Origin: Gammaproteobacteria bacterium
GTDB taxonomy: Bacteria; Pseudomonadota; Gammaproteobacteria; Steroidobacterales; JBCCMA01
Direction: 5' to 3'
Assembly: GCA_045106455.1 (NCBI GenBank)
Contig: JBGCEL010000022.1
Span: forward strand, 13,422 to 77,421
DNA length: 64,000 nucleotides
The notes under the pieces: generated by a model
The model's database searches: none
What the model was told of the DNA's origin: nothing
The model's input: only the letters and a program-made list of their open reading frames with translations
Program-made: the position numbers and the translations under genes
In this document: in pieces, positions 1 to 64,000 of the stretch
Position numbering within the stretch: the first letter of the stretch is position 1
How the letters are laid out: every line of letters starts with the position of its first letter

Positions 1-1
1 T

Positions 2-1009
2 ATCGCCGCCAGCAAGATTGCGTTTGCCGATTCCGGGCTGTCGGTGGACACCACGCCGCCGGAACGCATCGGCATTGCGATTGGTTCTGGCATCGGTGGC
101 ATCACAACCATCGAACAAAACTACGAGAAATACCGCAGCAGTGGCACGCCGCGGAAAATTTCTCCCTTTTTCGTGCCGGGCAGCATCATCAATATGGTGG
201 CCGGGCAGGTATCAATCGACCTGGGACTCACCGGGCCGAATTTCTCGATTGTGACCGCCTGTACAACGGCGGCGCACAACATTGGCTTTGGCGCGCGCTG
301 CATTGCTTATGGTGATGCAGACGTCATGCTGACCGGTGGTGCCGAAATGGCGACGTCGGTGTTAGGCATGGGCGGCTTTAATTCAGCCAAAGCACTCTCG
401 ACGCGTAACGATGCACCGGCGGAGGCGAGTCGTCCCTGGGACGCCGATCGCGACGGCTTCGTGCTGGCAGACGGTGCCGGGTCGCTGGTGCTTGAAGAAT
501 GGGAGCACGCCAAGGCGCGCGGCGCCACCATTTATGCGGAGCTTCTGGGCTTTGGCATGAGCGGCGATGCCTATCACATCACCGCACCGGAAGAGAACGG
601 CGCGGGCGCCGCCTCCAGTATGGCCAGCGCATTGCGCGATGCCGGTTGTGCGCCATCGGACGTCGGTTACATTAATGCCCATGCCACCTCAACCATGCTC
701 GGCGACCGCGCCGAAGTGAAAGCGATTCGCAGTGTGTTTGGTGCGTCGGCGGACCAACTTGCGGTGAGTTCCACCAAGTCGGTGACGGGACACATGTTGG
801 GTGCGGCCGGAGCGGCGGAAGCGATCTTCTCGATCATGGCCCTGCGTGAACAGGTCCTGCCGCCCACCATCAATCTTCACTCGCCGGACCCGGAATGCAA
901 TCTGGACTTTGTGCCACTGACCGCACGCGACGCGTCGTTTGATAAAGCCGTTTCCAACTCCTTTGGTTTTGGCGGTACCAACGGCACGCTTGTGCTGGGG
1001 CGCGCGTAA
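2..1009 (+). CDS. fabF: 3-oxoacyl-ACP synthase II (KAS II), 5' end outside the window
   Basis: The frame is open to the window start. KAS motifs are present: active-site Cys in VTACTTAAH, then [13 protein letters not shown] and C-terminal [14 protein letters not shown]. Synteny with pabC-mltG-tmk-holB-pilZ supports the call. Confidence 0.88.
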
Positions 1010-1027
1010 GTAAAGGCGGCTGCCCGC

Positions 1028-2380
1028 ATGGCGTCAGAGGCGTCCAACACTCCGATCAACGTGACGGCGCTTACTGAGGTGCCGGACTTGCTGGCGCTGC
1101 ATGAAGCAGATCGCGAGCGTTTTCCTTTTCTGCTAGAAAGCGCGGCACAGGGCGGTTCGGCGTTGCGTACACTGGGCCAGTTCGACATTTTGTTTTGCGA
1201 GCCCGAGCAGGTCATTTGTGCCGATGCCGACACGGACTTCTTTGCCAGGCTCGATACGCTGGCACCCACGTCCCACCACCTAGACGACGAAACACCGGAC
1301 TTGCCATTTCGTGGCGGCTGGTTTGTGTTTGCAAGTTATGAGTTGGCCGGACAGGTCGAATCCGTTCTCGATTTGCCGCCAGAGCCATCGCTGCCGCTGG
1401 CGTTTGCTGCACGTGTGCGTTCGGCCGTCATTGTTTGTCGGCAGCGTGAACGTGCGTGGCTGGTGAGCGAACACGCCGGCAACAGCGAACTGCTCGAAAT
1501 TTTACGCGCGAGTACGACGTGGGCCGGCCGGCGCGAGAGCAGTGACGCACTGGTCACGCAAATTGAAGAGGACGCACCTGCGACCTATCTTGAGGCCGTG
1601 GTGCAGGCCAAAGAGTACATCGCCGCCGGCGATGTTTTTCAGGCTAATTTGTCACGTGAGTGGCGAGCATCACTGGCGCCGCACATTCAGGGGCATGATG
1701 TTTATCGACGTCTGCGTGAGACCAATCCCGCACCGTTCGCGGGTTTGATGTATTGGCAGGGACAGTATGTGTTGAGTTCCTCGCCAGAACGTTTGGCGCG
1801 TCTGGGCGAGGGGCGCATTGACACGCGCCCGATCGCCGGTACGCGGCCGCGTGGACACAATGCGCAGCATGATGAAGCACTGAGTGAACAATTGATTGAG
1901 CACCCCAAAGAGCGCGCCGAGCATGTGATGCTGATCGATCTTGAGCGCAATGATCTGGGTCGCGTGGCCCGCGCCGGCAGTGTGCGTGTGGATGAGTTTA
2001 TGGTGATCGAGAGTTATGCCCACGTGCATCATATTGTGTCGAACGTCAGCGGCGAACTGGATGAACACGTCGGCCCCGGCCAGGCGCTGCGTGCCGTGTA
2101 TCCGGGCGGCACCATTACCGGCTGCCCGAAAGTGCGCTGCATGGAAATTATTGCCGAACTTGAGCGAGCGCCCCGTGGCGCGTACACCGGCGCCATGGGT
2201 TATTTGAATCACGACGGCAGCGGCGATTTCAATATTCTGATTCGCACGGCAGTGTGCGACGATACGACGGTACGCTTCCGTGCCGGAGCGGGCATTGTAG
2301 CCGACTCGATACCGGAAGCAGAATTGCAGGAAACGCGCGCCAAAGCACGCGGCCTGCGTTTGGCGCTGTTGGCTTCGTAA
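1028..2380 (+). CDS. pabB: aminodeoxychorismate synthase component I
   Basis: 450-aa chorismate-binding fold (PGGTITGCPKVRCMEIIAELE, RGAYTGAMGY). The length and adjacency to pabC favour PabB over TrpE. Confidence 0.78.
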   Translation: MASEASNTPINVTALTEVPDLLALHEADRERFPFLLESAAQGGSALRTLGQFDILFCEPEQVICADADTDFFARLDTLAPTSHHLDDETPDLPFRGGWFVFASYELAGQVESVLDLPPEPSLPLAFAARVRSAVIVCRQRERAWLVSEHAGNSELLEILRASTTWAGRRESSDALVTQIEEDAPATYLEAVVQAKEYIAAGDVFQANLSREWRASLAPHIQGHDVYRRLRETNPAPFAGLMYWQGQYVLSSSPERLARLGEGRIDTRPIAGTRPRGHNAQHDEALSEQLIEHPKERAEHVMLIDLERNDLGRVARAGSVRVDEFMVIESYAHVHHIVSNVSGELDEHVGPGQALRAVYPGGTITGCPKVRCMEIIAELERAPRGAYTGAMGYLNHDGSGDFNILIRTAVCDDTTVRFRAGAGIVADSIPEAELQETRAKARGLRLALLAS

Positions 2381-2391
2381 AGGATCTGCGC

Positions 2392-3216
2392 ATGACCACA
2401 CGTTATTGGATTGATGGCGAACCGGGCGGCGACTGGCCGATCGATGATCGGGGCCTGCGCTACGCCGACGGTGTGTTTGAAACGATGCGCGTGGCGCACG
2501 GCGAGATCGCCCATTTCGCACGGCACTATCGGCGCCTTGAGCGCGGCTGTGGTGTGCTGGGTCTGGACGTCCCCAATCAGGAACGTCTGGAGCGCGACAT
2601 CTCGCTCATGGATCTGCCGCAGGACGCAGTGGTTAGGCTCACGGTGACGCGGGCCGGTGGCGGGCGCGGTTACACGCCCGAGGCCGCCAGCGGATCCAGG
2701 CGTCTGTGGGAGTTGCATGAGCACTCGGCCGCCCTCGCACAGTGGCAAGAGAACGGTATTGTTTTGCAGTGGCTCACCACAACACTTGGGGAGCAGCCGC
2801 TGCTGGCCGGCATCAAACATTTGGGCCGACTGGAGCAGGTCATGGCCGCGCGTGAGCTCGCGACGATGGACGCTGATGAAGGCTTGCTGTGCGACACCAG
2901 CGGCCACGTCGTTGAGGCGGTCAGTTCTAACGTCTTTGTGCGCAGCGGGCCGTTGCTTTTCACACCGCCGCTTGATCGCTGCGGGGTGGCGGGTATCGCG
3001 CGCGGACTCATTTTGGACAGTGGCGCCGCACTGGGTTTTGACATTCAGGAGAAGCGCTTGCGCCGCTCGGATATTGCACTGGCCGATGAGGTTTTTCTGA
3101 CCAACAGCGTGCGTGGCGCCCAGCCGGTGCGGCAGCTGGCCAGTGTCGCGTTCTCCGATTTCTCGGCGGCACAAGCCGTGCACGATATTTTGAGCGGGAG
3201 TGTACTGCTGCCGTGA
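2392..3216 (+). CDS. pabC: aminodeoxychorismate lyase (class IV aminotransferase fold)
   Basis: I chose the internal ATG at 2392, 11 nt after the pabB stop. The N-terminus DRGLRYADGVFET is typical of fold-type IV PLP enzymes. Length is 274 aa. Confidence 0.75.
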   Translation: MTTRYWIDGEPGGDWPIDDRGLRYADGVFETMRVAHGEIAHFARHYRRLERGCGVLGLDVPNQERLERDISLMDLPQDAVVRLTVTRAGGGRGYTPEAASGSRRLWELHEHSAALAQWQENGIVLQWLTTTLGEQPLLAGIKHLGRLEQVMAARELATMDADEGLLCDTSGHVVEAVSSNVFVRSGPLLFTPPLDRCGVAGIARGLILDSGAALGFDIQEKRLRRSDIALADEVFLTNSVRGAQPVRQLASVAFSDFSAAQAVHDILSGSVLLP

Positions 3217-4250
3217 TGGGTGCACGATTGAAAACACTGTTGCGCGCGCTTGGGGTGATCATCGTCCTGGCGGCTGTCGCCGTGACCGTTGCCGCGTGGC
3301 AAATCCAACAGCGCCTGGCACTCCCGGCCGTGCCCGGTGAGGCGCCGATAAGATTGGTGATTGAGCCGGGCATGAGTTTTCGCGCCATGGCCCGGCGTTT
3401 GGCGGAGCAGGGTGGCTATGCGCATCCACGTTTGCTGGCCTATTACGCGCGCTACAAACAACTCGCTGCCCGCGTTCAGGCGGGGGAATACGAATTGTCG
3501 CCGGGACTGTCGCTGGACCATTTGCTGGCGCAAGTCACCTCGGGCGAAGTGGTCACCTACTCTCTAACCGTGGTGGAAGGGTGGACGTTTCGTGAGTTTC
3601 GCGCGGCACTTGCCGCCACACCCACGGTGGACCAGACCCTCGATCCGCAGATGACCGCGGCGGCCGTCATGACGCAGCTGGGCATGAGCGGCATTCATCC
3701 GGAGGGGCGTTTTTTTCCGGATACTTACGTGTTTGCGCGGGACACGGCCGATACGGTGATACTGAAGCAGGCGGCGCAGGCCATGCAGACCAGACTCGAC
3801 GACATCTGGACGCAGCGCAGTCAGGATTGCCCGCTGGCATCGATGGACGAGGCGCTAATATTGGCGTCGATTATCGAGAAAGAAACGGGTCGGGCGGATG
3901 AGCGGCCACACATCGCCGGGGTGTTTTGCCGCCGACTCAAAAAAGGCATGCGTTTGCAAACGGATCCCACTGTGATCTACGGCTTGGGACCGACCTTCAA
4001 CGGCGACATCACGCGCCGCGATTTGCGCACCGACACACCTTACAATACCTACACCCGATCCGGACTACCGCCAACGCCGATTGCGTTGCCCGGCCAGGGC
4101 TCGCTGTCTGCGGCGGTCAATCCGCTGGAGGGCGAAACGCTGTATTTTGTCGCCACGGGTAAAGGTGATGGCAGCCATTATTTTTCGCGCACGCTGGCCG
4201 AACACGAGCAAGCGGTAGCACGGTATTTGAAAACACTACGGGCAAACTAG
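3213..4250 (+). CDS. mltG: endolytic murein transglycosylase MltG (YceG-like)
   Basis: N-terminal TM helix followed by a YceG domain (LASIIEKETG, DPTVIYGL, PYNTYT). The start overlaps the pabC stop. Confidence 0.85.
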   Translation: MMGARLKTLLRALGVIIVLAAVAVTVAAWQIQQRLALPAVPGEAPIRLVIEPGMSFRAMARRLAEQGGYAHPRLLAYYARYKQLAARVQAGEYELSPGLSLDHLLAQVTSGEVVTYSLTVVEGWTFREFRAALAATPTVDQTLDPQMTAAAVMTQLGMSGIHPEGRFFPDTYVFARDTADTVILKQAAQAMQTRLDDIWTQRSQDCPLASMDEALILASIIEKETGRADERPHIAGVFCRRLKKGMRLQTDPTVIYGLGPTFNGDITRRDLRTDTPYNTYTRSGLPPTPIALPGQGSLSAAVNPLEGETLYFVATGKGDGSHYFSRTLAEHEQAVARYLKTLRAN

Positions 4251-4906
4251 TGAGTCACGAAGACAAGCATTCGCGCGGTCGCTTTATTACCCTCGAGGGC
4301 ATCGAGGGTGCGGGCAAGAGCACCGTGATTGCGGAAATAGAACAGCAGCTGCATAAGCGTGACATCCAAACGCTGTGCACACGTGAACCCGGCGGCACCG
4401 GCATAGCCGAAGCCATACGCGAATTGGTGCTGGCACCGCGTGAGCACGAGGTGCTGCACCCACGTGCCGAACTGCTGCTGGTGTTTGCAGCGCGCGAACA
4501 GCATTTGGTGGAGGTCATACGTCCGGCGCTTGAGGCCGGCAATTGGGTGATCTGCGATCGTTTCACGGATGCGTCTTTCGCGTATCAGGGCGCGGGGCGT
4601 GGCATCGAAACCGAGCGCATTGAAGCGCTCGGTGAGTGGATACACGGCGATTTGTGGCCGGACCTGACCCTGCTTTTGGATGTGGATGTAGAGGTAGGTC
4701 TTGCGCGCGCGAAAAAGCGCTCCGAACCCGATCGCTTTGAGCGTGAAAAAAATGCCTTTTTTGATCGCGCTCGCGCCTGTTACAACGCGCGGGCGCAGGC
4801 CAATCCAGCGCGCTTTCGCCGCATCGATGCGTCCGCGACTTTGCCCGCGGTACGGGCGGCAACGCGCGACGCTATCAGCGAGTTTTGCGCGGAGATAGCG
4901 CGTTGA
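4250..4906 (+). CDS. tmk: thymidylate kinase
   Basis: P-loop LEGIEGAGKST, DRF motif, 218 aa. The GTG start overlaps the last base of the mltG stop codon. Confidence 0.9.
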   Translation: MSHEDKHSRGRFITLEGIEGAGKSTVIAEIEQQLHKRDIQTLCTREPGGTGIAEAIRELVLAPREHEVLHPRAELLLVFAAREQHLVEVIRPALEAGNWVICDRFTDASFAYQGAGRGIETERIEALGEWIHGDLWPDLTLLLDVDVEVGLARAKKRSEPDRFEREKNAFFDRARACYNARAQANPARFRRIDASATLPAVRAATRDAISEFCAEIAR

Positions 4907-4917
4907 TCAGCGCAACG

Positions 4918-5901
4918 ATGCCATGGCATGAAACGCCACTGTCGACCATCACAAGCGCGCTTGGCGAAGGACGTCTTGCGCATGGGTTGTTACTGCACGG
5001 CATGGCGGGTCTGGGCAAACGTACATTGGCGCGCCAGGTCGCGGCGGTGTGCTTGTGCGCCAACAGCACGGCTTGTGGCGACTGCCCGGCCTGTCACTGG
5101 GTGGCGGCCGATAACCATCCGGACTACTACCGCATTGAACCCGAAGAAGACAAACGCACCATTTCGGTCGATCAAATTCGTGCGCTGATTGGCAAGCTCA
5201 CGCTGTCGAGTCTCGCAACCGGCCGCAAGGTCGCATTAATTCAGCCCGCGGATGCGATGACGGAGGGCGCGGCCAACGCGCTGCTCAAAACGCTGGAAGA
5301 GCCCTCTGGCGATAGCGTGCTGATCCTCGTGGCGGATCGACTCTCGGCGCTGCCGGCCACGATATTGAGCCGCTGTCAGGGTGTGGCCGTCCCGCGGCCG
5401 GACACCGATGTCGGGATGGCGTGGCTGCGTTCAAAAGATAGCGCGAATCCGCACTGGCCCGGACTGCTGCGTTTAGCCAATGGCGCTCCGCTTGCCGCTC
5501 TGGCTCTGCACGAAGATGACTTTGGCAAGACCATCGAGTCGCTGTCGGCGGATCTGCGCGCGCTCAGCAGTTCGCAGGCCAACCCGGCAAGCATTGCGGC
5601 ACGCTGGGTAAAGGCGAACCCGGCACGTTGCCTCGAATGGCTGGCCAGACGCGTGTCCGATGTCATCCGAGTACGTTTTGGTGTCGCCGGCCGCGACGTG
5701 GCTCACAATTTGCGCCCTGAAGACTTGCCTGATGACCTGAATCAAATTAAGTTGAGTCGGCTATTCGACTACCTCGATCAGTTGCGTCGAGCTCAGCGAC
5801 AGTTAGATACGTCGTTGAATGCACAGCAACTGCTGGAGGCCGTTCTGGTGCCTTGGGCACTGCGTTTTCGATCTACACCACCACGACGTCGAGCAACATG
5901 A
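4918..5901 (+). CDS. holB: DNA polymerase III subunit delta prime
   Basis: Clamp-loader AAA+ fold with degenerate P-loop HGMAGLGKRTLA, Cys cluster CGDCPACHW and an SRC motif (ILSRCQ). I preferred ATG 4918 over TTG 4885. Confidence 0.8.
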   Translation: MPWHETPLSTITSALGEGRLAHGLLLHGMAGLGKRTLARQVAAVCLCANSTACGDCPACHWVAADNHPDYYRIEPEEDKRTISVDQIRALIGKLTLSSLATGRKVALIQPADAMTEGAANALLKTLEEPSGDSVLILVADRLSALPATILSRCQGVAVPRPDTDVGMAWLRSKDSANPHWPGLLRLANGAPLAALALHEDDFGKTIESLSADLRALSSSQANPASIAARWVKANPARCLEWLARRVSDVIRVRFGVAGRDVAHNLRPEDLPDDLNQIKLSRLFDYLDQLRRAQRQLDTSLNAQQLLEAVLVPWALRFRSTPPRRRAT

Positions 5902-6236
5902 GTAAACCTGGCCTTCTGACGCTAACCATCAAGGACAAAAGTGCGCTGTATCTGGCGTACATGCCGTTTGTGAACAACGGCGGTCTTTTTATCCCGACGG
6001 GCAGCACCTACCGACTTGGCGACGAGGTCTTCATGTTGCTGAATCTGATGGATGAGAACGAGAAGCTGCCTGTCGCGGGCCGCGTGGTCTGGATGACGCC
6101 CAAAGGGGCTCAGGGCAAGCGTACGGCCGGTATTGGCGTACAGTTCAGCGAACAGGACGGCGGCAATACGCAGCGCAAAATCGAGAATTATCTGGCCGGT
6201 GCGCTCTCAGGCGATAAGCCCACTCACACCATGTAA
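5898..6236 (+). CDS. pilZ: PilZ-domain protein (type IV pilus PilZ-like, lacks RxxxR motif)
   Basis: The ATG overlaps the holB stop (ATGA). This is a 112-aa PilZ fold in the same position downstream of tmk-holB as pilZ in Pseudomonas and Xanthomonas. No N-terminal RxxxR c-di-GMP motif is visible. Confidence 0.78.
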   Translation: MSKPGLLTLTIKDKSALYLAYMPFVNNGGLFIPTGSTYRLGDEVFMLLNLMDENEKLPVAGRVVWMTPKGAQGKRTAGIGVQFSEQDGGNTQRKIENYLAGALSGDKPTHTM

Positions 6237-6251
6237 GCCCTTGGCTTGCGG

Positions 6252-7307
6252 CTACTTGCCGTGATCCTGGGCCATCGTGAGCCCGCCTTCAAGCACATGC
6301 GTGGTGAAACCACGCTCGCTCAAGATATAAGCCCCTGCCGAGCTACGTCGGCCCGTATCGCAGCACACCACATACGGCGTATTCTTATCCAGTGTCTTGA
6401 GCTTCAGGCGAATGAAGTAAAGCGGAATGTTTACCGCATCCGGCTGGTGGAAATTGTCGTATTCGCTTGGCAGACGCACGTCCAGCCAGCGGCCACCGGC
6501 CGCAATAATCTGATTGGCCTGACTTAGGTTTACCCAATCGAGCATGGGTTCATTGAGCAGTTTGTTGAAGTGCTCCTTGGCCAGGCGCATCAGAACACCG
6601 TCGGTCAGCATAGTGACCGTCGCATTGCGTTTGGCCTCTGAAATCAGAGCTTCTTCGCCGAAGGTATCACCCGTACGCAGCTCGGCCAGCTTGATACCGT
6701 CTTTGTTCAACGGGGTCTCGCGCGTCACGGCGCACTTGCCTTCCGTGATTACGTAGAAAAAGTCGCCTTCATCGCCTTGTTTGATGACCAAGTCGCCGGC
6801 TTTGTAGGACACCCGCTGCATACGCATGAAGATGGCCTGAATATTGGCGGGCGGAATCTTGTGAAACGCTTTGGTCTGGAGGAGGGTGGTCATCCAGTCA
6901 TCGCTTTCGTTGGATTCCTCGTCCTGCAGCTCGCTGACCTCGTAAGACCCGGTCTGATCCCACGTGAGCATCACATCGAGCAGATCACTGTCGATGGCGA
7001 TGTATTCAATGTCCGTACGCGCTCGGGCGTTCACTTTACGCGGCAGCATAGGGGCAAGCGGGTGGCGTGCTTCTTCGCTACCGCCAGCGATGACCCGTAC
7101 CACTTTGGTTTCGGTGCGCAGCTCCACCTGGCCGGAGATCAAATAAATCGTGCGCTTTTCGCTGTCGCCTTCTTTGAACAAGAAGCGCCCACTACTCAGT
7201 GACTCCACCGACGTCTTTTTGACAAGCGCCTGCAGGTTTTCCGCCTTGAGGCCGTCGAGCGGCGTCAGGGTTTTAAGCAAATTTGGGTCGACCGGTTTAT
7301 TTGACAT
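6252..7307 (-). CDS. tandem cyclic-nucleotide-binding domain protein with C-terminal rhodanese domain
   Basis: Two cNMP-like beta-barrels are present; the second carries FGEEALISEAKRNATV. The C-terminal rhodanese has the active-site loop CCDTGRRSS. Confidence 0.75.
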   Translation of the reverse strand: MSNKPVDPNLLKTLTPLDGLKAENLQALVKKTSVESLSSGRFLFKEGDSEKRTIYLISGQVELRTETKVVRVIAGGSEEARHPLAPMLPRKVNARARTDIEYIAIDSDLLDVMLTWDQTGSYEVSELQDEESNESDDWMTTLLQTKAFHKIPPANIQAIFMRMQRVSYKAGDLVIKQGDEGDFFYVITEGKCAVTRETPLNKDGIKLAELRTGDTFGEEALISEAKRNATVTMLTDGVLMRLAKEHFNKLLNEPMLDWVNLSQANQIIAAGGRWLDVRLPSEYDNFHQPDAVNIPLYFIRLKLKTLDKNTPYVVCCDTGRRSSAGAYILSERGFTTHVLEGGLTMAQDHGK

Positions 7308-7454
7308 AATTTTTTTAAGACGCGGAAAACCTCGGAAATTCGGGGCCTTCAGCGCGATATCGCCGCGAGTCTAACATAGTACGCCGCGGCTCCCTATGAT
7401 CTGTATCACACTGGTTTAACGTACAAATGTTGATGCTCGAAGATGACCTGTTGC

Positions 7455-7862
7455 TCAGGACGACGGCGCTTCCGGCAAGGCCTTCTTCTGGCGATGTTCA
7501 TCCACATGCACGTAAATGAAATTCGCCGTTGCCACCTCGATATGCTGGCCCGGTTCGTTACCTGGCCTTTCGGCGTACACATTGACACGCACTTTAATAG
7601 ACGTGGTCCCGGTGTGCTCGATGTTGGTGAAAAAGGTGACCACATCACCGATGTAGACCGGGGCAACAAAGTCGAAGTCCTTTACCGCCACGGTGACCAC
7701 TTTGCCCTGCGCGCGGCGATAGGCGTGCGTGGCGCCGGCGATATCCGCATGGGACATTAACCAGCCGCCAAAGATGTCGCCCAACCAATTGGCATCAGCT
7801 GGCATCGCCATCGTGCGCACGGACGGCTCACCGTGGCGTGATTGTAGAAGTCGCGAAGGCAA
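7455..7862 (-). CDS. yciA: acyl-CoA thioesterase, YciA-type hotdog fold
   Basis: VRTMAMPADANWLGDIFGGWLMSHAD closely resembles the YciA N-terminus. Only the TTG at 7862 retains the conserved residues upstream of the first ATG. Confidence 0.78.
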   Translation of the reverse strand: MPSRLLQSRHGEPSVRTMAMPADANWLGDIFGGWLMSHADIAGATHAYRRAQGKVVTVAVKDFDFVAPVYIGDVVTFFTNIEHTGTTSIKVRVNVYAERPGNEPGQHIEVATANFIYVHVDEHRQKKALPEAPSS

Positions 7863-7864
7863 GG

Positions 7865-9931
7865 TTAGTGCTCGCGGTTTTCGCTGGCCAGCAGATGCGA
7901 CCAGTAATCGTCGGGTGCAAAGCGTTCGCCGTAGCGCCCGGCCAAATCATTCAGACGCGTCATGATGTTTTCAATGCCACGGTCGCGGGCGTACTGAATA
8001 GGACCGCCCGTGAAAGGTGCGAAGCCGGTGCCAAAGATCACGCCGCCATCGAGCAAATCGGCATCCTCAACAATGCCTTCGCGCAAACAAGCGGCCGCTT
8101 CATTCACAAACGGCAGTAGCATTCGATCGGTCAGATCCGCTGGCGCTGAATCAGACGGCGCTTTGGGTTTAACGGCTTTGCCTTTTTTCCATTCGTAGAA
8201 GCCACGACCGGTTTTCTTGCCCAATTCCTTGCGCTCAACCATTTCTGCCAGACGGTTAGGAATTTCCATTCCAAATTCTTTCGCAAACACGTTCGCCACG
8301 TGCAGGCATACGTCCAGTCCCACAGTGTCGGCCAGTTCGACCGGCCCCATGGGCATGCCGAATTTCACGGCCGCTTTATCGATGGAGGCCAGCGGTATGC
8401 CCTCGCCACCAATGCGCATCGCCTCAATCATGTAGGGAAACAAAATGCGATTGACGACAAAACCCGGTGCACTACGACACGGCAGCGGTAGCCGTCCGAT
8501 TTTTTTCGCAAACGCCAGGCCTTTCTCTACTTCCACAGGATCGGTGCTGTCGCCGTGAATCACTTCCACTAGCGGCATTTTGGCCACCGGATTGAAGAAA
8601 TGCAGTCCGATCAGTCGTTCCGGGCGGTACAGTGCGGTCGCGAGCTCTTCGAGCCGAATGCTTGAAGTATTGGTGGCAAGAATGGCATCGGGCTTCATGC
8701 GCGGCTCAAGCGTTTTATACAGCGCCTGCTTTGCTTCCGTGTTTTCGTAAATCGCCTCGATGACGACATCAGCATTGTCGACACCTTCGCCCGCCACGTC
8801 CGGCATCAGCCGATCTGCGGCCGCTTGTGTCAGGTGCGAGCGGCGCAGCTTTTTCTTGAACAAAGCGTGCGCGCGTTTGATTGCAGGACCTATGTATTTG
8901 GGTTCGCGATCCTGCAGCGTGACGGTCATACCGCGCAGCGCACACCATGCGGCGATATCGCCGCCCATGACGCCGGCGCCAATAACGTGCACGTGTCTGG
9001 GTTTGAAGTCGCGATTCGTGGCCAGACCCTTGAGTCGATCCTGCAGCTGGAACACACGCACGAGATTGCGCGATGCCGGCGTCATCATGAGCCGAGCGAT
9101 AGACCGCGCTTCTTTTTCGTACATGAGCTGCGGATCCCACGCGTATTCTTTCCACAGATCGATAATGGCGTAGGGCGCAGGGTAGTGTTCTTTGCGCGCT
9201 TTTTTCGCGACTTCCCGCTGCGACATTTTGGCCACCAGCGGGCGCATGACGCCGCTGTTCATGGCTTTTTCTTTGGTGCCGAGTTTTTTGCGCGCCGGGG
9301 GCTTAAGCGCCATCTGCGTGGCGGCACGATGCAAATGTCGACGCGCGACCACCTGATCCACCAGACCGATTTTTTTCGCTGACCGCGGGCGCAGCCCACG
9401 ACCGGTGAGCATCATGTCCAGCGCTGCCTGTGGTCCCACAAGGCGAGTACTGCGCACGGTGCCACCAAAGCCCGGGTGAATGCCGAGTTTTACTTCCGGC
9501 AGGCCAAGGCGCGCCGAGTCTTCGTCCACGACAATGCGATGATCGCAGGCAAGCGCCAGTTCCAAACCGCCGCCAAGACAAAAGCCGTTGATCAGTGCGA
9601 TGGTGGGGATCTTCAGCGCCTCGAGGCGATCGAACACGCGCTGACCGTTGCGGATCATTTCGTAGGCTTGGTCTTCATCATCCAGCTGCGTGAATTCATT
9701 GATGTCCGCGCCGGCAATGAAACCCGATTTTTTCATCGAGTGAATAATCAGAGCGCGCGGCGGGTTGGCCTCAATCTCGGCCAGCTGGTCGTTAAGCTGG
9801 GACATGACGTCCGCCGACAGCACGTTGGCTGAGCTGTCCGCTTTGTCGAAACCCAGCCAGCCGATGTTGTGGTCGTCGGAGGTCAGGTGCCAGTGATTGG
9901 CCGCGTCGTTCATGGCTTGGTTCTCGTCCAT
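7865..9931 (-). CDS. fatty-acid oxidation complex alpha subunit (enoyl-CoA hydratase / 3-hydroxyacyl-CoA dehydrogenase), FadJ/FadB-like
   Basis: 688 aa. N-terminal crotonase domain (GFIAGADINEF, GGGLELALAC), then an NAD-binding HVIGAGVMGGDIA Rossmann fold and 3HCDH C-terminal domains. Confidence 0.85.
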   Translation of the reverse strand: MDENQAMNDAANHWHLTSDDHNIGWLGFDKADSSANVLSADVMSQLNDQLAEIEANPPRALIIHSMKKSGFIAGADINEFTQLDDEDQAYEMIRNGQRVFDRLEALKIPTIALINGFCLGGGLELALACDHRIVVDEDSARLGLPEVKLGIHPGFGGTVRSTRLVGPQAALDMMLTGRGLRPRSAKKIGLVDQVVARRHLHRAATQMALKPPARKKLGTKEKAMNSGVMRPLVAKMSQREVAKKARKEHYPAPYAIIDLWKEYAWDPQLMYEKEARSIARLMMTPASRNLVRVFQLQDRLKGLATNRDFKPRHVHVIGAGVMGGDIAAWCALRGMTVTLQDREPKYIGPAIKRAHALFKKKLRRSHLTQAAADRLMPDVAGEGVDNADVVIEAIYENTEAKQALYKTLEPRMKPDAILATNTSSIRLEELATALYRPERLIGLHFFNPVAKMPLVEVIHGDSTDPVEVEKGLAFAKKIGRLPLPCRSAPGFVVNRILFPYMIEAMRIGGEGIPLASIDKAAVKFGMPMGPVELADTVGLDVCLHVANVFAKEFGMEIPNRLAEMVERKELGKKTGRGFYEWKKGKAVKPKAPSDSAPADLTDRMLLPFVNEAAACLREGIVEDADLLDGGVIFGTGFAPFTGGPIQYARDRGIENIMTRLNDLAGRYGERFAPDDYWSHLLASENREH

Positions 9932-9934
9932 TGG

Positions 9935-11239
9935 TTACTCCCGCTCCAGCAGCATGGCGCCGCCCTGACCGCCGCCGATGCACAGCGTGGCGATAGCGCG
10001 TCGTCCGTCATTGCGTTTCAGTGCATTCAGCGCGTGCAATACGATGCGCGCACCGGATGCGCCCACTGGATGGCCAATACTAATTGCGCCGCCGTCGACA
10101 TTCAGTTTGTCGTGGTCGATCGTGCCCAACGCACCGGGTAGCCCCAGTTCGTTTTGACAAAAAGCGTCGTCTTCCCAAGCCGCGGTACATGACAGTACCT
10201 GACCGGCGAACGCCTCGTTGATTTCGAAGATATCGATGTCGTCCACCGCCAAGTGCTGACGGGTGAGCAACGGTGCGGCCGAATAGGCCGGCCCTAAACC
10301 CATTTGCGCCGGATCAAGACCTGACCACTCGGTATCCACCAGTCGGCCGAGTACCGGCAAATTGTAGCGCTCTACAGCGTCGCGGCTGGCCATCAGTAGC
10401 AGGGCGGCGCCATCGGTAATTTGCGAGCTATTGCCCGCGGTGACAATGCCGCCATGGCGATCAAAAACCGGTCTGAGCTTGGCGAGTTTCTCCGTGCTCG
10501 AATCGCGTCGCAGCCCGGTGTCCTCGTCGTATACCGTGCCATCCGGCGCATACACCGGCACCACTTCTTCCATCAGGCCTTGCTCGAATGCCGCGGCGAG
10601 TCGCAGATGACTTTGCACTGCGTATTCGTCCATGGCCGCACGATCAATGCCAAAGCGATGCGAAATAATCTCGCAGGTCTGGCCCATATCCAGATCCACC
10701 GTGCTGTCGCGCAGGCCGCGGAGCAGGGCGATCACGGGCTTCATGAACTGCGCTACCGGAATTTTGCCGAAGGTTTTAATTTTGTCTGCCGGCTTGCGTG
10801 CTTTGGCGCTGCTGCGAAACCAAGACACGGCCTTGTCGTTATAGATGAGCGGCGCGCGGCTCATGGCCTCCGTGCCGCCCGCCAGCACTAAATCCGCACG
10901 TCCGATCGCAATGTCCTTGGCGGCTGAATCGAGGGCCTGCATGGCGGATGCGCAGTTACGCATGACCGTCCAGCCCGTGGTTTTGTGCCCGCAATTGAGA
11001 CGCAGCGCCGTCACCCGGCCAATGTTCGCCTCGTCGGGACTCGGCATGGCGCAACCAATGATCACCTCATCGAGGTCCGACGCTTTGATCGGCAAGCGCG
11101 AAATCAGTGAGCGACCCGCCGCAACGGCCAGATCCGAGGCGCTAAACGGCCCTTGCCGGCCGCTGTCGCGTAGAAATGGCGTTCGAGCGCCATCCACAAA
11201 GAAAATCTCGCGCGCGTAATCGCTGGAGGCCATCGGCAA
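9935..11239 (-). CDS. acetyl-CoA acyltransferase (thiolase), FadI-like beta subunit
   Basis: 434 aa. Thiolase motifs NCASAMQAL (active Cys), GHPVGASGARIV and CIGGGQGGAM. The thiolase-first gene order and the length resemble fadIJ. Confidence 0.85.
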   Translation of the reverse strand: MPMASSDYAREIFFVDGARTPFLRDSGRQGPFSASDLAVAAGRSLISRLPIKASDLDEVIIGCAMPSPDEANIGRVTALRLNCGHKTTGWTVMRNCASAMQALDSAAKDIAIGRADLVLAGGTEAMSRAPLIYNDKAVSWFRSSAKARKPADKIKTFGKIPVAQFMKPVIALLRGLRDSTVDLDMGQTCEIISHRFGIDRAAMDEYAVQSHLRLAAAFEQGLMEEVVPVYAPDGTVYDEDTGLRRDSSTEKLAKLRPVFDRHGGIVTAGNSSQITDGAALLLMASRDAVERYNLPVLGRLVDTEWSGLDPAQMGLGPAYSAAPLLTRQHLAVDDIDIFEINEAFAGQVLSCTAAWEDDAFCQNELGLPGALGTIDHDKLNVDGGAISIGHPVGASGARIVLHALNALKRNDGRRAIATLCIGGGQGGAMLLERE

Positions 11240-11380
11240 ATCTCCCGTCCGGTCAGAGTCTTAAATACACCAAGGTGCGAGCTGACGCGGCTCAATAGTG
11301 CGTTGCAAAAGAGCTTGATAATAAGAGTGCTGTTGCACTGAAGCAACCGGCCTGCTGTGAATTTTTGCGCGACTGGGTAC

Positions 11381-12115
11381 CTAGCCCGGTACGTGGAAAT
11401 CACACAGAAGCGGCAGGTGATCGGACAGTGATACCTGCGGGATCTCGAAATTCTCAATCTCGATACCTTGGCCGTGAAGGACAAAATCCAGCTCTTTACG
11501 CGGCGATCGGCTCGGATACGACGGCCAGCCGTGGGTATTTGCGCTGGTAAGGCCCGCCGCTTTCATGAACAAATACATTTCGTGGCCGCCCCAAAACGTA
11601 TTGAAGTCGCCGGCGACGATCACCGGTTTCTCGGCATTGACGACCAAGTCATGCAGGTGCCTGAGTTGGTACTGACGATGGCGATATTTGAGCGACAGAT
11701 GAACCAGAAACACCGCAACGTCATCGAGCTCAAGCTCGATAATCAAACGCTTGATGCCGGTATCGAAGTAGTGAAAGCGTTCGCCGTGAACGCGCGGGGC
11801 CGCCAAAAACGCGTTGCCTTGATTGCGCAGAACCGGCACGCGCTGGTTCAACGATGATTCCCCGTACTTGCACTGATAGGTGGAGTAGTGGCCCAAGGCT
11901 TCGGCGATTTTCTCGGCCTGGTTCACGCGCGAACGAATCGAACCGGTATCCACTTCAATAAGTCCCACGATGTCCGGATCGTTGCTCTGAATAAACTCGG
12001 TAATGTTATCGAGATTTCGGCGGTTGCTGCGCAGATAGCCGGCACCCGGCACCGGCAGGTGAAACGCTGCGCCATAACCCGCTGCATAACGAATATTCCA
12101 GACAAGCAAACGCAT
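11381..12115 (-). CDS. endonuclease/exonuclease/phosphatase (EEP) family protein
   Basis: MRLLVWNIRY start, then GLIEVD, VAGDFN and the C-terminal SDHLPL catalytic motif typical of the EEP fold. Confidence 0.7.
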   Translation of the reverse strand: MRLLVWNIRYAAGYGAAFHLPVPGAGYLRSNRRNLDNITEFIQSNDPDIVGLIEVDTGSIRSRVNQAEKIAEALGHYSTYQCKYGESSLNQRVPVLRNQGNAFLAAPRVHGERFHYFDTGIKRLIIELELDDVAVFLVHLSLKYRHRQYQLRHLHDLVVNAEKPVIVAGDFNTFWGGHEMYLFMKAAGLTSANTHGWPSYPSRSPRKELDFVLHGQGIEIENFEIPQVSLSDHLPLLCDFHVPG

Positions 12116-12193
12116 AAGGCTATAGACCGATTCCGTGTGCCCAATAGCGGGCGCGAAGCGCGTACGCTAGCACGTTCTCGATGACCGTCTCAC

Positions 12194-13930
12194 CTAAGTT
12201 GCGTGCTGAAATTGAAGTTCGGCCAATTCCGCGTACAAACCGCCCTGTGCCAAAAGGGCATCATGGTTGCCCTCTGACACCACCCGGCCGCCTTCGAGCA
12301 CGATGATGCGATCCACCTGCTTTACGGTGGCCAGGCGATGCGCAATGACCAGCGTAGTGCGATTTTCCATCAGACGTTCCAAAGCTTGCTGCACCAGATC
12401 TTCGCTGATGGCATCCAGCGAACTGGTGGCCTCATCGAGCAGCAGAATCGGCGGGTCTTTGAGCAGCGCTCGGGCAATCGCAATGCGTTGGCGTTGCCCG
12501 CCCGATAAACGCACGCCACGTTCGCCCAGATGGCTGTCGTAGCCCTCGGGCAACGTTTCAATGAATTCATGGGCATGTGCCGCGCGGGCGGCCGCGCGCA
12601 CGTCTGCATCGCTTGCGGATGGCTTGCCGTAGCGAATGTTCTCCATGGCCGTGGTCGAAAAGATCACGCTTTCTTGCGCCACCAATCCAAAGCGTTGCCG
12701 CAGTGCCACCAGATTAACCTCGCGTACATCGACGCCGTCCACGCAGATGCTGCCCTCGGTCACGTCATAAAAGCGCAACAACAACTGCATGACGGTGGTC
12801 TTGCCTGCGCCCGATGGGCCCACCAGAGCCACGGTCTCGCCAGGCGCTACGTCCAGCGATAATCCGTTAAACACCGGCTGCGTGGGCCGACTTGGATAAT
12901 GAAACGTGACGTCCTGCAGTGTCAGCGCGCCACGCGGCGGTTCTGGCAACGGTTGTGGCGAGATCGGATTCGCGACCACAGGTTCAGCATCGAGCAGCTC
13001 GGCGATGCGCTCGGTTGCGCCGGCGGCACGCTGCACTTCGCCCCAAACTTCCGACAGCGCCGCGGTGGAGCTCGCGGTGAACACGGCGTAGAGCACGAAC
13101 TGACTTAGCGTGCCGGCGCTCATGGTGCCCGCAACGACGCTGATCGCACCTTGGTAAAGCACGAAAGAAATCGCACCAAACACGAGTAGCACAATGCTCA
13201 CGGTAAGCAACGAGCGGTAGCCAATGCGACGGCGTGCGGCGCGAAAGGCGCTTTCGACATTGTCGGCGAAGCGTTTTGACTCCAGACGCTGCGCGGTGAA
13301 CGCCTGAACGGTCTGTATGGCACCAATGGTTTCGCTGGCCACGGCGGAAAAATCGGCGACGCGATCCTGACTTTGTCTGGACATCGTGCGCACTTTGCGC
13401 CCGAAAACAAGAATTGGCACCAGTACCAGCGGAATCACAAACGCCATCATGAGCGCCAAGCGGGGGCTGGTAATGACAAGCAAGCTGGCGGCACCAATCA
13501 GCATTAGCGTGCTGCGCAGCGCGATGGAGGCGCTGGAGCCCACCACGGTCTGAATCAGCGTGGTGTCGGTATTCAAGCGCGATAACACTTCACCGGTGCG
13601 CGTGCGCTCGAAAAACTCGGGGCTCATCTCAACGATATGAGCGTACACCGCGGAACGCACGTCGGCCACCACGCGCTCACCCAGCCAGGACACCCAGTAA
13701 AAGCGCGCGGCCGACGAGATGCCCATGACCATGGCGACCGCAAACAGGCGCACAAAGTGCTGATCAATATCGGCCGTGTTGGCGGCATCAAAGCCGTTAT
13801 CGATCATGCCGCGTACGGCCACCGGCAATGACAGCGTGGCGGCAGCGGCCACGAGCATGGCAAGCAAGGCCAGAACGATGTGGCCTTTGTGCTGCAACAC
13901 ATAGGGCAACAGGCGACGCAACGGGCGCAT
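12194..13930 (-). CDS. ABC exporter, fused permease/ATPase (ABCB/MsbA-Atm1-like)
   Basis: Six-TM domain followed by an NBD with GPSGAGKTT, LSGGQRQRIAIARAL and LLLDEATS. I chose ATG 13930. The longer ORF to 14047 would overlap msrQ. Confidence 0.82.
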   Translation of the reverse strand: MRPLRRLLPYVLQHKGHIVLALLAMLVAAAATLSLPVAVRGMIDNGFDAANTADIDQHFVRLFAVAMVMGISSAARFYWVSWLGERVVADVRSAVYAHIVEMSPEFFERTRTGEVLSRLNTDTTLIQTVVGSSASIALRSTLMLIGAASLLVITSPRLALMMAFVIPLVLVPILVFGRKVRTMSRQSQDRVADFSAVASETIGAIQTVQAFTAQRLESKRFADNVESAFRAARRRIGYRSLLTVSIVLLVFGAISFVLYQGAISVVAGTMSAGTLSQFVLYAVFTASSTAALSEVWGEVQRAAGATERIAELLDAEPVVANPISPQPLPEPPRGALTLQDVTFHYPSRPTQPVFNGLSLDVAPGETVALVGPSGAGKTTVMQLLLRFYDVTEGSICVDGVDVREVNLVALRQRFGLVAQESVIFSTTAMENIRYGKPSASDADVRAAARAAHAHEFIETLPEGYDSHLGERGVRLSGGQRQRIAIARALLKDPPILLLDEATSSLDAISEDLVQQALERLMENRTTLVIAHRLATVKQVDRIIVLEGGRVVSEGNHDALLAQGGLYAELAELQFQHAT

Positions 13931-13970
13931 GCCGTCGCTCGAACGTTCAGGCCGCGCGGATTCGTCCGTA

Positions 13971-14573
13971 TCAGCCACGTTTGCGTGCCTTGGCCCGGCG
14001 CCACAGCACGATGCGGTAGCCCAGCAATATGGCCAGGACGCCTGCAAAAATCATTGGCTCCACCGCATCCTTTTTCACTTGCCACCAAAAGTGCCAGACA
14101 CCGAGCACGGCAATGACGTACGTGAGCTTGTGCAGTTTTTTCCAGCGCTGTTTGAGACGGCGCTGACTAAAGCTATTCGAGGTAATGGCCAGAGGTAACA
14201 ACAAAAGTAGTCCCGCAATCCCCACCGTGATGTAAGGACGTTTGAAAATGTCTTCAATGATCGGACGTATCGCCAGCCCCTGATCGAGCACGGCGTACAC
14301 CGTAAAATGCAGAGCAATGTAGGTGAATGCAAAGAGTCCGAGCATGCGACGCACGCGCACCAAAGAGGTCATGCCGGTCAGATTGCGCAGCGGGGTCACG
14401 GTGAGTGTGACCAGCATGAAAAACAAACCCCACCAGCCCATGCGATGCAGGAGCGCCTCCACCGGGTTTGCCCCAAGCGACCCGCCGAATAGTTCGAAGA
14501 CATCGGTGGCGACTTTTGCCAGTGGCACGCAGGCAAGGGCGAAAATCGCCGTTTTCAGAGCGGTCACGTTCAT
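13971..14573 (-). CDS. msrQ: protein-methionine-sulfoxide reductase heme-binding subunit MsrQ (YedZ)
   Basis: 200-aa polytopic ferric-reductase-like membrane protein with conserved His residues, immediately downstream of msrP. Confidence 0.82.
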   Translation of the reverse strand: MNVTALKTAIFALACVPLAKVATDVFELFGGSLGANPVEALLHRMGWWGLFFMLVTLTVTPLRNLTGMTSLVRVRRMLGLFAFTYIALHFTVYAVLDQGLAIRPIIEDIFKRPYITVGIAGLLLLLPLAITSNSFSQRRLKQRWKKLHKLTYVIAVLGVWHFWWQVKKDAVEPMIFAGVLAILLGYRIVLWRRAKARKRG

Positions 14574-14621
14574 AGGCCCGGGATCATACCGGCGCGCTCG
14601 GAAGCATGCGATGCCAAACGG

Positions 14622-15623
14622 CTAGAAATTACGCCGCAGATCCAGGTCTTTGTACAGGTGGGCCACCTGCTCAGCGTAGCCGTTGAACATTTGCGTGGGG
14701 ACTTTGTCGGCGAACAAACCAGCCCCAATTTCACGGTGCCGTGCCTGCGACCAGCGCGGATGATCCACCTCCGGGTTCACGTTGGCGTAGAAGCCGTATT
14801 CGCTGGAGGCCGCTTCTTCCCAGCTGGTGAGCGGGCGTTTTTCTGAGAAGGCGATGGCCACAATGCTCTTCACGCTCTTAAAGCCGTACTTCCACGGCAC
14901 GATGAGTCGCAGCGGCGCGCCATTTTGATTGGGCAGCTCGCGGCCATACACACCGGTGACCATCATGGTCAGAGGGTTCATGGCCTCGTCGATGGTCAGG
15001 CCTTCGGTGTAGGGCCACGGCAATACGGCGCGGCGCTGGCCAGGCATGCGTTCCGGATCGAGCAGTGTTTGGAACGCAACGTAGCGCGCCTTCGACGTGG
15101 GCTTGAAGCGTTTGAGCAAATCGGCCATGGGAATACCCACCCACGGCACGACCATCGACCAGGCTTCGACGCAGCGTAATCGATAAATGCGTTCTTCGAA
15201 GGCGTGCGGGGCGATGATGTCTTCGTAATTAAACTGCCCCGGATTTTCGCATTCACCCGAGACTGTGACCGTCCACGGCGCCGTCTCGAAGTCGCGAGCG
15301 TTGCGTGAGGGATCATCCTTGCCGGTGCCAAATTCATAGAAATTGTTGTAGGTCGTGACGTCTTCGTAGTCGTTGGGCTTGGCGTCGGTGCTGAAAGGGC
15401 CTTTCACCAGCTGTGCGAACTTGCCGCTCATATCGGCGGGCGGCGGCGCGCTGGCCGCGGCGTTTGCAGCGCCGGATTCATCCCCGGCACAGGCGGCGCC
15501 CGCAGCAATAGCGCCCACGGTCAGGCCGGCCGCGCGCAGCAGGGCGCGCCGATTTATGTAAACCGATTCATCCGTAATTTCAGAGGGTTTTATATCGGCA
15601 GGGCGTCGAATCAGCATCATCAA
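14622..15623 (-). CDS. msrP: protein-methionine-sulfoxide reductase catalytic subunit MsrP (YedY), molybdopterin enzyme
   Basis: Tat signal ([19 protein letters not shown]), sulfite-oxidase-fold molybdopterin domain ([17 protein letters not shown]), 333 aa. Confidence 0.85.
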
Positions 15624-15839
15624 TCTCCGCAGGTCAGGCGCTACATTCTGGAACGAGTCGAGTATGCCATGAGGAAGTCACGTCGACATCACCCATCAGG
15701 CCCTCGCTTTAACGTGTTTTCGATGCCATTGGTCGCACTTAAGACAAACTTTTTGGCCTTCAGCGCAACTAAGTACCTGTCGTTACAGATCATTGCGACG
15801 TCTGCTTCGAAAAATCGACCGAAATATACAGGTTCTTAC

Positions 15840-18800
15840 GTGAACATAACTCGAATCAGCACCCAAAATCCCGCCGCCGTTGCTGTGCTGCTGGCCTTGC
15901 TGGCGCTCTTTGGCATGCTGGCGATCTTATCTCGCCCCGTGCAGCTGCTGCCTGAACTCACGCGACCGCAGATTTCGGTGTTCAACAACTGGCGCGAGGC
16001 CGCGCCGTCGGAGATGGAGTCGTACATCGTTGAGCCGATGGAGGCCGTGCTGCGCAGAACGCCGGGCGTGCAGGAAATATCCAGCAGCATCAATCGTGGG
16101 TTTGGCCGCACAACGCTCACGTTCGATCTCGATACGGACATGCAAACCGCGCTGATTAACGTGATCAATAACGTGAATCAGGCGCCACCGCTGCCGGTCG
16201 ATGCGGGTGAACCGTTTATCGCCAGTGGTGCGCAGGGTGGTGGCGCCAACGTGGCCACGATGCAGGTGTATCCGACACCCGGCAATCCCAACGATGACAT
16301 GTACTCCCCGGAATATTCGCGGGTATTTGACGAACAGGTCGAGCCACGACTGGCTCGGATTCCGGGCGTCAGTCGCGTGGATATGGCCGGACGCCGCCCG
16401 TTCGAGGTACGTATTACGTTCGACCCGTACCGTGCGGCGGCGGCTGGCGTCAGCATCAATGCGCTGGTGAACACCGTGTCGCAGGCTAACGATGTCTCGG
16501 GCGGCTTTGCGAACGTTGGTCGTCGGCAATACACCGTGCGTTTTATCGGCAAAGACGAGCTCGACAAAATCGAGAATCTGATTGTCGACTACAGCGGGCA
16601 GACGCCGATTCGGCTGCGCGATATTGCCACGGTAGAAAAACGACTCTCTGATCCATTTGGCGTGAACAAACGCAATGGTTACTCCGCCTTCTACATTTCA
16701 CTGGAGGGCAGCAACGACGCTAACAACGTTGAAATTCTGGATGAGGTGAATCGGGCGATCGCGGAGCTCAATGACGGTCCGTTGCGCGATGTGAGTCTGA
16801 CCATGGAGCTGAGCTTTGACTCCTCCGTGTACATCCGGCGCGCGATCGCATTGGTGAATAACAACATCGGACTCGGCGTTCTGCTGGCCGTTGGCGTGCT
16901 GTGGATATTCTTACGTAACGCTCGCGCCACATTGTTGATTGCCGCATCCATCCCCGTGTCGCTGATGGCCGCCTTCGTGGCGCTGCGTGTGTTTGATATC
17001 AGTTTGAACGTGATTTCACTGGCGGGTCTGGCGTTTGCCGTGGGGCTGGTGCTCGATGCGGCCATTATTGTGCAGGAAAATATTGTGCGGTTTGGCCAAA
17101 GCGGTCTATCGCGCGACGAGGCCGTGCAGCAGGGCACCGATCAGGTTAAGGGTGCACTGTTTGCCTCCACCGTGACCACGGTCGCCATTTTCTTGCCGGT
17201 GTTGTTTATGGGGGGGCAGGCCGGGCAAATGTTTTCCGATCTCGCGCTGACGTTGTCAGTGGCGGTGATGGCGTCGATGGTGGCGGCGCTTACCGTGATT
17301 CCGGTCGCGAACCGGCTGTTCCTGGCCGGTGCCGTACGCCCCGACAACATGGCCGGGCTGTGGGATCGAATCACGTCTTTGGTTATGCGGCTCACGGCCA
17401 CGGGTCCGCGTCGCGCGGCGTGGTTGGTGCTGTTGGTGCTCGCTCCCATTGCGGCGGTGGTAGCGCTCAAGCCCAAAGCCGATTTTCTGCCATCCGCTGC
17501 CGCGGATGCGGTCAACGTGGTGTTCAGCGTGCCGCCGGGTGTGAACAACGAGTTGTTTGAAGATGAGATTGCCGCGGAAATTGTGGAGCGTCTGCGCCCG
17601 TACATGGAGCACACTAAGGAGCCTTACATTCGCGGCTACAACCTCAGTATGTTCGGGTCGTTCAATATCCTCTACCTCTATCCTCTGGACCCCGAAGAAA
17701 CCGACACCTTCATCGACCTGCTGCGAGGCGGTCTGCTAAACGGTATTCCGGACACGCAGCCGTACGTGAATCGGGCGTCGCTGCTGGGAATGGGGTTCGA
17801 TTCAAGTCGCACCATTAGCGTGGATTTGCAGGGGGCGGATGTGATTGGGCTGATGGACGGCGCCGCTGTGGGTATGAGCAAGATTCAGGAAATCCTGCCC
17901 GGTGCGACGGCACGCCCCGTGCCGGGCTTGTCGCTATCGGAGCCTGAGCTACAGGTTATTCCCAACGAGCAGCTGCTTACGCAGGCAGGCTTAACGCGCA
18001 CCGAACTGGCGCGCGCTGTGCGCGCCGTGACCGGTGGCTTGTTTGTGAATGAGTATTTTGATGGCAATGAGCGCTACAACGTGATCTTACGCGCAGGCGA
18101 GTGGGATACACCGGAGCAGTTGGCCGCGATGCCCATCATCACGCCACGCGCCGGTGTGCAGACGATTGGCGCACTGGCGGATATTGAGCGCACGGTGGGT
18201 CCGACGTCGCTGAATCGGTTTGACGGTCAGCGCACCATTAGTTTGCAGGTGATTCCACCCGAGACCACGACGCTGGAGGAGGCTTTGGCGACGCTACGCA
18301 ATGAACTTGGGCCGGTCTTAAAAGAGGCATTGCCGGCGGGCTCCAGTATCAGCTATCGCGGCAACGCAGACGAACTTACGTCCGTGCTGACCGACATGCT
18401 GACCAATTTTCTGTTGGCCATTCTGATTCTATTTTTGATGATGGCGGCTATCTTTAAATCGATTCGCGACAGTCTGTTGGTCTTAAGCGTGATGCCGCTG
18501 GCCGTATTCGGTGGCGTGGGCGCGCTGCGTCTGCTGAACGTATTTAGCTATCAGTCGCTGGACATGCTGACTATGATTGGCTTCATTATTTTGCTGGGTC
18601 TGGTGGTCAATAATGCCATTCTCCTGGTCAGTCAGACGCGCGACGGCGAGCGCGCCGGACTGGCGCGTATCGATGCCGTGCGTCAGGCGGTTCGCCTGCG
18701 AGTGCGCCCGGTCTACATGAGTACGCTGACCAGCATCTTTGGCATGCTGCCACTGGCCTTCGTGCCCGGCGTAGGCTCGGATATTTATCGCGGGTTGGCC

Positions 18801-18941
18801 ATTGTGATTGTGGGCGGCATGCTGGTGTGTTTATTTTTTACCCTCGTGCTGATGCCGTGTTTGCTTCGTTTGGGCGAAGGCAGATCTCGCGCTATTAGCG
18901 CCATTGATCCGATTTCGGACGTTCAGGGAGTCTCAGGATGA
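15840..18941 (+). CDS. RND efflux transporter permease (AcrB/HAE family)
   Basis: About 1033 aa from GTG 15840 (VNITRISTQNPAAVAVLLAL...). The 12-TM layout with two large periplasmic loops is typical of ACR_tran. The ORF portion upstream of 15840 looks non-coding. Confidence 0.85.
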   Translation: MNITRISTQNPAAVAVLLALLALFGMLAILSRPVQLLPELTRPQISVFNNWREAAPSEMESYIVEPMEAVLRRTPGVQEISSSINRGFGRTTLTFDLDTDMQTALINVINNVNQAPPLPVDAGEPFIASGAQGGGANVATMQVYPTPGNPNDDMYSPEYSRVFDEQVEPRLARIPGVSRVDMAGRRPFEVRITFDPYRAAAAGVSINALVNTVSQANDVSGGFANVGRRQYTVRFIGKDELDKIENLIVDYSGQTPIRLRDIATVEKRLSDPFGVNKRNGYSAFYISLEGSNDANNVEILDEVNRAIAELNDGPLRDVSLTMELSFDSSVYIRRAIALVNNNIGLGVLLAVGVLWIFLRNARATLLIAASIPVSLMAAFVALRVFDISLNVISLAGLAFAVGLVLDAAIIVQENIVRFGQSGLSRDEAVQQGTDQVKGALFASTVTTVAIFLPVLFMGGQAGQMFSDLALTLSVAVMASMVAALTVIPVANRLFLAGAVRPDNMAGLWDRITSLVMRLTATGPRRAAWLVLLVLAPIAAVVALKPKADFLPSAAADAVNVVFSVPPGVNNELFEDEIAAEIVERLRPYMEHTKEPYIRGYNLSMFGSFNILYLYPLDPEETDTFIDLLRGGLLNGIPDTQPYVNRASLLGMGFDSSRTISVDLQGADVIGLMDGAAVGMSKIQEILPGATARPVPGLSLSEPELQVIPNEQLLTQAGLTRTELARAVRAVTGGLFVNEYFDGNERYNVILRAGEWDTPEQLAAMPIITPRAGVQTIGALADIERTVGPTSLNRFDGQRTISLQVIPPETTTLEEALATLRNELGPVLKEALPAGSSISYRGNADELTSVLTDMLTNFLLAILILFLMMAAIFKSIRDSLLVLSVMPLAVFGGVGALRLLNVFSYQSLDMLTMIGFIILLGLVVNNAILLVSQTRDGERAGLARIDAVRQAVRLRVRPVYMSTLTSIFGMLPLAFVPGVGSDIYRGLAIVIVGGMLVCLFFTLVLMPCLLRLGEGRSRAISAIDPISDVQGVSG

Positions 18942-20014
18942 ACAAATTTATTCACAGCGTCGGCGGCACGACGTTGCTACTGGCGGCGGCGTTTTCGTTC
19001 GCACAGGTGCAACCCAGTGCGGTCGTCGTGGCGACGGTGGAGGAGGCGAGCCTTACGCCTACCCAGCCGATCGCAGGCACGGTTTTCTCGCGCCACGACG
19101 TGCAAATAACGGCCGGTGTCGACGGTCAGCTGACGTTTGTGGCCGAACCCGGCACCGTGGTCACGACCGGTGATGTGATCGCCAGTCTCGACGTGGTCCC
19201 GCTGCAGTTGCAGCGTGCAGAACAAAAGGCGCAGCTCGAGCGCGCGCGAGCGCAGGTGAGATACCTGTCGTCGCAGGTGAGTCGCCAACGCGATCTGCCG
19301 AGTATCGCCGCCAATGCGCGCGAGCAAACCGTATCGGACCGTGACGTTGCCGCAAGTGACGTGAAAATTGCGGAACTGCGCATTGCTCAGATCGATCAAC
19401 AGTTGGAGCGTGCGAGCATTAAGGCGCCGTTCACGGGTGTCATGGTGGCGCGTGAACGGCGTGAGGGCGAGGACATTGCGCGCGGCACCGTGTTGGGCCG
19501 CCTGGTCGATTTATCGCGAATTGAAGTGCGGGTCATGGTGCCGCTGCGATTTTACGGTCGTGTGGCGACCGGCGATTCACTGACGTTATACGGCTTTGAA
19601 AAAGAACGCTCCGGTGTCGTGCGCAGCATGATTCCGGCCGTGGATGCGCGTGCGCAGGCGTTTGAACTGCGCATTGATCCGGTTGAGGACGGCGGGCAAT
19701 CCCTCACCATTGGTGAGTTGGTGAGCGTCGCCGTGCCAATGCGCAGCGCGAGCGAGTCGCTCGTCGTGCCGCGTGATGCGCTGATTTTGCGCCGCGATGG
19801 TGCCTTCGTATTCCGCGTCAATGACGATCAAACCGCCACGCGGATTGCCGTGACCACGGGCGACAGCCGCGGCGACGTAGTCGCGGTCAGTGGCGAATTA
19901 CTGGCCGGTGATCAGGTGGTGATACGCGGCGCCGAGTCGCTGCGCGACGGTGCGACCATCAATGTGGTGTCGGCAGGCAGTGGCACCCAGTCTCTGGCCC
20001 GGCCTGCAAGCTAG
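18938..20014 (+). CDS. RND efflux periplasmic adaptor (MFP)
   Basis: Signal peptide, then lipoyl/barrel-sandwich and coiled-coil segments (QLERARAQV...). The ATG overlaps the RND stop (ATGA). Confidence 0.8.
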   Translation: MNKFIHSVGGTTLLLAAAFSFAQVQPSAVVVATVEEASLTPTQPIAGTVFSRHDVQITAGVDGQLTFVAEPGTVVTTGDVIASLDVVPLQLQRAEQKAQLERARAQVRYLSSQVSRQRDLPSIAANAREQTVSDRDVAASDVKIAELRIAQIDQQLERASIKAPFTGVMVARERREGEDIARGTVLGRLVDLSRIEVRVMVPLRFYGRVATGDSLTLYGFEKERSGVVRSMIPAVDARAQAFELRIDPVEDGGQSLTIGELVSVAVPMRSASESLVVPRDALILRRDGAFVFRVNDDQTATRIAVTTGDSRGDVVAVSGELLAGDQVVIRGAESLRDGATINVVSAGSGTQSLARPAS

Positions 20015-20538
20015 GGCTTGGGGACAACCTTGACGATTTTTGCCCCCAGTTTCATGAGTTTCAGAATCACGGGCTTTGGCACCTGACGCATTTGTTCGTA
20101 CCAGGTGGTGGTTTGCTCAACGAAATCGAGCATGTCGTGAATACGCGCCTTGGTTTGCGCGTCCGTTTTTTCATCGTTCTCAGCATCCTCTGAACACTGC
20201 CGCAGCACGGCCAGCGTAGGGTCAATTTCGCGCCGCTTGCGCTGATCCAGAATCACGGCGAATAACTCCCAGACATCCGTCAGTGCTTCAAAATGATCGC
20301 GTCGATCACCAAGACGATGGGTCACTTTAATGAGTCCATAACTGTGCAATTCACGGAGCGACGTCGATACGTTAGAACGTGCGACGGACAGGATGCGTGC
20401 GATATCTTCGGCGGGAAGTGCCGCGGGCGATAGATAGAGCAATGCATGGATTTGGGCGATCGTGCGATTGACGCCCCAGCGCGAACCCATTTCACCCCAG
20501 TGAAGGATGTACTTTTGCACCGTTGGCGAGAGTTCCAT
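20011..20538 (-). CDS. GbsR/MarR-family transcriptional regulator
   Basis: Winged HTH (IARILSVARSNVSTSLRELHSYGLIKV). The N-terminus GEMGSRWGVNRTIAQIHALLY is typical of the GbsR family. Confidence 0.7.
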   Translation of the reverse strand: MELSPTVQKYILHWGEMGSRWGVNRTIAQIHALLYLSPAALPAEDIARILSVARSNVSTSLRELHSYGLIKVTHRLGDRRDHFEALTDVWELFAVILDQRKRREIDPTLAVLRQCSEDAENDEKTDAQTKARIHDMLDFVEQTTTWYEQMRQVPKPVILKLMKLGAKIVKVVPKP

Positions 20539-20583
20539 TGCGTTTCTTCTGTAGTTTCAGATGCATCTGATGATAGCGAGCCG

Positions 20584-20661
20584 CGGACACCGCCCGCAAC
20601 CTCGTGACGAGCTGTCCGCCCATGTGTCCGTTGGGTGTACGCCAGCGGACACATCGGACAC
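20584..20661. promoter_or_regulatory. cluster of CGGACAC / GTGTCCG repeats (candidate enhancer/UAS or operator)
   Basis: CGGACAC occurs at 20584, 20646 and 20655. The inverted copy GTGTCCG is at 20624 and a near copy CTGTCCG at 20612. This includes the 9-bp inverted repeat ATGTGTCCG-N15-CGGACACAT (20622-20654). Confidence 0.45.
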
Positions 20662-20727
20662 TCTTGGGCCGCCGCAGTTCTCCCCAAGACATGAATAAAA
20701 ACAATACGTTAGGAGAAATGAAAAAGT

Positions 20728-20743
20728 TGGCACGCTTCATGCT
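20728..20743 (+). promoter_or_regulatory. sigma-54 (-24/-12) promoter
   Basis: TGGCACGCTTCATGCT against consensus TGGCACG-N4-TTGCW. GG and GC are at the correct spacing. It lies 62 nt upstream of the first ORF of the operon that encodes a sigma-54 activator. Confidence 0.6.
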
Positions 20744-20804
20744 TTGTATCCACTGAGGCGCACAAATTGTCCGCTTCACACTTTCAAAACGCAGGATATG
20801 TGAC

Positions 20805-21014
20805 ATGAATACTTCGCCAGCTCTACACGCCAAACGACTCGCCTTTGTTCTGGGCGGCTGCAGTGTGCTGCTCGAAATGGCCTTTCTCATTGCGGTGAGT
20901 CACGCCCGGGCGCCAGAGGGACAGTTTCTGGCCGGGCAAGATCACACGGTGGCCGCCCACGTCGTGCCGGCACCGCCGGTTGTACTGCTGCCACGTTTTG
21001 AGCTGTCACTGTGA
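20805..21014 (+). CDS. hypothetical small membrane protein (69 aa)
   Basis: AGGA lies 8 nt upstream of the ATG. One hydrophobic helix is predicted (RLAFVLGGCSVLLEMAFLIAV). The stop overlaps the GTG start of the adaptor gene (GTGA). Confidence 0.35.
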   Translation: MNTSPALHAKRLAFVLGGCSVLLEMAFLIAVSHARAPEGQFLAGQDHTVAAHVVPAPPVVLLPRFELSL

Positions 21015-22315
21015 CGGCGCCGGTGCGCAACATCGGACCCCGCGGCAATACGAGTATCCGCGAACCCTCCGCACAGGACACCGTTCGCAGAGACACGACG
21101 CCACGCTGGCGTAAACCCGCCGCGCTGGGCCTCGTAGCGCTGTTGGTGCTCGGCGGACTGTGGTGGCTACTGCAGAATTTCTTATTGGCCGGTTCCGCTA
21201 TCAATGCCGAGCGGTTGCGTTTCGCTACGGTGGAACGCGGCTCGTTTTCGCGCGATATATCAGCCCCTGGCCTCGTCATCGCGGCCGTAAGTCCCACGGT
21301 TTACGCACAAACGGCCGGCACCGTTACGTTAATGGTGAAAGCCGGTGATTTGGTGGAAGCCGGCGACACGCTTGCCAGCATCGACAGCCCCGAGTTGTCC
21401 AACACGCTGGCCCAGGAGCGCGCCACGTTGCAGTCTCTTGAGACCAATCTGAAACGCCGGCTGATCGAACACAAACAACAGTCGCTGCGCTCGCAGGAAG
21501 TCGCTGACGTTGCGCGCATGGACCGTACCGCGGCTGAGCGGGAACTTCGCCGCGCATCAGCGGCCTGGGAGATCCAGGTCATTAGCCGTCAGGACTTTGA
21601 AAAAGCACGCGACGACGTGGAGCGCGCAGGCGTGCGTTTTGAACATGCCAATGCCGGGATGAAACTCGAGCGCGAGAGTCTCGATTTCGAGCTGCAAACC
21701 CTGCGACTCGAGCGTGACCGGCAGTCACTGCGCGTCGATGATTTGGCGCGGCAGGTGACAGGGTTGAGAATTGTCGCGCCCGTTAGCGGCATGGTGGGTA
21801 CGCTCAATGTGGCGCAGAAAGAAGCGGTCAGCGCGAATCAGGCGCTTCTGTCGGTGGTCGACTTAACCGCATTCGAGATAGAAGCTCGTATTGCCCAAAG
21901 CTACGCCGAACGACTGGCGCCCGGCATGAGCGCAAAAATTCGCTATGGCAACGAAGAGCACGACGGCCAGTTGCGCGCGATTTCCCCTGAGGTGACCAAC
22001 AACACGGTGCTGGCGCGCATTCGCTTTAACGAGACCCCCGCGGGTCTGCGTCAGAACCAGCGCGTGACCACCGAGCTTACGCTGGAGTCGGTCGCCGACG
22101 CACTGACGCTGCCACGGGGCGCCTTCATCGACAGCGGTGGCGGTCGGGTGGTTTACGTCGTGGAAGATGACCTGGCCACGCGACGCAGTATTCGCCTGGG
22201 CGCCACCAGCAACGGCCGGGTTGAGGTCCTTGAGGGCCTCGCTCAGGGCGAACGTGTCATTACCTCATCCGTCGATCCGATGCGCGGTGCACAAACCGTG
22301 TTCATCAAGCGCTAA
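21011..22315 (+). CDS. HlyD-family periplasmic adaptor (MacA-like)
   Basis: N-terminal TM anchor (AALGLVALLVLGGLWWLL), long coiled coil, and beta-barrel C-terminus. A GTG start is the only in-frame option near the 5' end. Confidence 0.8.
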   Translation: MTAPVRNIGPRGNTSIREPSAQDTVRRDTTPRWRKPAALGLVALLVLGGLWWLLQNFLLAGSAINAERLRFATVERGSFSRDISAPGLVIAAVSPTVYAQTAGTVTLMVKAGDLVEAGDTLASIDSPELSNTLAQERATLQSLETNLKRRLIEHKQQSLRSQEVADVARMDRTAAERELRRASAAWEIQVISRQDFEKARDDVERAGVRFEHANAGMKLERESLDFELQTLRLERDRQSLRVDDLARQVTGLRIVAPVSGMVGTLNVAQKEAVSANQALLSVVDLTAFEIEARIAQSYAERLAPGMSAKIRYGNEEHDGQLRAISPEVTNNTVLARIRFNETPAGLRQNQRVTTELTLESVADALTLPRGAFIDSGGGRVVYVVEDDLATRRSIRLGATSNGRVEVLEGLAQGERVITSSVDPMRGAQTVFIKR

Positions 22316-22351
22316 TTATTTAACTGCTAGCCAAGATTAAGAGAAAAAATC

Positions 22352-23068
22352 ATGCTCAAAATGGACGACATCAGCCGTGTTTATCAAACCGACCTGGTCG
22401 AAACGCACGCTTTGCGTGGCCTGAGTCTGAACGTAGGCGACGGAGAATTTGTCGCAGTGACCGGACCCTCCGGTTCGGGTAAGACAACGTTCCTGAATAT
22501 TGCCGGACTGCTTGAAGTGCCCAGTAGCGGGCTCTACGAACTCGACGGCGAAGCGGTCAGCGGACTGTCGGACAACCAGCGCTCGCGGATTCGCAATGAA
22601 AAAATTGGCTTTATCTTTCAAAGCTTCAATTTGATTCCGGATCTGAGTCTTTTCGATAACGTGGATGTACCGCTGCGCTATCGCCGTATGCCCGCAAAGG
22701 AACGTGCCGAACGCATCGAATCTGCGCTTGGTCGGGTAGGGCTGCAATCGCGCATGAAGCATCTGCCGTCGCAGCTGTCTGGCGGTCAGCAGCAGCGCGT
22801 TGCGATCGCGCGGGCACTGGCCGGTGAGCCGCGCTTCTTGTTGGCCGATGAGCCCACCGGCAATCTTGATTCACTAATGGCCCGTCAGGTGATGGATATC
22901 CTCGAGGAAATTAACGCCCAGGGCACAACGGTGGTGATGGTGACCCACGACGCGGAGCTGGCGCGTCGCGCACATCGCACCATTTGTTTGCTGGACGGCC
23001 AGGTGACGGACTTCAATCCCTTTGGTGGTCAGCCTGACGATCAAACTGATGTCGCAGTGGGTCAGTAA
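22352..23068 (+). CDS. ABC transporter ATP-binding protein, MacB/LolD type
   Basis: Walker A GPSGSGKTT, signature LSGGQQQRVAIARAL, Walker B FLLADEPT. Confidence 0.9.
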   Translation: MLKMDDISRVYQTDLVETHALRGLSLNVGDGEFVAVTGPSGSGKTTFLNIAGLLEVPSSGLYELDGEAVSGLSDNQRSRIRNEKIGFIFQSFNLIPDLSLFDNVDVPLRYRRMPAKERAERIESALGRVGLQSRMKHLPSQLSGGQQQRVAIARALAGEPRFLLADEPTGNLDSLMARQVMDILEEINAQGTTVVMVTHDAELARRAHRTICLLDGQVTDFNPFGGQPDDQTDVAVGQ

Positions 23069-23069
23069 G

Positions 23070-24386
23070 ATGTTTGCCTATCATTTGAGACTCGCCCTGC
23101 AGAGCTTGCGCAAAAGCCCCATCTTGACCGCGCTGGTCGTGGGCTTGATTGCGCTTGGCGTCGGCATGTCGATGGTGACACTCACGATTCATTCAGCGAT
23201 GTCCGGCGACCCTATCCCCGCCAAGAGCGACGTGCTGTTTAATGTGCAGATCGATAGCTGGAGTGATGAAAACCCGTGGGACGAGGACAAGCCCGACGCA
23301 GCCCCACCGCAACTCACGCACATCGATGCCATGGCGATTCGTGAATTGCCCGGTGTGAAACGTCGCGCCGCCATGTTCAAAGCGGTTTACACCGTGGTGC
23401 CGGACGACCCGGAACTCAAGCCATTTTTCGCCGGTGCGCGCATGACCGACAGTGATTTTTTCGACATGTTCCAGGTGCCGTTTGTCTACGGCGGCGGCTG
23501 GTCGGCAAGCGTAGATCAGCAGGCGGAGCGGGTCGTTGTGCTCACGCATCGCATTAACGAGAAGTTCTTTGGCGGTGAAAACAGCGTTGGCAAAACCATT
23601 GCGCTTGGCACGGAACGTTTCAAAGTGGTGGGTGTGATAGATCACTGGGAGCCAACTCCGACGTTCTATGATCTTAATAACGGTTTTTTCGACGACACGC
23701 AGGATGTGTTCTTGCCGTTCTCGATGTTGCAGTTTGGGCAGCTGGATCGTGCGGGCAATACCAACTGCTGGGGACCGGGTGATAACACGAAATGGGAAGA
23801 CTTCCTGCTCAGTACCTGCAACTGGATTCAGCTGTGGGTGGAGTTTGATTCAGCCTCCGACGTCCCGGCGTTCCAGCGCGAGCTGGATGCGTACGCCAAC
23901 GGACAAAAAGAACTGGGGCGCTTGCCGCGCGATCTGAACAATCCGCTGATGAATGTGAACGATTGGCTTGCTCACAATGAAGTGGTGGGCGAAGACAATA
24001 CGGTACTGGTCGGGCTGTCGTTCTTGTTTTTGGCGGTGTGTTTGTTTAACGCCGTGGGCATTCTGCTGGCACGCTTCCAGGGCAAGGCCGGTGTGATTGG
24101 CGTGCGGCGTGCGCTTGGCGCAAGCAAAGGCGCCATCTTTCGCCAGCATTTAGTGGAAGTGGCGATGATCGGGGTGTTCGGTGGGTTGGTCGGGCTCGCC
24201 TTGAGCTGGCTAGGTCTCTATGCGGTGCGCAAACTGATGCGCGGCTACGAACATTTGGTGCACCTGGATATGAGCCTCGTGCTCACAGCCGTGGGCATCG
24301 CCGTGATCTCTGCCGTACTGGCCGGTTTGTACCCAACATGGCGCGTGTGTCAGGTGACACCGGCCAGCTACCTCAAAACACAATAG
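23070..24386 (+). CDS. ABC transporter permease, FtsX family with MacB-type periplasmic domain
   Basis: ATG 23070 lies directly after the ATPase stop. TM1 is followed by a periplasmic loop of about 280 aa, then three C-terminal TMs with the FtsX motif (RRALGASKGAIFRQ). Confidence 0.85.
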   Translation: MFAYHLRLALQSLRKSPILTALVVGLIALGVGMSMVTLTIHSAMSGDPIPAKSDVLFNVQIDSWSDENPWDEDKPDAAPPQLTHIDAMAIRELPGVKRRAAMFKAVYTVVPDDPELKPFFAGARMTDSDFFDMFQVPFVYGGGWSASVDQQAERVVVLTHRINEKFFGGENSVGKTIALGTERFKVVGVIDHWEPTPTFYDLNNGFFDDTQDVFLPFSMLQFGQLDRAGNTNCWGPGDNTKWEDFLLSTCNWIQLWVEFDSASDVPAFQRELDAYANGQKELGRLPRDLNNPLMNVNDWLAHNEVVGEDNTVLVGLSFLFLAVCLFNAVGILLARFQGKAGVIGVRRALGASKGAIFRQHLVEVAMIGVFGGLVGLALSWLGLYAVRKLMRGYEHLVHLDMSLVLTAVGIAVISAVLAGLYPTWRVCQVTPASYLKTQ

Positions 24387-24395
24387 GACATCATC

Positions 24396-25601
24396 ATGTT
24401 TGGACCCATCCTGCGTGCCATGTCACGCAACAAGACCGGCGCCGTTCTGGTGGCGTTTCAGATCGCCATTGCCCTGGCGGTGACCGTTAATGCGGTGTTC
24501 ATCATGCAGCAGCGCATTGCCTTCATGCAGCGTGACAGCGGCCTCGCGATCGATAACATTATTGCGGTCGGTAGTTTCGGCTTTGCCTCGGACTACGATC
24601 ACCACGCGACGGTCAATGCCGACCTCGATTTGCTGCGCAGTTTGCCGGGCGTGCGCTCTGCAACACCGAGCGATTCCGTGCCCTTAAGTGGCAGCGGCAG
24701 TGCCAACGGCTTCGAATCTGAGCCTGGCGACCTTGGCAATGAAGCCACCGCCAATTATTACGGTATCGATGAGCAGGGCGTTGAGACGCTTGGTATCACC
24801 CTTCGAGAAGGGCGCGGGTTTCGAGCCGAAGAGATTTATCGCGTAGCACTCGGTGAGCAGCATTCATCGACGCAGGCCATTGTTACCGCGCGCTTTGCCA
24901 GCCAGCTATTTCCAGATGAAACCAGCTATTTGGGCAAGGTGTTTTACGACGGTGCCGATTCGCCCATGGAGATCATTGGCGTGATTGAGAAAATGCAGGG
25001 TGCGTGGCTTGGCTGGGACGAGGTCGAAAACGTTGTCCTGATGCCGTTTATCCGCGGCGGACCGATGGTGCGCTATATGCTGAACGTGGAAGAAGATCAG
25101 TTGGAAACACTCATCCCCATGGTGGAAGAGACGCTCGCTTCGAGTAGCTCCACACGGCTGATCAATCAAGTGATGAGTTTGCGCGAAATATCCGATAAGT
25201 CGTACTCAGGCGATCGCGGCATGGCGGTGGCGCTCATGGTTGTGATTGCACTGTTGGTGACCGTCACGGCGCTGGGCATTGTGGGGTTGGCCTCCTTCAA
25301 CGTGCGCCAGCGCACCAAACAGATCGGCACGCGGCGTGCGGTGGGTGCCAAACGATCCGACATTCTGCGTTATTTTCTGGCTGAGAATTGGCTCATGACC
25401 ACGGCCGGTGTGATTCTGGGTATCGTCCTGACGTTGTTACTCAACTACTATTTGGCCAGCGAATATTCACTGGACCTCATTGACCCGGTGTACTTGCCGG
25501 TGGGTGTTCTCACGATGTGGGCGCTGGGCTTGCTGGCGGTACTCGGTCCGGCCCGGCGCGCCTCGGTTATTTCTCCTGCAGTTGCCACACGGACGGTTTA
25601 A
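24396..25601 (+). CDS. ABC transporter permease, FtsX family (second, distinct subunit)
   Basis: Same architecture as the first permease (TM1, periplasmic domain, RRAVGAKRSDILRYF FtsX motif), but clearly divergent in sequence. Confidence 0.85.
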   Translation: MFGPILRAMSRNKTGAVLVAFQIAIALAVTVNAVFIMQQRIAFMQRDSGLAIDNIIAVGSFGFASDYDHHATVNADLDLLRSLPGVRSATPSDSVPLSGSGSANGFESEPGDLGNEATANYYGIDEQGVETLGITLREGRGFRAEEIYRVALGEQHSSTQAIVTARFASQLFPDETSYLGKVFYDGADSPMEIIGVIEKMQGAWLGWDEVENVVLMPFIRGGPMVRYMLNVEEDQLETLIPMVEETLASSSSTRLINQVMSLREISDKSYSGDRGMAVALMVVIALLVTVTALGIVGLASFNVRQRTKQIGTRRAVGAKRSDILRYFLAENWLMTTAGVILGIVLTLLLNYYLASEYSLDLIDPVYLPVGVLTMWALGLLAVLGPARRASVISPAVATRTV

Positions 25602-25633
25602 ACCTCTTGAGCACCGATCACGTCAAATCTTAT

Positions 25634-26968
25634 ATGCAAACTGTACTTGTCGTTGACGACAACGCGGCCGTCAGAACCGCGCTTGAACTGCTGTTTTCGT
25701 TGCACGACCTGGCCGTGGTTTCGGCGGCGAATGCGGATGAAGGTCTTGCCGCCCTCGACGCTCACAGCATCGATCTGGTGGTACAGGACATGAACTTCTC
25801 AAAAGACACGACGTCTGGCGAGGAGGGCATTGAGCTGTTCCGTCGTGTGCGCGAAAAAGAACCGGATTTGCCGGTGATTTTGCTCACCGCCTGGACCGAT
25901 CTGGAAACCGCCATCGAGTTGGTCAAAGCAGGCGCGGCAGACTATCTGGCCAAGCCGTGGGACGATTTGAAACTGGTGACGACCGCGCGCAACTTGCTCG
26001 AGCTGCGCGAGGCCTCTTTGCGGTCGCGCCAGCTGCTGGCGTCGCGTTCGGCGTCACGGCGCAATCTGGCGCAGAAGTTTGATCTGTGCGGCATCGTGTA
26101 TGAAAGCGAAGCAATGCACGAATTGGTGACACTGGCCACACGCATTGCGCACGCGGATGTGCCGGTGCTGATCACAGGCCCCAACGGTGCAGGCAAGGAA
26201 AAGCTGGCAGAAATTGTGCAGGCCAATTCGGACCGCAGCGATAAACCGTTCGTGAAGGTGAACGTCGGCGCTCTGCCCGCCGACCTGATGGAAAGCGAAC
26301 TGTTTGGCGCGGAAGCGGGTGCGTATACCGGGGCCAAAACGGCCAGAGAAGGACGTTTTGAAGCGGCGGACGGCGGCACATTATTTTTGGACGAAATCGG
26401 CAACTTGAGTCTGGATGGCCAGGCGAAACTCCTGCGCGTTCTGCAAACCGGCGAGTTTGAACGATTGGGCAGCAGCCAAACTCGTCACGTTGAGGTGCGC
26501 GTGATTAGCGCCACCAATGCCGACTTGCCTGCCGCCGTGCGCGAAGGCACCTTTCGTGAAGATTTGTTCTACCGACTTAACGTCATTCAGCTCGAGCTAC
26601 CGCCATTGATCGAGCGACCTGACGATGTTCTGCCATTGGCCTTACATTTTTTGGAGGCGTCGAGTTCATTGTCGGTGGAGGCGGAGGCGGCATTGATGCG
26701 CCACAACTGGCCCGGCAACGTGCGCGAACTGCAAAACAGTCTGCGGCGGGCGTGCTTGTTGGCGGGCTCAGAGCGTATCGGCGCTGAAGACCTGCAGCTG
26801 GCATCAACGGTTGTGCAAGAGGCGCGTATCGGCCATGAGCCAGACAAAGCGCAGGTGCTAGCGGCGCTCGAACAGGCACGCGGTGTGGTGGCGCGCGCGG
26901 CCAGAGCACTCGGGATGAGTCGTCAGGCGTTATATCGACGCATGGAGAAATTTGGCATCAGCAAGTAG
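25634..26968 (+). CDS. sigma-54-dependent response regulator (NtrC family)
   Basis: REC domain (VVDDN, acceptor Asp in VVQDMNF, KPW). AAA+ domain with GPNGAGKE, ESELFGAEAGAYTGA and RVISATN. C-terminal Fis-type HTH. ATG 25634 chosen. Confidence 0.9.
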   Translation: MQTVLVVDDNAAVRTALELLFSLHDLAVVSAANADEGLAALDAHSIDLVVQDMNFSKDTTSGEEGIELFRRVREKEPDLPVILLTAWTDLETAIELVKAGAADYLAKPWDDLKLVTTARNLLELREASLRSRQLLASRSASRRNLAQKFDLCGIVYESEAMHELVTLATRIAHADVPVLITGPNGAGKEKLAEIVQANSDRSDKPFVKVNVGALPADLMESELFGAEAGAYTGAKTAREGRFEAADGGTLFLDEIGNLSLDGQAKLLRVLQTGEFERLGSSQTRHVEVRVISATNADLPAAVREGTFREDLFYRLNVIQLELPPLIERPDDVLPLALHFLEASSSLSVEAEAALMRHNWPGNVRELQNSLRRACLLAGSERIGAEDLQLASTVVQEARIGHEPDKAQVLAALEQARGVVARAARALGMSRQALYRRMEKFGISK

Positions 26969-26995
26969 TTGCGTTTGCGTTCGCCGGGTAACAAC

Positions 26996-28318
26996 ATGCG
27001 TTTCATGGGTCGATACTCGTTAGGCGGAAAAGTGGCGTTTGCGCTGTCGGTGGTCGTGGTGATCACGGTGGCCGTTACCGTGCTGTTGATGCGTTCTCTC
27101 ACCAGTCCTTGGCTGGCATTCGTGATTGCACTGACTCTTGGCATCACGCTTGCCGCGCTGGCAGGCAACGCCCTGATGCGCCCGGTTCGACGCTTAATTC
27201 TGGCCCTCAGCGACGGCGTCTCGGGCCTCAAAGATGGCGACTTCAGCACCGGCATCGCGACGCGCAGGCGCGATGAAATTGGGCAGCTGGTTGAGGTGTA
27301 TAACGATCTGGGCGATGTCTTGCGCCGTGAACGCCAAAGTTTGTTTCAACGCGAGTTGCTCCTCGATACCGTCATTCAAACGACGCCGCTGGCGCTCGTG
27401 CTAACCAATCGCAATGATCGAGTGGTGTACAGCAACGGCGCCGCGCGGCATTTGTTTCGTGGCGGCAAGCCGCTCAACGGCTGCGATTTTGGCACCACGC
27501 TGACACCGCTTGACGACGGCTTTTCACGAGCGGTGTCGGCGCGTCGTGATGGCTTGTTTAGCGTCGGAGATGATGACGATCCGCAGACCTATCATTTGTC
27601 GTGCCGCCACTTTGAACTCAATGCGCAACCGCACCGTTTGTATTTGTTCAAGCGGCTAACCCACGAGCTGAATCGGCAGGAAGTGGCGACCTGGAAAAAG
27701 GTCATTCGCGTGATCAGTCACGAACTCAATAACTCATTGGCACCGATTTCCTCGCTGGCCCATTCGGGCGGACTGGTATTGCAAAAAGCGGATCAGAGCC
27801 GTCTCGGTGAGATATTTGAGACCATTGAAGAACGCGCCAGTCATTTGAAAGATTTTATTGAAGGCTACGCGCGCTTCGCAAGATTGCCCGCACCACGTAT
27901 CGAATCGGTGGGTATAGCCGAACTGCTATCGGGCCTGCGCAACACGATGACATTTCGTGCCACGCCTGAAGCGCCGGAGGGCCGCATTGATGTGGATCCG
28001 GGGCAGTTTGAACAAGTGATGATCAACCTGCTCAAAAACGCGCAGGAGGCGGGTGGTGAAGCGGACGCTATTGAGCTGCGTGTGACCGTCAATGGAGCCG
28101 TTACTCGTTTTGAAGTGTGCGATCGTGGTAGCGGTATGTCGGAGCAGGTGCTCAAAAATGCGCTGCTGCCGTTTTATTCCACAAAGCAAAGTGGCACCGG
28201 ATTAGGTTTGCCACTGTGCCGCGAAATTGTGGAAGCGCACGGCGGCCGCCTGAGCCTGACCAATCGGGTCGGCGGGGGTCTAAAAGTCACCATAACGCTC
28301 GGCCGCACCGACGGTTGA
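26996..28318 (+). CDS. sensor histidine kinase, two TM helices with a minimal external loop, HAMP-PAS-HisKA-HATPase
   Basis: TM1 is KVAFALSVVVVITVAVTVLLM, followed by the 6-aa loop RSLTSP and TM2 WLAFVIALTLGITLAALAG. Then HAMP, PAS, H-box ISHELNNSLAPI and G-boxes (DRGSGM, GTGLGL). Confidence 0.85.
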   Translation: MRFMGRYSLGGKVAFALSVVVVITVAVTVLLMRSLTSPWLAFVIALTLGITLAALAGNALMRPVRRLILALSDGVSGLKDGDFSTGIATRRRDEIGQLVEVYNDLGDVLRRERQSLFQRELLLDTVIQTTPLALVLTNRNDRVVYSNGAARHLFRGGKPLNGCDFGTTLTPLDDGFSRAVSARRDGLFSVGDDDDPQTYHLSCRHFELNAQPHRLYLFKRLTHELNRQEVATWKKVIRVISHELNNSLAPISSLAHSGGLVLQKADQSRLGEIFETIEERASHLKDFIEGYARFARLPAPRIESVGIAELLSGLRNTMTFRATPEAPEGRIDVDPGQFEQVMINLLKNAQEAGGEADAIELRVTVNGAVTRFEVCDRGSGMSEQVLKNALLPFYSTKQSGTGLGLPLCREIVEAHGGRLSLTNRVGGGLKVTITLGRTDG

Positions 28319-28319
28319 G

Positions 28320-28360
28320 GCCGTTTTCATTCGCTTTGGGAAGGCCTTCCCACAAACGGC
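28320..28360 (+). terminator. nested hairpin after the kinase gene (terminator-like)
   Basis: GCCGTTT...AAACGGC flanks the perfect palindrome GGGAAGGCCTTCCC (28338-28351). There is no strong T-run. Confidence 0.4.
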
Positions 28361-28487
28361 GCACATGGCTGTGGTAGGCGCGCCAGTCATGCTCTATTCT
28401 CTAGACTTACGGCAAACATCGCTCAAAAACATAATACAAACAGATATTTGCTTGGGTGCTAATTAGTGAGAGTCGGTCAGAATAATA

Positions 28488-31211
28488 ATGACCAGTGCAC
28501 GACAACGCGTGTCCGAAATATTTTTCGCCGTGTGCGATCTTTCGGCCATCGAGCGCAATGCTGCGCTCGATAACCTGTGTGGAGACGATGCGTCTTTGCG
28601 GGCAGATGTGCTCGCGATGCTTGGGGTCGCAAGTGAGGCGGCGACAGGCAACTTAACCAACATTGTTGAGCGCGGTGCACGTGATGCGAGCGTCAATATC
28701 GCACGCGAATTTGAAGACATGCCAACGCAGATTGGTGCGTATGAAATTTTGCGCGAAATTGGCGAAGGCGGTATGAGCGTTGTCTATGAAGCGCAGCAGT
28801 CCGAACCGGTGCGCCGTATCGTAGCGCTAAAAGTCATTCGTCCCGGCATGGACACGCGTGAGGTGATCGCGCGCTTTGAGTCGGAGCGTCAGGCTCTGGC
28901 GGTCATGGATCATCCCAATATTGCACAGATATTCGATGCCGGCACCGCCGACAACGGGCGCCCGTATTTTGTGATGGAGCGGGTACATGGCGTACCGCTC
29001 ACCGAGTACTGTGACGGGCGCAAGCTGTCGGTGAACGATCGGCTCGGCGTGTTTTTAAGCGTGTGTGATGCCATTGCGCATGCGCATCAAAAAGGCGTCG
29101 TACATCGTGACCTCAAGCCGTCCAACATTTTGGTCGCCGAGCACGATGGGAAACCCCAGGTCAAAGTGATCGACTTCGGTATCGCCAAAGCCGTTGATGC
29201 ATCGCTCGCCGATGATCCTTTGGTCACGCGTATTGGGCAGCTGATCGGTACACCGGGATATATGAGCCCGGAACAGGCTGGCGGCAAGGTGGAGCAGATC
29301 GATACGCGCACCGACGTCTATGCTCTGGGCGTCGTGCTTTACCAACTGCTTGTGGGCGTGCTGCCGCACGACATGGCCAGTCGCTCGCCTGAAGAGCTGC
29401 GCACGCTCGCTCAGGACGGGGTTACGCCGCGGCCGAGCGCTCGGCTGAATCGTTTGGGGGAGAGCAAAACGCAGGCCGCGGCCCAGCGTGCCACTGACGC
29501 ATCAACGTTGCGCTCGGCGCTCGCCACGTCGCTGGATTGGGTGGTCCTCAAAGCCATGGCGCGTGAGCGCTCGCGGCGCTATCAATCGGTATTCGAATTC
29601 AAAGCCGACGTGCGCAACTATCTTGCCCATCGACCCGTGGATGCCAGGCCGCCCAGCCGGCGCTATGCCATGGGCCAGTTCGTACGTCGAAACCGCAGTG
29701 TTGTCACGGTGGCAGGCATCGTGCTCGTAGCGCTGATCGCCGGGGTAACGACGGCCACGATCGGTCTGGTCAAGGCCACCAAAGCTGAACAGCTCGCGCG
29801 CAAAGAGGCACAGACCGCTACGCGCGTGACCGAGCTGATTAGTGATTTTTTTCGCAGCGAAGATCCATCAGTTGCGCTGGGTAACGACGTCAAAGTGATT
29901 GACGTGCTCGACGACAATGTGGCGCGTATTGCCGATACGCTCGTGGACGAGCCCGAAGTGCAGGCCCGCCTGCTCATGACCATAGGCACGCTCTACAACA
30001 ACATGGCCGAACCGGCGAAGGCCAAACCGGTTCTGCAGCAAGCGCTGGCGCAGCAGGAACGCGTTGATCGAGGTGACACGAATCAGACGACCCGAGCCGA
30101 GCTGGCAGAAATTCTGGCGCAACTCGGTGAATCGCATCGTCAGACCGATGCCATGGACGATGCCCTAGTGACTCACGAGCGCGCGCTTGACTTGCGGCGT
30201 CAACATTACGGCGAACGTAGTTTGCCCGTGGCAGCGTCACTCAACGATTTGGGTCAGGTGCATCTGGGTCTGGGCGACTATGGCCCAGCGCAAGAGCGGA
30301 TATCGCAAGCCATCGACATGGCTCGCCCGTTCAGTCCCGAGCCCGAGGCGTTGGAGCTTCTGAGTTACTCGCTCAATTCGCGCGCCGTGGTCGCAAGCCT
30401 GAACAGCAACCTCGAGGCGGCCGAGTTGGCCCATCGCGAAGCACTTGAGATAAAAACACAACTCTACGGCGAGGTTCACCCATCAATTGCCACAACCTTG
30501 AGCAATCTGGGCTCGGTGTTGGCGAAGCAACAAAAATACGTGGAGGCCGAAGCGGTCTATCGGCATGCGCTTGCCATGCGCGAAACCGTGTTCAAGTCGG
30601 ACAACGGCCCGGTGGGCACCACGATCAACAATTTGGCGCTGCTGCTATATAGGCAAGGAAACCTTGATGAGGCCGAGACGTTGTATCGCCGTTCGTTGGT
30701 TATTCGTAAACAGGAAGCGTACCCAAGCGCCGCCGTCGCCACTACGTTGAACAACCTTGCCGGACTGTTAAGGAAAAAGGGCAACGCCGTGCAGGCCGAA
30801 GCCGCGTACGTCGAATCGGTCGACGTGCGCACGGCGGTACAAGGCGCCACGCATCCCAATACCGCGATAACCCGGATGAACCTAACGGAACACCGATTGA
30901 GCATGGGCAACGAAGCGGCGGCTTGCGCCGATATTGGGGAAATTGTGGGGCTTCTCACCGCGGGCTTGCGCGCGGGGCATTGGCGTCTGGCGCAAGCGCA
31001 GAGTATTGCCGGTGCCTGCGCCATTCACGCCGGGGAGGTGGAGCGGGCCGAAGAATTGCTGAACGGCAGTTATGTTGCTTTGAAGGAAAAGCGGGGCGGG
31101 GATGCGGAACCTACGCGCAGAGCGCTGGCGTACCTTGTCGAGCTGTATACGTTACTGGACCGGCCGAAGCGTCGCGCTGAATTTGAGCTACTTTTAGACC
31201 AAACACTCTAG
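28488..31211 (+). CDS. Ser/Thr protein kinase with TM segment and long C-terminal TPR array
   Basis: Hanks kinase motifs GEGGMSVVY, VALKV, HRDLKPSNIL, DFGIAK and GTPGYMSPE. A TM helix follows (VVTVAGIVLVALIAGVTTATIGLV), then about 480 aa of TPR repeats. Confidence 0.88.
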   Translation: MTSARQRVSEIFFAVCDLSAIERNAALDNLCGDDASLRADVLAMLGVASEAATGNLTNIVERGARDASVNIAREFEDMPTQIGAYEILREIGEGGMSVVYEAQQSEPVRRIVALKVIRPGMDTREVIARFESERQALAVMDHPNIAQIFDAGTADNGRPYFVMERVHGVPLTEYCDGRKLSVNDRLGVFLSVCDAIAHAHQKGVVHRDLKPSNILVAEHDGKPQVKVIDFGIAKAVDASLADDPLVTRIGQLIGTPGYMSPEQAGGKVEQIDTRTDVYALGVVLYQLLVGVLPHDMASRSPEELRTLAQDGVTPRPSARLNRLGESKTQAAAQRATDASTLRSALATSLDWVVLKAMARERSRRYQSVFEFKADVRNYLAHRPVDARPPSRRYAMGQFVRRNRSVVTVAGIVLVALIAGVTTATIGLVKATKAEQLARKEAQTATRVTELISDFFRSEDPSVALGNDVKVIDVLDDNVARIADTLVDEPEVQARLLMTIGTLYNNMAEPAKAKPVLQQALAQQERVDRGDTNQTTRAELAEILAQLGESHRQTDAMDDALVTHERALDLRRQHYGERSLPVAASLNDLGQVHLGLGDYGPAQERISQAIDMARPFSPEPEALELLSYSLNSRAVVASLNSNLEAAELAHREALEIKTQLYGEVHPSIATTLSNLGSVLAKQQKYVEAEAVYRHALAMRETVFKSDNGPVGTTINNLALLLYRQGNLDEAETLYRRSLVIRKQEAYPSAAVATTLNNLAGLLRKKGNAVQAEAAYVESVDVRTAVQGATHPNTAITRMNLTEHRLSMGNEAAACADIGEIVGLLTAGLRAGHWRLAQAQSIAGACAIHAGEVERAEELLNGSYVALKEKRGGDAEPTRRALAYLVELYTLLDRPKRRAEFELLLDQTL

Positions 31212-31279
31212 TGGAGCGCAGGCTCCGGTAGGACAACGACCCTGGCTGGGTAGATAAAAATTGAGATCCGAGGGGATAT

Positions 31280-32944
31280 ATGGGTATGGAAATTCAACAT
31301 TTGAGAGCGATGATCACGTCGGGCTTGTTCGTGGCGTTTGGTTTAACGACGCCGAACGCTTTGGCCGCGGGCGGCGATTTTTGCGGTGATTTATTCATTG
31401 GTCCAACGGAGCAGTGCGAGGATGGTAACGACGTTAGTGGTGACGGCTGCTCGTCCGACTGTCTGATCGAGAACAACTACACATGCACAGCACCGGATAT
31501 CCCGACCGCAAATAATGTGGTCCCTGATCCGGGTTTCGAAGCGGGCATCGACGGTACGCCGTGGAATCGTTTTACGACCGTCAATGAAGACGTGCTGTGC
31601 AATCCTGAAATTTGCGAAATGTCTTTTGCACGCAGCGGCGCCTGGTGGGCTCGATTCGGCTCGCTTGAAACCACCGAGGACGCCAGTATTTTGGAGCAGC
31701 GTTTCGAAATTCCGGTTAGCCATCGATGGCTGGAGTTTGATCTTGCCATTCCAGATTGTGATTTTTTTGGCAACACTTTCTCGGTTGTTATTAATCAAGA
31801 GACGGTGCGCACCTATACCGGCAACAGTCCAGGGTGCGGCATTCGCGGCTACCAAACGCAGCGCATCGATTTGGAAACGGCACTCGGTGGGCCCTATAAC
31901 AACGGCGACCTGAATCTGCTCACGTTTGTTTCAACCAGTGTTTCGGCCGCGAACGGCCCGACCGTGTTTTGGGTCGACAATGTCCGCGTCGTGGAACAAA
32001 TTGATGACACGACTCCCGGTTCCTGCGAGCTGGATAGTTTTGTGTTGTCCAATGACTCTTTCGATCCACCGTCAGGTGGCGATCTGTCCGTGTTTGGATT
32101 GACCACGTTTGAGCTGGGTGATCCGATTCCATGGGGCTCCACGGACGACGGTGTGTGCGGCAGTGGTGACGTGCCACCCGGCAACTTCACTGGCGGCATG
32201 GGTGAAGCGGCTTGCCTGGATGCGTCGACGGCGCCGGGCGCCTCCATTGTCTCGTTCCTGTGTCTGGACGCAATAGATTTCACGAACGCCGACAACACGC
32301 AGCTGTCCTTCCTGCTTAACCTGCAGCTGAATCCGACGACGCAAGCCAACTCCTTCCAGGTACTGGTTGGTGACACGCCGCCCGATGCCGGTTCCATCAA
32401 CGGCTTTTTGCCGGTCTTGGCATTGTTCAATTCCGTTGGTGAATTTGGCTCCGTGCCGGGGCAGGAAATTACCGTAAATCTGGATTTGCTTAATGGAACG
32501 GAAGAGGGCTATATCTGTTTTGCGTTTGTCTCTGTCTCAGCGTTTTATGCGCAGGTGGATAACGTGAGCATCTCGGCCGAATGCACCGACGAGGTGGATG
32601 AGGACAAGCTGCTCAACTGCTTCGACAACTGCATCAACGTCGACAATGCGGATCAAACCGATAGCGATGGCGACGGCTATGGCAACGCCTGCGACGCGGA
32701 TATCAGTCGCGAATTAAATTCGCGTCTCGTGCCGTCGGGCAACGGCAACGATTGCGTTGTCAATTTCGCGGATCTGGGCGTGCTGCGCCAAGCCTTCTTT
32801 GCCTCACCTCTGGACGAGCAGTGGAATCCGGATGCGGATTTCAACAACGATCAGAAGATCAATTTTGAGGACCTGGGTATTATGCGTTCGCTGTTTTTCA
32901 GCAACCCCGGACCCAGCGGCAGTACCAGTCAGTGCAGTCCTTAA
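31280..32944 (+). CDS. secreted multidomain protein: Cys-rich repeat, two jelly-roll-like modules, TSP type-3 repeat, dockerin-like EF-hand repeats
   Basis: Signal peptide ending ALAAGG. CGDLFIGPTEQCEDGNDVSGDGCSSDC matches the myxobacterial Cys-rich repeat pattern. DNCINVDNADQTDSDGDGYGNACDAD is TSP3-like. The C-terminal DFNNDQKINFEDLGIMRSLFF is dockerin-like. Confidence 0.7.
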   Translation: MGMEIQHLRAMITSGLFVAFGLTTPNALAAGGDFCGDLFIGPTEQCEDGNDVSGDGCSSDCLIENNYTCTAPDIPTANNVVPDPGFEAGIDGTPWNRFTTVNEDVLCNPEICEMSFARSGAWWARFGSLETTEDASILEQRFEIPVSHRWLEFDLAIPDCDFFGNTFSVVINQETVRTYTGNSPGCGIRGYQTQRIDLETALGGPYNNGDLNLLTFVSTSVSAANGPTVFWVDNVRVVEQIDDTTPGSCELDSFVLSNDSFDPPSGGDLSVFGLTTFELGDPIPWGSTDDGVCGSGDVPPGNFTGGMGEAACLDASTAPGASIVSFLCLDAIDFTNADNTQLSFLLNLQLNPTTQANSFQVLVGDTPPDAGSINGFLPVLALFNSVGEFGSVPGQEITVNLDLLNGTEEGYICFAFVSVSAFYAQVDNVSISAECTDEVDEDKLLNCFDNCINVDNADQTDSDGDGYGNACDADISRELNSRLVPSGNGNDCVVNFADLGVLRQAFFASPLDEQWNPDADFNNDQKINFEDLGIMRSLFFSNPGPSGSTSQCSP

Positions 32945-34842
32945 TTGGAAGCGGCACTGCCCGTTTGCACTTGCCACAGGCTCGCGTAGAGGCCGTTGTG
33001 AGCTAACAGTTGCTCGTGGGTGCCTTGCTCAACAAGGCGCCCACGGTCAATCACAACAATATTATCGGCGTGCACCACCGTCGATAAACGATGCGCGACG
33101 ATTAAGGTCGTGCGTCCTTCCTCGATGCGCAAAATCGAACGGGCGATCGCCGCCTCCGTCTCGCTGTCGACGGCAGACGTGGCTTCATCAAGAATCAATA
33201 TCGGCGGGTCTTTGAGCAACGCTCGCGCGATGGACAGTCGCTGACGCTGGCCGCCACTCAGTTTTTGACCGCGCTCACCCACGAGTGCGTCAAAGCCGCC
33301 GCTTAGCCGCTCCACAAATTCGGTGGCTTCGGCCGCGTCGGCCGCCGCGCGTACGGACGCAAGGTTAATGTCGTCCTGACCGTAGGCGATGTTCTGCGCC
33401 ACGCTGCCTTGGAATAAAAACACGTCTTGGCTCACCAGTCCGATTTGACGGCGCAGATCCTCAACCCGGTAATCAGTGAGGTTTTGCCCATCCAGTGTCA
33501 CGTGGCCAGAGGTGGGTTCATAGAAACGCAACAGCAGCTTAATGATCGTGCTCTTGCCCGAACCGGTAGGTCCCACAAACCCGATGGTTTGGCCCGCCTC
33601 GATGCGCAGATTCAAATCGTGCAAGACCGTGTCGCCGGTGGCATAGGCGAACGATACGTCGCGAAACTCGACGCCGCCCTTTGCCTTGTTGAGTGCGACC
33701 GTGGCGGCGTCATCATCAATCAACACCGGCGCATTTAATAGTTCCAGAATGCGTCGTGATGCGGCCATAGCACGCTCGTACAAATCGACTGTGTGGGCTA
33801 AATCGGTGAGCGGCCACAGCAGACGCTGAGTCAAAAACACGAGGATGCCGAAGGCACCCACAGCGAGCTTGCCTTGTAGCGTGAGCCAGCCGCCGAGCAG
33901 CAATGTGGCCATGAAACCGGCCAAAATGGCCATTCGTATAAGAGGGATAAACGCCGAGCTGACGGCAATAGCGGCACGATTGGCGGCCACGTAGTCATCG
34001 CTCGCGGCGCGGATTCGGCGTGCTTCCTGAGCCTCGGAGACAAAGCTTTTGATGGTGGCGATGCCGGCGATATTGGCGGCCAATCGATTGCTCAAACGGC
34101 CAACTTTGTCGCGCACCTGCGTGTACAACGGTTGTGCCCGACGTTGAAAGTAAAATGCCCCAATGACAATGACCGGGATGGGTGTGAACGCAAGCGTCGC
34201 GACGATTGGCGAGATCGCAAAGAACACACCGCCCACGGCCACAATGGTGGTCGCCACCTGTAGTAGAGTGTTGGCACCGCCGTTGAAAAATTGCTCAAGC
34301 TGGTTGACGTCGTCGTTAAGAATGGACACCAGGTTGCCCGTGCTGGCATCTTCGAAATAGGCCATGTCCAGTCGCTGCACGTGCTCGTAGGTATCTGTAC
34401 GCAGTCCGTGTTGTAAATCCTGCGCCAGTTCACGCCAACCAATCAGGTGCAAATATTCGAACAACGATTCGCCGGCCCAGATCACAAACGTGAGCGCCCC
34501 GAGCGCCATCAACTGATGTAATGGTTCCACAATGCCAAGCGTCGCGACGAACGAGTCTTGCTGACGTACGACGACGTCGATGGCCACGCCGATCAAAATT
34601 TCCGGCATGACATCAAAGAGCTTATTGACCACCGAGTAGATCGACGACTTGATAAGACGTTTGCGATACGGCCGCGCGTAGCCCAGCAAATCACGCAGGG
34701 CGGCGAACGAGGAGGTCGTCACGGTGAGGGACGGCGTTTGGCGCCGCCGCGTCCGCGCTTGCGCCGGGATTTGGACACTCGACGCTGATTTTTTTCTTTT
34801 ACCGGTAACGGCGTGGCGACGTCCTGCAAAACGCCGCCCCAT
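32941..34842 (-). CDS. ABC exporter, fused permease/ATPase
   Basis: TM domain plus NBD (GPTGSGKST, LSGGQRQRLSIARAL, ILILDEATS). The start is ambiguous: ATG 34842 gives 633 aa, and GTG 34722 gives 593 aa coupled to the upstream small ORF. Confidence 0.82.
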   Translation of the reverse strand: MGRRFAGRRHAVTGKRKKSASSVQIPAQARTRRRQTPSLTVTTSSFAALRDLLGYARPYRKRLIKSSIYSVVNKLFDVMPEILIGVAIDVVVRQQDSFVATLGIVEPLHQLMALGALTFVIWAGESLFEYLHLIGWRELAQDLQHGLRTDTYEHVQRLDMAYFEDASTGNLVSILNDDVNQLEQFFNGGANTLLQVATTIVAVGGVFFAISPIVATLAFTPIPVIVIGAFYFQRRAQPLYTQVRDKVGRLSNRLAANIAGIATIKSFVSEAQEARRIRAASDDYVAANRAAIAVSSAFIPLIRMAILAGFMATLLLGGWLTLQGKLAVGAFGILVFLTQRLLWPLTDLAHTVDLYERAMAASRRILELLNAPVLIDDDAATVALNKAKGGVEFRDVSFAYATGDTVLHDLNLRIEAGQTIGFVGPTGSGKSTIIKLLLRFYEPTSGHVTLDGQNLTDYRVEDLRRQIGLVSQDVFLFQGSVAQNIAYGQDDINLASVRAAADAAEATEFVERLSGGFDALVGERGQKLSGGQRQRLSIARALLKDPPILILDEATSAVDSETEAAIARSILRIEEGRTTLIVAHRLSTVVHADNIVVIDRGRLVEQGTHEQLLAHNGLYASLWQVQTGSAASN

Positions 34843-35024
34843 TGCTCGCGATGCGCCTCATTGGCGGCGCTTTGTACGGCCGAGTGCCGCCGCGACAGCA
34901 AAAGTTGGGAGGGTGAGCAAACCTGCGCTTTTATAACGCCCAGATCGACCGCCGCATCGAACAGGCTGGGGTACCAGCTTTCCCATGTCGGCAACAGCGC
35001 TTCAACTTGTTCTCGAAGGTTCAC
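34719..35024 (-). CDS. hypothetical small protein with strongly basic C-terminal tail (uncertain)
   Basis: 101-aa ORF with a GTG start. Its TGA overlaps a GTG in the ABC exporter frame (GTGA). I recognise no family. Confidence 0.25.
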   Translation of the reverse strand: MNLREQVEALLPTWESWYPSLFDAAVDLGVIKAQVCSPSQLLLSRRHSAVQSAANEAHREQWGGVLQDVATPLPVKEKNQRRVSKSRRKRGRGGAKRRPSP

Positions 35025-35107
35025 CGGCGAAGTATCGCACGCTTTGAAAGTGCGCGTGAGAGGGCGAATGCGGTGGCTTTCAGGCGGGCAAAATGAAACA
35101 CTAGGCT

Positions 35108-36013
35108 ATGCTTCGAATGTTGCCTGAACCGATCCGTGGCGTTATCACCTCGGTCATCTCTATCCTGAATCTCGTGTTCTGGTGTACGCCTTTTTACGTG
35201 TTAGCGCTGCTTAAACTGCTCCCAATCCCGGCACTCAAACGCGCCTGCTTTCGGGGTCTTGAGTATCTCGCCACCCGCTGGATCGACGGCAATAATGCGT
35301 TGGCCGCTGCCAACGGCACGCGTTTTGATGTGCGTGGCACCGATAATTTGACGTATGAAGACTGGTACTTGATTGGCACCAATCACGTCTCGTGGGTCGA
35401 CGTTTTTGCATTGCAAAAAGCCTTCAATCACAAAATTCCGTTTTTACGTTTCTTTCTCAAACGGCAGCTCATTTATGTGCCGTTGTTGGGTCTTGCTTGG
35501 TGGGCACTGGAATTGCCTTTCATGACTCGACATTCACGCAAGGAAGTTGAGGCAAACCCTGCGTTGCGCGAGACGGACATCGCGGCAACTCGACGCGCCT
35601 GTGAACCGTTTCGCGAACGGCCGACGTCCATCATCAACTTTCTGGAAGGCACGCGCTTTCGCCCTGAAAAACACGCCCGGCAAAAATCGCCTTACACCAA
35701 TTTGCTGAAACCCAAAGTCGGCGGTATCGCGTACGCCATCGAGGCGATCGGTCAGAAGATGAACACGTTTCTGGACGTGACGCTGGTGTACTCCACAGAC
35801 AATACGAGTTTATGGGATCTAATGACGGGGCGCTTGCAGCGCATTGTTGTGCACGTTGAAAAGCATGTTATTCCGGACGACTTGATGGTCGGAGATTACA
35901 GTGCGGATGCTGACTATCGGGCGCGCTTCAAAGTGTGGGTCGAAGCGCTGTGGCGCGAGAAAGACGCGCGTATCGACGCGCTGCGACTCGAACTTGCGCA
36001 GGCCGCACCATGA
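35108..36013 (+). CDS. lysophospholipid acyltransferase family protein (PlsC-like, YihG-type)
   Basis: HX4D motif (NHVSWVDV), then FLEGTRF and PKVGGIAYA. N-terminal membrane anchor. 301 aa. Confidence 0.75.
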   Translation: MLRMLPEPIRGVITSVISILNLVFWCTPFYVLALLKLLPIPALKRACFRGLEYLATRWIDGNNALAAANGTRFDVRGTDNLTYEDWYLIGTNHVSWVDVFALQKAFNHKIPFLRFFLKRQLIYVPLLGLAWWALELPFMTRHSRKEVEANPALRETDIAATRRACEPFRERPTSIINFLEGTRFRPEKHARQKSPYTNLLKPKVGGIAYAIEAIGQKMNTFLDVTLVYSTDNTSLWDLMTGRLQRIVVHVEKHVIPDDLMVGDYSADADYRARFKVWVEALWREKDARIDALRLELAQAAP

Positions 36014-36855
36014 GCAAGCTGCAGGTCGAGTCTTTTTTTCACCGTCGTAGCGGTACGCTGAGTTATTTGGTTCACGACGCCACCACCGGCGTGGTGATTG
36101 ATCCGGTGATCGATTTGTTGCTTGCGTCGGGACGCATGTCGACCCAACCAAGCGACGCGATTTTGACCCGTATCGATGCGCTGGCGCTCAAGGTGCCGTG
36201 GGTACTTGAAACACATGCCCACGCGGATCATCTGACCGGTGGCGATTATCTGCGTAAGAAGCTCGGTGCGAAACTTGGCATCGGACAGGGCATTCGATCC
36301 GTGCAGGCAAATTTTGAGCCGGTGTTTGATCTGCCGCCCGGCAGCGATGATTTCGATCACTTGTTTGATGACAATGAGGTCATTCAGGCCGGTGCGTTTG
36401 AGATTCGCGTCATGTCCACGCCGGGTCACACCGACGATAGCGTGGCCTATTTGATCGGCGATGCGGCGTTTGTAGGCGATACACTTTTTGCACCGGCGCG
36501 GGGCACCGCGCGCTGCGATTTTCCGGGGGGAAGCGCCGAGGCCCTCTACCGCACCATCCAAAAACTGTTTGAGCTGCCGGACGAGACTCGGGTCTATTTG
36601 TGTCACGATTATCCGGCGGTTGACGAAGAGCCTGTCGTATCAACCAGTGTCGCCGAGCAGCGCGCCGCGAATGTGCATATCAAGGCCGGCACGCAGCCGG
36701 AGGACTACATCAAACTGCGTGAAACCAGAGACGCGACGCTTGCCATGCCGGCACTGATCATCCCGGCGCTGCAGGTCAATATTCGAGCCGGCGCACTGCC
36801 CGCGGCCGATGCCAACGGCATTACTTACTTGCGACTCCCGCTGAATACGCTCTAA
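36010..36855 (+). CDS. MBL-fold metallo-hydrolase (glyoxalase II / persulfide dioxygenase-like)
   Basis: The ATG overlaps the upstream stop (ATGA). Metal-binding motif THAHADHLTGG, then TPGHTDDS and LCHDY. Confidence 0.8.
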   Translation: MSKLQVESFFHRRSGTLSYLVHDATTGVVIDPVIDLLLASGRMSTQPSDAILTRIDALALKVPWVLETHAHADHLTGGDYLRKKLGAKLGIGQGIRSVQANFEPVFDLPPGSDDFDHLFDDNEVIQAGAFEIRVMSTPGHTDDSVAYLIGDAAFVGDTLFAPARGTARCDFPGGSAEALYRTIQKLFELPDETRVYLCHDYPAVDEEPVVSTSVAEQRAANVHIKAGTQPEDYIKLRETRDATLAMPALIIPALQVNIRAGALPAADANGITYLRLPLNTL

Positions 36856-36899
36856 TTCTCTCATTTTGGCGTTGTGGACATGTTTCCCGGCGCTGCGAG

Positions 36900-36951
36900 C
36901 CTGTGTTGCGGGGCGCTGGATGCGTAATCTGGCTGTCATTCGCAACACAGG
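36900..36951 (+). promoter_or_regulatory. 11-bp perfect inverted repeat in the trxA leader
   Basis: CCTGTGTTGCG (36900-36910) and CGCAACACAGG (36941-36951) are separated by 30 nt. The right arm runs into the trxA Shine-Dalgarno AGGAG (36949-36953). Confidence 0.45.
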
Positions 36952-36960
36952 AGAGATCAC

Positions 36961-37293
36961 ATGGTCAATCAAGTCAGCAAAGACACATTCGCCGCCGAGG
37001 TGCTCGGTTCCAATACGCCCGTTTTGGTCGATTTTTGGGCGCCCTGGTGCGGCCCATGCCGTGCGGTCGGGCCCGTGCTCGAGGAACTAGCCGGTGATTT
37101 CGCCGGGCGTGCCAACATTGTCAAAATCAATGTTGATGAAGAGCCCGAGCTTGCCGCTCAGTACGGCGTACGCTCTATCCCGACGCTGCTGGTCATCGAT
37201 CAGGGCAAGGTGAAACAAACGTTGATTGGTGCTCAGCCCAAGGCCCCGTTGGCCGAAGCCCTGGAGCGCGAAATCCGCGCGTCCGCGGCCTAG
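36961..37293 (+). CDS. trxA: thioredoxin
   Basis: 110 aa with the canonical WAPWCGPCR active site. Confidence 0.92.
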   Translation: MVNQVSKDTFAAEVLGSNTPVLVDFWAPWCGPCRAVGPVLEELAGDFAGRANIVKINVDEEPELAAQYGVRSIPTLLVIDQGKVKQTLIGAQPKAPLAEALEREIRASAA

Positions 37294-37318
37294 CGCCAGC
37301 CCCGTGTGCCCGGCGGCG

Positions 37319-38572
37319 TCAGCTGCCGGGTACGATAGAGTGGAGCTGTCCCGACGTGTAGTCGAGCAAGAGCAATTCACCGTCGATGCCCTCGGCAAAC
37401 GACGAAATATTGAAACTCGTATCCAGTAGTTCGATGGCCTCAGTGCCAGCGACAGGCGCCGGCGGCAATGCAAACAGCCGGCCACTGGCGAAATCACCAA
37501 ATACGTAACGCCCCTGCAAGTCCGGCAGCACGGTGCCACGATAGACGTAGCCACCGGTTACCGAATTGCCGACATCGCGGCCGTACTCATGTACGGGATC
37601 TTTGAGGCCCGCCGTCTGACATCCATTCGCCGGCGTCTGGCAGTTGGCGCCTTCACGAATGCGCCAGCCCAGATTATCGCCAAGCTCAATACGATTTATT
37701 TCCTCGAAGCGGCCCTGACCCACATCGCCAAGCCACAGCTCGCCGTTCGTTCGATCAAAACTAAAACGCCACGGATTACGCAATCCCAGCGCGAAAATCT
37801 CCGGGCACGATGCGCCGCCAAACCCCTGTACGCAACGTGCGTTAGCGGCAAACGGATTGTCTTGCGGAATCGCATAAGGGGCGCCCTGATCCACATCAAT
37901 CCGCAAGAGTTTGCCCATCAGCGTGGTCTGAGTTTGGGCGCGATCGTTGGGGTCGTTGGATGAGCCGCCATCGCCAAAGCCGGCGTATAAAAACCCATCG
38001 GGACCAAACACAATATGGCCACCGTTGTGATTGGCAAAATCCTGCAGCACGGTCAGCACCATCGTCTCGGTAGTCAGATCAAGACTTGCGCCACCGTTTA
38101 AGCTCAGCACGCGTGACACGACAGACTCGAGCGGCGCTCCGGGGCGCGTATACGAAAAAAATACTTGGCCGTTCTGAGCAAAATTTGGATGAAACGCCAT
38201 GCCGAGTAAGCCCGCTTCCGGCGCACGATCAAAAAGCAGTGGCCCCAGATCCACAAAAATTTCACGCTGGGTCACTATTGGATCGTTATCAAATACCCAC
38301 ACCTGACCTGTGCGTTCCACCACAAACCACCGTGACGGATCGCCGGGTGCTTGCAAGGCGGCAAGCGGCTCGCTAAATGTCAGTGAGGGGAAGGCGCTTT
38401 CCACACCGATACTGACCGCGACAGGTGGTGGCACGGGCGGGGGCGTGGGCACGCCGATGCCGCTCGAGGAACCGCCGCCACCGCAAGCGCATAACAACGC
38501 GCTCAGCAGCACTGGGGTCAGGCTGCGAAACGGCATCAAGATCGTGTGAAAGGGCTTTGCGTCCATGGCCAA
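37319..38572 (-). CDS. PQQ-dependent sugar (glucose/sorbosone) dehydrogenase family lipoprotein
   Basis: Lipobox LLCAC followed by a Gly/Ser/Pro linker. The beta-propeller GSDH motifs are present (GLLGMAFHP, HNGGHIVFGPDGFLY, GLRNPWRFSFD). Confidence 0.8.
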   Translation of the reverse strand: MAMDAKPFHTILMPFRSLTPVLLSALLCACGGGGSSSGIGVPTPPPVPPPVAVSIGVESAFPSLTFSEPLAALQAPGDPSRWFVVERTGQVWVFDNDPIVTQREIFVDLGPLLFDRAPEAGLLGMAFHPNFAQNGQVFFSYTRPGAPLESVVSRVLSLNGGASLDLTTETMVLTVLQDFANHNGGHIVFGPDGFLYAGFGDGGSSNDPNDRAQTQTTLMGKLLRIDVDQGAPYAIPQDNPFAANARCVQGFGGASCPEIFALGLRNPWRFSFDRTNGELWLGDVGQGRFEEINRIELGDNLGWRIREGANCQTPANGCQTAGLKDPVHEYGRDVGNSVTGGYVYRGTVLPDLQGRYVFGDFASGRLFALPPAPVAGTEAIELLDTSFNISSFAEGIDGELLLLDYTSGQLHSIVPGS

Positions 38573-38642
38573 ATAGCCTAAAAGCCCGAGCGCGGAATGT
38601 CACCTGTTCCCGGCGGGCCGCACGCTGGCGCGGCGCTGTGGG

Positions 38643-39446
38643 TCAGTTATCCGAACAGACTTCGGGGCCAGACGGAGTAAGACGCGCATCAAACTGGCGC
38701 ACACGGCTACGCTGTGTGGTCAATTGTCCGTCAGGGCTGAGCTTGTGTTGCCAATCAATACGTTCAACCAGATCACAGCCCGCCGTTTGCCCGCCGGCAT
38801 TGGTCAGGGTGGCAAGTTGCAGCGTGTGCGACCAGCCGTCGTCGTGTTGCTCGCTCGTGCTGGCCAGAACCGCCGAGCCTGGGTTACTAAACTGACTGAA
38901 CTGCCACAAATATTCGCTAAGCTCGCGCAAACGATCGACCGCTGGTTGACGGCTGGCCAATACGCCAGCGGGTCCGGCGACCGTCCATGGATCGACACCC
39001 TCGCGATTGAGGTAGGCGCATTTAAACACCCGATGTACGAGGGTTGTGCCCGCGTTCTGGCGCACCATTTCATAGAGTTCATCGCGCTCGAGGATGGTCA
39101 CCACAACGGTGGCGGCGGGATTGGCCGTGGCAAGATCGGACCAGCGCAGTGCGTCACTCATATCGTCGGTACAAAGCTCTGAGGCCAAAGAAGCGTTGGC
39201 ATCCAAGTCCGTTGTACGCAGATGACGCAGCGTGTACGACGATCCGGAGAGCGGGCGCGGGTCGCGCTGAAACGTGGGCGGTACGCTGACATCAGGCGTG
39301 TACAGTTTGCCAATAATCAGGTCGTTGTTGAATTGAGGCTCGGTCGAGGCGGTGTCAACCGTGATGGGTAGGCTGCTTGGAGTTTCGTCGTTGCAACCGC
39401 TGGCGATCAACAGCGTGCACAGAACGAGCATTAGGCGCGGGAGCAT
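38643..39446 (-). CDS. hypothetical lipoprotein (267 aa) appended to flgM-flgN
   Basis: ATG 39446 gives MLPRLMLVLCTLLIASGC, a signal peptide plus lipobox. It starts 14 nt after the flgN stop. I recognise no family. The longer ORF to 39659 would overlap flgN. Confidence 0.6.
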   Translation of the reverse strand: MLPRLMLVLCTLLIASGCNDETPSSLPITVDTASTEPQFNNDLIIGKLYTPDVSVPPTFQRDPRPLSGSSYTLRHLRTTDLDANASLASELCTDDMSDALRWSDLATANPAATVVVTILERDELYEMVRQNAGTTLVHRVFKCAYLNREGVDPWTVAGPAGVLASRQPAVDRLRELSEYLWQFSQFSNPGSAVLASTSEQHDDGWSHTLQLATLTNAGGQTAGCDLVERIDWQHKLSPDGQLTTQRSRVRQFDARLTPSGPEVCSDN

Positions 39447-39460
39447 GTCAGCAAACGGCG

Positions 39461-39919
39461 TCAGGCGCGACCGAGGTCCTGCGAATGAGCGCCGGGCAGG
39501 GCGGCTCCACGCTGCGAGTACAGTTCGGTTTCGGTATTCGCCTGGCCGCGCAAAATGCCAAGGGCGCGGCGAACGTGACGTTGGCGATCCTGCACCAGCC
39601 GTCCATTGATGGCATTGCCTTCGCGGCATTGCTCGAGTACCGCGCAATATCGTGTCCATAGAGCAGACCCCTGCGCGTTGTCCTTTGATTGCTCGGCCGT
39701 TAATGCGGCACGCTGCTGATCCAGTCGACTAAGTTCGCCGGCCAGCTCATTTTTCCGCGCAAACACGGGCGAAAACGCTTCATGGTCCGCCCCGGCCAGA
39801 ACCTGGCGTTCCTCCTGCAAGGTCAGCAAGAGTGCGTCGGCGACACGAACGGATTGTTCGATCACCTCGTGCAAAGAAAGGTGGCCCTCTTCCGTAAGGG
39901 CCCGAGATTCAGTCACCAT
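39461..39919 (-). CDS. flgN: flagellar export chaperone FlgN
   Basis: 152-aa helical protein with the FlgN-family pattern (LLLTLQEERQVL..., NAINGRLV), located directly after flgM. Confidence 0.75.
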   Translation of the reverse strand: MVTESRALTEEGHLSLHEVIEQSVRVADALLLTLQEERQVLAGADHEAFSPVFARKNELAGELSRLDQQRAALTAEQSKDNAQGSALWTRYCAVLEQCREGNAINGRLVQDRQRHVRRALGILRGQANTETELYSQRGAALPGAHSQDLGRA

Positions 39920-39922
39920 CGT

Positions 39923-40237
39923 CTAAAATTTAGAGGGCAGTGACTGGTCCATACTCAATAGGCTGTCCGCCACACGTTGCGGATCGACCTCGTAGGTACC
40001 GTCCGAGATCTGTTGACGCACGGCATCGATACGCGACGTATCCTCTACGCTTGCCGACGCGATGGCCGACTCCAGTGACGCCAGTTGGCGAGCATTGGTG
40101 GTCACGGCGACCGTATCGGCAGCCGCAGTGGCACTTGGATTAGGCTGTGTATTGGCCTTCTCGGGAGTGCGATTGCTATCCGTGGGTCCCTTGACCTGAC
40201 GGTACGACGTAAGCGAAGAGTTAATGTTGTTAGGCAT
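39923..40237 (-). CDS. flgM: anti-sigma-28 factor FlgM
   Basis: 104 aa with a disordered N-terminus. The C-terminal IDAVRQQISDGTYEVDPQRVADSLL is the FlgM signature. A strong SD (AGGAGG) precedes the ATG. Confidence 0.82.
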   Translation of the reverse strand: MPNNINSSLTSYRQVKGPTDSNRTPEKANTQPNPSATAAADTVAVTTNARQLASLESAIASASVEDTSRIDAVRQQISDGTYEVDPQRVADSLLSMDQSLPSKF

Positions 40238-40268
40238 GGCGTAACGCCTCCTGTTTGTTGCAGGAGAT

Positions 40269-40296
40269 GTAGCGGCGGTGGAGGAAAAACCTTTAG
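40269..40296 (-). promoter_or_regulatory. sigma-28 (FliA)-type promoter for flgM
   Basis: The minus strand reads CTAAAG-GTTTTTCCTCCACC-GCCGCTAC, i.e. TAAA-N15-GCCGCTAC against consensus TAAA-N15-GCCGATAA. It lies about 30 nt upstream of the flgM ATG. Confidence 0.5.
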
Positions 40297-40377
40297 CTTT
40301 GCTGGGAAATAATTTCTGGCGAACGACAAAAGCTTGACGGATTACTCAGAAATATTCGAGAAATATCCGTTAACAAT

Positions 40378-41100
40378 CTAATATATATCGAGTTCTATGA
40401 CTCCCTGAGCGCGCACCACGCCTTCTACCACACGGCCCGATGAGTCATTTCTAGCCTGAATTCGCTGCCCAAGCGCGGCATTGGCCAGGGCCTCGCCACG
40501 CATTCGAATCGCAAGACCGTTGTTTGACACCGCCAGAGTGACACGTTCTCCACGCCGAATCGCAAATGGCGCCCGCAGCATGCTGCTGCGAATGACCTGT
40601 CCCACGGCCGACGGTTGGCGCAATATTTTCCCCACAGCCTGATCGCGTTTTTTGATCAAAACGGCGTCCGTCGCGTTGAGGGTTTTGCGCACCCATTCAA
40701 CATCATTGGCGGTCAGCCGATGGCCCGCAGGCAGGGCGCGTGTCGTGCGAGCAACCAGCGCATGGCGCGCAACGCCCACTGGCACAAATATTTTCCACCC
40801 GACCGGTGCACTACACCGGACGCCGACCACGCCGCCGCGGGTCAAGGTAGCACCGGGCGGCAGATACGCTTCCAGCGGCTCGGAGCAACGACGCAATCGC
40901 AGGCGCGGGTCGACGTCGCGTGCCGACAGAACGATGTCATGTAAGTCGGTGGCGACAATACTCTGGGCATGATCCAGCGCGCTTTGCCGGATGGTCTTTA
41001 CATCTTGCCACTCGGACGCGGCAGCCCCTTGGGCCAAAACCACACTAATCGTCAATGCCTTGACGAGTCCGTAACGGCGTTTCGGGTGACGTTTTGTCAT
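40378..41100 (-). CDS. flgA: flagellar basal-body P-ring formation chaperone FlgA
   Basis: ATG 41100 gives a signal-like N-terminus (LVKALTISVVLAQGAAA). SAF/FlgA domain at the C-terminus. Position is divergent from flgB and upstream of flgMN. Confidence 0.8.
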   Translation of the reverse strand: MTKRHPKRRYGLVKALTISVVLAQGAAASEWQDVKTIRQSALDHAQSIVATDLHDIVLSARDVDPRLRLRRCSEPLEAYLPPGATLTRGGVVGVRCSAPVGWKIFVPVGVARHALVARTTRALPAGHRLTANDVEWVRKTLNATDAVLIKKRDQAVGKILRQPSAVGQVIRSSMLRAPFAIRRGERVTLAVSNNGLAIRMRGEALANAALGQRIQARNDSSGRVVEGVVRAQGVIELDIY

Positions 41101-41180
41101 CGGTTTAGGCCTCCGTGCCCGGTTTCTGCGGATTGCAGGCAAAGGAACCTGTGTCACTCGCCCGCGTGTGAAAAACTCAA

Positions 41181-41196
41181 AGCAGATTTCATGCCA
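41181..41196 (-). promoter_or_regulatory. sigma-54 promoter (minus strand) for flgA
   Basis: The minus strand reads TGGCATGAAATCTGCT, with GG and GC at consensus spacing. It lies about 80 nt upstream of the flgA ATG. Confidence 0.5.
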
Positions 41197-41251
41197 GAAC
41201 CGATTTTGCCGGTTGAACCCTCAATACCACACCGCCTATTGACCATAACTT

Positions 41252-41300
41252 GCGGCAAGACGGCTTGCCGCTGCCTGCGCAAAGCGGCAGCGGTTTGCCG
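41252..41300. promoter_or_regulatory. paired inverted repeats GCGGCAA/TTGCCGC between divergent flagellar promoters (candidate enhancer)
   Basis: GCGGCAAG-ACGG-CTTGCCGC (41252-41271) is a perfect 8-bp inverted repeat. A second pair, GCGGCAG-CGGT-TTGCCGC, follows at 41284-41300. Confidence 0.4.
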
Positions 41301-41353
41301 CTTAACCGTGCTCGTTCGCGATGAAATAGCGATAAATCATGGGCTTAGCGTTT

Positions 41354-41369
41354 TGGCACGGGCCTTGCT
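41354..41369 (+). promoter_or_regulatory. sigma-54 promoter for flgB operon
   Basis: TGGCACGGGCCTTGCT is a perfect match to TGGCACG-N4-TTGCW. It ends 36 nt upstream of the flgB ATG. Confidence 0.72.
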
Positions 41370-41404
41370 ATGTATCCATCGAACACGTGCAGAAGGAGCT
41401 TGTC

Positions 41405-41806
41405 ATGTTCAGTTCGACGGATCGCATCTTTGGCCCTCACGCCGCCGCTTTAGGGCTGTGGGGATCACGCAATGAAATTCTCGCCTCCAACATCGCCAAT
41501 TCAGATACGCCGGGCTACAAGGCCCGCGATATGGATTTCAAAAGCGTGTTGGCCGGTACGGCCTCACCCTCACTGCGCATGCTGACCACGAACGAGCGCC
41601 ACATTACGCCGCCCGGCACCGCCATGGGTGAGGGTGATTTGCTCTATCGGGTGCCAAACCAGCCTTCTCTGGATGGCAACACGGTTGAGACGGATGTCGA
41701 GCAATCGGAGTTCGCCAGTAACGCTCTGCGCTATCAAGCGAGCTTGCGCTTTATTAACGGACGCGTTTCCACGCTGCGTGCCGCGATCGCTGGAGGTCAT
41801 CAGTAA
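41405..41806 (+). CDS. flgB: flagellar basal-body rod protein FlgB
   Basis: The internal ATG follows the SD AAGGAG. ASNIANSDTPGYKARD is the rod-protein N-terminal motif. 133 aa. Confidence 0.9.
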   Translation: MFSSTDRIFGPHAAALGLWGSRNEILASNIANSDTPGYKARDMDFKSVLAGTASPSLRMLTTNERHITPPGTAMGEGDLLYRVPNQPSLDGNTVETDVEQSEFASNALRYQASLRFINGRVSTLRAAIAGGHQ

Positions 41807-42219
41807 TGAGTCTGTACCGAATATTTGATATCGCAGGTGCCGGCATGAGTGCGCAGTCGATACGACTAAACGTCACGGCCAGCAACGTCGCCAATGCCGA
41901 TGACGTGAGCGGCAGCGCCGACACCGCCTATCGCTCGCGTCAACCGGTGTTCCAGCCCTTTCGTGATTTTATGGATGGTCCGTCGGCCCATCCCAGTGTC
42001 CGCGTCTCCGGCATCGTCGAGAGTGATGCGCCGGTGGCTTCACGCTATTCGCCGGATCACCCACTCGCCAACGACGAAGGCTACGTGTTTTCAAGCAACG
42101 TCAATGCCGTAGAGGAGATGGTCAACATGCTGTCGGCCTCGCGGTCTTATCAAAACAATGTCGAGGTGATCAACACCTCGAAAGAACTGCTGATGCGCAC
42201 CATCAGTCTTGGTCAATAG
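41806..42219 (+). CDS. flgC: flagellar basal-body rod protein FlgC
   Basis: 137 aa. MSAQSIRLNVTASNVANADD at the N-terminus and SRSYQNNVEVINTSKELLMRTISL at the C-terminus. Confidence 0.92.
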   Translation: MSLYRIFDIAGAGMSAQSIRLNVTASNVANADDVSGSADTAYRSRQPVFQPFRDFMDGPSAHPSVRVSGIVESDAPVASRYSPDHPLANDEGYVFSSNVNAVEEMVNMLSASRSYQNNVEVINTSKELLMRTISLGQ

Positions 42220-42230
42220 GAGACGCTTTC

Positions 42231-42893
42231 GTGAATACAATTGATACCAGCCTGGCGCCGCAGCTGGCGCGCCCAACCTCGGGACAGGCCGAAGGCGAGT
42301 TGGGGCAAGATGACTACCTGACCTTGATGGTGGCGCAAATTCAAAATCAGGACCCGTTTTCGCCGATGGAAAACGGTCAGTTTGTGGCCGAGCTTGCACA
42401 GTTCAGCACGGTCTCGGGCATCGAGAGCCTGAATCAGAATTTCACATCGCTGGCAGATTCAATTTCTTCGGATCAAACGCTGCAGGCCTCGGGTCTGATT
42501 GGACGCGACGTTCTTTTGAATCAGAGCACCGGCTATCGGTCTGCCGACGAGGCACTGGGCGGCGCCGTAGATATGCCAATCGCCAGCAGCAACGTTACCG
42601 TTGCGGTGCGCGATGCCTCGGGTGCCGTGGTGCGAAATATTCCGCTGGGCGCTCAGACCGCCGGGCTCGCCCGTTTCCAATGGGACGGACGCGATGCGCG
42701 CGGCGAAACCATGCCAGCCGGTCGTTACACCTTCACAGCGAACATCGATGTCGGTGGCGCGGCGCAGGCCGTGCCCGCTTTGGTGCGTTCGCGAGTGGAC
42801 AGCGTTTCGCTTGCCTCTCAAGGCGGCGGCCTGTCCCTAAATTTACCCGGCCTCGACGCTTTGCCGTTGAGTCAGATTCGGGAAATCTCATAA
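42231..42893 (+). CDS. flgD: flagellar hook assembly/capping protein FlgD
   Basis: LGQDDYLTLMVAQIQNQDPFSPM is the FlgD N-terminal motif. The C-terminus is FlgD Ig-like. GTG start after AGGAG. Confidence 0.9.
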   Translation: MNTIDTSLAPQLARPTSGQAEGELGQDDYLTLMVAQIQNQDPFSPMENGQFVAELAQFSTVSGIESLNQNFTSLADSISSDQTLQASGLIGRDVLLNQSTGYRSADEALGGAVDMPIASSNVTVAVRDASGAVVRNIPLGAQTAGLARFQWDGRDARGETMPAGRYTFTANIDVGGAAQAVPALVRSRVDSVSLASQGGGLSLNLPGLDALPLSQIREIS

Positions 42894-42924
42894 CCATCTT
42901 CAGAGCATAGTGAGGAACTAACTT

Positions 42925-44142
42925 ATGCCATTTCGTATTGCACTCAGTGGACTCAACGCGGCTTCTGCCGATTTGAGCGTCACCGCCAACAACATCGCCA
43001 ACGCGAACACTTATGGCTACAAAGAAAGCCGTGGTGAATTCGCCGAAGTCTTCGCCGCCGGTACCGCCAGTCTCAGCACATCGGTATCGGGAAGCGGGGT
43101 GCGCCTAACCGGTGTGACCCAATCGTTTTCCCAGGGCAACATTGATTTCACCAACAACGCGCTCGATCTTGCCATCGCCGGCGAGGGCTTCTTTCGTCTG
43201 AGCGACAACGGTGCGGCGATCTACTCGCGCGCCGGTAACTTCAGCCTCGATCGCGACGGTTTTCTGGTCAACCCGCAGGGTGCCAAATTGCAGGGCTTTC
43301 CGGTAGCCGATGACGACACATTCAATAGCGGTTTGCTCACCGATCTTCGCGTGGTGGTGGGCACCTCCGCACCGGGCGAGAGCACCGAGGCGGAAATTGG
43401 CGTGAACCTGCCGGCCGACGCTCCCGAACCCTCGGCGCTGGTCTTCGATCCGATCGATCCGGCATCGTATAACCACACTACCTCGACCACGGTGTACGAC
43501 TCGCTGGGCTCGCCGCACACGCAGTCCTACTACTACGTAAAGCAGCCTGCCGATAACACGTGGGAGGCCTACACCTACATTGATAATGATTTGGTTGGAC
43601 CGCCCGAAACACTGCAGTTTGCCCAAGACGGCACGCTGGCCGTACCTGCAGGTGGACTCGTGACCCTGCCGCCGTACGATCCGGCCAACGGTGCGGCGCC
43701 CATTTCGATGAACTTGTTCTATGAACAAACCACGCAGTACGGCGACTCGTTTGCCGTAAACAACTTGAACCAGGACGGTTTCACCACCGGACGCCTGTCG
43801 GGCGTCGATATCAGTAACACCGGTGTTATTTTCGCGCGCTTTACCAATGGACAGGCCTCGGCACTGGGCAAAGTAAGTATGGGTCGATTCGTGAACCCGG
43901 GCGGGCTTGATCAACGCAGCGACACCTCATGGGCCGAGTCGTTTGAAAGCGGCGGCGTGGTGCTTGGTGAGGCGGGCACATCGAGTTTTGGCTTGATCCA
44001 ATCCGGCGCACTCGAAGCCTCCAATGTCGATTTGACCGAACAACTCGTGAACATGATTACCGCGCAACGCAACTTCCAGTCGAATGCGCAGATGATCACC
44101 ACCGCGGATCAGGTCACCCAGACCGTCCTGAACATCCGCTAA
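42925..44142 (+). CDS. flgE: flagellar hook protein FlgE
   Basis: 405 aa. Starts MPFRIALSGLNAASADLSVTANNIANANTYGYK and ends LEASNVDLTEQLVNMITAQRNFQSNAQMITTADQ. Confidence 0.92.
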   Translation: MPFRIALSGLNAASADLSVTANNIANANTYGYKESRGEFAEVFAAGTASLSTSVSGSGVRLTGVTQSFSQGNIDFTNNALDLAIAGEGFFRLSDNGAAIYSRAGNFSLDRDGFLVNPQGAKLQGFPVADDDTFNSGLLTDLRVVVGTSAPGESTEAEIGVNLPADAPEPSALVFDPIDPASYNHTTSTTVYDSLGSPHTQSYYYVKQPADNTWEAYTYIDNDLVGPPETLQFAQDGTLAVPAGGLVTLPPYDPANGAAPISMNLFYEQTTQYGDSFAVNNLNQDGFTTGRLSGVDISNTGVIFARFTNGQASALGKVSMGRFVNPGGLDQRSDTSWAESFESGGVVLGEAGTSSFGLIQSGALEASNVDLTEQLVNMITAQRNFQSNAQMITTADQVTQTVLNIR

Positions 44143-44162
44143 CGTTAGGACGTAATTAAGCC

Positions 44163-44903
44163 ATGGATCGACTCGGATACATTGCCATGACTGGCGCCAC
44201 GCAAACGATGGTGGCTCAGGCTGTGGTGAGCAACAATCTCGCCAACGCCAGTACCACCGGCTTTCGCGCAGAGCTGGTGGGCGCCACCAGTGCGCCGATT
44301 TATGGCGATACACACGCCAGTCGCGTGAATGTGGTCAACAGCGGCTACGGTGCCGACTTTGCCGAAGGGGCGCTGATCAGTACGGGACGCGACCTGGATG
44401 TGGCCGTGAACGGCGAGGGGTTTATCGCCGTGCAGGCCGACGATGGTACCGAGGCGTACACGCGTGCCGGTGATCTGTTTGTCGACACCTTTGGCATCCT
44501 GCGCAATTCCGGTGGCCACGCGGTGATGGGTGATGGCGGTCCGGTGGCGATCCCGCCCAGTAACTCACTCACCATCGGCGGCGACGGCACGGTCTCCGTC
44601 GTGCCGCTTGGCCAACCTGCGAACGCGCTGGCCGTGGTCGATCGGATTCGTCTGGTCAACCCGGATACCGCTGAACTTGAGCGCGGACGCGATGGCCTGT
44701 TCCGATTGAAAGGCGGCGCGCCCGCGCAGGCGGATGCCGCGGTCACGATTGTGACCGGCGCGCTGGAGTCGAGCAACGTGAATGCCGCCGCAGCGCTGGT
44801 CAACATGATCGAACTCTCACGCATGTATGAAATGCAGGTAAAGATGATTGAAACCGCGCGTGACGATGCCGATCAGGCGGCCGCGCTCATGCGCATGCGC
44901 TAA
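44163..44903 (+). CDS. flgF: flagellar basal-body rod protein FlgF
   Basis: 246 aa with rod N- and C-terminal motifs (VSNNLANASTTGFR; LESSNVNAAAALVNMIELSRMYE). Confidence 0.9.
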   Translation: MDRLGYIAMTGATQTMVAQAVVSNNLANASTTGFRAELVGATSAPIYGDTHASRVNVVNSGYGADFAEGALISTGRDLDVAVNGEGFIAVQADDGTEAYTRAGDLFVDTFGILRNSGGHAVMGDGGPVAIPPSNSLTIGGDGTVSVVPLGQPANALAVVDRIRLVNPDTAELERGRDGLFRLKGGAPAQADAAVTIVTGALESSNVNAAAALVNMIELSRMYEMQVKMIETARDDADQAAALMRMR

Positions 44904-44907
44904 CGCG

Positions 44908-44923
44908 TGGCACACAACTTGCA
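44908..44923 (+). promoter_or_regulatory. sigma-54 promoter upstream of flgG
   Basis: TGGCACACAACTTGCA is a perfect -24/-12 match, located in the 77-nt flgF-flgG gap. Confidence 0.68.
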
Positions 44924-44980
44924 GCTTGCCGGGATAGCGAGCGCAACTGACAAAAATTTGACGACAAGGAAGACATCGTA

Positions 44981-45766
44981 ATGAACACCGCACTGTGGGC
45001 CGCCAAAACCGGCCTCGACGCTCAGCAGACTCGCATGGCCGTGATTTCCAATAATCTGGCCAACACCAACACGACTGGCTTCAAGCGCGGCCGCGCCTCG
45101 TTTGAAGATTTGCTGTATCAAAATCGCACGCAGGCTGGCGGCCAGACGTCGCAGTCCACGCGTCATCCGTCGGGCACCATGATTGGTACCGGTGTGCGCA
45201 TCGTCGCCGTGCAAAAAACGTTTGCACAAGGCACGGTCGCGCAAACCAATAACGCGCTGGATGTGGCCGTTAACGGACGGGGTTTCTTTCAGGTGCTAAC
45301 GCCCGACGGCGGTACGGCCTACACCCGTGACGGTACGTTTCAGGTGGATGAGCAGGGCCAAATGGTCACCTCAAACGGCTACCCGGTGCAGCCCGGCATC
45401 ACGATTCCGGCGGCGGCACAGAGCATTACCGTTGGCCGCGACGGCACCGTGTCGGTGCAGCTTTCGGGGCAAGCCGCGCCAACCCAGGTGGGCAACATTC
45501 AGCTTTCTGATTTTATTAACCCCGCCGGACTTGAACCGCGCGGACAAAACCTGTTTCTGGAAACCGCCGCCAGCGGCGCACCGCAGGCCGCAACGCCTGG
45601 CGTGAACGGCATCGGCCAACTCGAACAGGGAGCGCTGGAGACCTCAAACGTCAATGCCGTCGAGGAGCTGGTGTCGATGATTGAAACCCAGCGAGCGTAT
45701 GAAATGAACTCCAAGGCCATCCAGACCACCGATTCGATGCTGCAGTACGCCAGTAACAACCTGTAA
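44981..45766 (+). CDS. flgG: flagellar distal rod protein FlgG
   Basis: 261 aa with highly conserved FlgG sequence ([15 protein letters not shown] ... [27 protein letters not shown]). Confidence 0.95.
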
Positions 45767-45778
45767 GGAAATCGAACG

Positions 45779-46474
45779 ATGAACCAATTAAACAAGGCGT
45801 ACAGAATCACATCACTTATGACGCTGTTGATTTTGATGCTCGTGGGTTGTGGTGGTCGAGCGGTGGTCGAAGAGGATGCGCCGCCTGCGTTTTACAGCGT
45901 GCAACCCGTGCCGCCCACAGCCTCCACCAACGGCAGTTTGTTTCAGGCCAACGCCGGGTTGGCTTTGTTTAGTGATCTTCGTGCCGGCCGCGTCGGGGAC
46001 ATCCTGACCATCGTGCTGAACGAGCAAACGAACGCCACGAAGAGCTCAACGACCAGCACCTCAAAGAGCAACAGTGTCTCGTCCGCCACCGGCACCATTC
46101 TTGGCATACCGGTTACCGTAGGTGGCAACCCGATTTTTGAGAATTCCGTCGATACGTCGACAGAATTTGACGGGGAGGGCGGCGCGACACAAAGCAATCA
46201 GTTGGAAGGCAGCGTTACCGTGACGGTCGTGCAAAGGCTCGACAACGGTAATTTGGTCGTACAGGGCGAGAAGTGGCTCACGCTCAACCAAGGCAAGGAG
46301 TACGTCCGTGTCAGCGGTGTCGTACGACCCATCGACATTGAGCCCGACAACTCAATTCCCTCACAAAAAGTCGCCAATGCGCGCATCGAATACAGTGGCC
46401 GCGGTGCACTCGCCAGTGCCAATCGCATGAACTGGCTCGGTCGTTTCTTTAATTCTCCGTGGATGCCGTTTTGA
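45779..46474 (+). CDS. flgH: flagellar L-ring lipoprotein FlgH
   Basis: Lipobox LVGC. FlgH core ([14 protein letters not shown]..., [16 protein letters not shown]). Confidence 0.92.
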
Positions 46475-46496
46475 TCCACACCGCAGGACAAACCCT

Positions 46497-47624
46497 ATGA
46501 CGTTTCCCCGTGCTCTAAAACGCCTGATACAGGCCGCTGCCTTGCTCGTTCTTCTCGCGAGTCCAACCATGAGAGTGCAGGCGGAGCGCGTGAAAGACAT
46601 CGCGTCAATCGCGGGCGTGCGCACCAATCAACTGGTCGGCTACGGTTTGGTGGTTGGCCTCGACGGCACGGGCGATCAAACGCAGCAGGCGCCGTTCACC
46701 GTGCAAAGCCTGCAAAACATGCTGGCACAGTTTGGCATTACCATTCCGCCGGGCGTGAATCCGCAGTTACAAAACGTCGCAGCCGTTTCTGTTCACGCTG
46801 ATCTACCGGCGTTTGGCAAACCCGGGCAGCTAATCGACGTCACGGTATCGTCGATTGCCAACTCCAAGAGCCTGCGCGGCGGCAGTTTGTTGATGACGCC
46901 GCTCAAAGGCGCAGACGGCAACGTCTACGCGGTGGCTCAGGGCAATCTTGTGGTGGGTGGTTTCGGCGCCAGCGGCAACGATGGCTCAAGCATCACAGTG
47001 AATATCCCAAGCGCAGGCCGCATTCCAAACGGTGCGACCGTCGAGCGCGAAGTGCGCACGCGCTTTGCCACAGACCCATTTATTTCGCTCAACTTGAACA
47101 CGGCCGATTTTACGACGGCTCAGCGTTTGATGGATGGCATTAACCAGCATCTTGGTGGCGGCGTGGCCGAAGCCGTCGATGGCGGTACGGTGCGCGTCAG
47201 AGCACCAGAATCAACCTCTGCCAGAATCGCTTTCGTTTCCGAGCTCGAGAAAATTGAAGTAGAGCCTGGCGAAGGCGCCGCCCGCGTAATTATCAATAGC
47301 CGCACCGGGACAGTCGTGATCGGTGCCAACGTGCGTGTGTCGCCAGCCGCCGTGTCGCACGGCTCTTTGGTGGTCACCATCAGCGAACAACCCGTGGCAT
47401 CTCAGCCCAACCCGTTTGGCGACGGTCAAACGGCCGTACTGCCCGATTCCGGTGTGACCATTGAGCAGGAAGAGAATCGGATGTTTCTGTTTAATCCCGG
47501 CGTCACGCTCAACGATATCGTGCGGGCGGTGAACGAAGTAGGGGCTGCGCCTGGTGATCTGGTCGCGATTCTTGAGGCCTTAAAGCAAGCCGGTTCGCTG
47601 CGTGCGGAACTGGTCGTGATATGA
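46497..47624 (+). CDS. flgI: flagellar P-ring protein FlgI
   Basis: Signal peptide, then [30 protein letters not shown] and the C-terminal [15 protein letters not shown]. Confidence 0.95.
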
Positions 47625-48499
47625 AGCCAGCAGCACAAGTCCAGTCCCTCGCAACCACGTTTGCACGCGGCAGTACACCGGAGCCGGAATTTAAGGTGAG
47701 CGATGAGTTGCGTGAAGTGGCGCATCAGTTCGAAGCGCTGTTTACGCAGATGCTGATGAAAAATATGCGTTCAGCGAGCCTTGGTGAAGGCGCGATGGAC
47801 AGCGAACAGGGCAAGTTTTATCGCGACATGTTTGATCAGGAGATGTCCAGCGCGCTGTCCAAAAACAGCGGCTTGGGTATCGCAGATATGCTCTTGCGAC
47901 AGTTTTCCAGTGGGGCGGGCGCCGATTTGAGTGCGGATCGACCCACCCATTTTGTTGCACCCAGTCGTTCGTTCGCAGGCGTTGCCGCCGTGCCCGATAG
48001 CGAATTGAGTTCGGATCCGAAGATGCGCTTTGTCCAGCGCGTGATGCCCTTTGCACGCAAAGCCGCCGCAATGCTCAAAGTCGCCCCACAGTTTTTGATT
48101 GCTCAGGCCGCGCTCGAAACCGGCTGGGGTCAGCACCCGATCCGCACCGCCGGTGGTGAAGATTCACATAATCTGTTTGGCATCAAAGCGGGACGCAGCT
48201 GGTCGGGGGAGCGTGCGCAGATTCGCACGCAGGAATATGTTGAAGGCAAGGCACATGATGTGCGCGCCGATTTTCGCGCCTATGAATCGGTCAAAGAGAG
48301 CTTCGAGGATTACGCCAAATTGCTGTTGAACGCGCCACGCTATCAAGAGGCGCTGGGGAAAGGTGCTGACGGCGCCGGCTTCGCAGAGGCTTTGCAACGC
48401 GGCGGTTACGCCACCGATCCAAAATACGCCGACAAAATTTTACGTATTGCCAACGGATCAATTCTCAAAAAGGCCCTCAACGCCCTAAAGATTCCCTAG
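47621..48499 (+). CDS. flgJ: flagellar rod assembly protein / peptidoglycan hydrolase FlgJ
   Basis: N-terminal rod-binding domain ([14 protein letters not shown]) plus a C-terminal glucosaminidase domain ([18 protein letters not shown]). The start overlaps the flgI stop. Confidence 0.9.
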
Positions 48500-48556
48500 C
48501 AGGTGTCGATATTTTGACGAACGCGAAATTCATGGGTTTCGCCCGCCGGAGAAGTT

Positions 48557-50446
48557 ATGTCAATTCTGAATACGAGCCTGTCCGCACTGCGCGTGGCGCA
48601 GCGTGCGCTGGAAACCACCAGTCACAATATCGCTAACGTCAATACACCTGGCTATTCGCGTCAGCGCGTATTGCTTGGCACACGTGAAGCCACCAATTTC
48701 GGCTTTGGCTCCATTGGCAATGGCGCGGAGGTTCAATCGGTTCAACGGGTCTACGACCAGTTCTTGGGCGATCAAGTCACTAGCGCCACCAGTGCGCTGG
48801 GACGCTTTGAGTCGTTTGCCGCGTTGGCAGATCGTCTCGGTAACCTGCTGAATGATCCGAACGACGGGCTTTCCTCGACCATGCAGTCGTTTTACAACGC
48901 AGCCGGCGATGTCGCGAACGATCCGGCCTCCATTGGTGCCCGTGAAGCCATGCTGGGCGAGACTCGGGTGGTTGTTGACCGGTTCAGTCAGATGGCTTCG
49001 CAGCTGTCGGGCCTGGATCAAGAGGTCAATTCACGCATTGCTCAGGACGTCGCGGATATTGATGCTCTGGCCGGCGACATCGCCGCATTGAACGAACGCA
49101 TCTCGCTCAACGGTGGCAGCGACCCCAGCAGTGTCCCCAATGATCTGGTCGATGAGCGCCAGAATCTGTTAAACGAATTAGCCGCACGGGTGGCGATCAC
49201 CACCACGCAACAAGACGATGGCTCCACCAACGTTTTTCTGGGCACAGGCCAGCTGTTAGTACTGGGTGCCAATTCCTCGAACGTCAGCACACAAGTAGAT
49301 CCGCTGGATCCAACCAAACTGCAGGTAAGACTCGGCGTAGATGGCGGCAGTTCAGACATCACCAGTGCGGTGCAGGGCGGCTCGTTGGGCGGGTTGTTGG
49401 AGTTTTCCGAACAGGGCCTCGGTAGCGCACAGAATCAATTGGGCCGCATTGCGACGGCCTTTGCGTTGGACGTCAATGCACAACATCAACGCGGCATGGA
49501 TTACGACGGCGATTTGGGCGGCGAGTTTTTCTCGATCGCTGGGCCCGCCGCAACGCCTTCAAACCTCAATACCGGCACCGGCGTTGTGGATTTCGCGATC
49601 GACGACATCACGCAGGTCGGTGTGGATAATTATCGTTTGAGCTTCGACGGTGCCGCGTACAGCGTGTTAAACACGACCGATGGCACCAACGTGCCGTTTA
49701 CCGGCACGGGCACCGCGGGCGATCCACTAACATTCGAGGGACTCACGGTGAGCATGACCGGCACGCCCGCGGCCGGCGATCAATTCTCGCTGGAACCGAT
49801 GCGCGATGCGGCGGCCTCGCTGAGCCTGTCGATCACGACCGGACGCGACATCGCGGCGGCCCTGCCGGTCCGCACGGGCGCAGACGGCGCGAACTCCGGC
49901 ACCGCCACAATTAGTATTGCTGACATTAACGATCCGGCAAACGCCAATTTGCTCGATGACGTCGATATCGAATTTACCGCCCCGACCACCTATCAGATTA
50001 ATGGCGCCGGCAGTTTTACGTTTACGCCGGGTCAGCCGATCTCGCTCAATGGCTACGACATTGACGTTCAGGGCACACCTTCCGCTGGTGACCAGTTCAG
50101 CGTCGAATCCAATGTCGGCGGTATTGGCGACAACCGCAATATCTTGAATATCGGACAGCTGCCGAATCAATCTTTGCTCGATGGTGAAACCGCGACGCTG
50201 AACGACGCGGTGGGCACGCTGGTTGCTCAGGCCGGCATCAACGGCCGTGAAGCCGCGCGCGGCGTCGCCGCCCAAACCACGCTGCTCGAGCAAGCCCAGG
50301 CCCGCGTGCTGGAAGTGTCCGGGGTCAATCTGGACGAGGAGGCGGCCAATCTTTTGCAATTCCAGCAAAGCTACCAGGCAGCGGCTCAAATGATTGCCGT
50401 CACCGACACGCTGTTCGCCACCATTCTTAATGCAGTAGGCCGCTAA
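48557..50446 (+). CDS. flgK: flagellar hook-associated protein 1 FlgK
   Basis: 629 aa. N-terminal LETTSHNIANVNTPGYSRQ and C-terminal SGVNLDEEAANLLQFQQSYQAAAQMIAV. Confidence 0.92.
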   Translation: MSILNTSLSALRVAQRALETTSHNIANVNTPGYSRQRVLLGTREATNFGFGSIGNGAEVQSVQRVYDQFLGDQVTSATSALGRFESFAALADRLGNLLNDPNDGLSSTMQSFYNAAGDVANDPASIGAREAMLGETRVVVDRFSQMASQLSGLDQEVNSRIAQDVADIDALAGDIAALNERISLNGGSDPSSVPNDLVDERQNLLNELAARVAITTTQQDDGSTNVFLGTGQLLVLGANSSNVSTQVDPLDPTKLQVRLGVDGGSSDITSAVQGGSLGGLLEFSEQGLGSAQNQLGRIATAFALDVNAQHQRGMDYDGDLGGEFFSIAGPAATPSNLNTGTGVVDFAIDDITQVGVDNYRLSFDGAAYSVLNTTDGTNVPFTGTGTAGDPLTFEGLTVSMTGTPAAGDQFSLEPMRDAAASLSLSITTGRDIAAALPVRTGADGANSGTATISIADINDPANANLLDDVDIEFTAPTTYQINGAGSFTFTPGQPISLNGYDIDVQGTPSAGDQFSVESNVGGIGDNRNILNIGQLPNQSLLDGETATLNDAVGTLVAQAGINGREAARGVAAQTTLLEQAQARVLEVSGVNLDEEAANLLQFQQSYQAAAQMIAVTDTLFATILNAVGR

Positions 50447-51639
50447 TGCGCACATCCACCGCTCTGTTTTTTCGCCAAAGCACGTCGCAGCTCAATCGGT
50501 TGCAGACTGAGCTTACTCGCACGCAGCTGCAAATCTCCACCGGACAGCGTTTGCTCAGTCCGTCGGACGACCCGGTGGCAGCAGCACAAATCACCAGCAT
50601 CACCGCTGCGCTTGAGCAAAACGAGCAGTTTCAGCGTAACGCCGGGCTCGCGGAAGGGCGTCTTTCTATTGAAGAGACCACGCTTGCCGATGTTCAGAAC
50701 GCACTATTTCGAGTCCGCGACCTTGCCTTGCAGGCCAACAACGATACGCAAACCTTCGAATCTCGCCGTTTTATCGCCGTAGAGGTTGAAGAGATCTTGA
50801 GCCAGCTGGTTGAGCTTGGCAATCGACGTGATGGTCAGGGCAATTTCGTGTTTTCGGGTTTTCAGTCCCGCACCGAGCCTTTTGCTAAATCGAACGGGGA
50901 GGTCATCTACAACGGCGACCAGGGTGATCGTCGTGTGCAGATTGGACCAACGCGCTTTGTCGACGATGGCGATTCCGGCGGTGAAGTGTTCGTCGAAATT
51001 GCCAACGGCAACGGTCAGTTTGCCACCAACGCTTTAGAAACCAACACCGGCACCGGCGTGATCGACGCCGGCAGTCTCAATGGCATTACGCGCTGGCCCG
51101 AGGAAAGTTACGCCGTAGCATTTACTGCTCCCGACCAATACAACGTTCTCGACTCGCTCGGCGCGATTGTTCAAACGGGCACGTTTGCGCCGGGTGATAC
51201 GATCGATATTCCCGGCGCGACGCTCAGCATCGACGGCCAGCCGGCTACCGGCGATTCGTTTACCGTCACGCCGTCCGAAAGTCAGGATATTTTCGCGACC
51301 GTGCAAAACCTGGTAGATGCACTACGCAATGACGTTGGGGGTCAGGAAGGCTCTGCGCTTCTGAACAATCGTGTAAACAACGTGCTCAGCGACCTTGATC
51401 AGGGCATTGGTAACGTACTGGACATCCGAGCGCGCGTCGGTTCTAGACTGCAGGCGATTGACGCTCAGGAAAACAGCAACGCCGATCTGGAGCTCACGCT
51501 ACAGAGCACGCGCTCCCAGCTGCAGGACGTCGATTTCGCCGAAGCGATATCCAACCTCAATCAGCAGCTCACCAGTCTGCAGGCCGCACAGCAAACCTTC
51601 GCACGCGTCCAGGGTCTGTCACTGTTTAACGTATTGTAA
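50446..51639 (+). CDS. flgL: flagellar hook-associated protein 3 FlgL
   Basis: 397 aa with flagellin-like N- and C-terminal helices. Located directly after flgK (TAATG overlap). Confidence 0.87.
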   Translation: MRTSTALFFRQSTSQLNRLQTELTRTQLQISTGQRLLSPSDDPVAAAQITSITAALEQNEQFQRNAGLAEGRLSIEETTLADVQNALFRVRDLALQANNDTQTFESRRFIAVEVEEILSQLVELGNRRDGQGNFVFSGFQSRTEPFAKSNGEVIYNGDQGDRRVQIGPTRFVDDGDSGGEVFVEIANGNGQFATNALETNTGTGVIDAGSLNGITRWPEESYAVAFTAPDQYNVLDSLGAIVQTGTFAPGDTIDIPGATLSIDGQPATGDSFTVTPSESQDIFATVQNLVDALRNDVGGQEGSALLNNRVNNVLSDLDQGIGNVLDIRARVGSRLQAIDAQENSNADLELTLQSTRSQLQDVDFAEAISNLNQQLTSLQAAQQTFARVQGLSLFNVL

Positions 51640-51719
51640 GCGCTGCGCATCAGCGCATTGCATACATTCGATGAAATTAACTTTCTGTGACGCAGGTCCG
51701 CTCCGATCAGAAAAAAGCC

Positions 51720-51746
51720 TCAAGGTTTTTTCGCCCACGCCGCTAA
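51720..51746 (+). promoter_or_regulatory. sigma-28 (FliA)-type promoter for fliC
   Basis: TCAA-N15-GCCGCTAA against TAAA-N15-GCCGATAA. It lies 77 nt upstream of the fliC ATG. Confidence 0.5.
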
Positions 51747-51822
51747 ATCCAGTGTCCGACGATAATTTGACGATTCTTGTTGGCACACTTTAGGGATTTA
51801 GTAGCTTTTACGGAGTATAGAA

Positions 51823-53205
51823 ATGGCTCAATTCATCAACACCAACGTTGCATCGCTGAATGCACAGCGCAATCTAGGGCGCTCGCAGACAGGCATGAAT
51901 ACAGCCATGCAACGTCTGTCGACCGGTTTGCGCATTAACAGCGCCAAAGACGACGCTGCAGGCCTTGCAATTTCAGAACGATTCACCACGCAGATCCGCG
52001 GCCTTGACCAGGCCATGCGAAATGCAAACGACGGCATCTCGCTGGCACAAACCGCAGAAGGCGCAATGGGCGAGCTGACCAGCAACCTGCAGCGAATTCG
52101 CGAGCTTGCTGTGCAGTCGGCTAACGTTACCAACTCGGCCAGTGACCGCCAGGCACTCGATGCCGAAGTGCAGCAACGTATCGCTGAGATTGATCGTATT
52201 TCGACGCAGACGTCGTTCAACGGTCTCAAAGTACTGGACGGTAGCGCAGGCGCGGCCACCTTCCAGGTTGGCGCGAACGTCGGCGAGACCATCTCGCTCG
52301 GGCTTTCGACCAACGTACGCTCCGGCGCACTGGGCCAGATCGCCTCTGACGAGCGTCAGGTTACCGGCACGGGCCTCACCAACGGTGGTCTGACCATCGC
52401 GGTGGGCAATACCGCTGCGGTTAGCATCGGTGCTTCCGACTCGGGCAGTGCCCAGGATGTCGCCGAGGCCATCAATTCGTCGGGTGTGGCGGGTCTTACG
52501 ACTACGGCCACCAACGAACAAACCGGAACGTTTGCAGCGATCGGTGGTTCGGCGACCGACACTTATGCGCTGACCATTAACGATCAGGTGATTTTCGCTC
52601 CCGCTACCGACGCCGCCGCCGGCATTACCGCAGGTGAAGTTGTTGATCAGATCAACCTGTTCTCAAACACCACCGGGGTTGTGGCATCGTTGGATGGTTC
52701 GACCGTTACGTTGACGGCCGAAGACGGGCGTAATATTACGACCGTTGAGGCGGCCACGGAAGGCACATCTGGATTTGCCTCGGATACTTACGAGGGTCAG
52801 GTAACGCTGACGGCCAGTGAGAACATTACCTTCGGCGGCACCCAGTCCACGGCGGTCCTTGGCTCGCCAGCGGTGATCACCAAAGACACCGATACGCTTG
52901 AAAACGTTTCCATCACAAGCGTCGACAACGCCAATGATGCGATCGCGCGTATCGATTCTGCATTGACCGCAGTCTCGTCTTTCCGTAGTGATTTGGGTGC
53001 TATCCAGAACCGTCTGGAATCGACCATCAACAACCTGCAGACCACCAGTGAAAACCTTTCGGCTTCACGTGGCCGCATTCAGGATGCTGACTTTGCATCG
53101 GAAACTGCCAACCTCACGAAGGCGCAGATTCTGCAGCAGGCCGGCGTTGCGATGCTCTCGCAGGCCAATACGCAGCCTCAGATTGCTCTGAGTTTGCTCG
53201 GCTAA
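51823..53205 (+). CDS. fliC: flagellin
   Basis: 460 aa. Starts MAQFINTNVASLNAQRNLGRSQ...RLSTGLRINSAKDDAAGLAI and ends ANLTKAQILQQAGVAMLSQANTQPQIALSLLG. Confidence 0.93.
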   Translation: MAQFINTNVASLNAQRNLGRSQTGMNTAMQRLSTGLRINSAKDDAAGLAISERFTTQIRGLDQAMRNANDGISLAQTAEGAMGELTSNLQRIRELAVQSANVTNSASDRQALDAEVQQRIAEIDRISTQTSFNGLKVLDGSAGAATFQVGANVGETISLGLSTNVRSGALGQIASDERQVTGTGLTNGGLTIAVGNTAAVSIGASDSGSAQDVAEAINSSGVAGLTTTATNEQTGTFAAIGGSATDTYALTINDQVIFAPATDAAAGITAGEVVDQINLFSNTTGVVASLDGSTVTLTAEDGRNITTVEAATEGTSGFASDTYEGQVTLTASENITFGGTQSTAVLGSPAVITKDTDTLENVSITSVDNANDAIARIDSALTAVSSFRSDLGAIQNRLESTINNLQTTSENLSASRGRIQDADFASETANLTKAQILQQAGVAMLSQANTQPQIALSLLG

Positions 53206-53219
53206 ATTACAAGCCAAAG

Positions 53220-53257
53220 CCCCCGACGTGTTGGTTGGCACGACGGGGTCTCTTTCC
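53220..53257 (+). terminator. rho-independent terminator after fliC
   Basis: CCCCGACGTG - ttggttgg - CACGACGGGG pairs at 9 of 10 positions and is followed by TCTCTTTCC. Confidence 0.6.
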
Positions 53258-53332
53258 AACGAAAGAGAAAAGAGCGCCGGATGTGAGTTGGCATAACGCA
53301 TCCGGCGGTCTCACTAGCAGGAGACAAACACG

Positions 53333-53761
53333 ATGAACAACGATATTCGTTCGTCAGTGAATTCCGTATTGCCAACAGTGGATCGAGCATCGCGTGCCAT
53401 GCGCGAAGATGACACCGCTGTTAACACCAATCGCGAAGCGCGTAATGCGCAGCGCAGTGACCAAACGCGGGAGACTGACACCCGGCGAGAGACGGAGGCG
53501 ACCGACGAGCCTCGCTCTGAAAGCGCCGTGCAGCCTGAGCGTGAACAGGTGGAACAGGCCGCCCAGGAGCTCGCCCGGCGAGCGGAAAAAATGGGCCGTG
53601 ACCTGAAGTTTGAGGTCGACGACGACAGCGGAATGACGGTGGTCAAGGTGATTGACCGCAATTCCGAAGAAGTTGTGCGGCAAATTCCAAGTGAAGAGGC
53701 GATCGCCCGCGCAGCAGATGGCAGTGATGACTCACTGCGATTGATTGAGGCGAAGGCCTGA
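53333..53761 (+). CDS. flaG: flagellar protein FlaG
   Basis: 142 aa. Acidic/basic disordered N-terminus, then the FlaG core LKFEVDDDSGMTVVKVIDRNSEEVVRQIPSEE. Confidence 0.82.
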   Translation: MNNDIRSSVNSVLPTVDRASRAMREDDTAVNTNREARNAQRSDQTRETDTRRETEATDEPRSESAVQPEREQVEQAAQELARRAEKMGRDLKFEVDDDSGMTVVKVIDRNSEEVVRQIPSEEAIARAADGSDDSLRLIEAKA

Positions 53762-53794
53762 CCGGCCCACCAAAATGTACAGGATCAACACAAT

Positions 53795-55174
53795 ATGATT
53801 ACCGCACAGGGCCTTGGCTCCGGACTCGACGTCGCGTCGATTGTGTCCCAGCTCGTCGTAGCCGAAGGTCAACCGGCCACTTTGCGATTGGCTCGCCGCG
53901 AGGCGAGCATCCAGTCCGAGCTCTCAGCGCTCGGCAGTTTTAAGTCATCTCTGTCAACGTTTCGCGAAGCCGTAGAACGGCTCGACGACGTGGATGTTTT
54001 TCGCTCGCGCCGCGCTACCAGTAGCAACGAAGACCTGTTTACCGTGTCGGCCGGCGTCGACGCCGTGCCCTCGTCGTATGAGGTAGAAGTTCTAAACGTT
54101 GCCGCTTCAGCCAAGATCACGTCTCAGGCGTTCTCGGACGCGACGGATAAGCAGCTCGGCGCAGGCCAACTGATTTTTCGCAGTGGCGAAGACGGTGCGG
54201 ATGATTTCACCATTACCATCGACGCAGAAACCTCCACGTTGGCGGATATTCGCGATGCGATTAACGACAACCCCGACAACCGTAGCGTAAGCGCTTCGAT
54301 CATTACGGCAGAAGATGGTGCCCGTCTTATTCTTACCGGCACGAAAACTGGCGAAGACAACCCAATTGAAATCGAGTCGTTTGACGGCGGCCTCGACTTT
54401 TTGACCTTCGGCGCTGGCGCCGAACCGGGCAGCACCATGACCTCGCTGCGCGATGCAGAAGATGCCCGTATCCGGGTAGATAGTTTTGAGCAATCCAGCA
54501 GTTCCAATGTCTTTCGAGATATTGTCGGTGGCGTATCCATTAATGTGGTGGACGCAGAACCTGGCACTATTGAAACGCTTCGCGTGGCCTACGATACGGG
54601 TGATGCGACCAGCAAGGTGCGTGAGTTTGTTACGGCCTATAACTCGCTGGTCGATTCGCTGGCCAATCTAACTCGTTTTGATGCCGAGACCGGGGATGCC
54701 GGTGTCCTGCTCGGTGATACCGGCGTGCGTGACGTTAGTAGCTCGCTGCGCCGCGAAGTGGCCGGCGGCGGTCTGCTCAGTGATGGCAGCTATCGTTCGT
54801 TAACACGCGCGGGCATTGAAACTGACCTTGAGGGCAAGCTCAACATTGATGAAGCCGAACTCACGGCGGCGCTTGGCGAAGATTTCGACGCAGTATCAAG
54901 ACTGTTTGGTGGCGAAGATGGGTTTGCGACGCGTCTCAACGCGGTCATGGATCCGTACCTCGAGGAGGGCGGGCGAATTGACCAACGGACCGAAGGACTC
55001 GAGGGCTCGATCGATCTGATCGCCGACCAGCGCACCGCGCTTGATTTACGTCTGCAGTCCGTCGAAGCACGGCTTTTGAACCAATTCTCTGCTCTGGATT
55101 CGATCGTCTCGTCACTGTCTGTCACGTCTGATTTTCTCACCGCTCAACTGTCCGGCTTGCCGAACTCACAATAG
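53795..55174 (+). CDS. fliD: flagellar filament cap protein FliD
   Basis: 459 aa. Starts GLGSGLDVASIVSQLVVAEGQP and ends with a coiled coil, LLNQFSALDSIVSSL. Confidence 0.92.
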   Translation: MITAQGLGSGLDVASIVSQLVVAEGQPATLRLARREASIQSELSALGSFKSSLSTFREAVERLDDVDVFRSRRATSSNEDLFTVSAGVDAVPSSYEVEVLNVAASAKITSQAFSDATDKQLGAGQLIFRSGEDGADDFTITIDAETSTLADIRDAINDNPDNRSVSASIITAEDGARLILTGTKTGEDNPIEIESFDGGLDFLTFGAGAEPGSTMTSLRDAEDARIRVDSFEQSSSSNVFRDIVGGVSINVVDAEPGTIETLRVAYDTGDATSKVREFVTAYNSLVDSLANLTRFDAETGDAGVLLGDTGVRDVSSSLRREVAGGGLLSDGSYRSLTRAGIETDLEGKLNIDEAELTAALGEDFDAVSRLFGGEDGFATRLNAVMDPYLEEGGRIDQRTEGLEGSIDLIADQRTALDLRLQSVEARLLNQFSALDSIVSSLSVTSDFLTAQLSGLPNSQ

Positions 55175-55188
55175 GGACGACGCTGCAC

Positions 55189-55605
55189 ATGTATCCAAAT
55201 TCGCAGGGCGCGGTCAGCAGCTACCGCGCCCACGGTTCGAAACTTGCGGTTGAAAACGCCGATCCGCACAAACTAATCGATATGCTGCTCGAACGGGCGA
55301 TTGGTCGCTTGGCAGCGGCGCGCGGCCTCATGCAGCGTGGCAACGACAGTGCCAAGGGCGAGCACATCAGTGGTGTCATGGCCATCATCACCGCGCTACA
55401 ATCCAGCCTCGACCATGAGCGCGGTGGAGCGATCTCGACAGAGCTCGATGCGCTGTACGACTATATGGGCCGGCAATTAATTAAGGCCAATATTTCCAAT
55501 GATGTGCGCTGTGTCGAAGAAGTCAGCGCGCTTTTGCGAGAAATTCGGACAGGTTGGCAGGGAATAAAGCCGCCTGATATGTTTAACGACCCCACTCAAG
55601 GATGA
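55189..55605 (+). CDS. fliS: flagellin-specific export chaperone FliS
   Basis: 138-aa four-helix FliS pattern (DPHKLIDMLLERAI..., LDALYDYMGRQLIKANI). Confidence 0.9.
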   Translation: MYPNSQGAVSSYRAHGSKLAVENADPHKLIDMLLERAIGRLAAARGLMQRGNDSAKGEHISGVMAIITALQSSLDHERGGAISTELDALYDYMGRQLIKANISNDVRCVEEVSALLREIRTGWQGIKPPDMFNDPTQG

Positions 55606-55611
55606 GTAACT

Positions 55612-55959
55612 ATGAGCGAAGCACAAAAACCCATACTGACGGATCTGCTCACCACAAGCCGACGGCTTGCAGAGGCGGCATCCGCAGGCGATTGGGATGT
55701 GGTCGCCGATCTTAAAGGCCGACACGAAGATTTGGTGCGCACGTTCTTTGACGGGCTCGCAGGCGGGCCATTAAGCGCGCATGTTTTATCAGAGCTTACT
55801 CAGGTCAGGGTGTACACCGATCTGGTGCTTGAACTGGCGAAAAAACGCCGCACGGGTCTGCTCGACGCGGGCAAAAAAGTGACCAAAGGTCGTCGTGCTA
55901 CGGCCGCGTATCGTGACAATACGATCGCCAATCCAGCAAACACTACCGTCGCGCCATAA
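55612..55959 (+). CDS. putative flagellar chaperone FliT-like protein
   Basis: 115-aa helical protein directly after fliS. LLTTSRRLAEAASAGDWDVVADLKGRHEDLV resembles the FliT family. The assignment rests on context and a weak pattern. Confidence 0.5.
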   Translation: MSEAQKPILTDLLTTSRRLAEAASAGDWDVVADLKGRHEDLVRTFFDGLAGGPLSAHVLSELTQVRVYTDLVLELAKKRRTGLLDAGKKVTKGRRATAAYRDNTIANPANTTVAP

Positions 55960-56011
55960 CATAATCCGAAAAGACGGGCGTCAGCGCCACGTCGAATCAT
56001 CGGCACATTCG

Positions 56012-56062
56012 AAAAGGCCGCATGCCAGCGCTATTTTTTTGACGCTCGTGCGGCCTTTTGTG
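56012..56062 (+). terminator. rho-independent terminator after the fliS/fliT unit
   Basis: 11-bp perfect stem AAAAGGCCGCA ... TGCGGCCTTTT with further inner pairing, followed by a T-rich stretch. Confidence 0.6.
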
Positions 56063-56221
56063 ATTGTCATCACTGTTTGTACCCCCCCACCCGACATATC
56101 CTCAAACGGTCGCAAGGACGATTAAGACAACTCGCAGGGTGCACCTGGACTCCACCCCTTTGTTGTTCGAAATCACGCGACACGACGTTCGAAAATAATG
56201 GCGCAGTGGAGGCACCAACAA

Positions 56222-57334
56222 ATGAACGAGAAAATTCTCGCCGTCGACCCCGTTTCAACCCGTATTCCTCTCCCGGTGGAAGCACCCGCGGAGGCATCGC
56301 TGCCCACGGTACGTCGCCTGAAATCTGATCGCCGCACTATGCCCACGGGCATTTCACGCCGCATCGCTCTGGTGCGCGAAAAAATATCCCAAGTCGCACC
56401 GTTCCAAAGCACAGTTTTGATTACCGGAGAATCCGGCACCGGCAAAGAAGTGGTCGCCCGGGCAATCCACGATCAGTCAGATCGCGCCGCCCAGCCGTTT
56501 GTGCCCGTGAATTGCGGCGCCATTCCGGCTGACCTATTGGAAAGCGAACTTTTCGGTCACGAGAAGGGGGCTTTCACCGGCGCTATTTCGTCACGCAAAG
56601 GACGTTTTGAAATGGCGGAAGGGGGCACACTGTTTCTGGATGAAATTGGCGACATGAGTATGCCAATGCAGGTGAAATTGTTGCGTGTTCTGCAGGAGCG
56701 CTGCTATGAGCGGGTAGGGGGTACTCACACTCAGCACTGCAACGTGCGGATTGTTGCCGCGACGCATTGCGCTTTACCCGAGGCCATTGAAAAGCAGCGT
56801 TTTCGTCTTGACCTGTTTTACAGACTCAACGTTTTCCCCATCGAAATGCCGCCTTTGCGCAAGCGTCAAAGTGATTTGCCAGCGCTGGTCAAAGATCTGG
56901 TGTGCCAACACACACGGGAAAATGAGACCGGACTGCGTTTGAGCAGTGACGCTATGAATGCCCTGGCGACCTATCCTTGGCCGGGTAACATTCGTGAGCT
57001 GTCGAATTTGGTGGAACGACTCGCCATCACTCACGCCAGCGGCCGCATCGAACTCGAAGATTTGCCCGCACAGTACCGGGCGCACTTGCCCGCGGTGCTC
57101 AACAAGCCGGCCGCGACCGACGTGTCAAACGCGGTCAGCGGACTGCCCTCAGGCGGACTCGACCTGCGCGGTCACCTGATCAGCACGGAGAAGCGCTTCA
57201 TTCGCGACGCGCTTGAAGCAAGCGGCGGCACCGTGGCAGGCGCCGCACGCCTTTTGAATCTCCAACGTACGACGCTGGTCGAAAAAATGCGCAAGTACGG
57301 CATGACCGCTTCAGGCAAAACGACAAAATCTTGA
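56222..57334 (+). CDS. fleQ: sigma-54-dependent flagellar master activator, FleQ-like but without the N-terminal FleQ/REC-like domain
   Basis: AAA+ core [44 protein letters not shown] and RIVAATH, plus a Fis-type HTH at the C-terminus. Only about 55 aa precede the AAA+ domain. ATG 56222 has GGAGG 9 nt upstream; the alternative is ATG 56198. Confidence 0.85.
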
Positions 57335-57343
57335 CGTTGAATA

Positions 57344-57366
57344 GGATCGGGCCAACGGCCCGATCC
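57344..57366 (+). terminator. perfect 10-bp hairpin after fleQ (terminator or protein-binding palindrome)
   Basis: GGATCGGGCC-AAC-GGCCCGATCC. There is no U-tract. It lies 35 bp upstream of the fleS sigma-54 promoter. Confidence 0.45.
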
Positions 57367-57400
57367 TCACAAGCCCCTGATCCATAGAGTAATCCCGGAT

Positions 57401-57416
57401 TGGCACCAAACTTGCT
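57401..57416 (+). promoter_or_regulatory. sigma-54 promoter for fleS-fleR
   Basis: TGGCACCAAACTTGCT is a perfect -24/-12 match. It ends 40 nt upstream of the fleS ATG. Confidence 0.72.
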
Positions 57417-57455
57417 AGTCCTATCCCCGTAACGGATTTTCTTCATCACGGAACG

Positions 57456-58661
57456 ATGATCATGGCAGCAACACCAGACACACTGCATCTCGAACAAGCC
57501 TTTTCGGCTTTCACCCAACACGCGCAGCAACTCGAAAATGCGTTCGGCGGTTTGCGCGAACGCGTCACGGTGCTCAACGAAGAGCTGGCGGTCGCCAACA
57601 GCGAACGACTCGAACAATTGCGTGCGAAAGAAGCCCTGGCGACACGACTCGAACGTCTGCTCGGAGCGTTGCCCGGCGGCGTGATCGTCACTGACCCTGA
57701 CGGGCACATTACCGAATGCAATCAATCCGCCGTCGACATGCTCGGCGGCTCACCCATGGGCAAAACGGCCGAGGAGGCGGTAGGTGCTGTCACGCGCAGC
57801 GCACACGACGGCGAGTTGACGCTTGCCAATGGTCGTCGCGTTAGCGTATCGCGCAAAGCATTGGGCACTGGTGGTGACGCCATTGTGTTGCTAACGGATG
57901 TTACCGAAACCCGCACCATTCAATCCATGCTGGCGCGCAAGCAGCGCCTCGTGGAAATGGGCGAAATGGCGGCACGCCTTGCGCATCAGGTCCGCACGCC
58001 ACTGAGCAGTGCGCTGTTGTACAGCTCGCAGCTCGGACGTGCGCGCGTTGACGACACCAAACGCCGCTCCTACGCACAGCGCATCACAGCGCGTCTTGGC
58101 CAGCTCGAACGAATGGTCAACGACATGCTGGGCTTCGCCCGGGGCAGCACCATGGCCAACGAAGTGATCCCCGTGCATGAAATGCTGCGCGACGTGCTGC
58201 AGCTTATTGAAACCGAACGTCGTGATGAAGATCGCACGTCCATCGTTATCGAGCACGGCCTCGAAGCGGTGACGGGCAACCGCGATGCCCTCGTCGGCGC
58301 GATGACCAATTTGTGCTGTAACGCCCTACAGGCCTCGGACGCCGGCGTTTGTTTGACGCTGACGGCGCGTCGACTTGAATCTGGTGAGATAGCCCTGGGC
58401 GTGCGTGACACCGGTCCGGGGCTCAGCCCGGGCGATCGCGCGCGCATGTTTGACGCATTTTTCACAACCCGCACGGGCGGCACCGGGCTTGGCCTCGCGG
58501 TCGTCAAATCGACGGCAGAGGCCCACGGGGGCGACGTCAGTGTGGAATCGCAGCCGGGCGAGGGTTGCCTGATCGAAATGCATATAGAAGATCCGCAGCA
58601 GTCCCAAACGCTGGGTGGGGCTGAAAACTCCGTGGATCGAACCGCCGCAACCTGCGCCTGA
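57456..58661 (+). CDS. fleS: flagellar two-component sensor kinase FleS/FlrB-like (cytoplasmic PAS-HisKA-HATPase)
   Basis: No TM segment is visible. N-terminal coiled coil, PAS (LPGGVIVTDPDGHITECN), H-box LAHQVRTPL, then the G-box GTGLGLAV. Confidence 0.82.
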   Translation: MIMAATPDTLHLEQAFSAFTQHAQQLENAFGGLRERVTVLNEELAVANSERLEQLRAKEALATRLERLLGALPGGVIVTDPDGHITECNQSAVDMLGGSPMGKTAEEAVGAVTRSAHDGELTLANGRRVSVSRKALGTGGDAIVLLTDVTETRTIQSMLARKQRLVEMGEMAARLAHQVRTPLSSALLYSSQLGRARVDDTKRRSYAQRITARLGQLERMVNDMLGFARGSTMANEVIPVHEMLRDVLQLIETERRDEDRTSIVIEHGLEAVTGNRDALVGAMTNLCCNALQASDAGVCLTLTARRLESGEIALGVRDTGPGLSPGDRARMFDAFFTTRTGGTGLGLAVVKSTAEAHGGDVSVESQPGEGCLIEMHIEDPQQSQTLGGAENSVDRTAATCA

Positions 58662-58692
58662 TGACCGTTTTTTTAGTTAAGGACAATCGACA

Positions 58693-60060
58693 TTGAAAGC
58701 ACAGCTAAAACATAACAACGCTGAACCGTTACCGACGATCTTGATCGTAGAAGACGATCCGAACCTGCGCGAAGCGCTTAACGAGTCGCTCAGCAATGAC
58801 GGCTACGCGACGCTGACGGCCAGCGACGGTGAAAATGCGCTGGCCATGCTTGAGCGTCACGATGTCGGGTTGGTGATCAGTGATGTACAGATGATACCGA
58901 TGGATGGCACTGAGCTTCTGATACAGATAAAGCGCCGCCATCCCGAGCTGCCAGTGGTCCTGATGACCGCCTATGGCACGATCCAAAAAGCCGTAGACGC
59001 TATGCATCACGGCGCCGTGCACTATCTGGTCAAGCCGTTTGCCGCCGATACACTGGTGGAAACCGTGCGCCGCTATTTGCCAAGCACAAGTAGCGTCAGC
59101 GATCCTGCGAATCCCGTGGCCGAAGACCCACGCTCGCAAGACTGTCTGAGCCTGGCGCATCGCGTGGCCAGCAGCGACGCCACGGTCATGCTGCACGGAC
59201 AAAGCGGTACGGGTAAAGAGGTTTATGCACGCTACATCCATGCGATGTCCCAGCGCGCTGACGGCCCCTTTGTGGCGATCAACTGCGCCGCCATTCCTGA
59301 AAGCATGCTGGAGGCGGTTTTGTTTGGACATGTGAAAGGTGCCTTTACCGGTGCAGGTGAAGCGCGTGCCGGCAAATTTGAACAGGCACAGGGCGGCACG
59401 CTGCTGCTCGATGAAATCTCAGAGATGGACATGGGTCTGCAGGCAAAGCTGCTGCGCGTGCTGCAGGAAAAGGAAGTGGAACGCCTTGGTGGCCAAAAAA
59501 CCATTGCTTTGGACGTACGGGTGCTGGCGACCACGAACCGGGATCTGCGCGAGCACGTCGATGCCGGCCATTTTCGCGAAGATCTGTTCTATCGCCTCGA
59601 CGTCTTTCCCATTGCGTTGCCATCGTTAGCAGAACGTCCACTGGACATTGTACCGCTTGCGCTGCATTGCCTGACGCGCTGCGCTGGTAACGACATTAGT
59701 CTGAGTGCCGGTGCGCAGGAAAAGCTGCGCAACTACGGTTGGCCAGGCAACGTGCGCGAGCTCGACAATGTCATCCAGCGCGCGGTCATCCTGCGTGGCA
59801 ATGGCCACCTTGAGGCAGAAGACATCGCTATCGATGTGAGTTTAACGACAGCACCAACGACGGCCGCTGTTGCGGAACAGCCGCTGCAGGACGATCTGCG
59901 CAGCAAGGAAAAAGAAATCATTTTGGCGGCGCTGCGCGCGGGTCGTGGCAAGCGCAAAGATGCGGCTGAGCGCCTTGGTATTAGTCCTCGTACGTTGCGC
60001 TATAAATTGGCCAAAATGCGTGAAGACGGTGTGGCAATCCCCGGCGGCAATGCCGCGTGA
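58693..60060 (+). CDS. fleR: sigma-54-dependent response regulator FleR/FlrC-like
   Basis: REC (ILIVEDDP, acceptor Asp in VISDVQM, KPF). AAA+ domain ([19 protein letters not shown]). Fis-type HTH. TTG start. Confidence 0.87.
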
Positions 60061-60079
60061 GTTCGACAGGTAACACAGC

Positions 60080-60415
60080 ATGAATCAGATGGATGTCAGC
60101 CAGGTAATGCAGCAGATGCGAGCCACGGCCGCACGCCTTGATCAGGCGCACAGCAACGCGATCAAGCCGATTGAAAACGTTGCCCCGGGCGCCAAAAATT
60201 TCGCCACGACGCTTGCCGATGCGGCGACCGCCGTCAGTGCCAGCCAGAAAACAGCGGCCGCTGGAGCCGCGGCGGTCGAAGCCGGGCATCCTGATGCCTC
60301 GTTGCCAGACGTGATGCTGCAGCTGCAAAAGGCGGATCTGTCTTTTCGGGCCATGACAGAAGTGCGCAACAAATTGGTCAATGCGTACCAAGAAATTATG
60401 AATATGCCGGTCTAG
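60080..60415 (+). CDS. fliE: flagellar hook-basal body complex protein FliE
   Basis: 111 aa. The C-terminal MLQLQKADLSFRAMTEVRNKLVNAYQEIMNMPV is the FliE signature. Confidence 0.9.
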   Translation: MNQMDVSQVMQQMRATAARLDQAHSNAIKPIENVAPGAKNFATTLADAATAVSASQKTAAAGAAAVEAGHPDASLPDVMLQLQKADLSFRAMTEVRNKLVNAYQEIMNMPV

Positions 60416-60430
60416 GAGCAAATCTGACTC

Positions 60431-62071
60431 ATGGCAACTCAAACTGATGAAGCACCCAGCGGACCGCTGGCCGCACTGTTGCAAAATGCCGCGGCTCGCC
60501 AGCTGATCGCCATGGTGGCCATCGCCGCCAGCGTTGCGCTTGGTGTCGCCGTGATTTTGTGGACGCGTGCGCCTAGTGAAAAAGTTCTGTTTAGCAATCT
60601 GTCGACCGAAGCGGCCGCCGAGGTCGATCAGGCGCTGCGTACCGTGGGCATCGAGCCACGTATCGATAGCGCCACCGGTAGTGTTTACGTGCCCGCTGCG
60701 GAGCTTGATCGGGCACGTTTGTCCGTCGCATCGGAAGGGGTGCCATCCGAGGGTGGTACAGGCTATCGCATGCTGGATGAAGAGCCCCAATTCGGCGTCA
60801 GCACATTCATTGAACAGGCTCGTTATCGTCGAGCGGTCGAAACGGAAATTGCCCGTACCATTGCCAAGCTCAAGCCGGTTCGCAGTGCGCGAGTGCATTT
60901 GGCGCAAGGCAACGATTCGGTTTTTATGCGCGATCGCACCATGCCGACCGCGTCGGTATTTCTGACCGTAAAGGCGGGGCGCAAGCTTGGCGAGGATATG
61001 ATTTCCTCCATCGTGCATACCGTGGCCTCAAGCACCAAAGATTTGCAGCCGCAGGCCGTCACCGTGGTCGATCAGTTCGGCAATTTGCTCAACTCACCTG
61101 ACGACAACAGTCGAAGCAAGGCCACCGACTGGCAGCTTAAACACAAGCGTACTATCGAAGCGGACTATGTTCGCCGGGTCGAAGAACTGATCGCCTCGAT
61201 GGTCGGTTTCGGCCACGTGCGCGCCGAAATCAATGCGGAACTCGACTTCACGCAATCCGAGCAAACCGCGCAGGCGTTTAATCCGGCCACCAGCGCCGTG
61301 CGCAGTGAAAACACCTCGTCGAGCGAACGTCGCGGCGGCGCCACCGGTGAGGGTGGCGTGCCCGGTGCACTGACCAATCAACCACCTGTGACCGGAGCCG
61401 ATACCGCCGCCGATGCTGGAGAAAATGCGCCACCTCCGGTCGATGTGAGCTCTAATGAAACCCGCAACTTCGACGTAGGTACGGCCATCACCACCACCCG
61501 CGCTCCCGTCGGCACCATTACGCGTCTTTCCATTGCCGTTGTCGTGGACAACATCAAATCGATGGATGAGAACGAAGAGATGGTGATCACACCGCGTTCG
61601 CCAGAGGAACTCGCTCAGATTGCGGATCTGGTGCGCGAGGCCGTAGGATTTGACGATGCGCGTGGCGATAGCATTCAAGTCGTGAACGCCAATTTCCAGA
61701 TGATGGACACCGCCTCGGATGTGCAGCCGTTGGCGTTCTGGATGCAGCCATGGTTTATCGATCTGGTGCGCCAGGCGCTGGGCTTGCTACTCGTGCTGGT
61801 GGTGGTCTTTAAAGTACTCAAGCCGGTCGCCACTAACCTGATTAAGGCCTCTACGGCGGCATTGCCTTCACCCGAACAACTCGCGTTGCTCAACGGTGGC
61901 GCTTTGGCGCTCGAAAACAACGCGATCGAAGGCGAGATCGAGCAACCCGTGCCACCGCCGCCGCCCACTCTGGAAGAGCGCATGGCGCTGGCGAAGCAAA
62001 TCGCCGGTGAAGACCCCGAGCGCGTTGCCAAAATCATGAAAGAGTGGGTGGGAGACGACGATGGCGGATAA
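60431..62071 (+). CDS. fliF: flagellar MS-ring protein FliF
   Basis: 546 aa. N-terminal TM, YscJ/FliF domain (RIDSATGSVYVPAAELDRARLSVA, FIEQARYRRAVETEIARTI) and a C-terminal TM. Confidence 0.95.
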   Translation: MATQTDEAPSGPLAALLQNAAARQLIAMVAIAASVALGVAVILWTRAPSEKVLFSNLSTEAAAEVDQALRTVGIEPRIDSATGSVYVPAAELDRARLSVASEGVPSEGGTGYRMLDEEPQFGVSTFIEQARYRRAVETEIARTIAKLKPVRSARVHLAQGNDSVFMRDRTMPTASVFLTVKAGRKLGEDMISSIVHTVASSTKDLQPQAVTVVDQFGNLLNSPDDNSRSKATDWQLKHKRTIEADYVRRVEELIASMVGFGHVRAEINAELDFTQSEQTAQAFNPATSAVRSENTSSSERRGGATGEGGVPGALTNQPPVTGADTAADAGENAPPPVDVSSNETRNFDVGTAITTTRAPVGTITRLSIAVVVDNIKSMDENEEMVITPRSPEELAQIADLVREAVGFDDARGDSIQVVNANFQMMDTASDVQPLAFWMQPWFIDLVRQALGLLLVLVVVFKVLKPVATNLIKASTAALPSPEQLALLNGGALALENNAIEGEIEQPVPPPPPTLEERMALAKQIAGEDPERVAKIMKEWVGDDDGG

Positions 62072-63053
62072 CGGGCCAGCCCGGGCGGCTATCCTGCTGC
62101 TATCGCTGGGCGAGTCTGAAGCGGCCGCGGTGTTGCGGCATATGGATGTCAATCAGGCCGAGGTGCTGGGGGGCGCCATGCGTGAGCTCGACAGCATCGG
62201 TCAGGAGCAGCTCGAGTCGGCACTGTCTTCGCTGGAGGAGCGGCTCGACGAAGAAGCCAACGTTCAGGCCGGATCTGAGGCCTACATTCGCAACGTTCTC
62301 AACAACGCTTTTGGCAATACGCGCGCCAGCGCACTGCTTGACCGAATCTTTGCCGGCGATGCGAGCGACAGCCTGGAGGCGCTGGCGTGGATGAGTACGG
62401 ATGACGTATTCGACATGGTGCGCCTCGAGCACCCGCAAGTGATCGCCATTGTCATGGCCTATCTGGCGGGCGACCGGGCGGCTCAGGTGATGGCCCGGCT
62501 TGAAAGTGATATTCAGGCCGATGTGCTGTTTCGCATTGCCAACTTGACCGATGTTCAGCAGTCCGCTCTCAAAGAACTCGAGGATCTTGTGGCCAGACAA
62601 AGCGATCTTGCCGTGGAAGCCAAAGTTGAAAAAATTGGCGGTGAAAAAGTCGCTGCCGCGATTCTAAACGCCATGCCCTCAGACGCTGAGGAATCGGTCA
62701 CTGAGCAGTTCGAAAAACGCGACGCAGAATTGCTGGCACGAATTCAGGAACTGATGTTTGTGTTTGAAAATCTGATGGCCGTAGATGACCGCGGCATTCA
62801 GAGTCTGCTGCGCGAAGTCAGTAGCGATGATCTTGCGCTATCACTCAAAGGCGCGGACGCCAAGATGCAGGATAAAATCTATCGCAACATGTCCAAACGA
62901 GCGGCGCAGATGATGGCCGAGGATCTCGAGGCGCGTGGACCCGTGAAACTTGCTGATGTTGAGGCTGCACAACGCAATATTCTTGAGGTCGCACGACGTA
63001 TGTCGGAGGCGGGGGATATCGTTCTTTCCAGCGGTGGCAGCGACTATGTCTGA
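62061..63053 (+). CDS. fliG: flagellar motor switch protein FliG
   Basis: 330 aa. AAILLLSLGESEAAAVLRHM, EHPQVIAIVMAYL and the C-terminal MSKRAAQMMAEDLEARGPVKLADVEAAQ. Confidence 0.95.
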   Translation: MADNGPARAAILLLSLGESEAAAVLRHMDVNQAEVLGGAMRELDSIGQEQLESALSSLEERLDEEANVQAGSEAYIRNVLNNAFGNTRASALLDRIFAGDASDSLEALAWMSTDDVFDMVRLEHPQVIAIVMAYLAGDRAAQVMARLESDIQADVLFRIANLTDVQQSALKELEDLVARQSDLAVEAKVEKIGGEKVAAAILNAMPSDAEESVTEQFEKRDAELLARIQELMFVFENLMAVDDRGIQSLLREVSSDDLALSLKGADAKMQDKIYRNMSKRAAQMMAEDLEARGPVKLADVEAAQRNILEVARRMSEAGDIVLSSGGSDYV

Positions 63054-63678
63054 TGCATCAACGCCGGTCGTCGATCGCTGGCACGCGCCGAATGTCGCGG
63101 CGTCAGAGGACGCGTTCAACAGCACGCGCGGCGAGCGGGGCCTGTCATTACGCGATCTCGAACGCATACAAAAGCAGGCCTACGACGAGGCCTTTGAGCA
63201 GGGATTGGCGGCCGGCACGGAAGAGGGGCAGGCTCGTGGCCGAGCCATCGTCGAGGAAAAATCTCGTCTGCTCGACGTGGTGCTTGGCCAGTTGGCCGCA
63301 CCGTTCGAGGGACTTGACCAGCAAATCGAGCAGCAGACGGCTGAGCTCGCGATGCTGGTTGTGCGTCGGTTGTTTCGCCGTGAACTGAAGACTGATCCCG
63401 GTAGCGTGATTGGTGTCGTCCGCGAAGCTCTCGATGCGCTTCCCATTGCCGCACGTCAGGTGCGAGTGCTGCTGCACCCCGAAGATGCGGAGCTGGTCGG
63501 TAAAGCACTGACGCCGACCGACGGCGAGCGCGCCTGGCATTTGGTTGAAGACCCGCTGCAAAGCCGGGGAGGCTGTCGCATTGAAACGGCGACCTCACGC
63601 ATCGATGCGCGGGTAGAGTCGCGGCTCGAGGCGGTCATTAATGAGATGCTCGGCGATGAGCGCAGCGCGCCGGAATGA
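63046..63678 (+). CDS. fliH: flagellar assembly protein FliH
   Basis: I chose the internal ATG at 63046, which overlaps the fliG end. The charged coiled coil (QKQAYDEAFEQGLAAGTEEGQARG) and the C-terminal GGCRIETATSRIDARVESRL are typical of FliH. Confidence 0.8.
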   Translation: MSDASTPVVDRWHAPNVAASEDAFNSTRGERGLSLRDLERIQKQAYDEAFEQGLAAGTEEGQARGRAIVEEKSRLLDVVLGQLAAPFEGLDQQIEQQTAELAMLVVRRLFRRELKTDPGSVIGVVREALDALPIAARQVRVLLHPEDAELVGKALTPTDGERAWHLVEDPLQSRGGCRIETATSRIDARVESRLEAVINEMLGDERSAPE

Positions 63679-64000
63679 CCGACGCGTCTGCCTATACACC
63701 TGAACACAACGCTCGGCGCTGGGGTGATCGGATTGCCGCACGTGGCGAGCGCCTGGAGCAAACCGGCCTCGTTGTAGAAGGCGTTCTGACCCGCGTGGTG
63801 GGCCTGACACTTGAAGCTGTGGGTTGCCAGGCGCCGGTGGGCGGGCGCTGCGACATTGTGGCTCCGGACGGCACGCGGGTGGAGTCCGAGGTCGTCGGAT
63901 TTGCTGGCGAAAAGCTCTACCTCATGCCAAAACGAGAGCTGCACGGTCTTGTGCCCAATGCTCGTGTGATTCCGGTCGGCAAGGCCGGTGAAGTGCGCGT
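63675..64000 (+). CDS. fliI: flagellum-specific ATPase FliI, N-terminal part (3' end outside the window)
   Basis: The ATG overlaps the fliH stop (ATGA) and the frame is open to the window end. GVLTRVVGLTLEAVGCQAPVGGRCDIV...SEVVGFAGEKLYLMP matches the FliI N-terminal beta-barrel domain. Confidence 0.85.
   Translation, partial: MTDASAYTPEHNARRWGDRIAARGERLEQTGLVVEGVLTRVVGLTLEAVGCQAPVGGRCDIVAPDGTRVESEVVGFAGEKLYLMPKRELHGLVPNARVIPVGKAGEVR

What the first reader, a model, noticed from the sequence alone, without database searches (positions are those of the whole stretch)
20584..28318. Sigma-54-wired MacB-type ABC efflux module whose kinase has no sensor domain (possible proteobacterial analogue of Bce-type transporter-coupled sensing)
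Seen in sequence: one co-directional gene string with gaps of 0-36 nt. It runs from a 69-aa membrane ORF (its stop overlaps the next start) through a HlyD-family adaptor and a MacB/LolD-type ATPase to two different FtsX permeases. Each permease has a large periplasmic loop, which implies a heterodimer as in LolCE. The string ends with an NtrC-family regulator (REC, AAA+, Fis HTH) and a histidine kinase. The kinase has two TM helices separated by only about 6 residues (RSLTSP) before HAMP-PAS-HisKA-HATPase, so it has no periplasmic input domain. A near-consensus sigma-54 promoter lies 62 nt upstream of the first ORF. Established knowledge: FtsX/MacB (type VII) ABC transporters work by mechanotransmission. 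In Firmicutes, BceS-type intramembrane-sensing kinases have no input domain of their own and read the activity of the cognate FtsX-family BceAB transporter. Inference: this locus may be a Gram-negative, sigma-54-dependent version of that logic, a self-inducing export or detoxification unit. Its substrate is unknown and no outer-membrane factor is encoded locally. I cannot tell from sequence alone whether this combination has been described before.
Basis: partly seen in the sequence, partly recalled or inferred. Interest (0 to 1): 0.75.

Follow-up and report, generated by a model that had tools for sequence, protein, structure and literature searches.

The report
Sigma-54 autoregulated MacB-type pump operon
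This is a real, widely conserved but unstudied operon in which a MacB-type export pump is switched on through sigma-54 by its own regulator and by a membrane kinase with no outside-facing sensor; the kinase may read the pump itself, as in Gram-positive Bce systems, but that remains untested.

Summary
Window 20805-28318 carries seven co-directional genes: a small membrane ORF, a TM-anchored adaptor, a MacB/LolD-like ATPase, two different FtsX/MacB_PCD permeases, an NtrC-family activator and a histidine kinase. Gaps are -4 to 36 nt. The kinase has two TM helices joined by 3-6 residues, so it has no periplasmic domain. It does have a conserved cytoplasmic HAMP and PAS-like domain, so "no sensor domain" overstates.

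Comparative data add four points:
- The kinase family occurs in at least 595 species-level genomes.
- 54 of 58 informative loci have the permease pair(s) and activator directly upstream. The string persists at about 30% identity.
- A sigma-54 -24/-12 motif precedes the adaptor gene in 38 of 43 loci.
- An array of TGTCCG half-sites lies 50-125 nt upstream of that motif in 36 of 36 loci.

This is a self-contained, very probably autoregulated sigma-54 pump module. Whether the kinase reads the transporter (as with BceS or PhoR) or senses directly is undecided; I favour transporter relay at about 0.4. No experimental description was found. One 2025 in-silico paper notes sigma-54 promoters upstream of FtsX permease genes. 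Verdict: new variant of a known kind, moderate interest.

The parts
20584..20660 (.). Upstream activator sequence. Five TGTCCG/CGGACA half-sites lie at 20584, 20613, 20625, 20646 and 20655. They include a 16-bp palindrome, TGTACG-CCAG-CGGACA, at 20636-20651. This is the presumed binding array for the operon's own activator.
   Evidence: The hexamer is at chance level over the whole window (39 hits against 42 expected), but five fall within 77 nt here. It occurs in 36 of 36 orthologous upstream regions against 3 of 36 coding controls. The sites cluster 50-125 nt upstream of the -24 element at roughly 10-12 nt spacing. They form a conserved island in the alignment with close relatives and are present in the distant relative L090.
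20690..20727 (.). A/T-rich spacer between the activator sites and the promoter. It may be a DNA-bending (IHF-type) region.
   Evidence: An A/T-rich stretch sits at the same position in the four aligned relatives and in L090. The IHF role is inference only.
20728..20743 (+). Sigma-54 promoter (-24 TGGCAC, -12 TGCT): TGGCACGCTTCATGCT.
   Evidence: Read directly from the sequence. The same motif occurs exactly once upstream of the adaptor gene in 38 of 43 orthologous loci, against about 0.0075 expected per locus. It is invariant in the alignment with close relatives. No sigma-70-like site lies in this intergenic region.
20805..21014 (+). orf69, a small protein with one hydrophobic helix (residues about 11-34) and a 35-residue Pro-rich tail. 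Its stop overlaps the adaptor start. It is specific to this clade.
   Evidence: A 69-aa ORF sits at the same place in three relatives, with 54-80% identity. Nucleotide differences to L087 by codon position are 8, 4 and 36. It has no Pfam or NCBIfam match. Other clades carry unrelated small ORFs here or none at all.
21011..22315 (+). Periplasmic adaptor (membrane fusion protein) with an N-terminal TM anchor at residues about 35-61.
   Evidence: Pfam HlyD_3 and HlyD_D23. NCBIfam RND_mfp scores 152 bits, above its 94.9 cut-off. The MacA equivalog scores 72 bits against 342, so that test is not met.
22352..23068 (+). ABC ATPase of the MacB/LolD/FtsE/DarD type, encoded as a separate polypeptide.
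   Evidence: ABC_tran E=3e-31. The best NCBIfam matches are DarD (266 bits against a 375 cut-off), the MacB NBD (219 bits) and LolD (218 bits). All are below their cut-offs.
23070..24386 (+). Permease 1 (FtsX1): 4 TM helices with a large periplasmic domain between TM1 and TM2.
   Evidence: MacB_PCD E=1e-23 and FtsX E=2e-14. It matches positions 4-401 of the 803-position ADOP duplicated-permease model. Four hydrophobic segments are present.
24396..25601 (+). Permease 2 (FtsX2): same fold, different sequence. It is the presumed heterodimer partner.
   Evidence: FtsX E=4e-17 and MacB_PCD E=7e-10. It matches positions 411-801 of the ADOP model, that is, the other half.
25634..26968 (+). NtrC-family response regulator and sigma-54 activator (REC, AAA+ with a GAYTGA loop, Fis-type HTH).
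   Evidence: Response_reg 9e-24, Sigma54_activat 2e-67 and HTH_8 3e-11. No NCBIfam equivalog is reached: NtrC scores 367 against 559 and NtrX 287 against 600. GAYTGA and the GPNGAGKE Walker A motif were read in the translation.
26996..28318 (+). Histidine kinase. By residue: TM1 13-32, loop 33-38 (RSLTSP), TM2 39-60, HAMP 61-125, PAS-like 126-224, DHp 225-296 (H-box SHELNNS) and catalytic domain 297-440.
   Evidence: Pfam HAMP, HisKA and HATPase_c. Hydropathy. AlphaFold secondary structure and pLDDT. Structural matches to WalK, VicK and LOV-kinase proteins. Column conservation is 0.39-0.47 in the TM helices and loop, against 0.69-0.80 in the cytoplasmic domains.

Best explanation
SHOWN
- The locus is one self-contained operon that forms a conserved module in Gammaproteobacteria.
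- It encodes the inner-membrane part of a MacB-type (type VII ABC) tripartite pump. The parts are a TM-anchored adaptor, a separate ATPase and two different 4-TM permeases, each with a periplasmic MacB_PCD domain.
- Downstream lie the pump's own NtrC-family activator and a bifunctional-type histidine kinase. The kinase is anchored by two TM helices joined by only a few residues, followed by HAMP, a PAS-like domain, DHp and the catalytic domain.
- In front lies a sigma-54 promoter preceded by an array of TGTCCG half-sites.

INFERRED
- The phosphorylated activator binds the TGTCCG array and opens the sigma-54 promoter. It thereby raises the pump, itself and its kinase together (positive autoregulation).
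- The two permeases form a heterodimer with two ATPase copies. The adaptor bridges to a TolC-like channel encoded elsewhere.
- By MacB-family mechanotransmission, the pump expels a periplasmic or outer-leaflet substrate that is still unknown.

INFERRED, FAVOURED BUT UNPROVEN (about 0.4)
- The kinase cannot see the periplasm.
- It keeps a conserved HAMP directly after poorly conserved TM helices.
- So its signal most likely arrives through those helices from a membrane partner. That partner would be the transporter complex, whose permeases carry the periplasm-exposed receptor-type domains (MacB_PCD) of the operon.
- The logic would be that of BceS with BceAB, or of PhoR with Pst.
For: Anatomy.

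Linkage:
- The kinase family is found in at least 595 species-level genomes.
- Of 58 loci with at least 9 kb upstream, 39 have adaptor-ATPase-FtsX1-FtsX2-activator-kinase; 37 of them keep that order (two of these with a second permease pair) and two depart slightly. A further 15 have two to four permease pairs plus the activator.
- The same string is present where the kinase N-terminal module is only 30-32% identical.

Cis elements:
- The sigma-54 motif is present in 38 of 43 loci.
- The TGTCCG hexamer is present in 36 of 36 upstream regions against 3 of 36 controls, clustered 50-125 nt upstream of the -24 element.
- The alignment with close relatives shows conserved islands at exactly these elements. 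L090 has the same layout.
- The organism uses sigma-54. A flagellar cluster with three exact consensus promoters and FleQ- and FleR-like activators lies in the same window.

Input route:
- No family member has room for a periplasmic domain.
- HAMP conservation is 0.74, against 0.39-0.47 for the TM helices and loop.
- MacB-type pumps act on periplasmic substrates (PMC5985334).
- BceS needs BceAB (PMC4513084, PMC10314905) and PhoR needs Pst and PhoU (PMC9239213). These are precedents for kinases without an external domain reading an ABC transporter.
Against: - No experiment exists for any member.
- Synteny is expected anyway if the pump is merely the target of the regulators.
- The kinase has a well conserved PAS-like domain (0.69) that could bind a ligand directly.
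- Some relatives have two to four permease pairs but one kinase. That is awkward for a specific TM-to-TM contact.
- Four of 58 kinase loci lack the transporter nearby.
- In Dyella the TM1-TM2 loop is about 25 residues long.
- No separate promoter for the activator and kinase genes was found in this window. How basal regulator levels arise is therefore unexplained.
- Binding of the activator to TGTCCG is inferred from co-conservation only.
Confidence: 0.5

Rival explanations
1. Direct sensing. The kinase perceives the stimulus itself, and the pump is only the output. The stimulus could be an amphiphile or bilayer perturbation acting on the TM helices and HAMP, or a cytoplasmic ligand or redox signal at the PAS-like domain. 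This would resemble ordinary two-component control of efflux pumps, or ArcB-type PAS sensing.
For: - A conserved PAS-like fold lies between HAMP and DHp.
- One kinase serves loci with up to four permease pairs.
- A few kinase loci have no transporter nearby.
- Two-component control of MacAB by kinases that sense on their own is known, for example PhoPQ (PMC5985334).
Against: - The TM helices are the least conserved part of the protein, which argues against a conserved intramembrane ligand site.
- A purely cytoplasmic ligand would not need the membrane anchor and HAMP that every member keeps.
- MacB-type substrates are periplasmic, and the kinase has nothing in the periplasm.
Confidence: 0.35
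2. Small-protein gating. The first gene, orf69 in this clade, encodes a single-pass membrane protein. Its level in the membrane would be read by the kinase TM helices, or would modulate them. The analogy is PilA acting on PilS, or small-protein modulators of kinases. Alternatively it could be a pump accessory subunit of the AcrZ type.
For: - orf69 is a real gene under purifying selection and is translationally coupled to the adaptor.
- A small ORF occupies this slot in about nine further loci. A small secreted ORF sits between the activator and kinase genes in Dyella.
- PilS senses PilA within the membrane and signals to a sigma-54 activator (PMC6058289).
Against: - Most loci leave no room for such an ORF between promoter and adaptor gene.
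- Where small ORFs are present, they are not homologous between clades. This cannot be the core mechanism of the family.
Confidence: 0.08
3. Dedicated exporter. The pump exports a self-made product from the periplasm, possibly the small first-gene peptide after Sec export. MacAB-TolC does this for enterotoxin STII. The kinase and activator would then form an autoinduction loop rather than a detoxification response.
For: - Small ORFs with signal-peptide-like N-termini lie directly before the adaptor gene in several clades.
- The ATPase is closest to the darobactin export ATPase DarD.
- MacAB exports STII from the periplasm (PMC5985334).
Against: - The small ORF is absent from most loci and is not conserved in sequence.
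- No peptide-modifying enzyme lies in the string.
- The DarD, DarB and DarC scores are all below their family cut-offs.
- The hydrophobic stretch of orf69 is about 22-24 residues long, which looks more like a TM anchor than a cleavable signal.
Confidence: 0.07

Closest known systems
BceRS-BceAB modules of Firmicutes (flux sensing)
   Same: - The permease belongs to the FtsX/MacB (type VII) superfamily.
- The kinase has two TM helices, a minimal outside loop and a HAMP.
- Kinase and transporter genes are tightly linked.
- The transporter carries the only large extracytoplasmic domain.
   Different: - BceB is a single 10-TM polypeptide with one extracellular domain. Here there are two 4-TM permeases with two periplasmic domains, plus an adaptor for a tripartite pump.
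- BceS has no PAS domain.
- BceR is an OmpR-type regulator acting at a sigma-70 promoter. Here the regulator is an NtrC-type activator acting at a sigma-54 promoter.
- bceRS and bceAB are separate transcription units. Here everything sits in one string.
- Dependence of signalling on the transporter is shown for Bce (PMC4513084, PMC10314905). It is untested here.
PhoR-PhoB with PstSCAB-PhoU (Proteobacteria)
   Same: - The kinase has two TM helices, almost no periplasmic loop and a cytoplasmic PAS before DHp-CA.
- Its signal comes from an ABC transporter rather than an external sensor domain (PMC9239213).
- The PAS-DHp-CA part weakly matches the PhoR model.
   Different: - Pst is an importer of another ABC fold.
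- PhoU is the go-between, and no PhoU-like gene is present here.
- PhoB is OmpR-type.
- The PhoR model scores 65 bits against a 334 cut-off, so this kinase is not a PhoR.
PilS-PilR
   Same: A proteobacterial kinase senses a partner protein inside the membrane. It signals to an NtrC-family activator that drives a sigma-54 promoter for the gene of that same partner (PMC6058289).
   Different: PilS has six TM segments and senses pilin, not a transporter. It has no HAMP-PAS arrangement like the one here, and no ABC pump is involved.
MacAB-TolC and LolCDE (type VII ABC systems)
   Same: - The 4-TM FtsX fold with a MacB_PCD periplasmic domain.
- An adaptor with an N-terminal TM anchor, as in MacA.
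- A two-permease heterodimer with a separate ATPase, as in LolCDE (PMC5985334).
   Different: - MacB is a homodimer with a fused ATPase, and in E. coli it is regulated by PhoPQ.
- Lol has no adaptor.
- All MacB, MacA, LolC, LolE and LolD equivalog scores are far below their cut-offs.
ADOP duplicated permeases and the darobactin exporter DarBCD
   Same: FtsX1 matches the N-terminal half and FtsX2 the C-terminal half of the ADOP model. The ATPase is closest to DarD, and the adaptor also hits DarC.
   Different: - The permease here is split into two genes rather than fused.
- The scores are below the family cut-offs: 148 and 192 bits against 622, and 266 against 375.
- No radical-SAM maturase is present.
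In-silico link between sigma-54 promoters and FtsX permease genes (PMC12316311, 2025)
   Same: The paper reports enrichment of predicted sigma-54 promoters upstream of COG0577 (FtsX-type permease) genes in gamma-Proteobacteria, Opitutia and Bacteroidia.
   Different: It is a COG-level statistic only. In the passages read, nothing on the operon, the cognate activator and kinase, the TGTCCG sites or the sensor-less kinase was found.

Membership tests
MacB/FtsX (type VII) ABC transporter superfamily | Permease with four TM helices, a large periplasmic MacB_PCD domain between TM1 and TM2, and an FtsX C-terminal domain. | tested here: met
   Both permeases hit MacB_PCD and FtsX above the gathering scores. 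Each has four hydrophobic segments.
MacB/FtsX (type VII) ABC transporter superfamily | Cognate ATPase of the MacB/LolD/FtsE clade. | tested here: met
   The top NCBIfam matches are DarD, the MacB NBD, LolD and FtsE, with E-values of 1e-64 to 1e-79.
MacAB proper (E. coli-type) | Fused ATPase-permease homodimer, with MacB and MacA equivalog scores reached. | tested here: not met
   The ATPase is a separate gene and there are two different permeases. The MacB model scores 219, 42 and 65 bits against a 966 cut-off. MacA scores 72 against 342.
LolCDE | LolC, LolE and LolD equivalogs, with no adaptor protein. | tested here: not met
   lolCE scores 32 and 26 bits against 362. LolD scores 218 against 308. 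An adaptor gene is present.
ADOP duplicated permease (TIGR03434) | A single polypeptide of about 800 aa with two permease units, scoring above the family cut-off. | tested here: not met
   Two separate genes match model positions 4-401 and 411-801, with 148 and 192 bits against a 622 cut-off.
Bce-type module | BceB-type permease: 10 TM helices with one extracellular domain between TM7 and TM8. | tested here: not met
   There are two 4-TM permeases, each with its domain between TM1 and TM2. The BceB definition is from PMC5985334.
Bce-type module | Kinase with two TM helices and a minimal extracellular loop. | tested here: met
   The loop is 3-6 residues. The N-terminal membrane module is no more than about 85 residues in 109 homologs.
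Bce-type module | Kinase cytoplasmic part consisting only of HAMP, DHp and CA, with an OmpR-family partner regulator. | tested here: not met
   A PAS-like domain is present. The partner is an NtrC-family activator.
Bce-type module | Signalling requires the transporter and its ATP hydrolysis. | not testable with these tools
   This needs genetics or biochemistry. Only linkage was measured here.
NtrC-family bacterial enhancer-binding protein | REC domain, an AAA+ sigma-54 interaction domain with a GAFTGA-type loop, and a Fis-type HTH. | tested here: met
   All three Pfam domains are present. A GAYTGA loop is read in the translation and is also present in the Dyella ortholog.
NtrC, NtrX, AtoC and ZraR equivalogs | Score above the curated NCBIfam cut-off. 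| tested here: not met
   NtrC scores 367 against 559, AtoC 358 against 714, NtrX 287 against 600 and ZraR 293 against 760.
NtrY (the name some sources give to homologs) | NtrY-type kinase partnered with NtrX. | tested here: inconclusive
   JGI labels several homologs NtrY. No NtrY model appears among the 25 best NCBIfam matches, and the partner fails the NtrX cut-off. From my own knowledge, NtrY proteins are much longer, at about 750 aa. No direct comparison was run.
Sigma-54 dependent promoter | GG at -24 and GC at -12 with the correct spacing, conserved among orthologs, plus upstream activator sites. | tested here: met
   TGGCAC-N5-ATGCT. Present in 38 of 43 loci. The TGTCCG array is present in 36 of 36. 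Footprints are seen in the alignment and in L090. Actual RpoN dependence was not tested.
PhoR | PhoR equivalog score and a PhoU partner. | tested here: not met
   TIGR02966 scores 65 bits against 334. No PhoU-like gene lies in the string.

The most novel reading that the evidence does not exclude
This would be a Gram-negative counterpart of Bce-type flux sensing. The sensor-less HAMP-PAS kinase would sit in a complex with the heterodimeric MacB-type pump and convert its mechanotransmission cycle into sigma-54-dependent, need-based self-induction. It would be the first such transporter-kinase sensory complex outside Firmicutes, the first on a tripartite pump and the first with an enhancer-binding-protein output. 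It is conserved in hundreds of gammaproteobacterial species, and the permease pairs are amplified in some lineages.
Probability: 0.35. Interest if true: 0.7.

Novelty: new variant of a known kind. Interest (0 to 1): 0.5.

Why it matters
ABC-type tripartite pumps of Gram-negative bacteria are poorly understood at the level of regulation. How a cell learns that a periplasmic substrate needs pumping is known in mechanistic detail only for Gram-positive Bce modules.

This locus defines a large, coherent and uncharacterised family, with its cis-elements already mapped by comparison: TGTCCG half-sites, an A/T-rich spacer and a sigma-54 promoter. Members occur in named, sequenced strains (Dyella, Rhodanobacter, Luteibacter, Frateuria, Arenimonas, Solimonas), so the hypothesis can be tested directly.

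If the kinase reads the pump, flux sensing would extend to Gram-negative envelopes and to sigma-54 control. If it does not, the family is still a clean example of an autoregulated sigma-54 efflux operon with an unknown inducer and substrate.

Tried and rejected
- **Literature.** Four searches found no experimental description of such a module. They combined MacB or FtsX with sigma-54 or enhancer-binding protein, and with histidine kinase or intramembrane sensing. The only hit was the COG-level 2025 study.
- **Single-window statistics for the promoter.** These are not significant. I therefore relied on cross-genome conservation.
- **Sigma-70 promoter and terminator scans.** These were at chance level. 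No internal promoter for the regulator genes and no internal terminator could be named.
- **Rfam.** No known RNA element lies in 20000-28700.
- **Pfam and NCBIfam on orf69.** Nothing was found.
- **PAS.** Pfam missed it at E<=0.01. It was accepted only after the structure model and fold matches.
- **Small ORF as a core component.** Rejected, because it is absent or non-homologous in most loci.
- **Local outer-membrane factor.** None was found in the window.
- **Downstream Ser/Thr kinase-TPR gene and the 554-aa gene as part of the module.** Rejected, because they are syntenic only in close relatives.
- **The four exceptional kinase loci (L033, L042, L043, L086).** I listed the ORFs but did not annotate them.
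- **Not attempted.** Kinase-permease co-evolution analysis and multimer modelling.

Full report
**1. What is in the sequence**

Window 20805-28318 carries seven co-directional ORFs on the + strand. I refined the start codons from alignments with homologs:

| Gene | Coordinates |
|---|---|
| orf69 | 20805-21014 |
| adaptor | 21011-22315 (GTGA start/stop overlap) |
| ATPase | 22352-23068 |
| FtsX1 | 23070-24386 |
| FtsX2 | 24396-25601 |
| activator | 25634-26968 |
| kinase | 26996-28318 |

- Pfam gives HlyD_3 and HlyD_D23 for the adaptor and ABC_tran for the ATPase.
- Both permeases hit MacB_PCD plus FtsX.
- The regulator has Response_reg, Sigma54_activat, AAA_lid_14 and HTH_8. The kinase has HAMP, HisKA and HATPase_c.
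- The translation shows a GAYTGA loop and a Walker A motif in the activator. It also shows an SHELNNS H-box in the kinase.

**2. The pump**

- NCBIfam puts the ATPase nearest to DarD, the MacB NBD, LolD and FtsE.
- FtsX1 matches positions 4-401 and FtsX2 positions 411-801 of the 803-position ADOP duplicated-permease model. The two genes therefore correspond to the two halves of a fused permease. This supports a heterodimer better than the LolCE analogy alone.
- Each permease has four hydrophobic segments. The adaptor has an N-terminal TM anchor.
- All equivalog scores (MacB, MacA, LolC/E/D, DarB/C/D, ADOP) are below their cut-offs. This is a member of the MacB/FtsX superfamily but of none of its named families.
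- hmmscan of the listed ORFs of 200 aa or more found no outer-membrane factor (OEP) domain; for the 35108-38572 genes this rests on the precomputed Pfam hits of the identical contig L004.

**3. The kinase**

- Hydropathy and an AlphaFold model built on 20 homologs agree on the N-terminal topology.
  - Helices span residues 9-34 and 38-79, with a three-residue break inside RSLTSP.
  - Model quality is modest overall (mean pLDDT 67). It is 81-88 in the TM helices and 77-87 in residues 131-200.
- After a HAMP region, the model shows the strand and helix order of a PAS fold at about residues 130-222.
  - Pfam did not call this domain.
  - A PDB profile search aligns the protein with VicK over residues 37-436.
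  - Foldseek puts WalK, LOV-kinase chimeras, VicK, YF1 and ThkA on top. All of these are HAMP/PAS-DHp-CA kinases.
- The statement 'no periplasmic input domain' is therefore confirmed. The title's 'no sensor domain' is not.
- In 109 homologs the conserved HAMP motif begins at median residue 78 and at most 97.
- 113 cluster representatives match the TM-HAMP-PAS module at E<=1e-30. Nearly all are 430-470 aa long with the match starting near their N-terminus.
- A Dyella ortholog has a longer loop of about 25 residues, which is still too short for a folded domain.
- Column conservation in the alignment is 0.39-0.47 for the TM helices and loop. It is 0.74 for HAMP, 0.69 for PAS, 0.80 for DHp and 0.69 for the catalytic domain.

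**4. Is the string more than chance?**

The taxa include Woeseiaceae, Steroidobacteraceae, Nevskiales, Kangiella, Lysobacterales and Rhodanobacteraceae. Named strains of Dyella, Rhodanobacter, Luteibacter, Frateuria, Arenimonas and Solimonas are among them.
- For the best 80 loci plus contigs found by exact protein look-up, I mapped the window's proteins by tblastn. Among 58 loci with at least 9 kb upstream:

| Arrangement | Loci |
|---|---|
| adaptor-ATPase-FtsX1-FtsX2-activator-kinase (37 in that order, two of them with a second pair; two with slight departures) | 39 |
| two to four FtsX1-FtsX2 pairs followed by activator and kinase (front of operon beyond the flank) | 15 |
| activator and kinase only | 2 |
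| kinase alone | 2 |

- Two distant relatives have the same six-gene string. Their TM-HAMP-PAS module is only 30-32% identical to the window's.
- The flanking genes are not conserved. The six genes form a self-contained module.

**5. The promoter**

- TGGCACGCTTCATGCT lies at 20728-20743, 61 nt before orf69.
- Within this window alone such a match is not significant: 8 matches at one mismatch or fewer, against 3.5 expected.
- Across genomes it is significant. Exactly one TGG[CT]A[CT]-N5-NTGC motif lies in the 600 nt before the adaptor gene in 38 of 43 loci. About 0.0075 per locus is expected.
- The hexamer TGTCCG (or its complement) is present in 36 of 36 regions upstream of these promoters, against 3 of 36 coding controls.
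  - Three to five copies cluster 50-125 nt upstream of the -24 element, often 10-12 nt apart or as TGTCCG-N4-CGGACA palindromes.
- In the window the copies are at 20584, 20613, 20625, 20646 and 20655, with one more at 20768. The hexamer is at chance frequency elsewhere.
- An alignment of the intergenic region with three relatives has conserved islands exactly at the hexamer array, an A/T-rich stretch and the -24/-12 element. The relatives' kinases are 68-83% identical to the window's.
- The distant, lower-GC locus L090 has the same layout.
- From my own knowledge, TGTCCG-N4-CGGACA fits the TGT-N10-ACA pattern known for NifA-type activator sites.
- The window also holds a flagellar cluster.
  - It has FleQ-like and FleR-like activators.
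  - It has three exact sigma-54 consensus matches: one in the gap before a rod gene, one before the FleS-like kinase gene and one near flgA.
  - The organism evidently uses sigma-54.
- No sigma-70-like site lies in the orf69 upstream region, and no known RNA element is present.

**6. The small ORF**

- orf69 has no family match. A 69-aa ORF sits at the same place in the three closest relatives, with 54-80% identity.
- Nucleotide differences to the nearest relative fall 8, 4 and 36 by codon position. It is a real gene.
- It has a basic N-terminus, a hydrophobic stretch of about 22-24 residues and a 35-residue Pro-rich tail. That suggests an N-in single-pass membrane protein.
- About nine other loci have a 68-93-aa ORF in this slot. 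These fall into unrelated sequence types, some with signal-peptide-like N-termini.
- Most loci have the promoter 10-90 nt from the adaptor gene, which leaves no room for such an ORF. It is a clade-specific accessory, not part of the core.

**7. How it most likely works**

- *Shown:* the anatomy, the conserved linkage and the conserved cis-elements.
- *Inferred with good support (about 0.85):*
  - The operon's own activator binds the TGTCCG array and activates the sigma-54 promoter.
  - The pump, activator and kinase therefore rise together.
  - The two permeases form a heterodimer with two ATPase copies. The adaptor links them to a TolC-like channel encoded elsewhere.
  - As in other MacB-type systems, the substrate is taken from the periplasm or outer leaflet (PMC5985334).
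- *Signal input:*
  - The kinase cannot contact the periplasm.
  - Every member keeps a membrane anchor followed at once by a well conserved HAMP, a module that relays movements of TM helices.
  - The TM helices themselves are the least conserved part. That argues against a conserved intramembrane ligand pocket. It is compatible with a co-evolving protein contact.
  - The periplasm-exposed receptor-type domains in the operon are those of the permeases.
  - I therefore favour a relay from the transporter complex to the kinase, at about 0.4. Precedents are BceAB-BceS (PMC4513084, PMC10314905) and Pst-PhoU-PhoR (PMC9239213).
- *Main rival (about 0.35):* direct sensing by the conserved PAS-like domain or by the TM/HAMP unit.
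  - It is supported by the PAS domain itself.
  - It is also supported by loci where one kinase serves two to four permease pairs, and by the four loci without a transporter.
- *Minor rivals:* gating by the small membrane protein (a PilA-PilS analogy, PMC6058289), and a dedicated exporter for a small secreted product (an STII-MacAB analogy, PMC5985334).
- *Unexplained:* no separate promoter for the regulator genes is evident here. The source of basal activator is open.

**8. Comparison with what is known**

- The module works like a two-component-regulated efflux operon, and possibly like a Bce module. It is not a member of the Bce family.
  - The permease architecture, the presence of PAS, the regulator family and the promoter type all differ.
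- It is not MacAB, LolCDE, DarBCD, ADOP, NtrBC, NtrYX, AtoSC, ZraSR or PhoR by curated cut-offs. Some sources nevertheless label the kinase NtrY.
- The idea that a proteobacterial kinase without an external domain reads an ABC transporter is not new (PhoR).
- A sigma-54 two-component system that senses a partner within the membrane is also not new (PilS).
- A 2025 computational survey noted that predicted sigma-54 promoters are enriched upstream of FtsX-type permease genes in gamma-Proteobacteria, Opitutia and Bacteroidia. It called this a previously unrecognised axis (PMC12316311). In the passages I read I found nothing on this operon, its regulators or its binding sites.
- I found no experimental work on any ortholog.

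**9. Verdict**

- The module is a new variant of known kinds. It is widespread, coherent, uncharacterised and directly testable in named sequenced strains.
- Interest is moderate at 0.5. It would rise to about 0.7 if transporter-coupled sensing were demonstrated.

Noticed in passing
L015, L028, L041, L050, L060, L067 and others (Rhodanobacteraceae and Lysobacterales loci), upstream of the kinase: The FtsX1-FtsX2 permease pair is tandemly amplified to two to four pairs. In the loci where the front is visible, these sit behind a single adaptor and a single ATPase gene. This suggests several substrate specificities sharing one motor and one regulator pair.
   Followed up: partly
L002 3710-3940; L007 3684-3917; L008 3670-3942; L009 3775-3981; L013 3161-3442; L020 3301-3564; L046 3095-3301; L069 3841-4065; L090 3800-3931: The slot between the sigma-54 promoter and the adaptor gene holds a small ORF (43-93 aa) in a minority of loci. 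These ORFs fall into mutually unrelated sequence types. Some have signal-peptide-like N-termini and some are Cys-containing. Several overlap the adaptor start.
   Followed up: partly
L041 (Dyella sp. KULCS107) 5708-7495 and 9382-9801: In this variant locus a 595-aa gene is inserted between the last permease gene and the activator gene. An ORF with a signal-peptide-like start (MSKRLLLVPLL...) lies between the activator and kinase genes. The kinase TM1-TM2 loop there is about 25 residues long.
   Followed up: no
window 40378-63053: This is a flagellar gene cluster. It holds FlgA, FlgD, FlgE, a rod protein, FlgI, FlgK, flagellin, FliD, FliF, FliG, a FleQ-like activator without REC (56198-57334), a FleS-like kinase (57456-58661) and a FleR-like activator (58693-60060). 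Exact sigma-54 consensus matches lie at 41354, 44908 and 57401.
   Followed up: partly
window 15669-20538: An AcrB-family RND transporter (1090 aa) is followed by its adaptor (358 aa). A convergent (tail-to-tail) MarR-like regulator gene (20011-20538, minus strand) follows; its start faces the sigma-54 promoter region, divergent from the operon. This second efflux system lies immediately upstream of the operon and is syntenic only in close relatives.
   Followed up: no
window 28488-32944: A 907-aa Ser/Thr protein kinase with TPR repeats is followed by a 554-aa protein with no Pfam match. Both lie directly downstream of the histidine kinase gene. They are conserved in position only in the closest relatives.
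   Followed up: no
window 20768-20773: A sixth TGTCCG copy lies downstream of the sigma-54 promoter, inside the presumed 5' untranslated region. Similar copies at +27 to +40 occur in L008, L009, L013 and L068. Their role is unknown.
   Followed up: no
L033, L043 (kinase alone); L042, L086 (activator and kinase only): Four of 58 kinase loci have no transporter genes within 10 kb upstream. I listed the neighbouring ORFs but did not annotate them.
   Followed up: no
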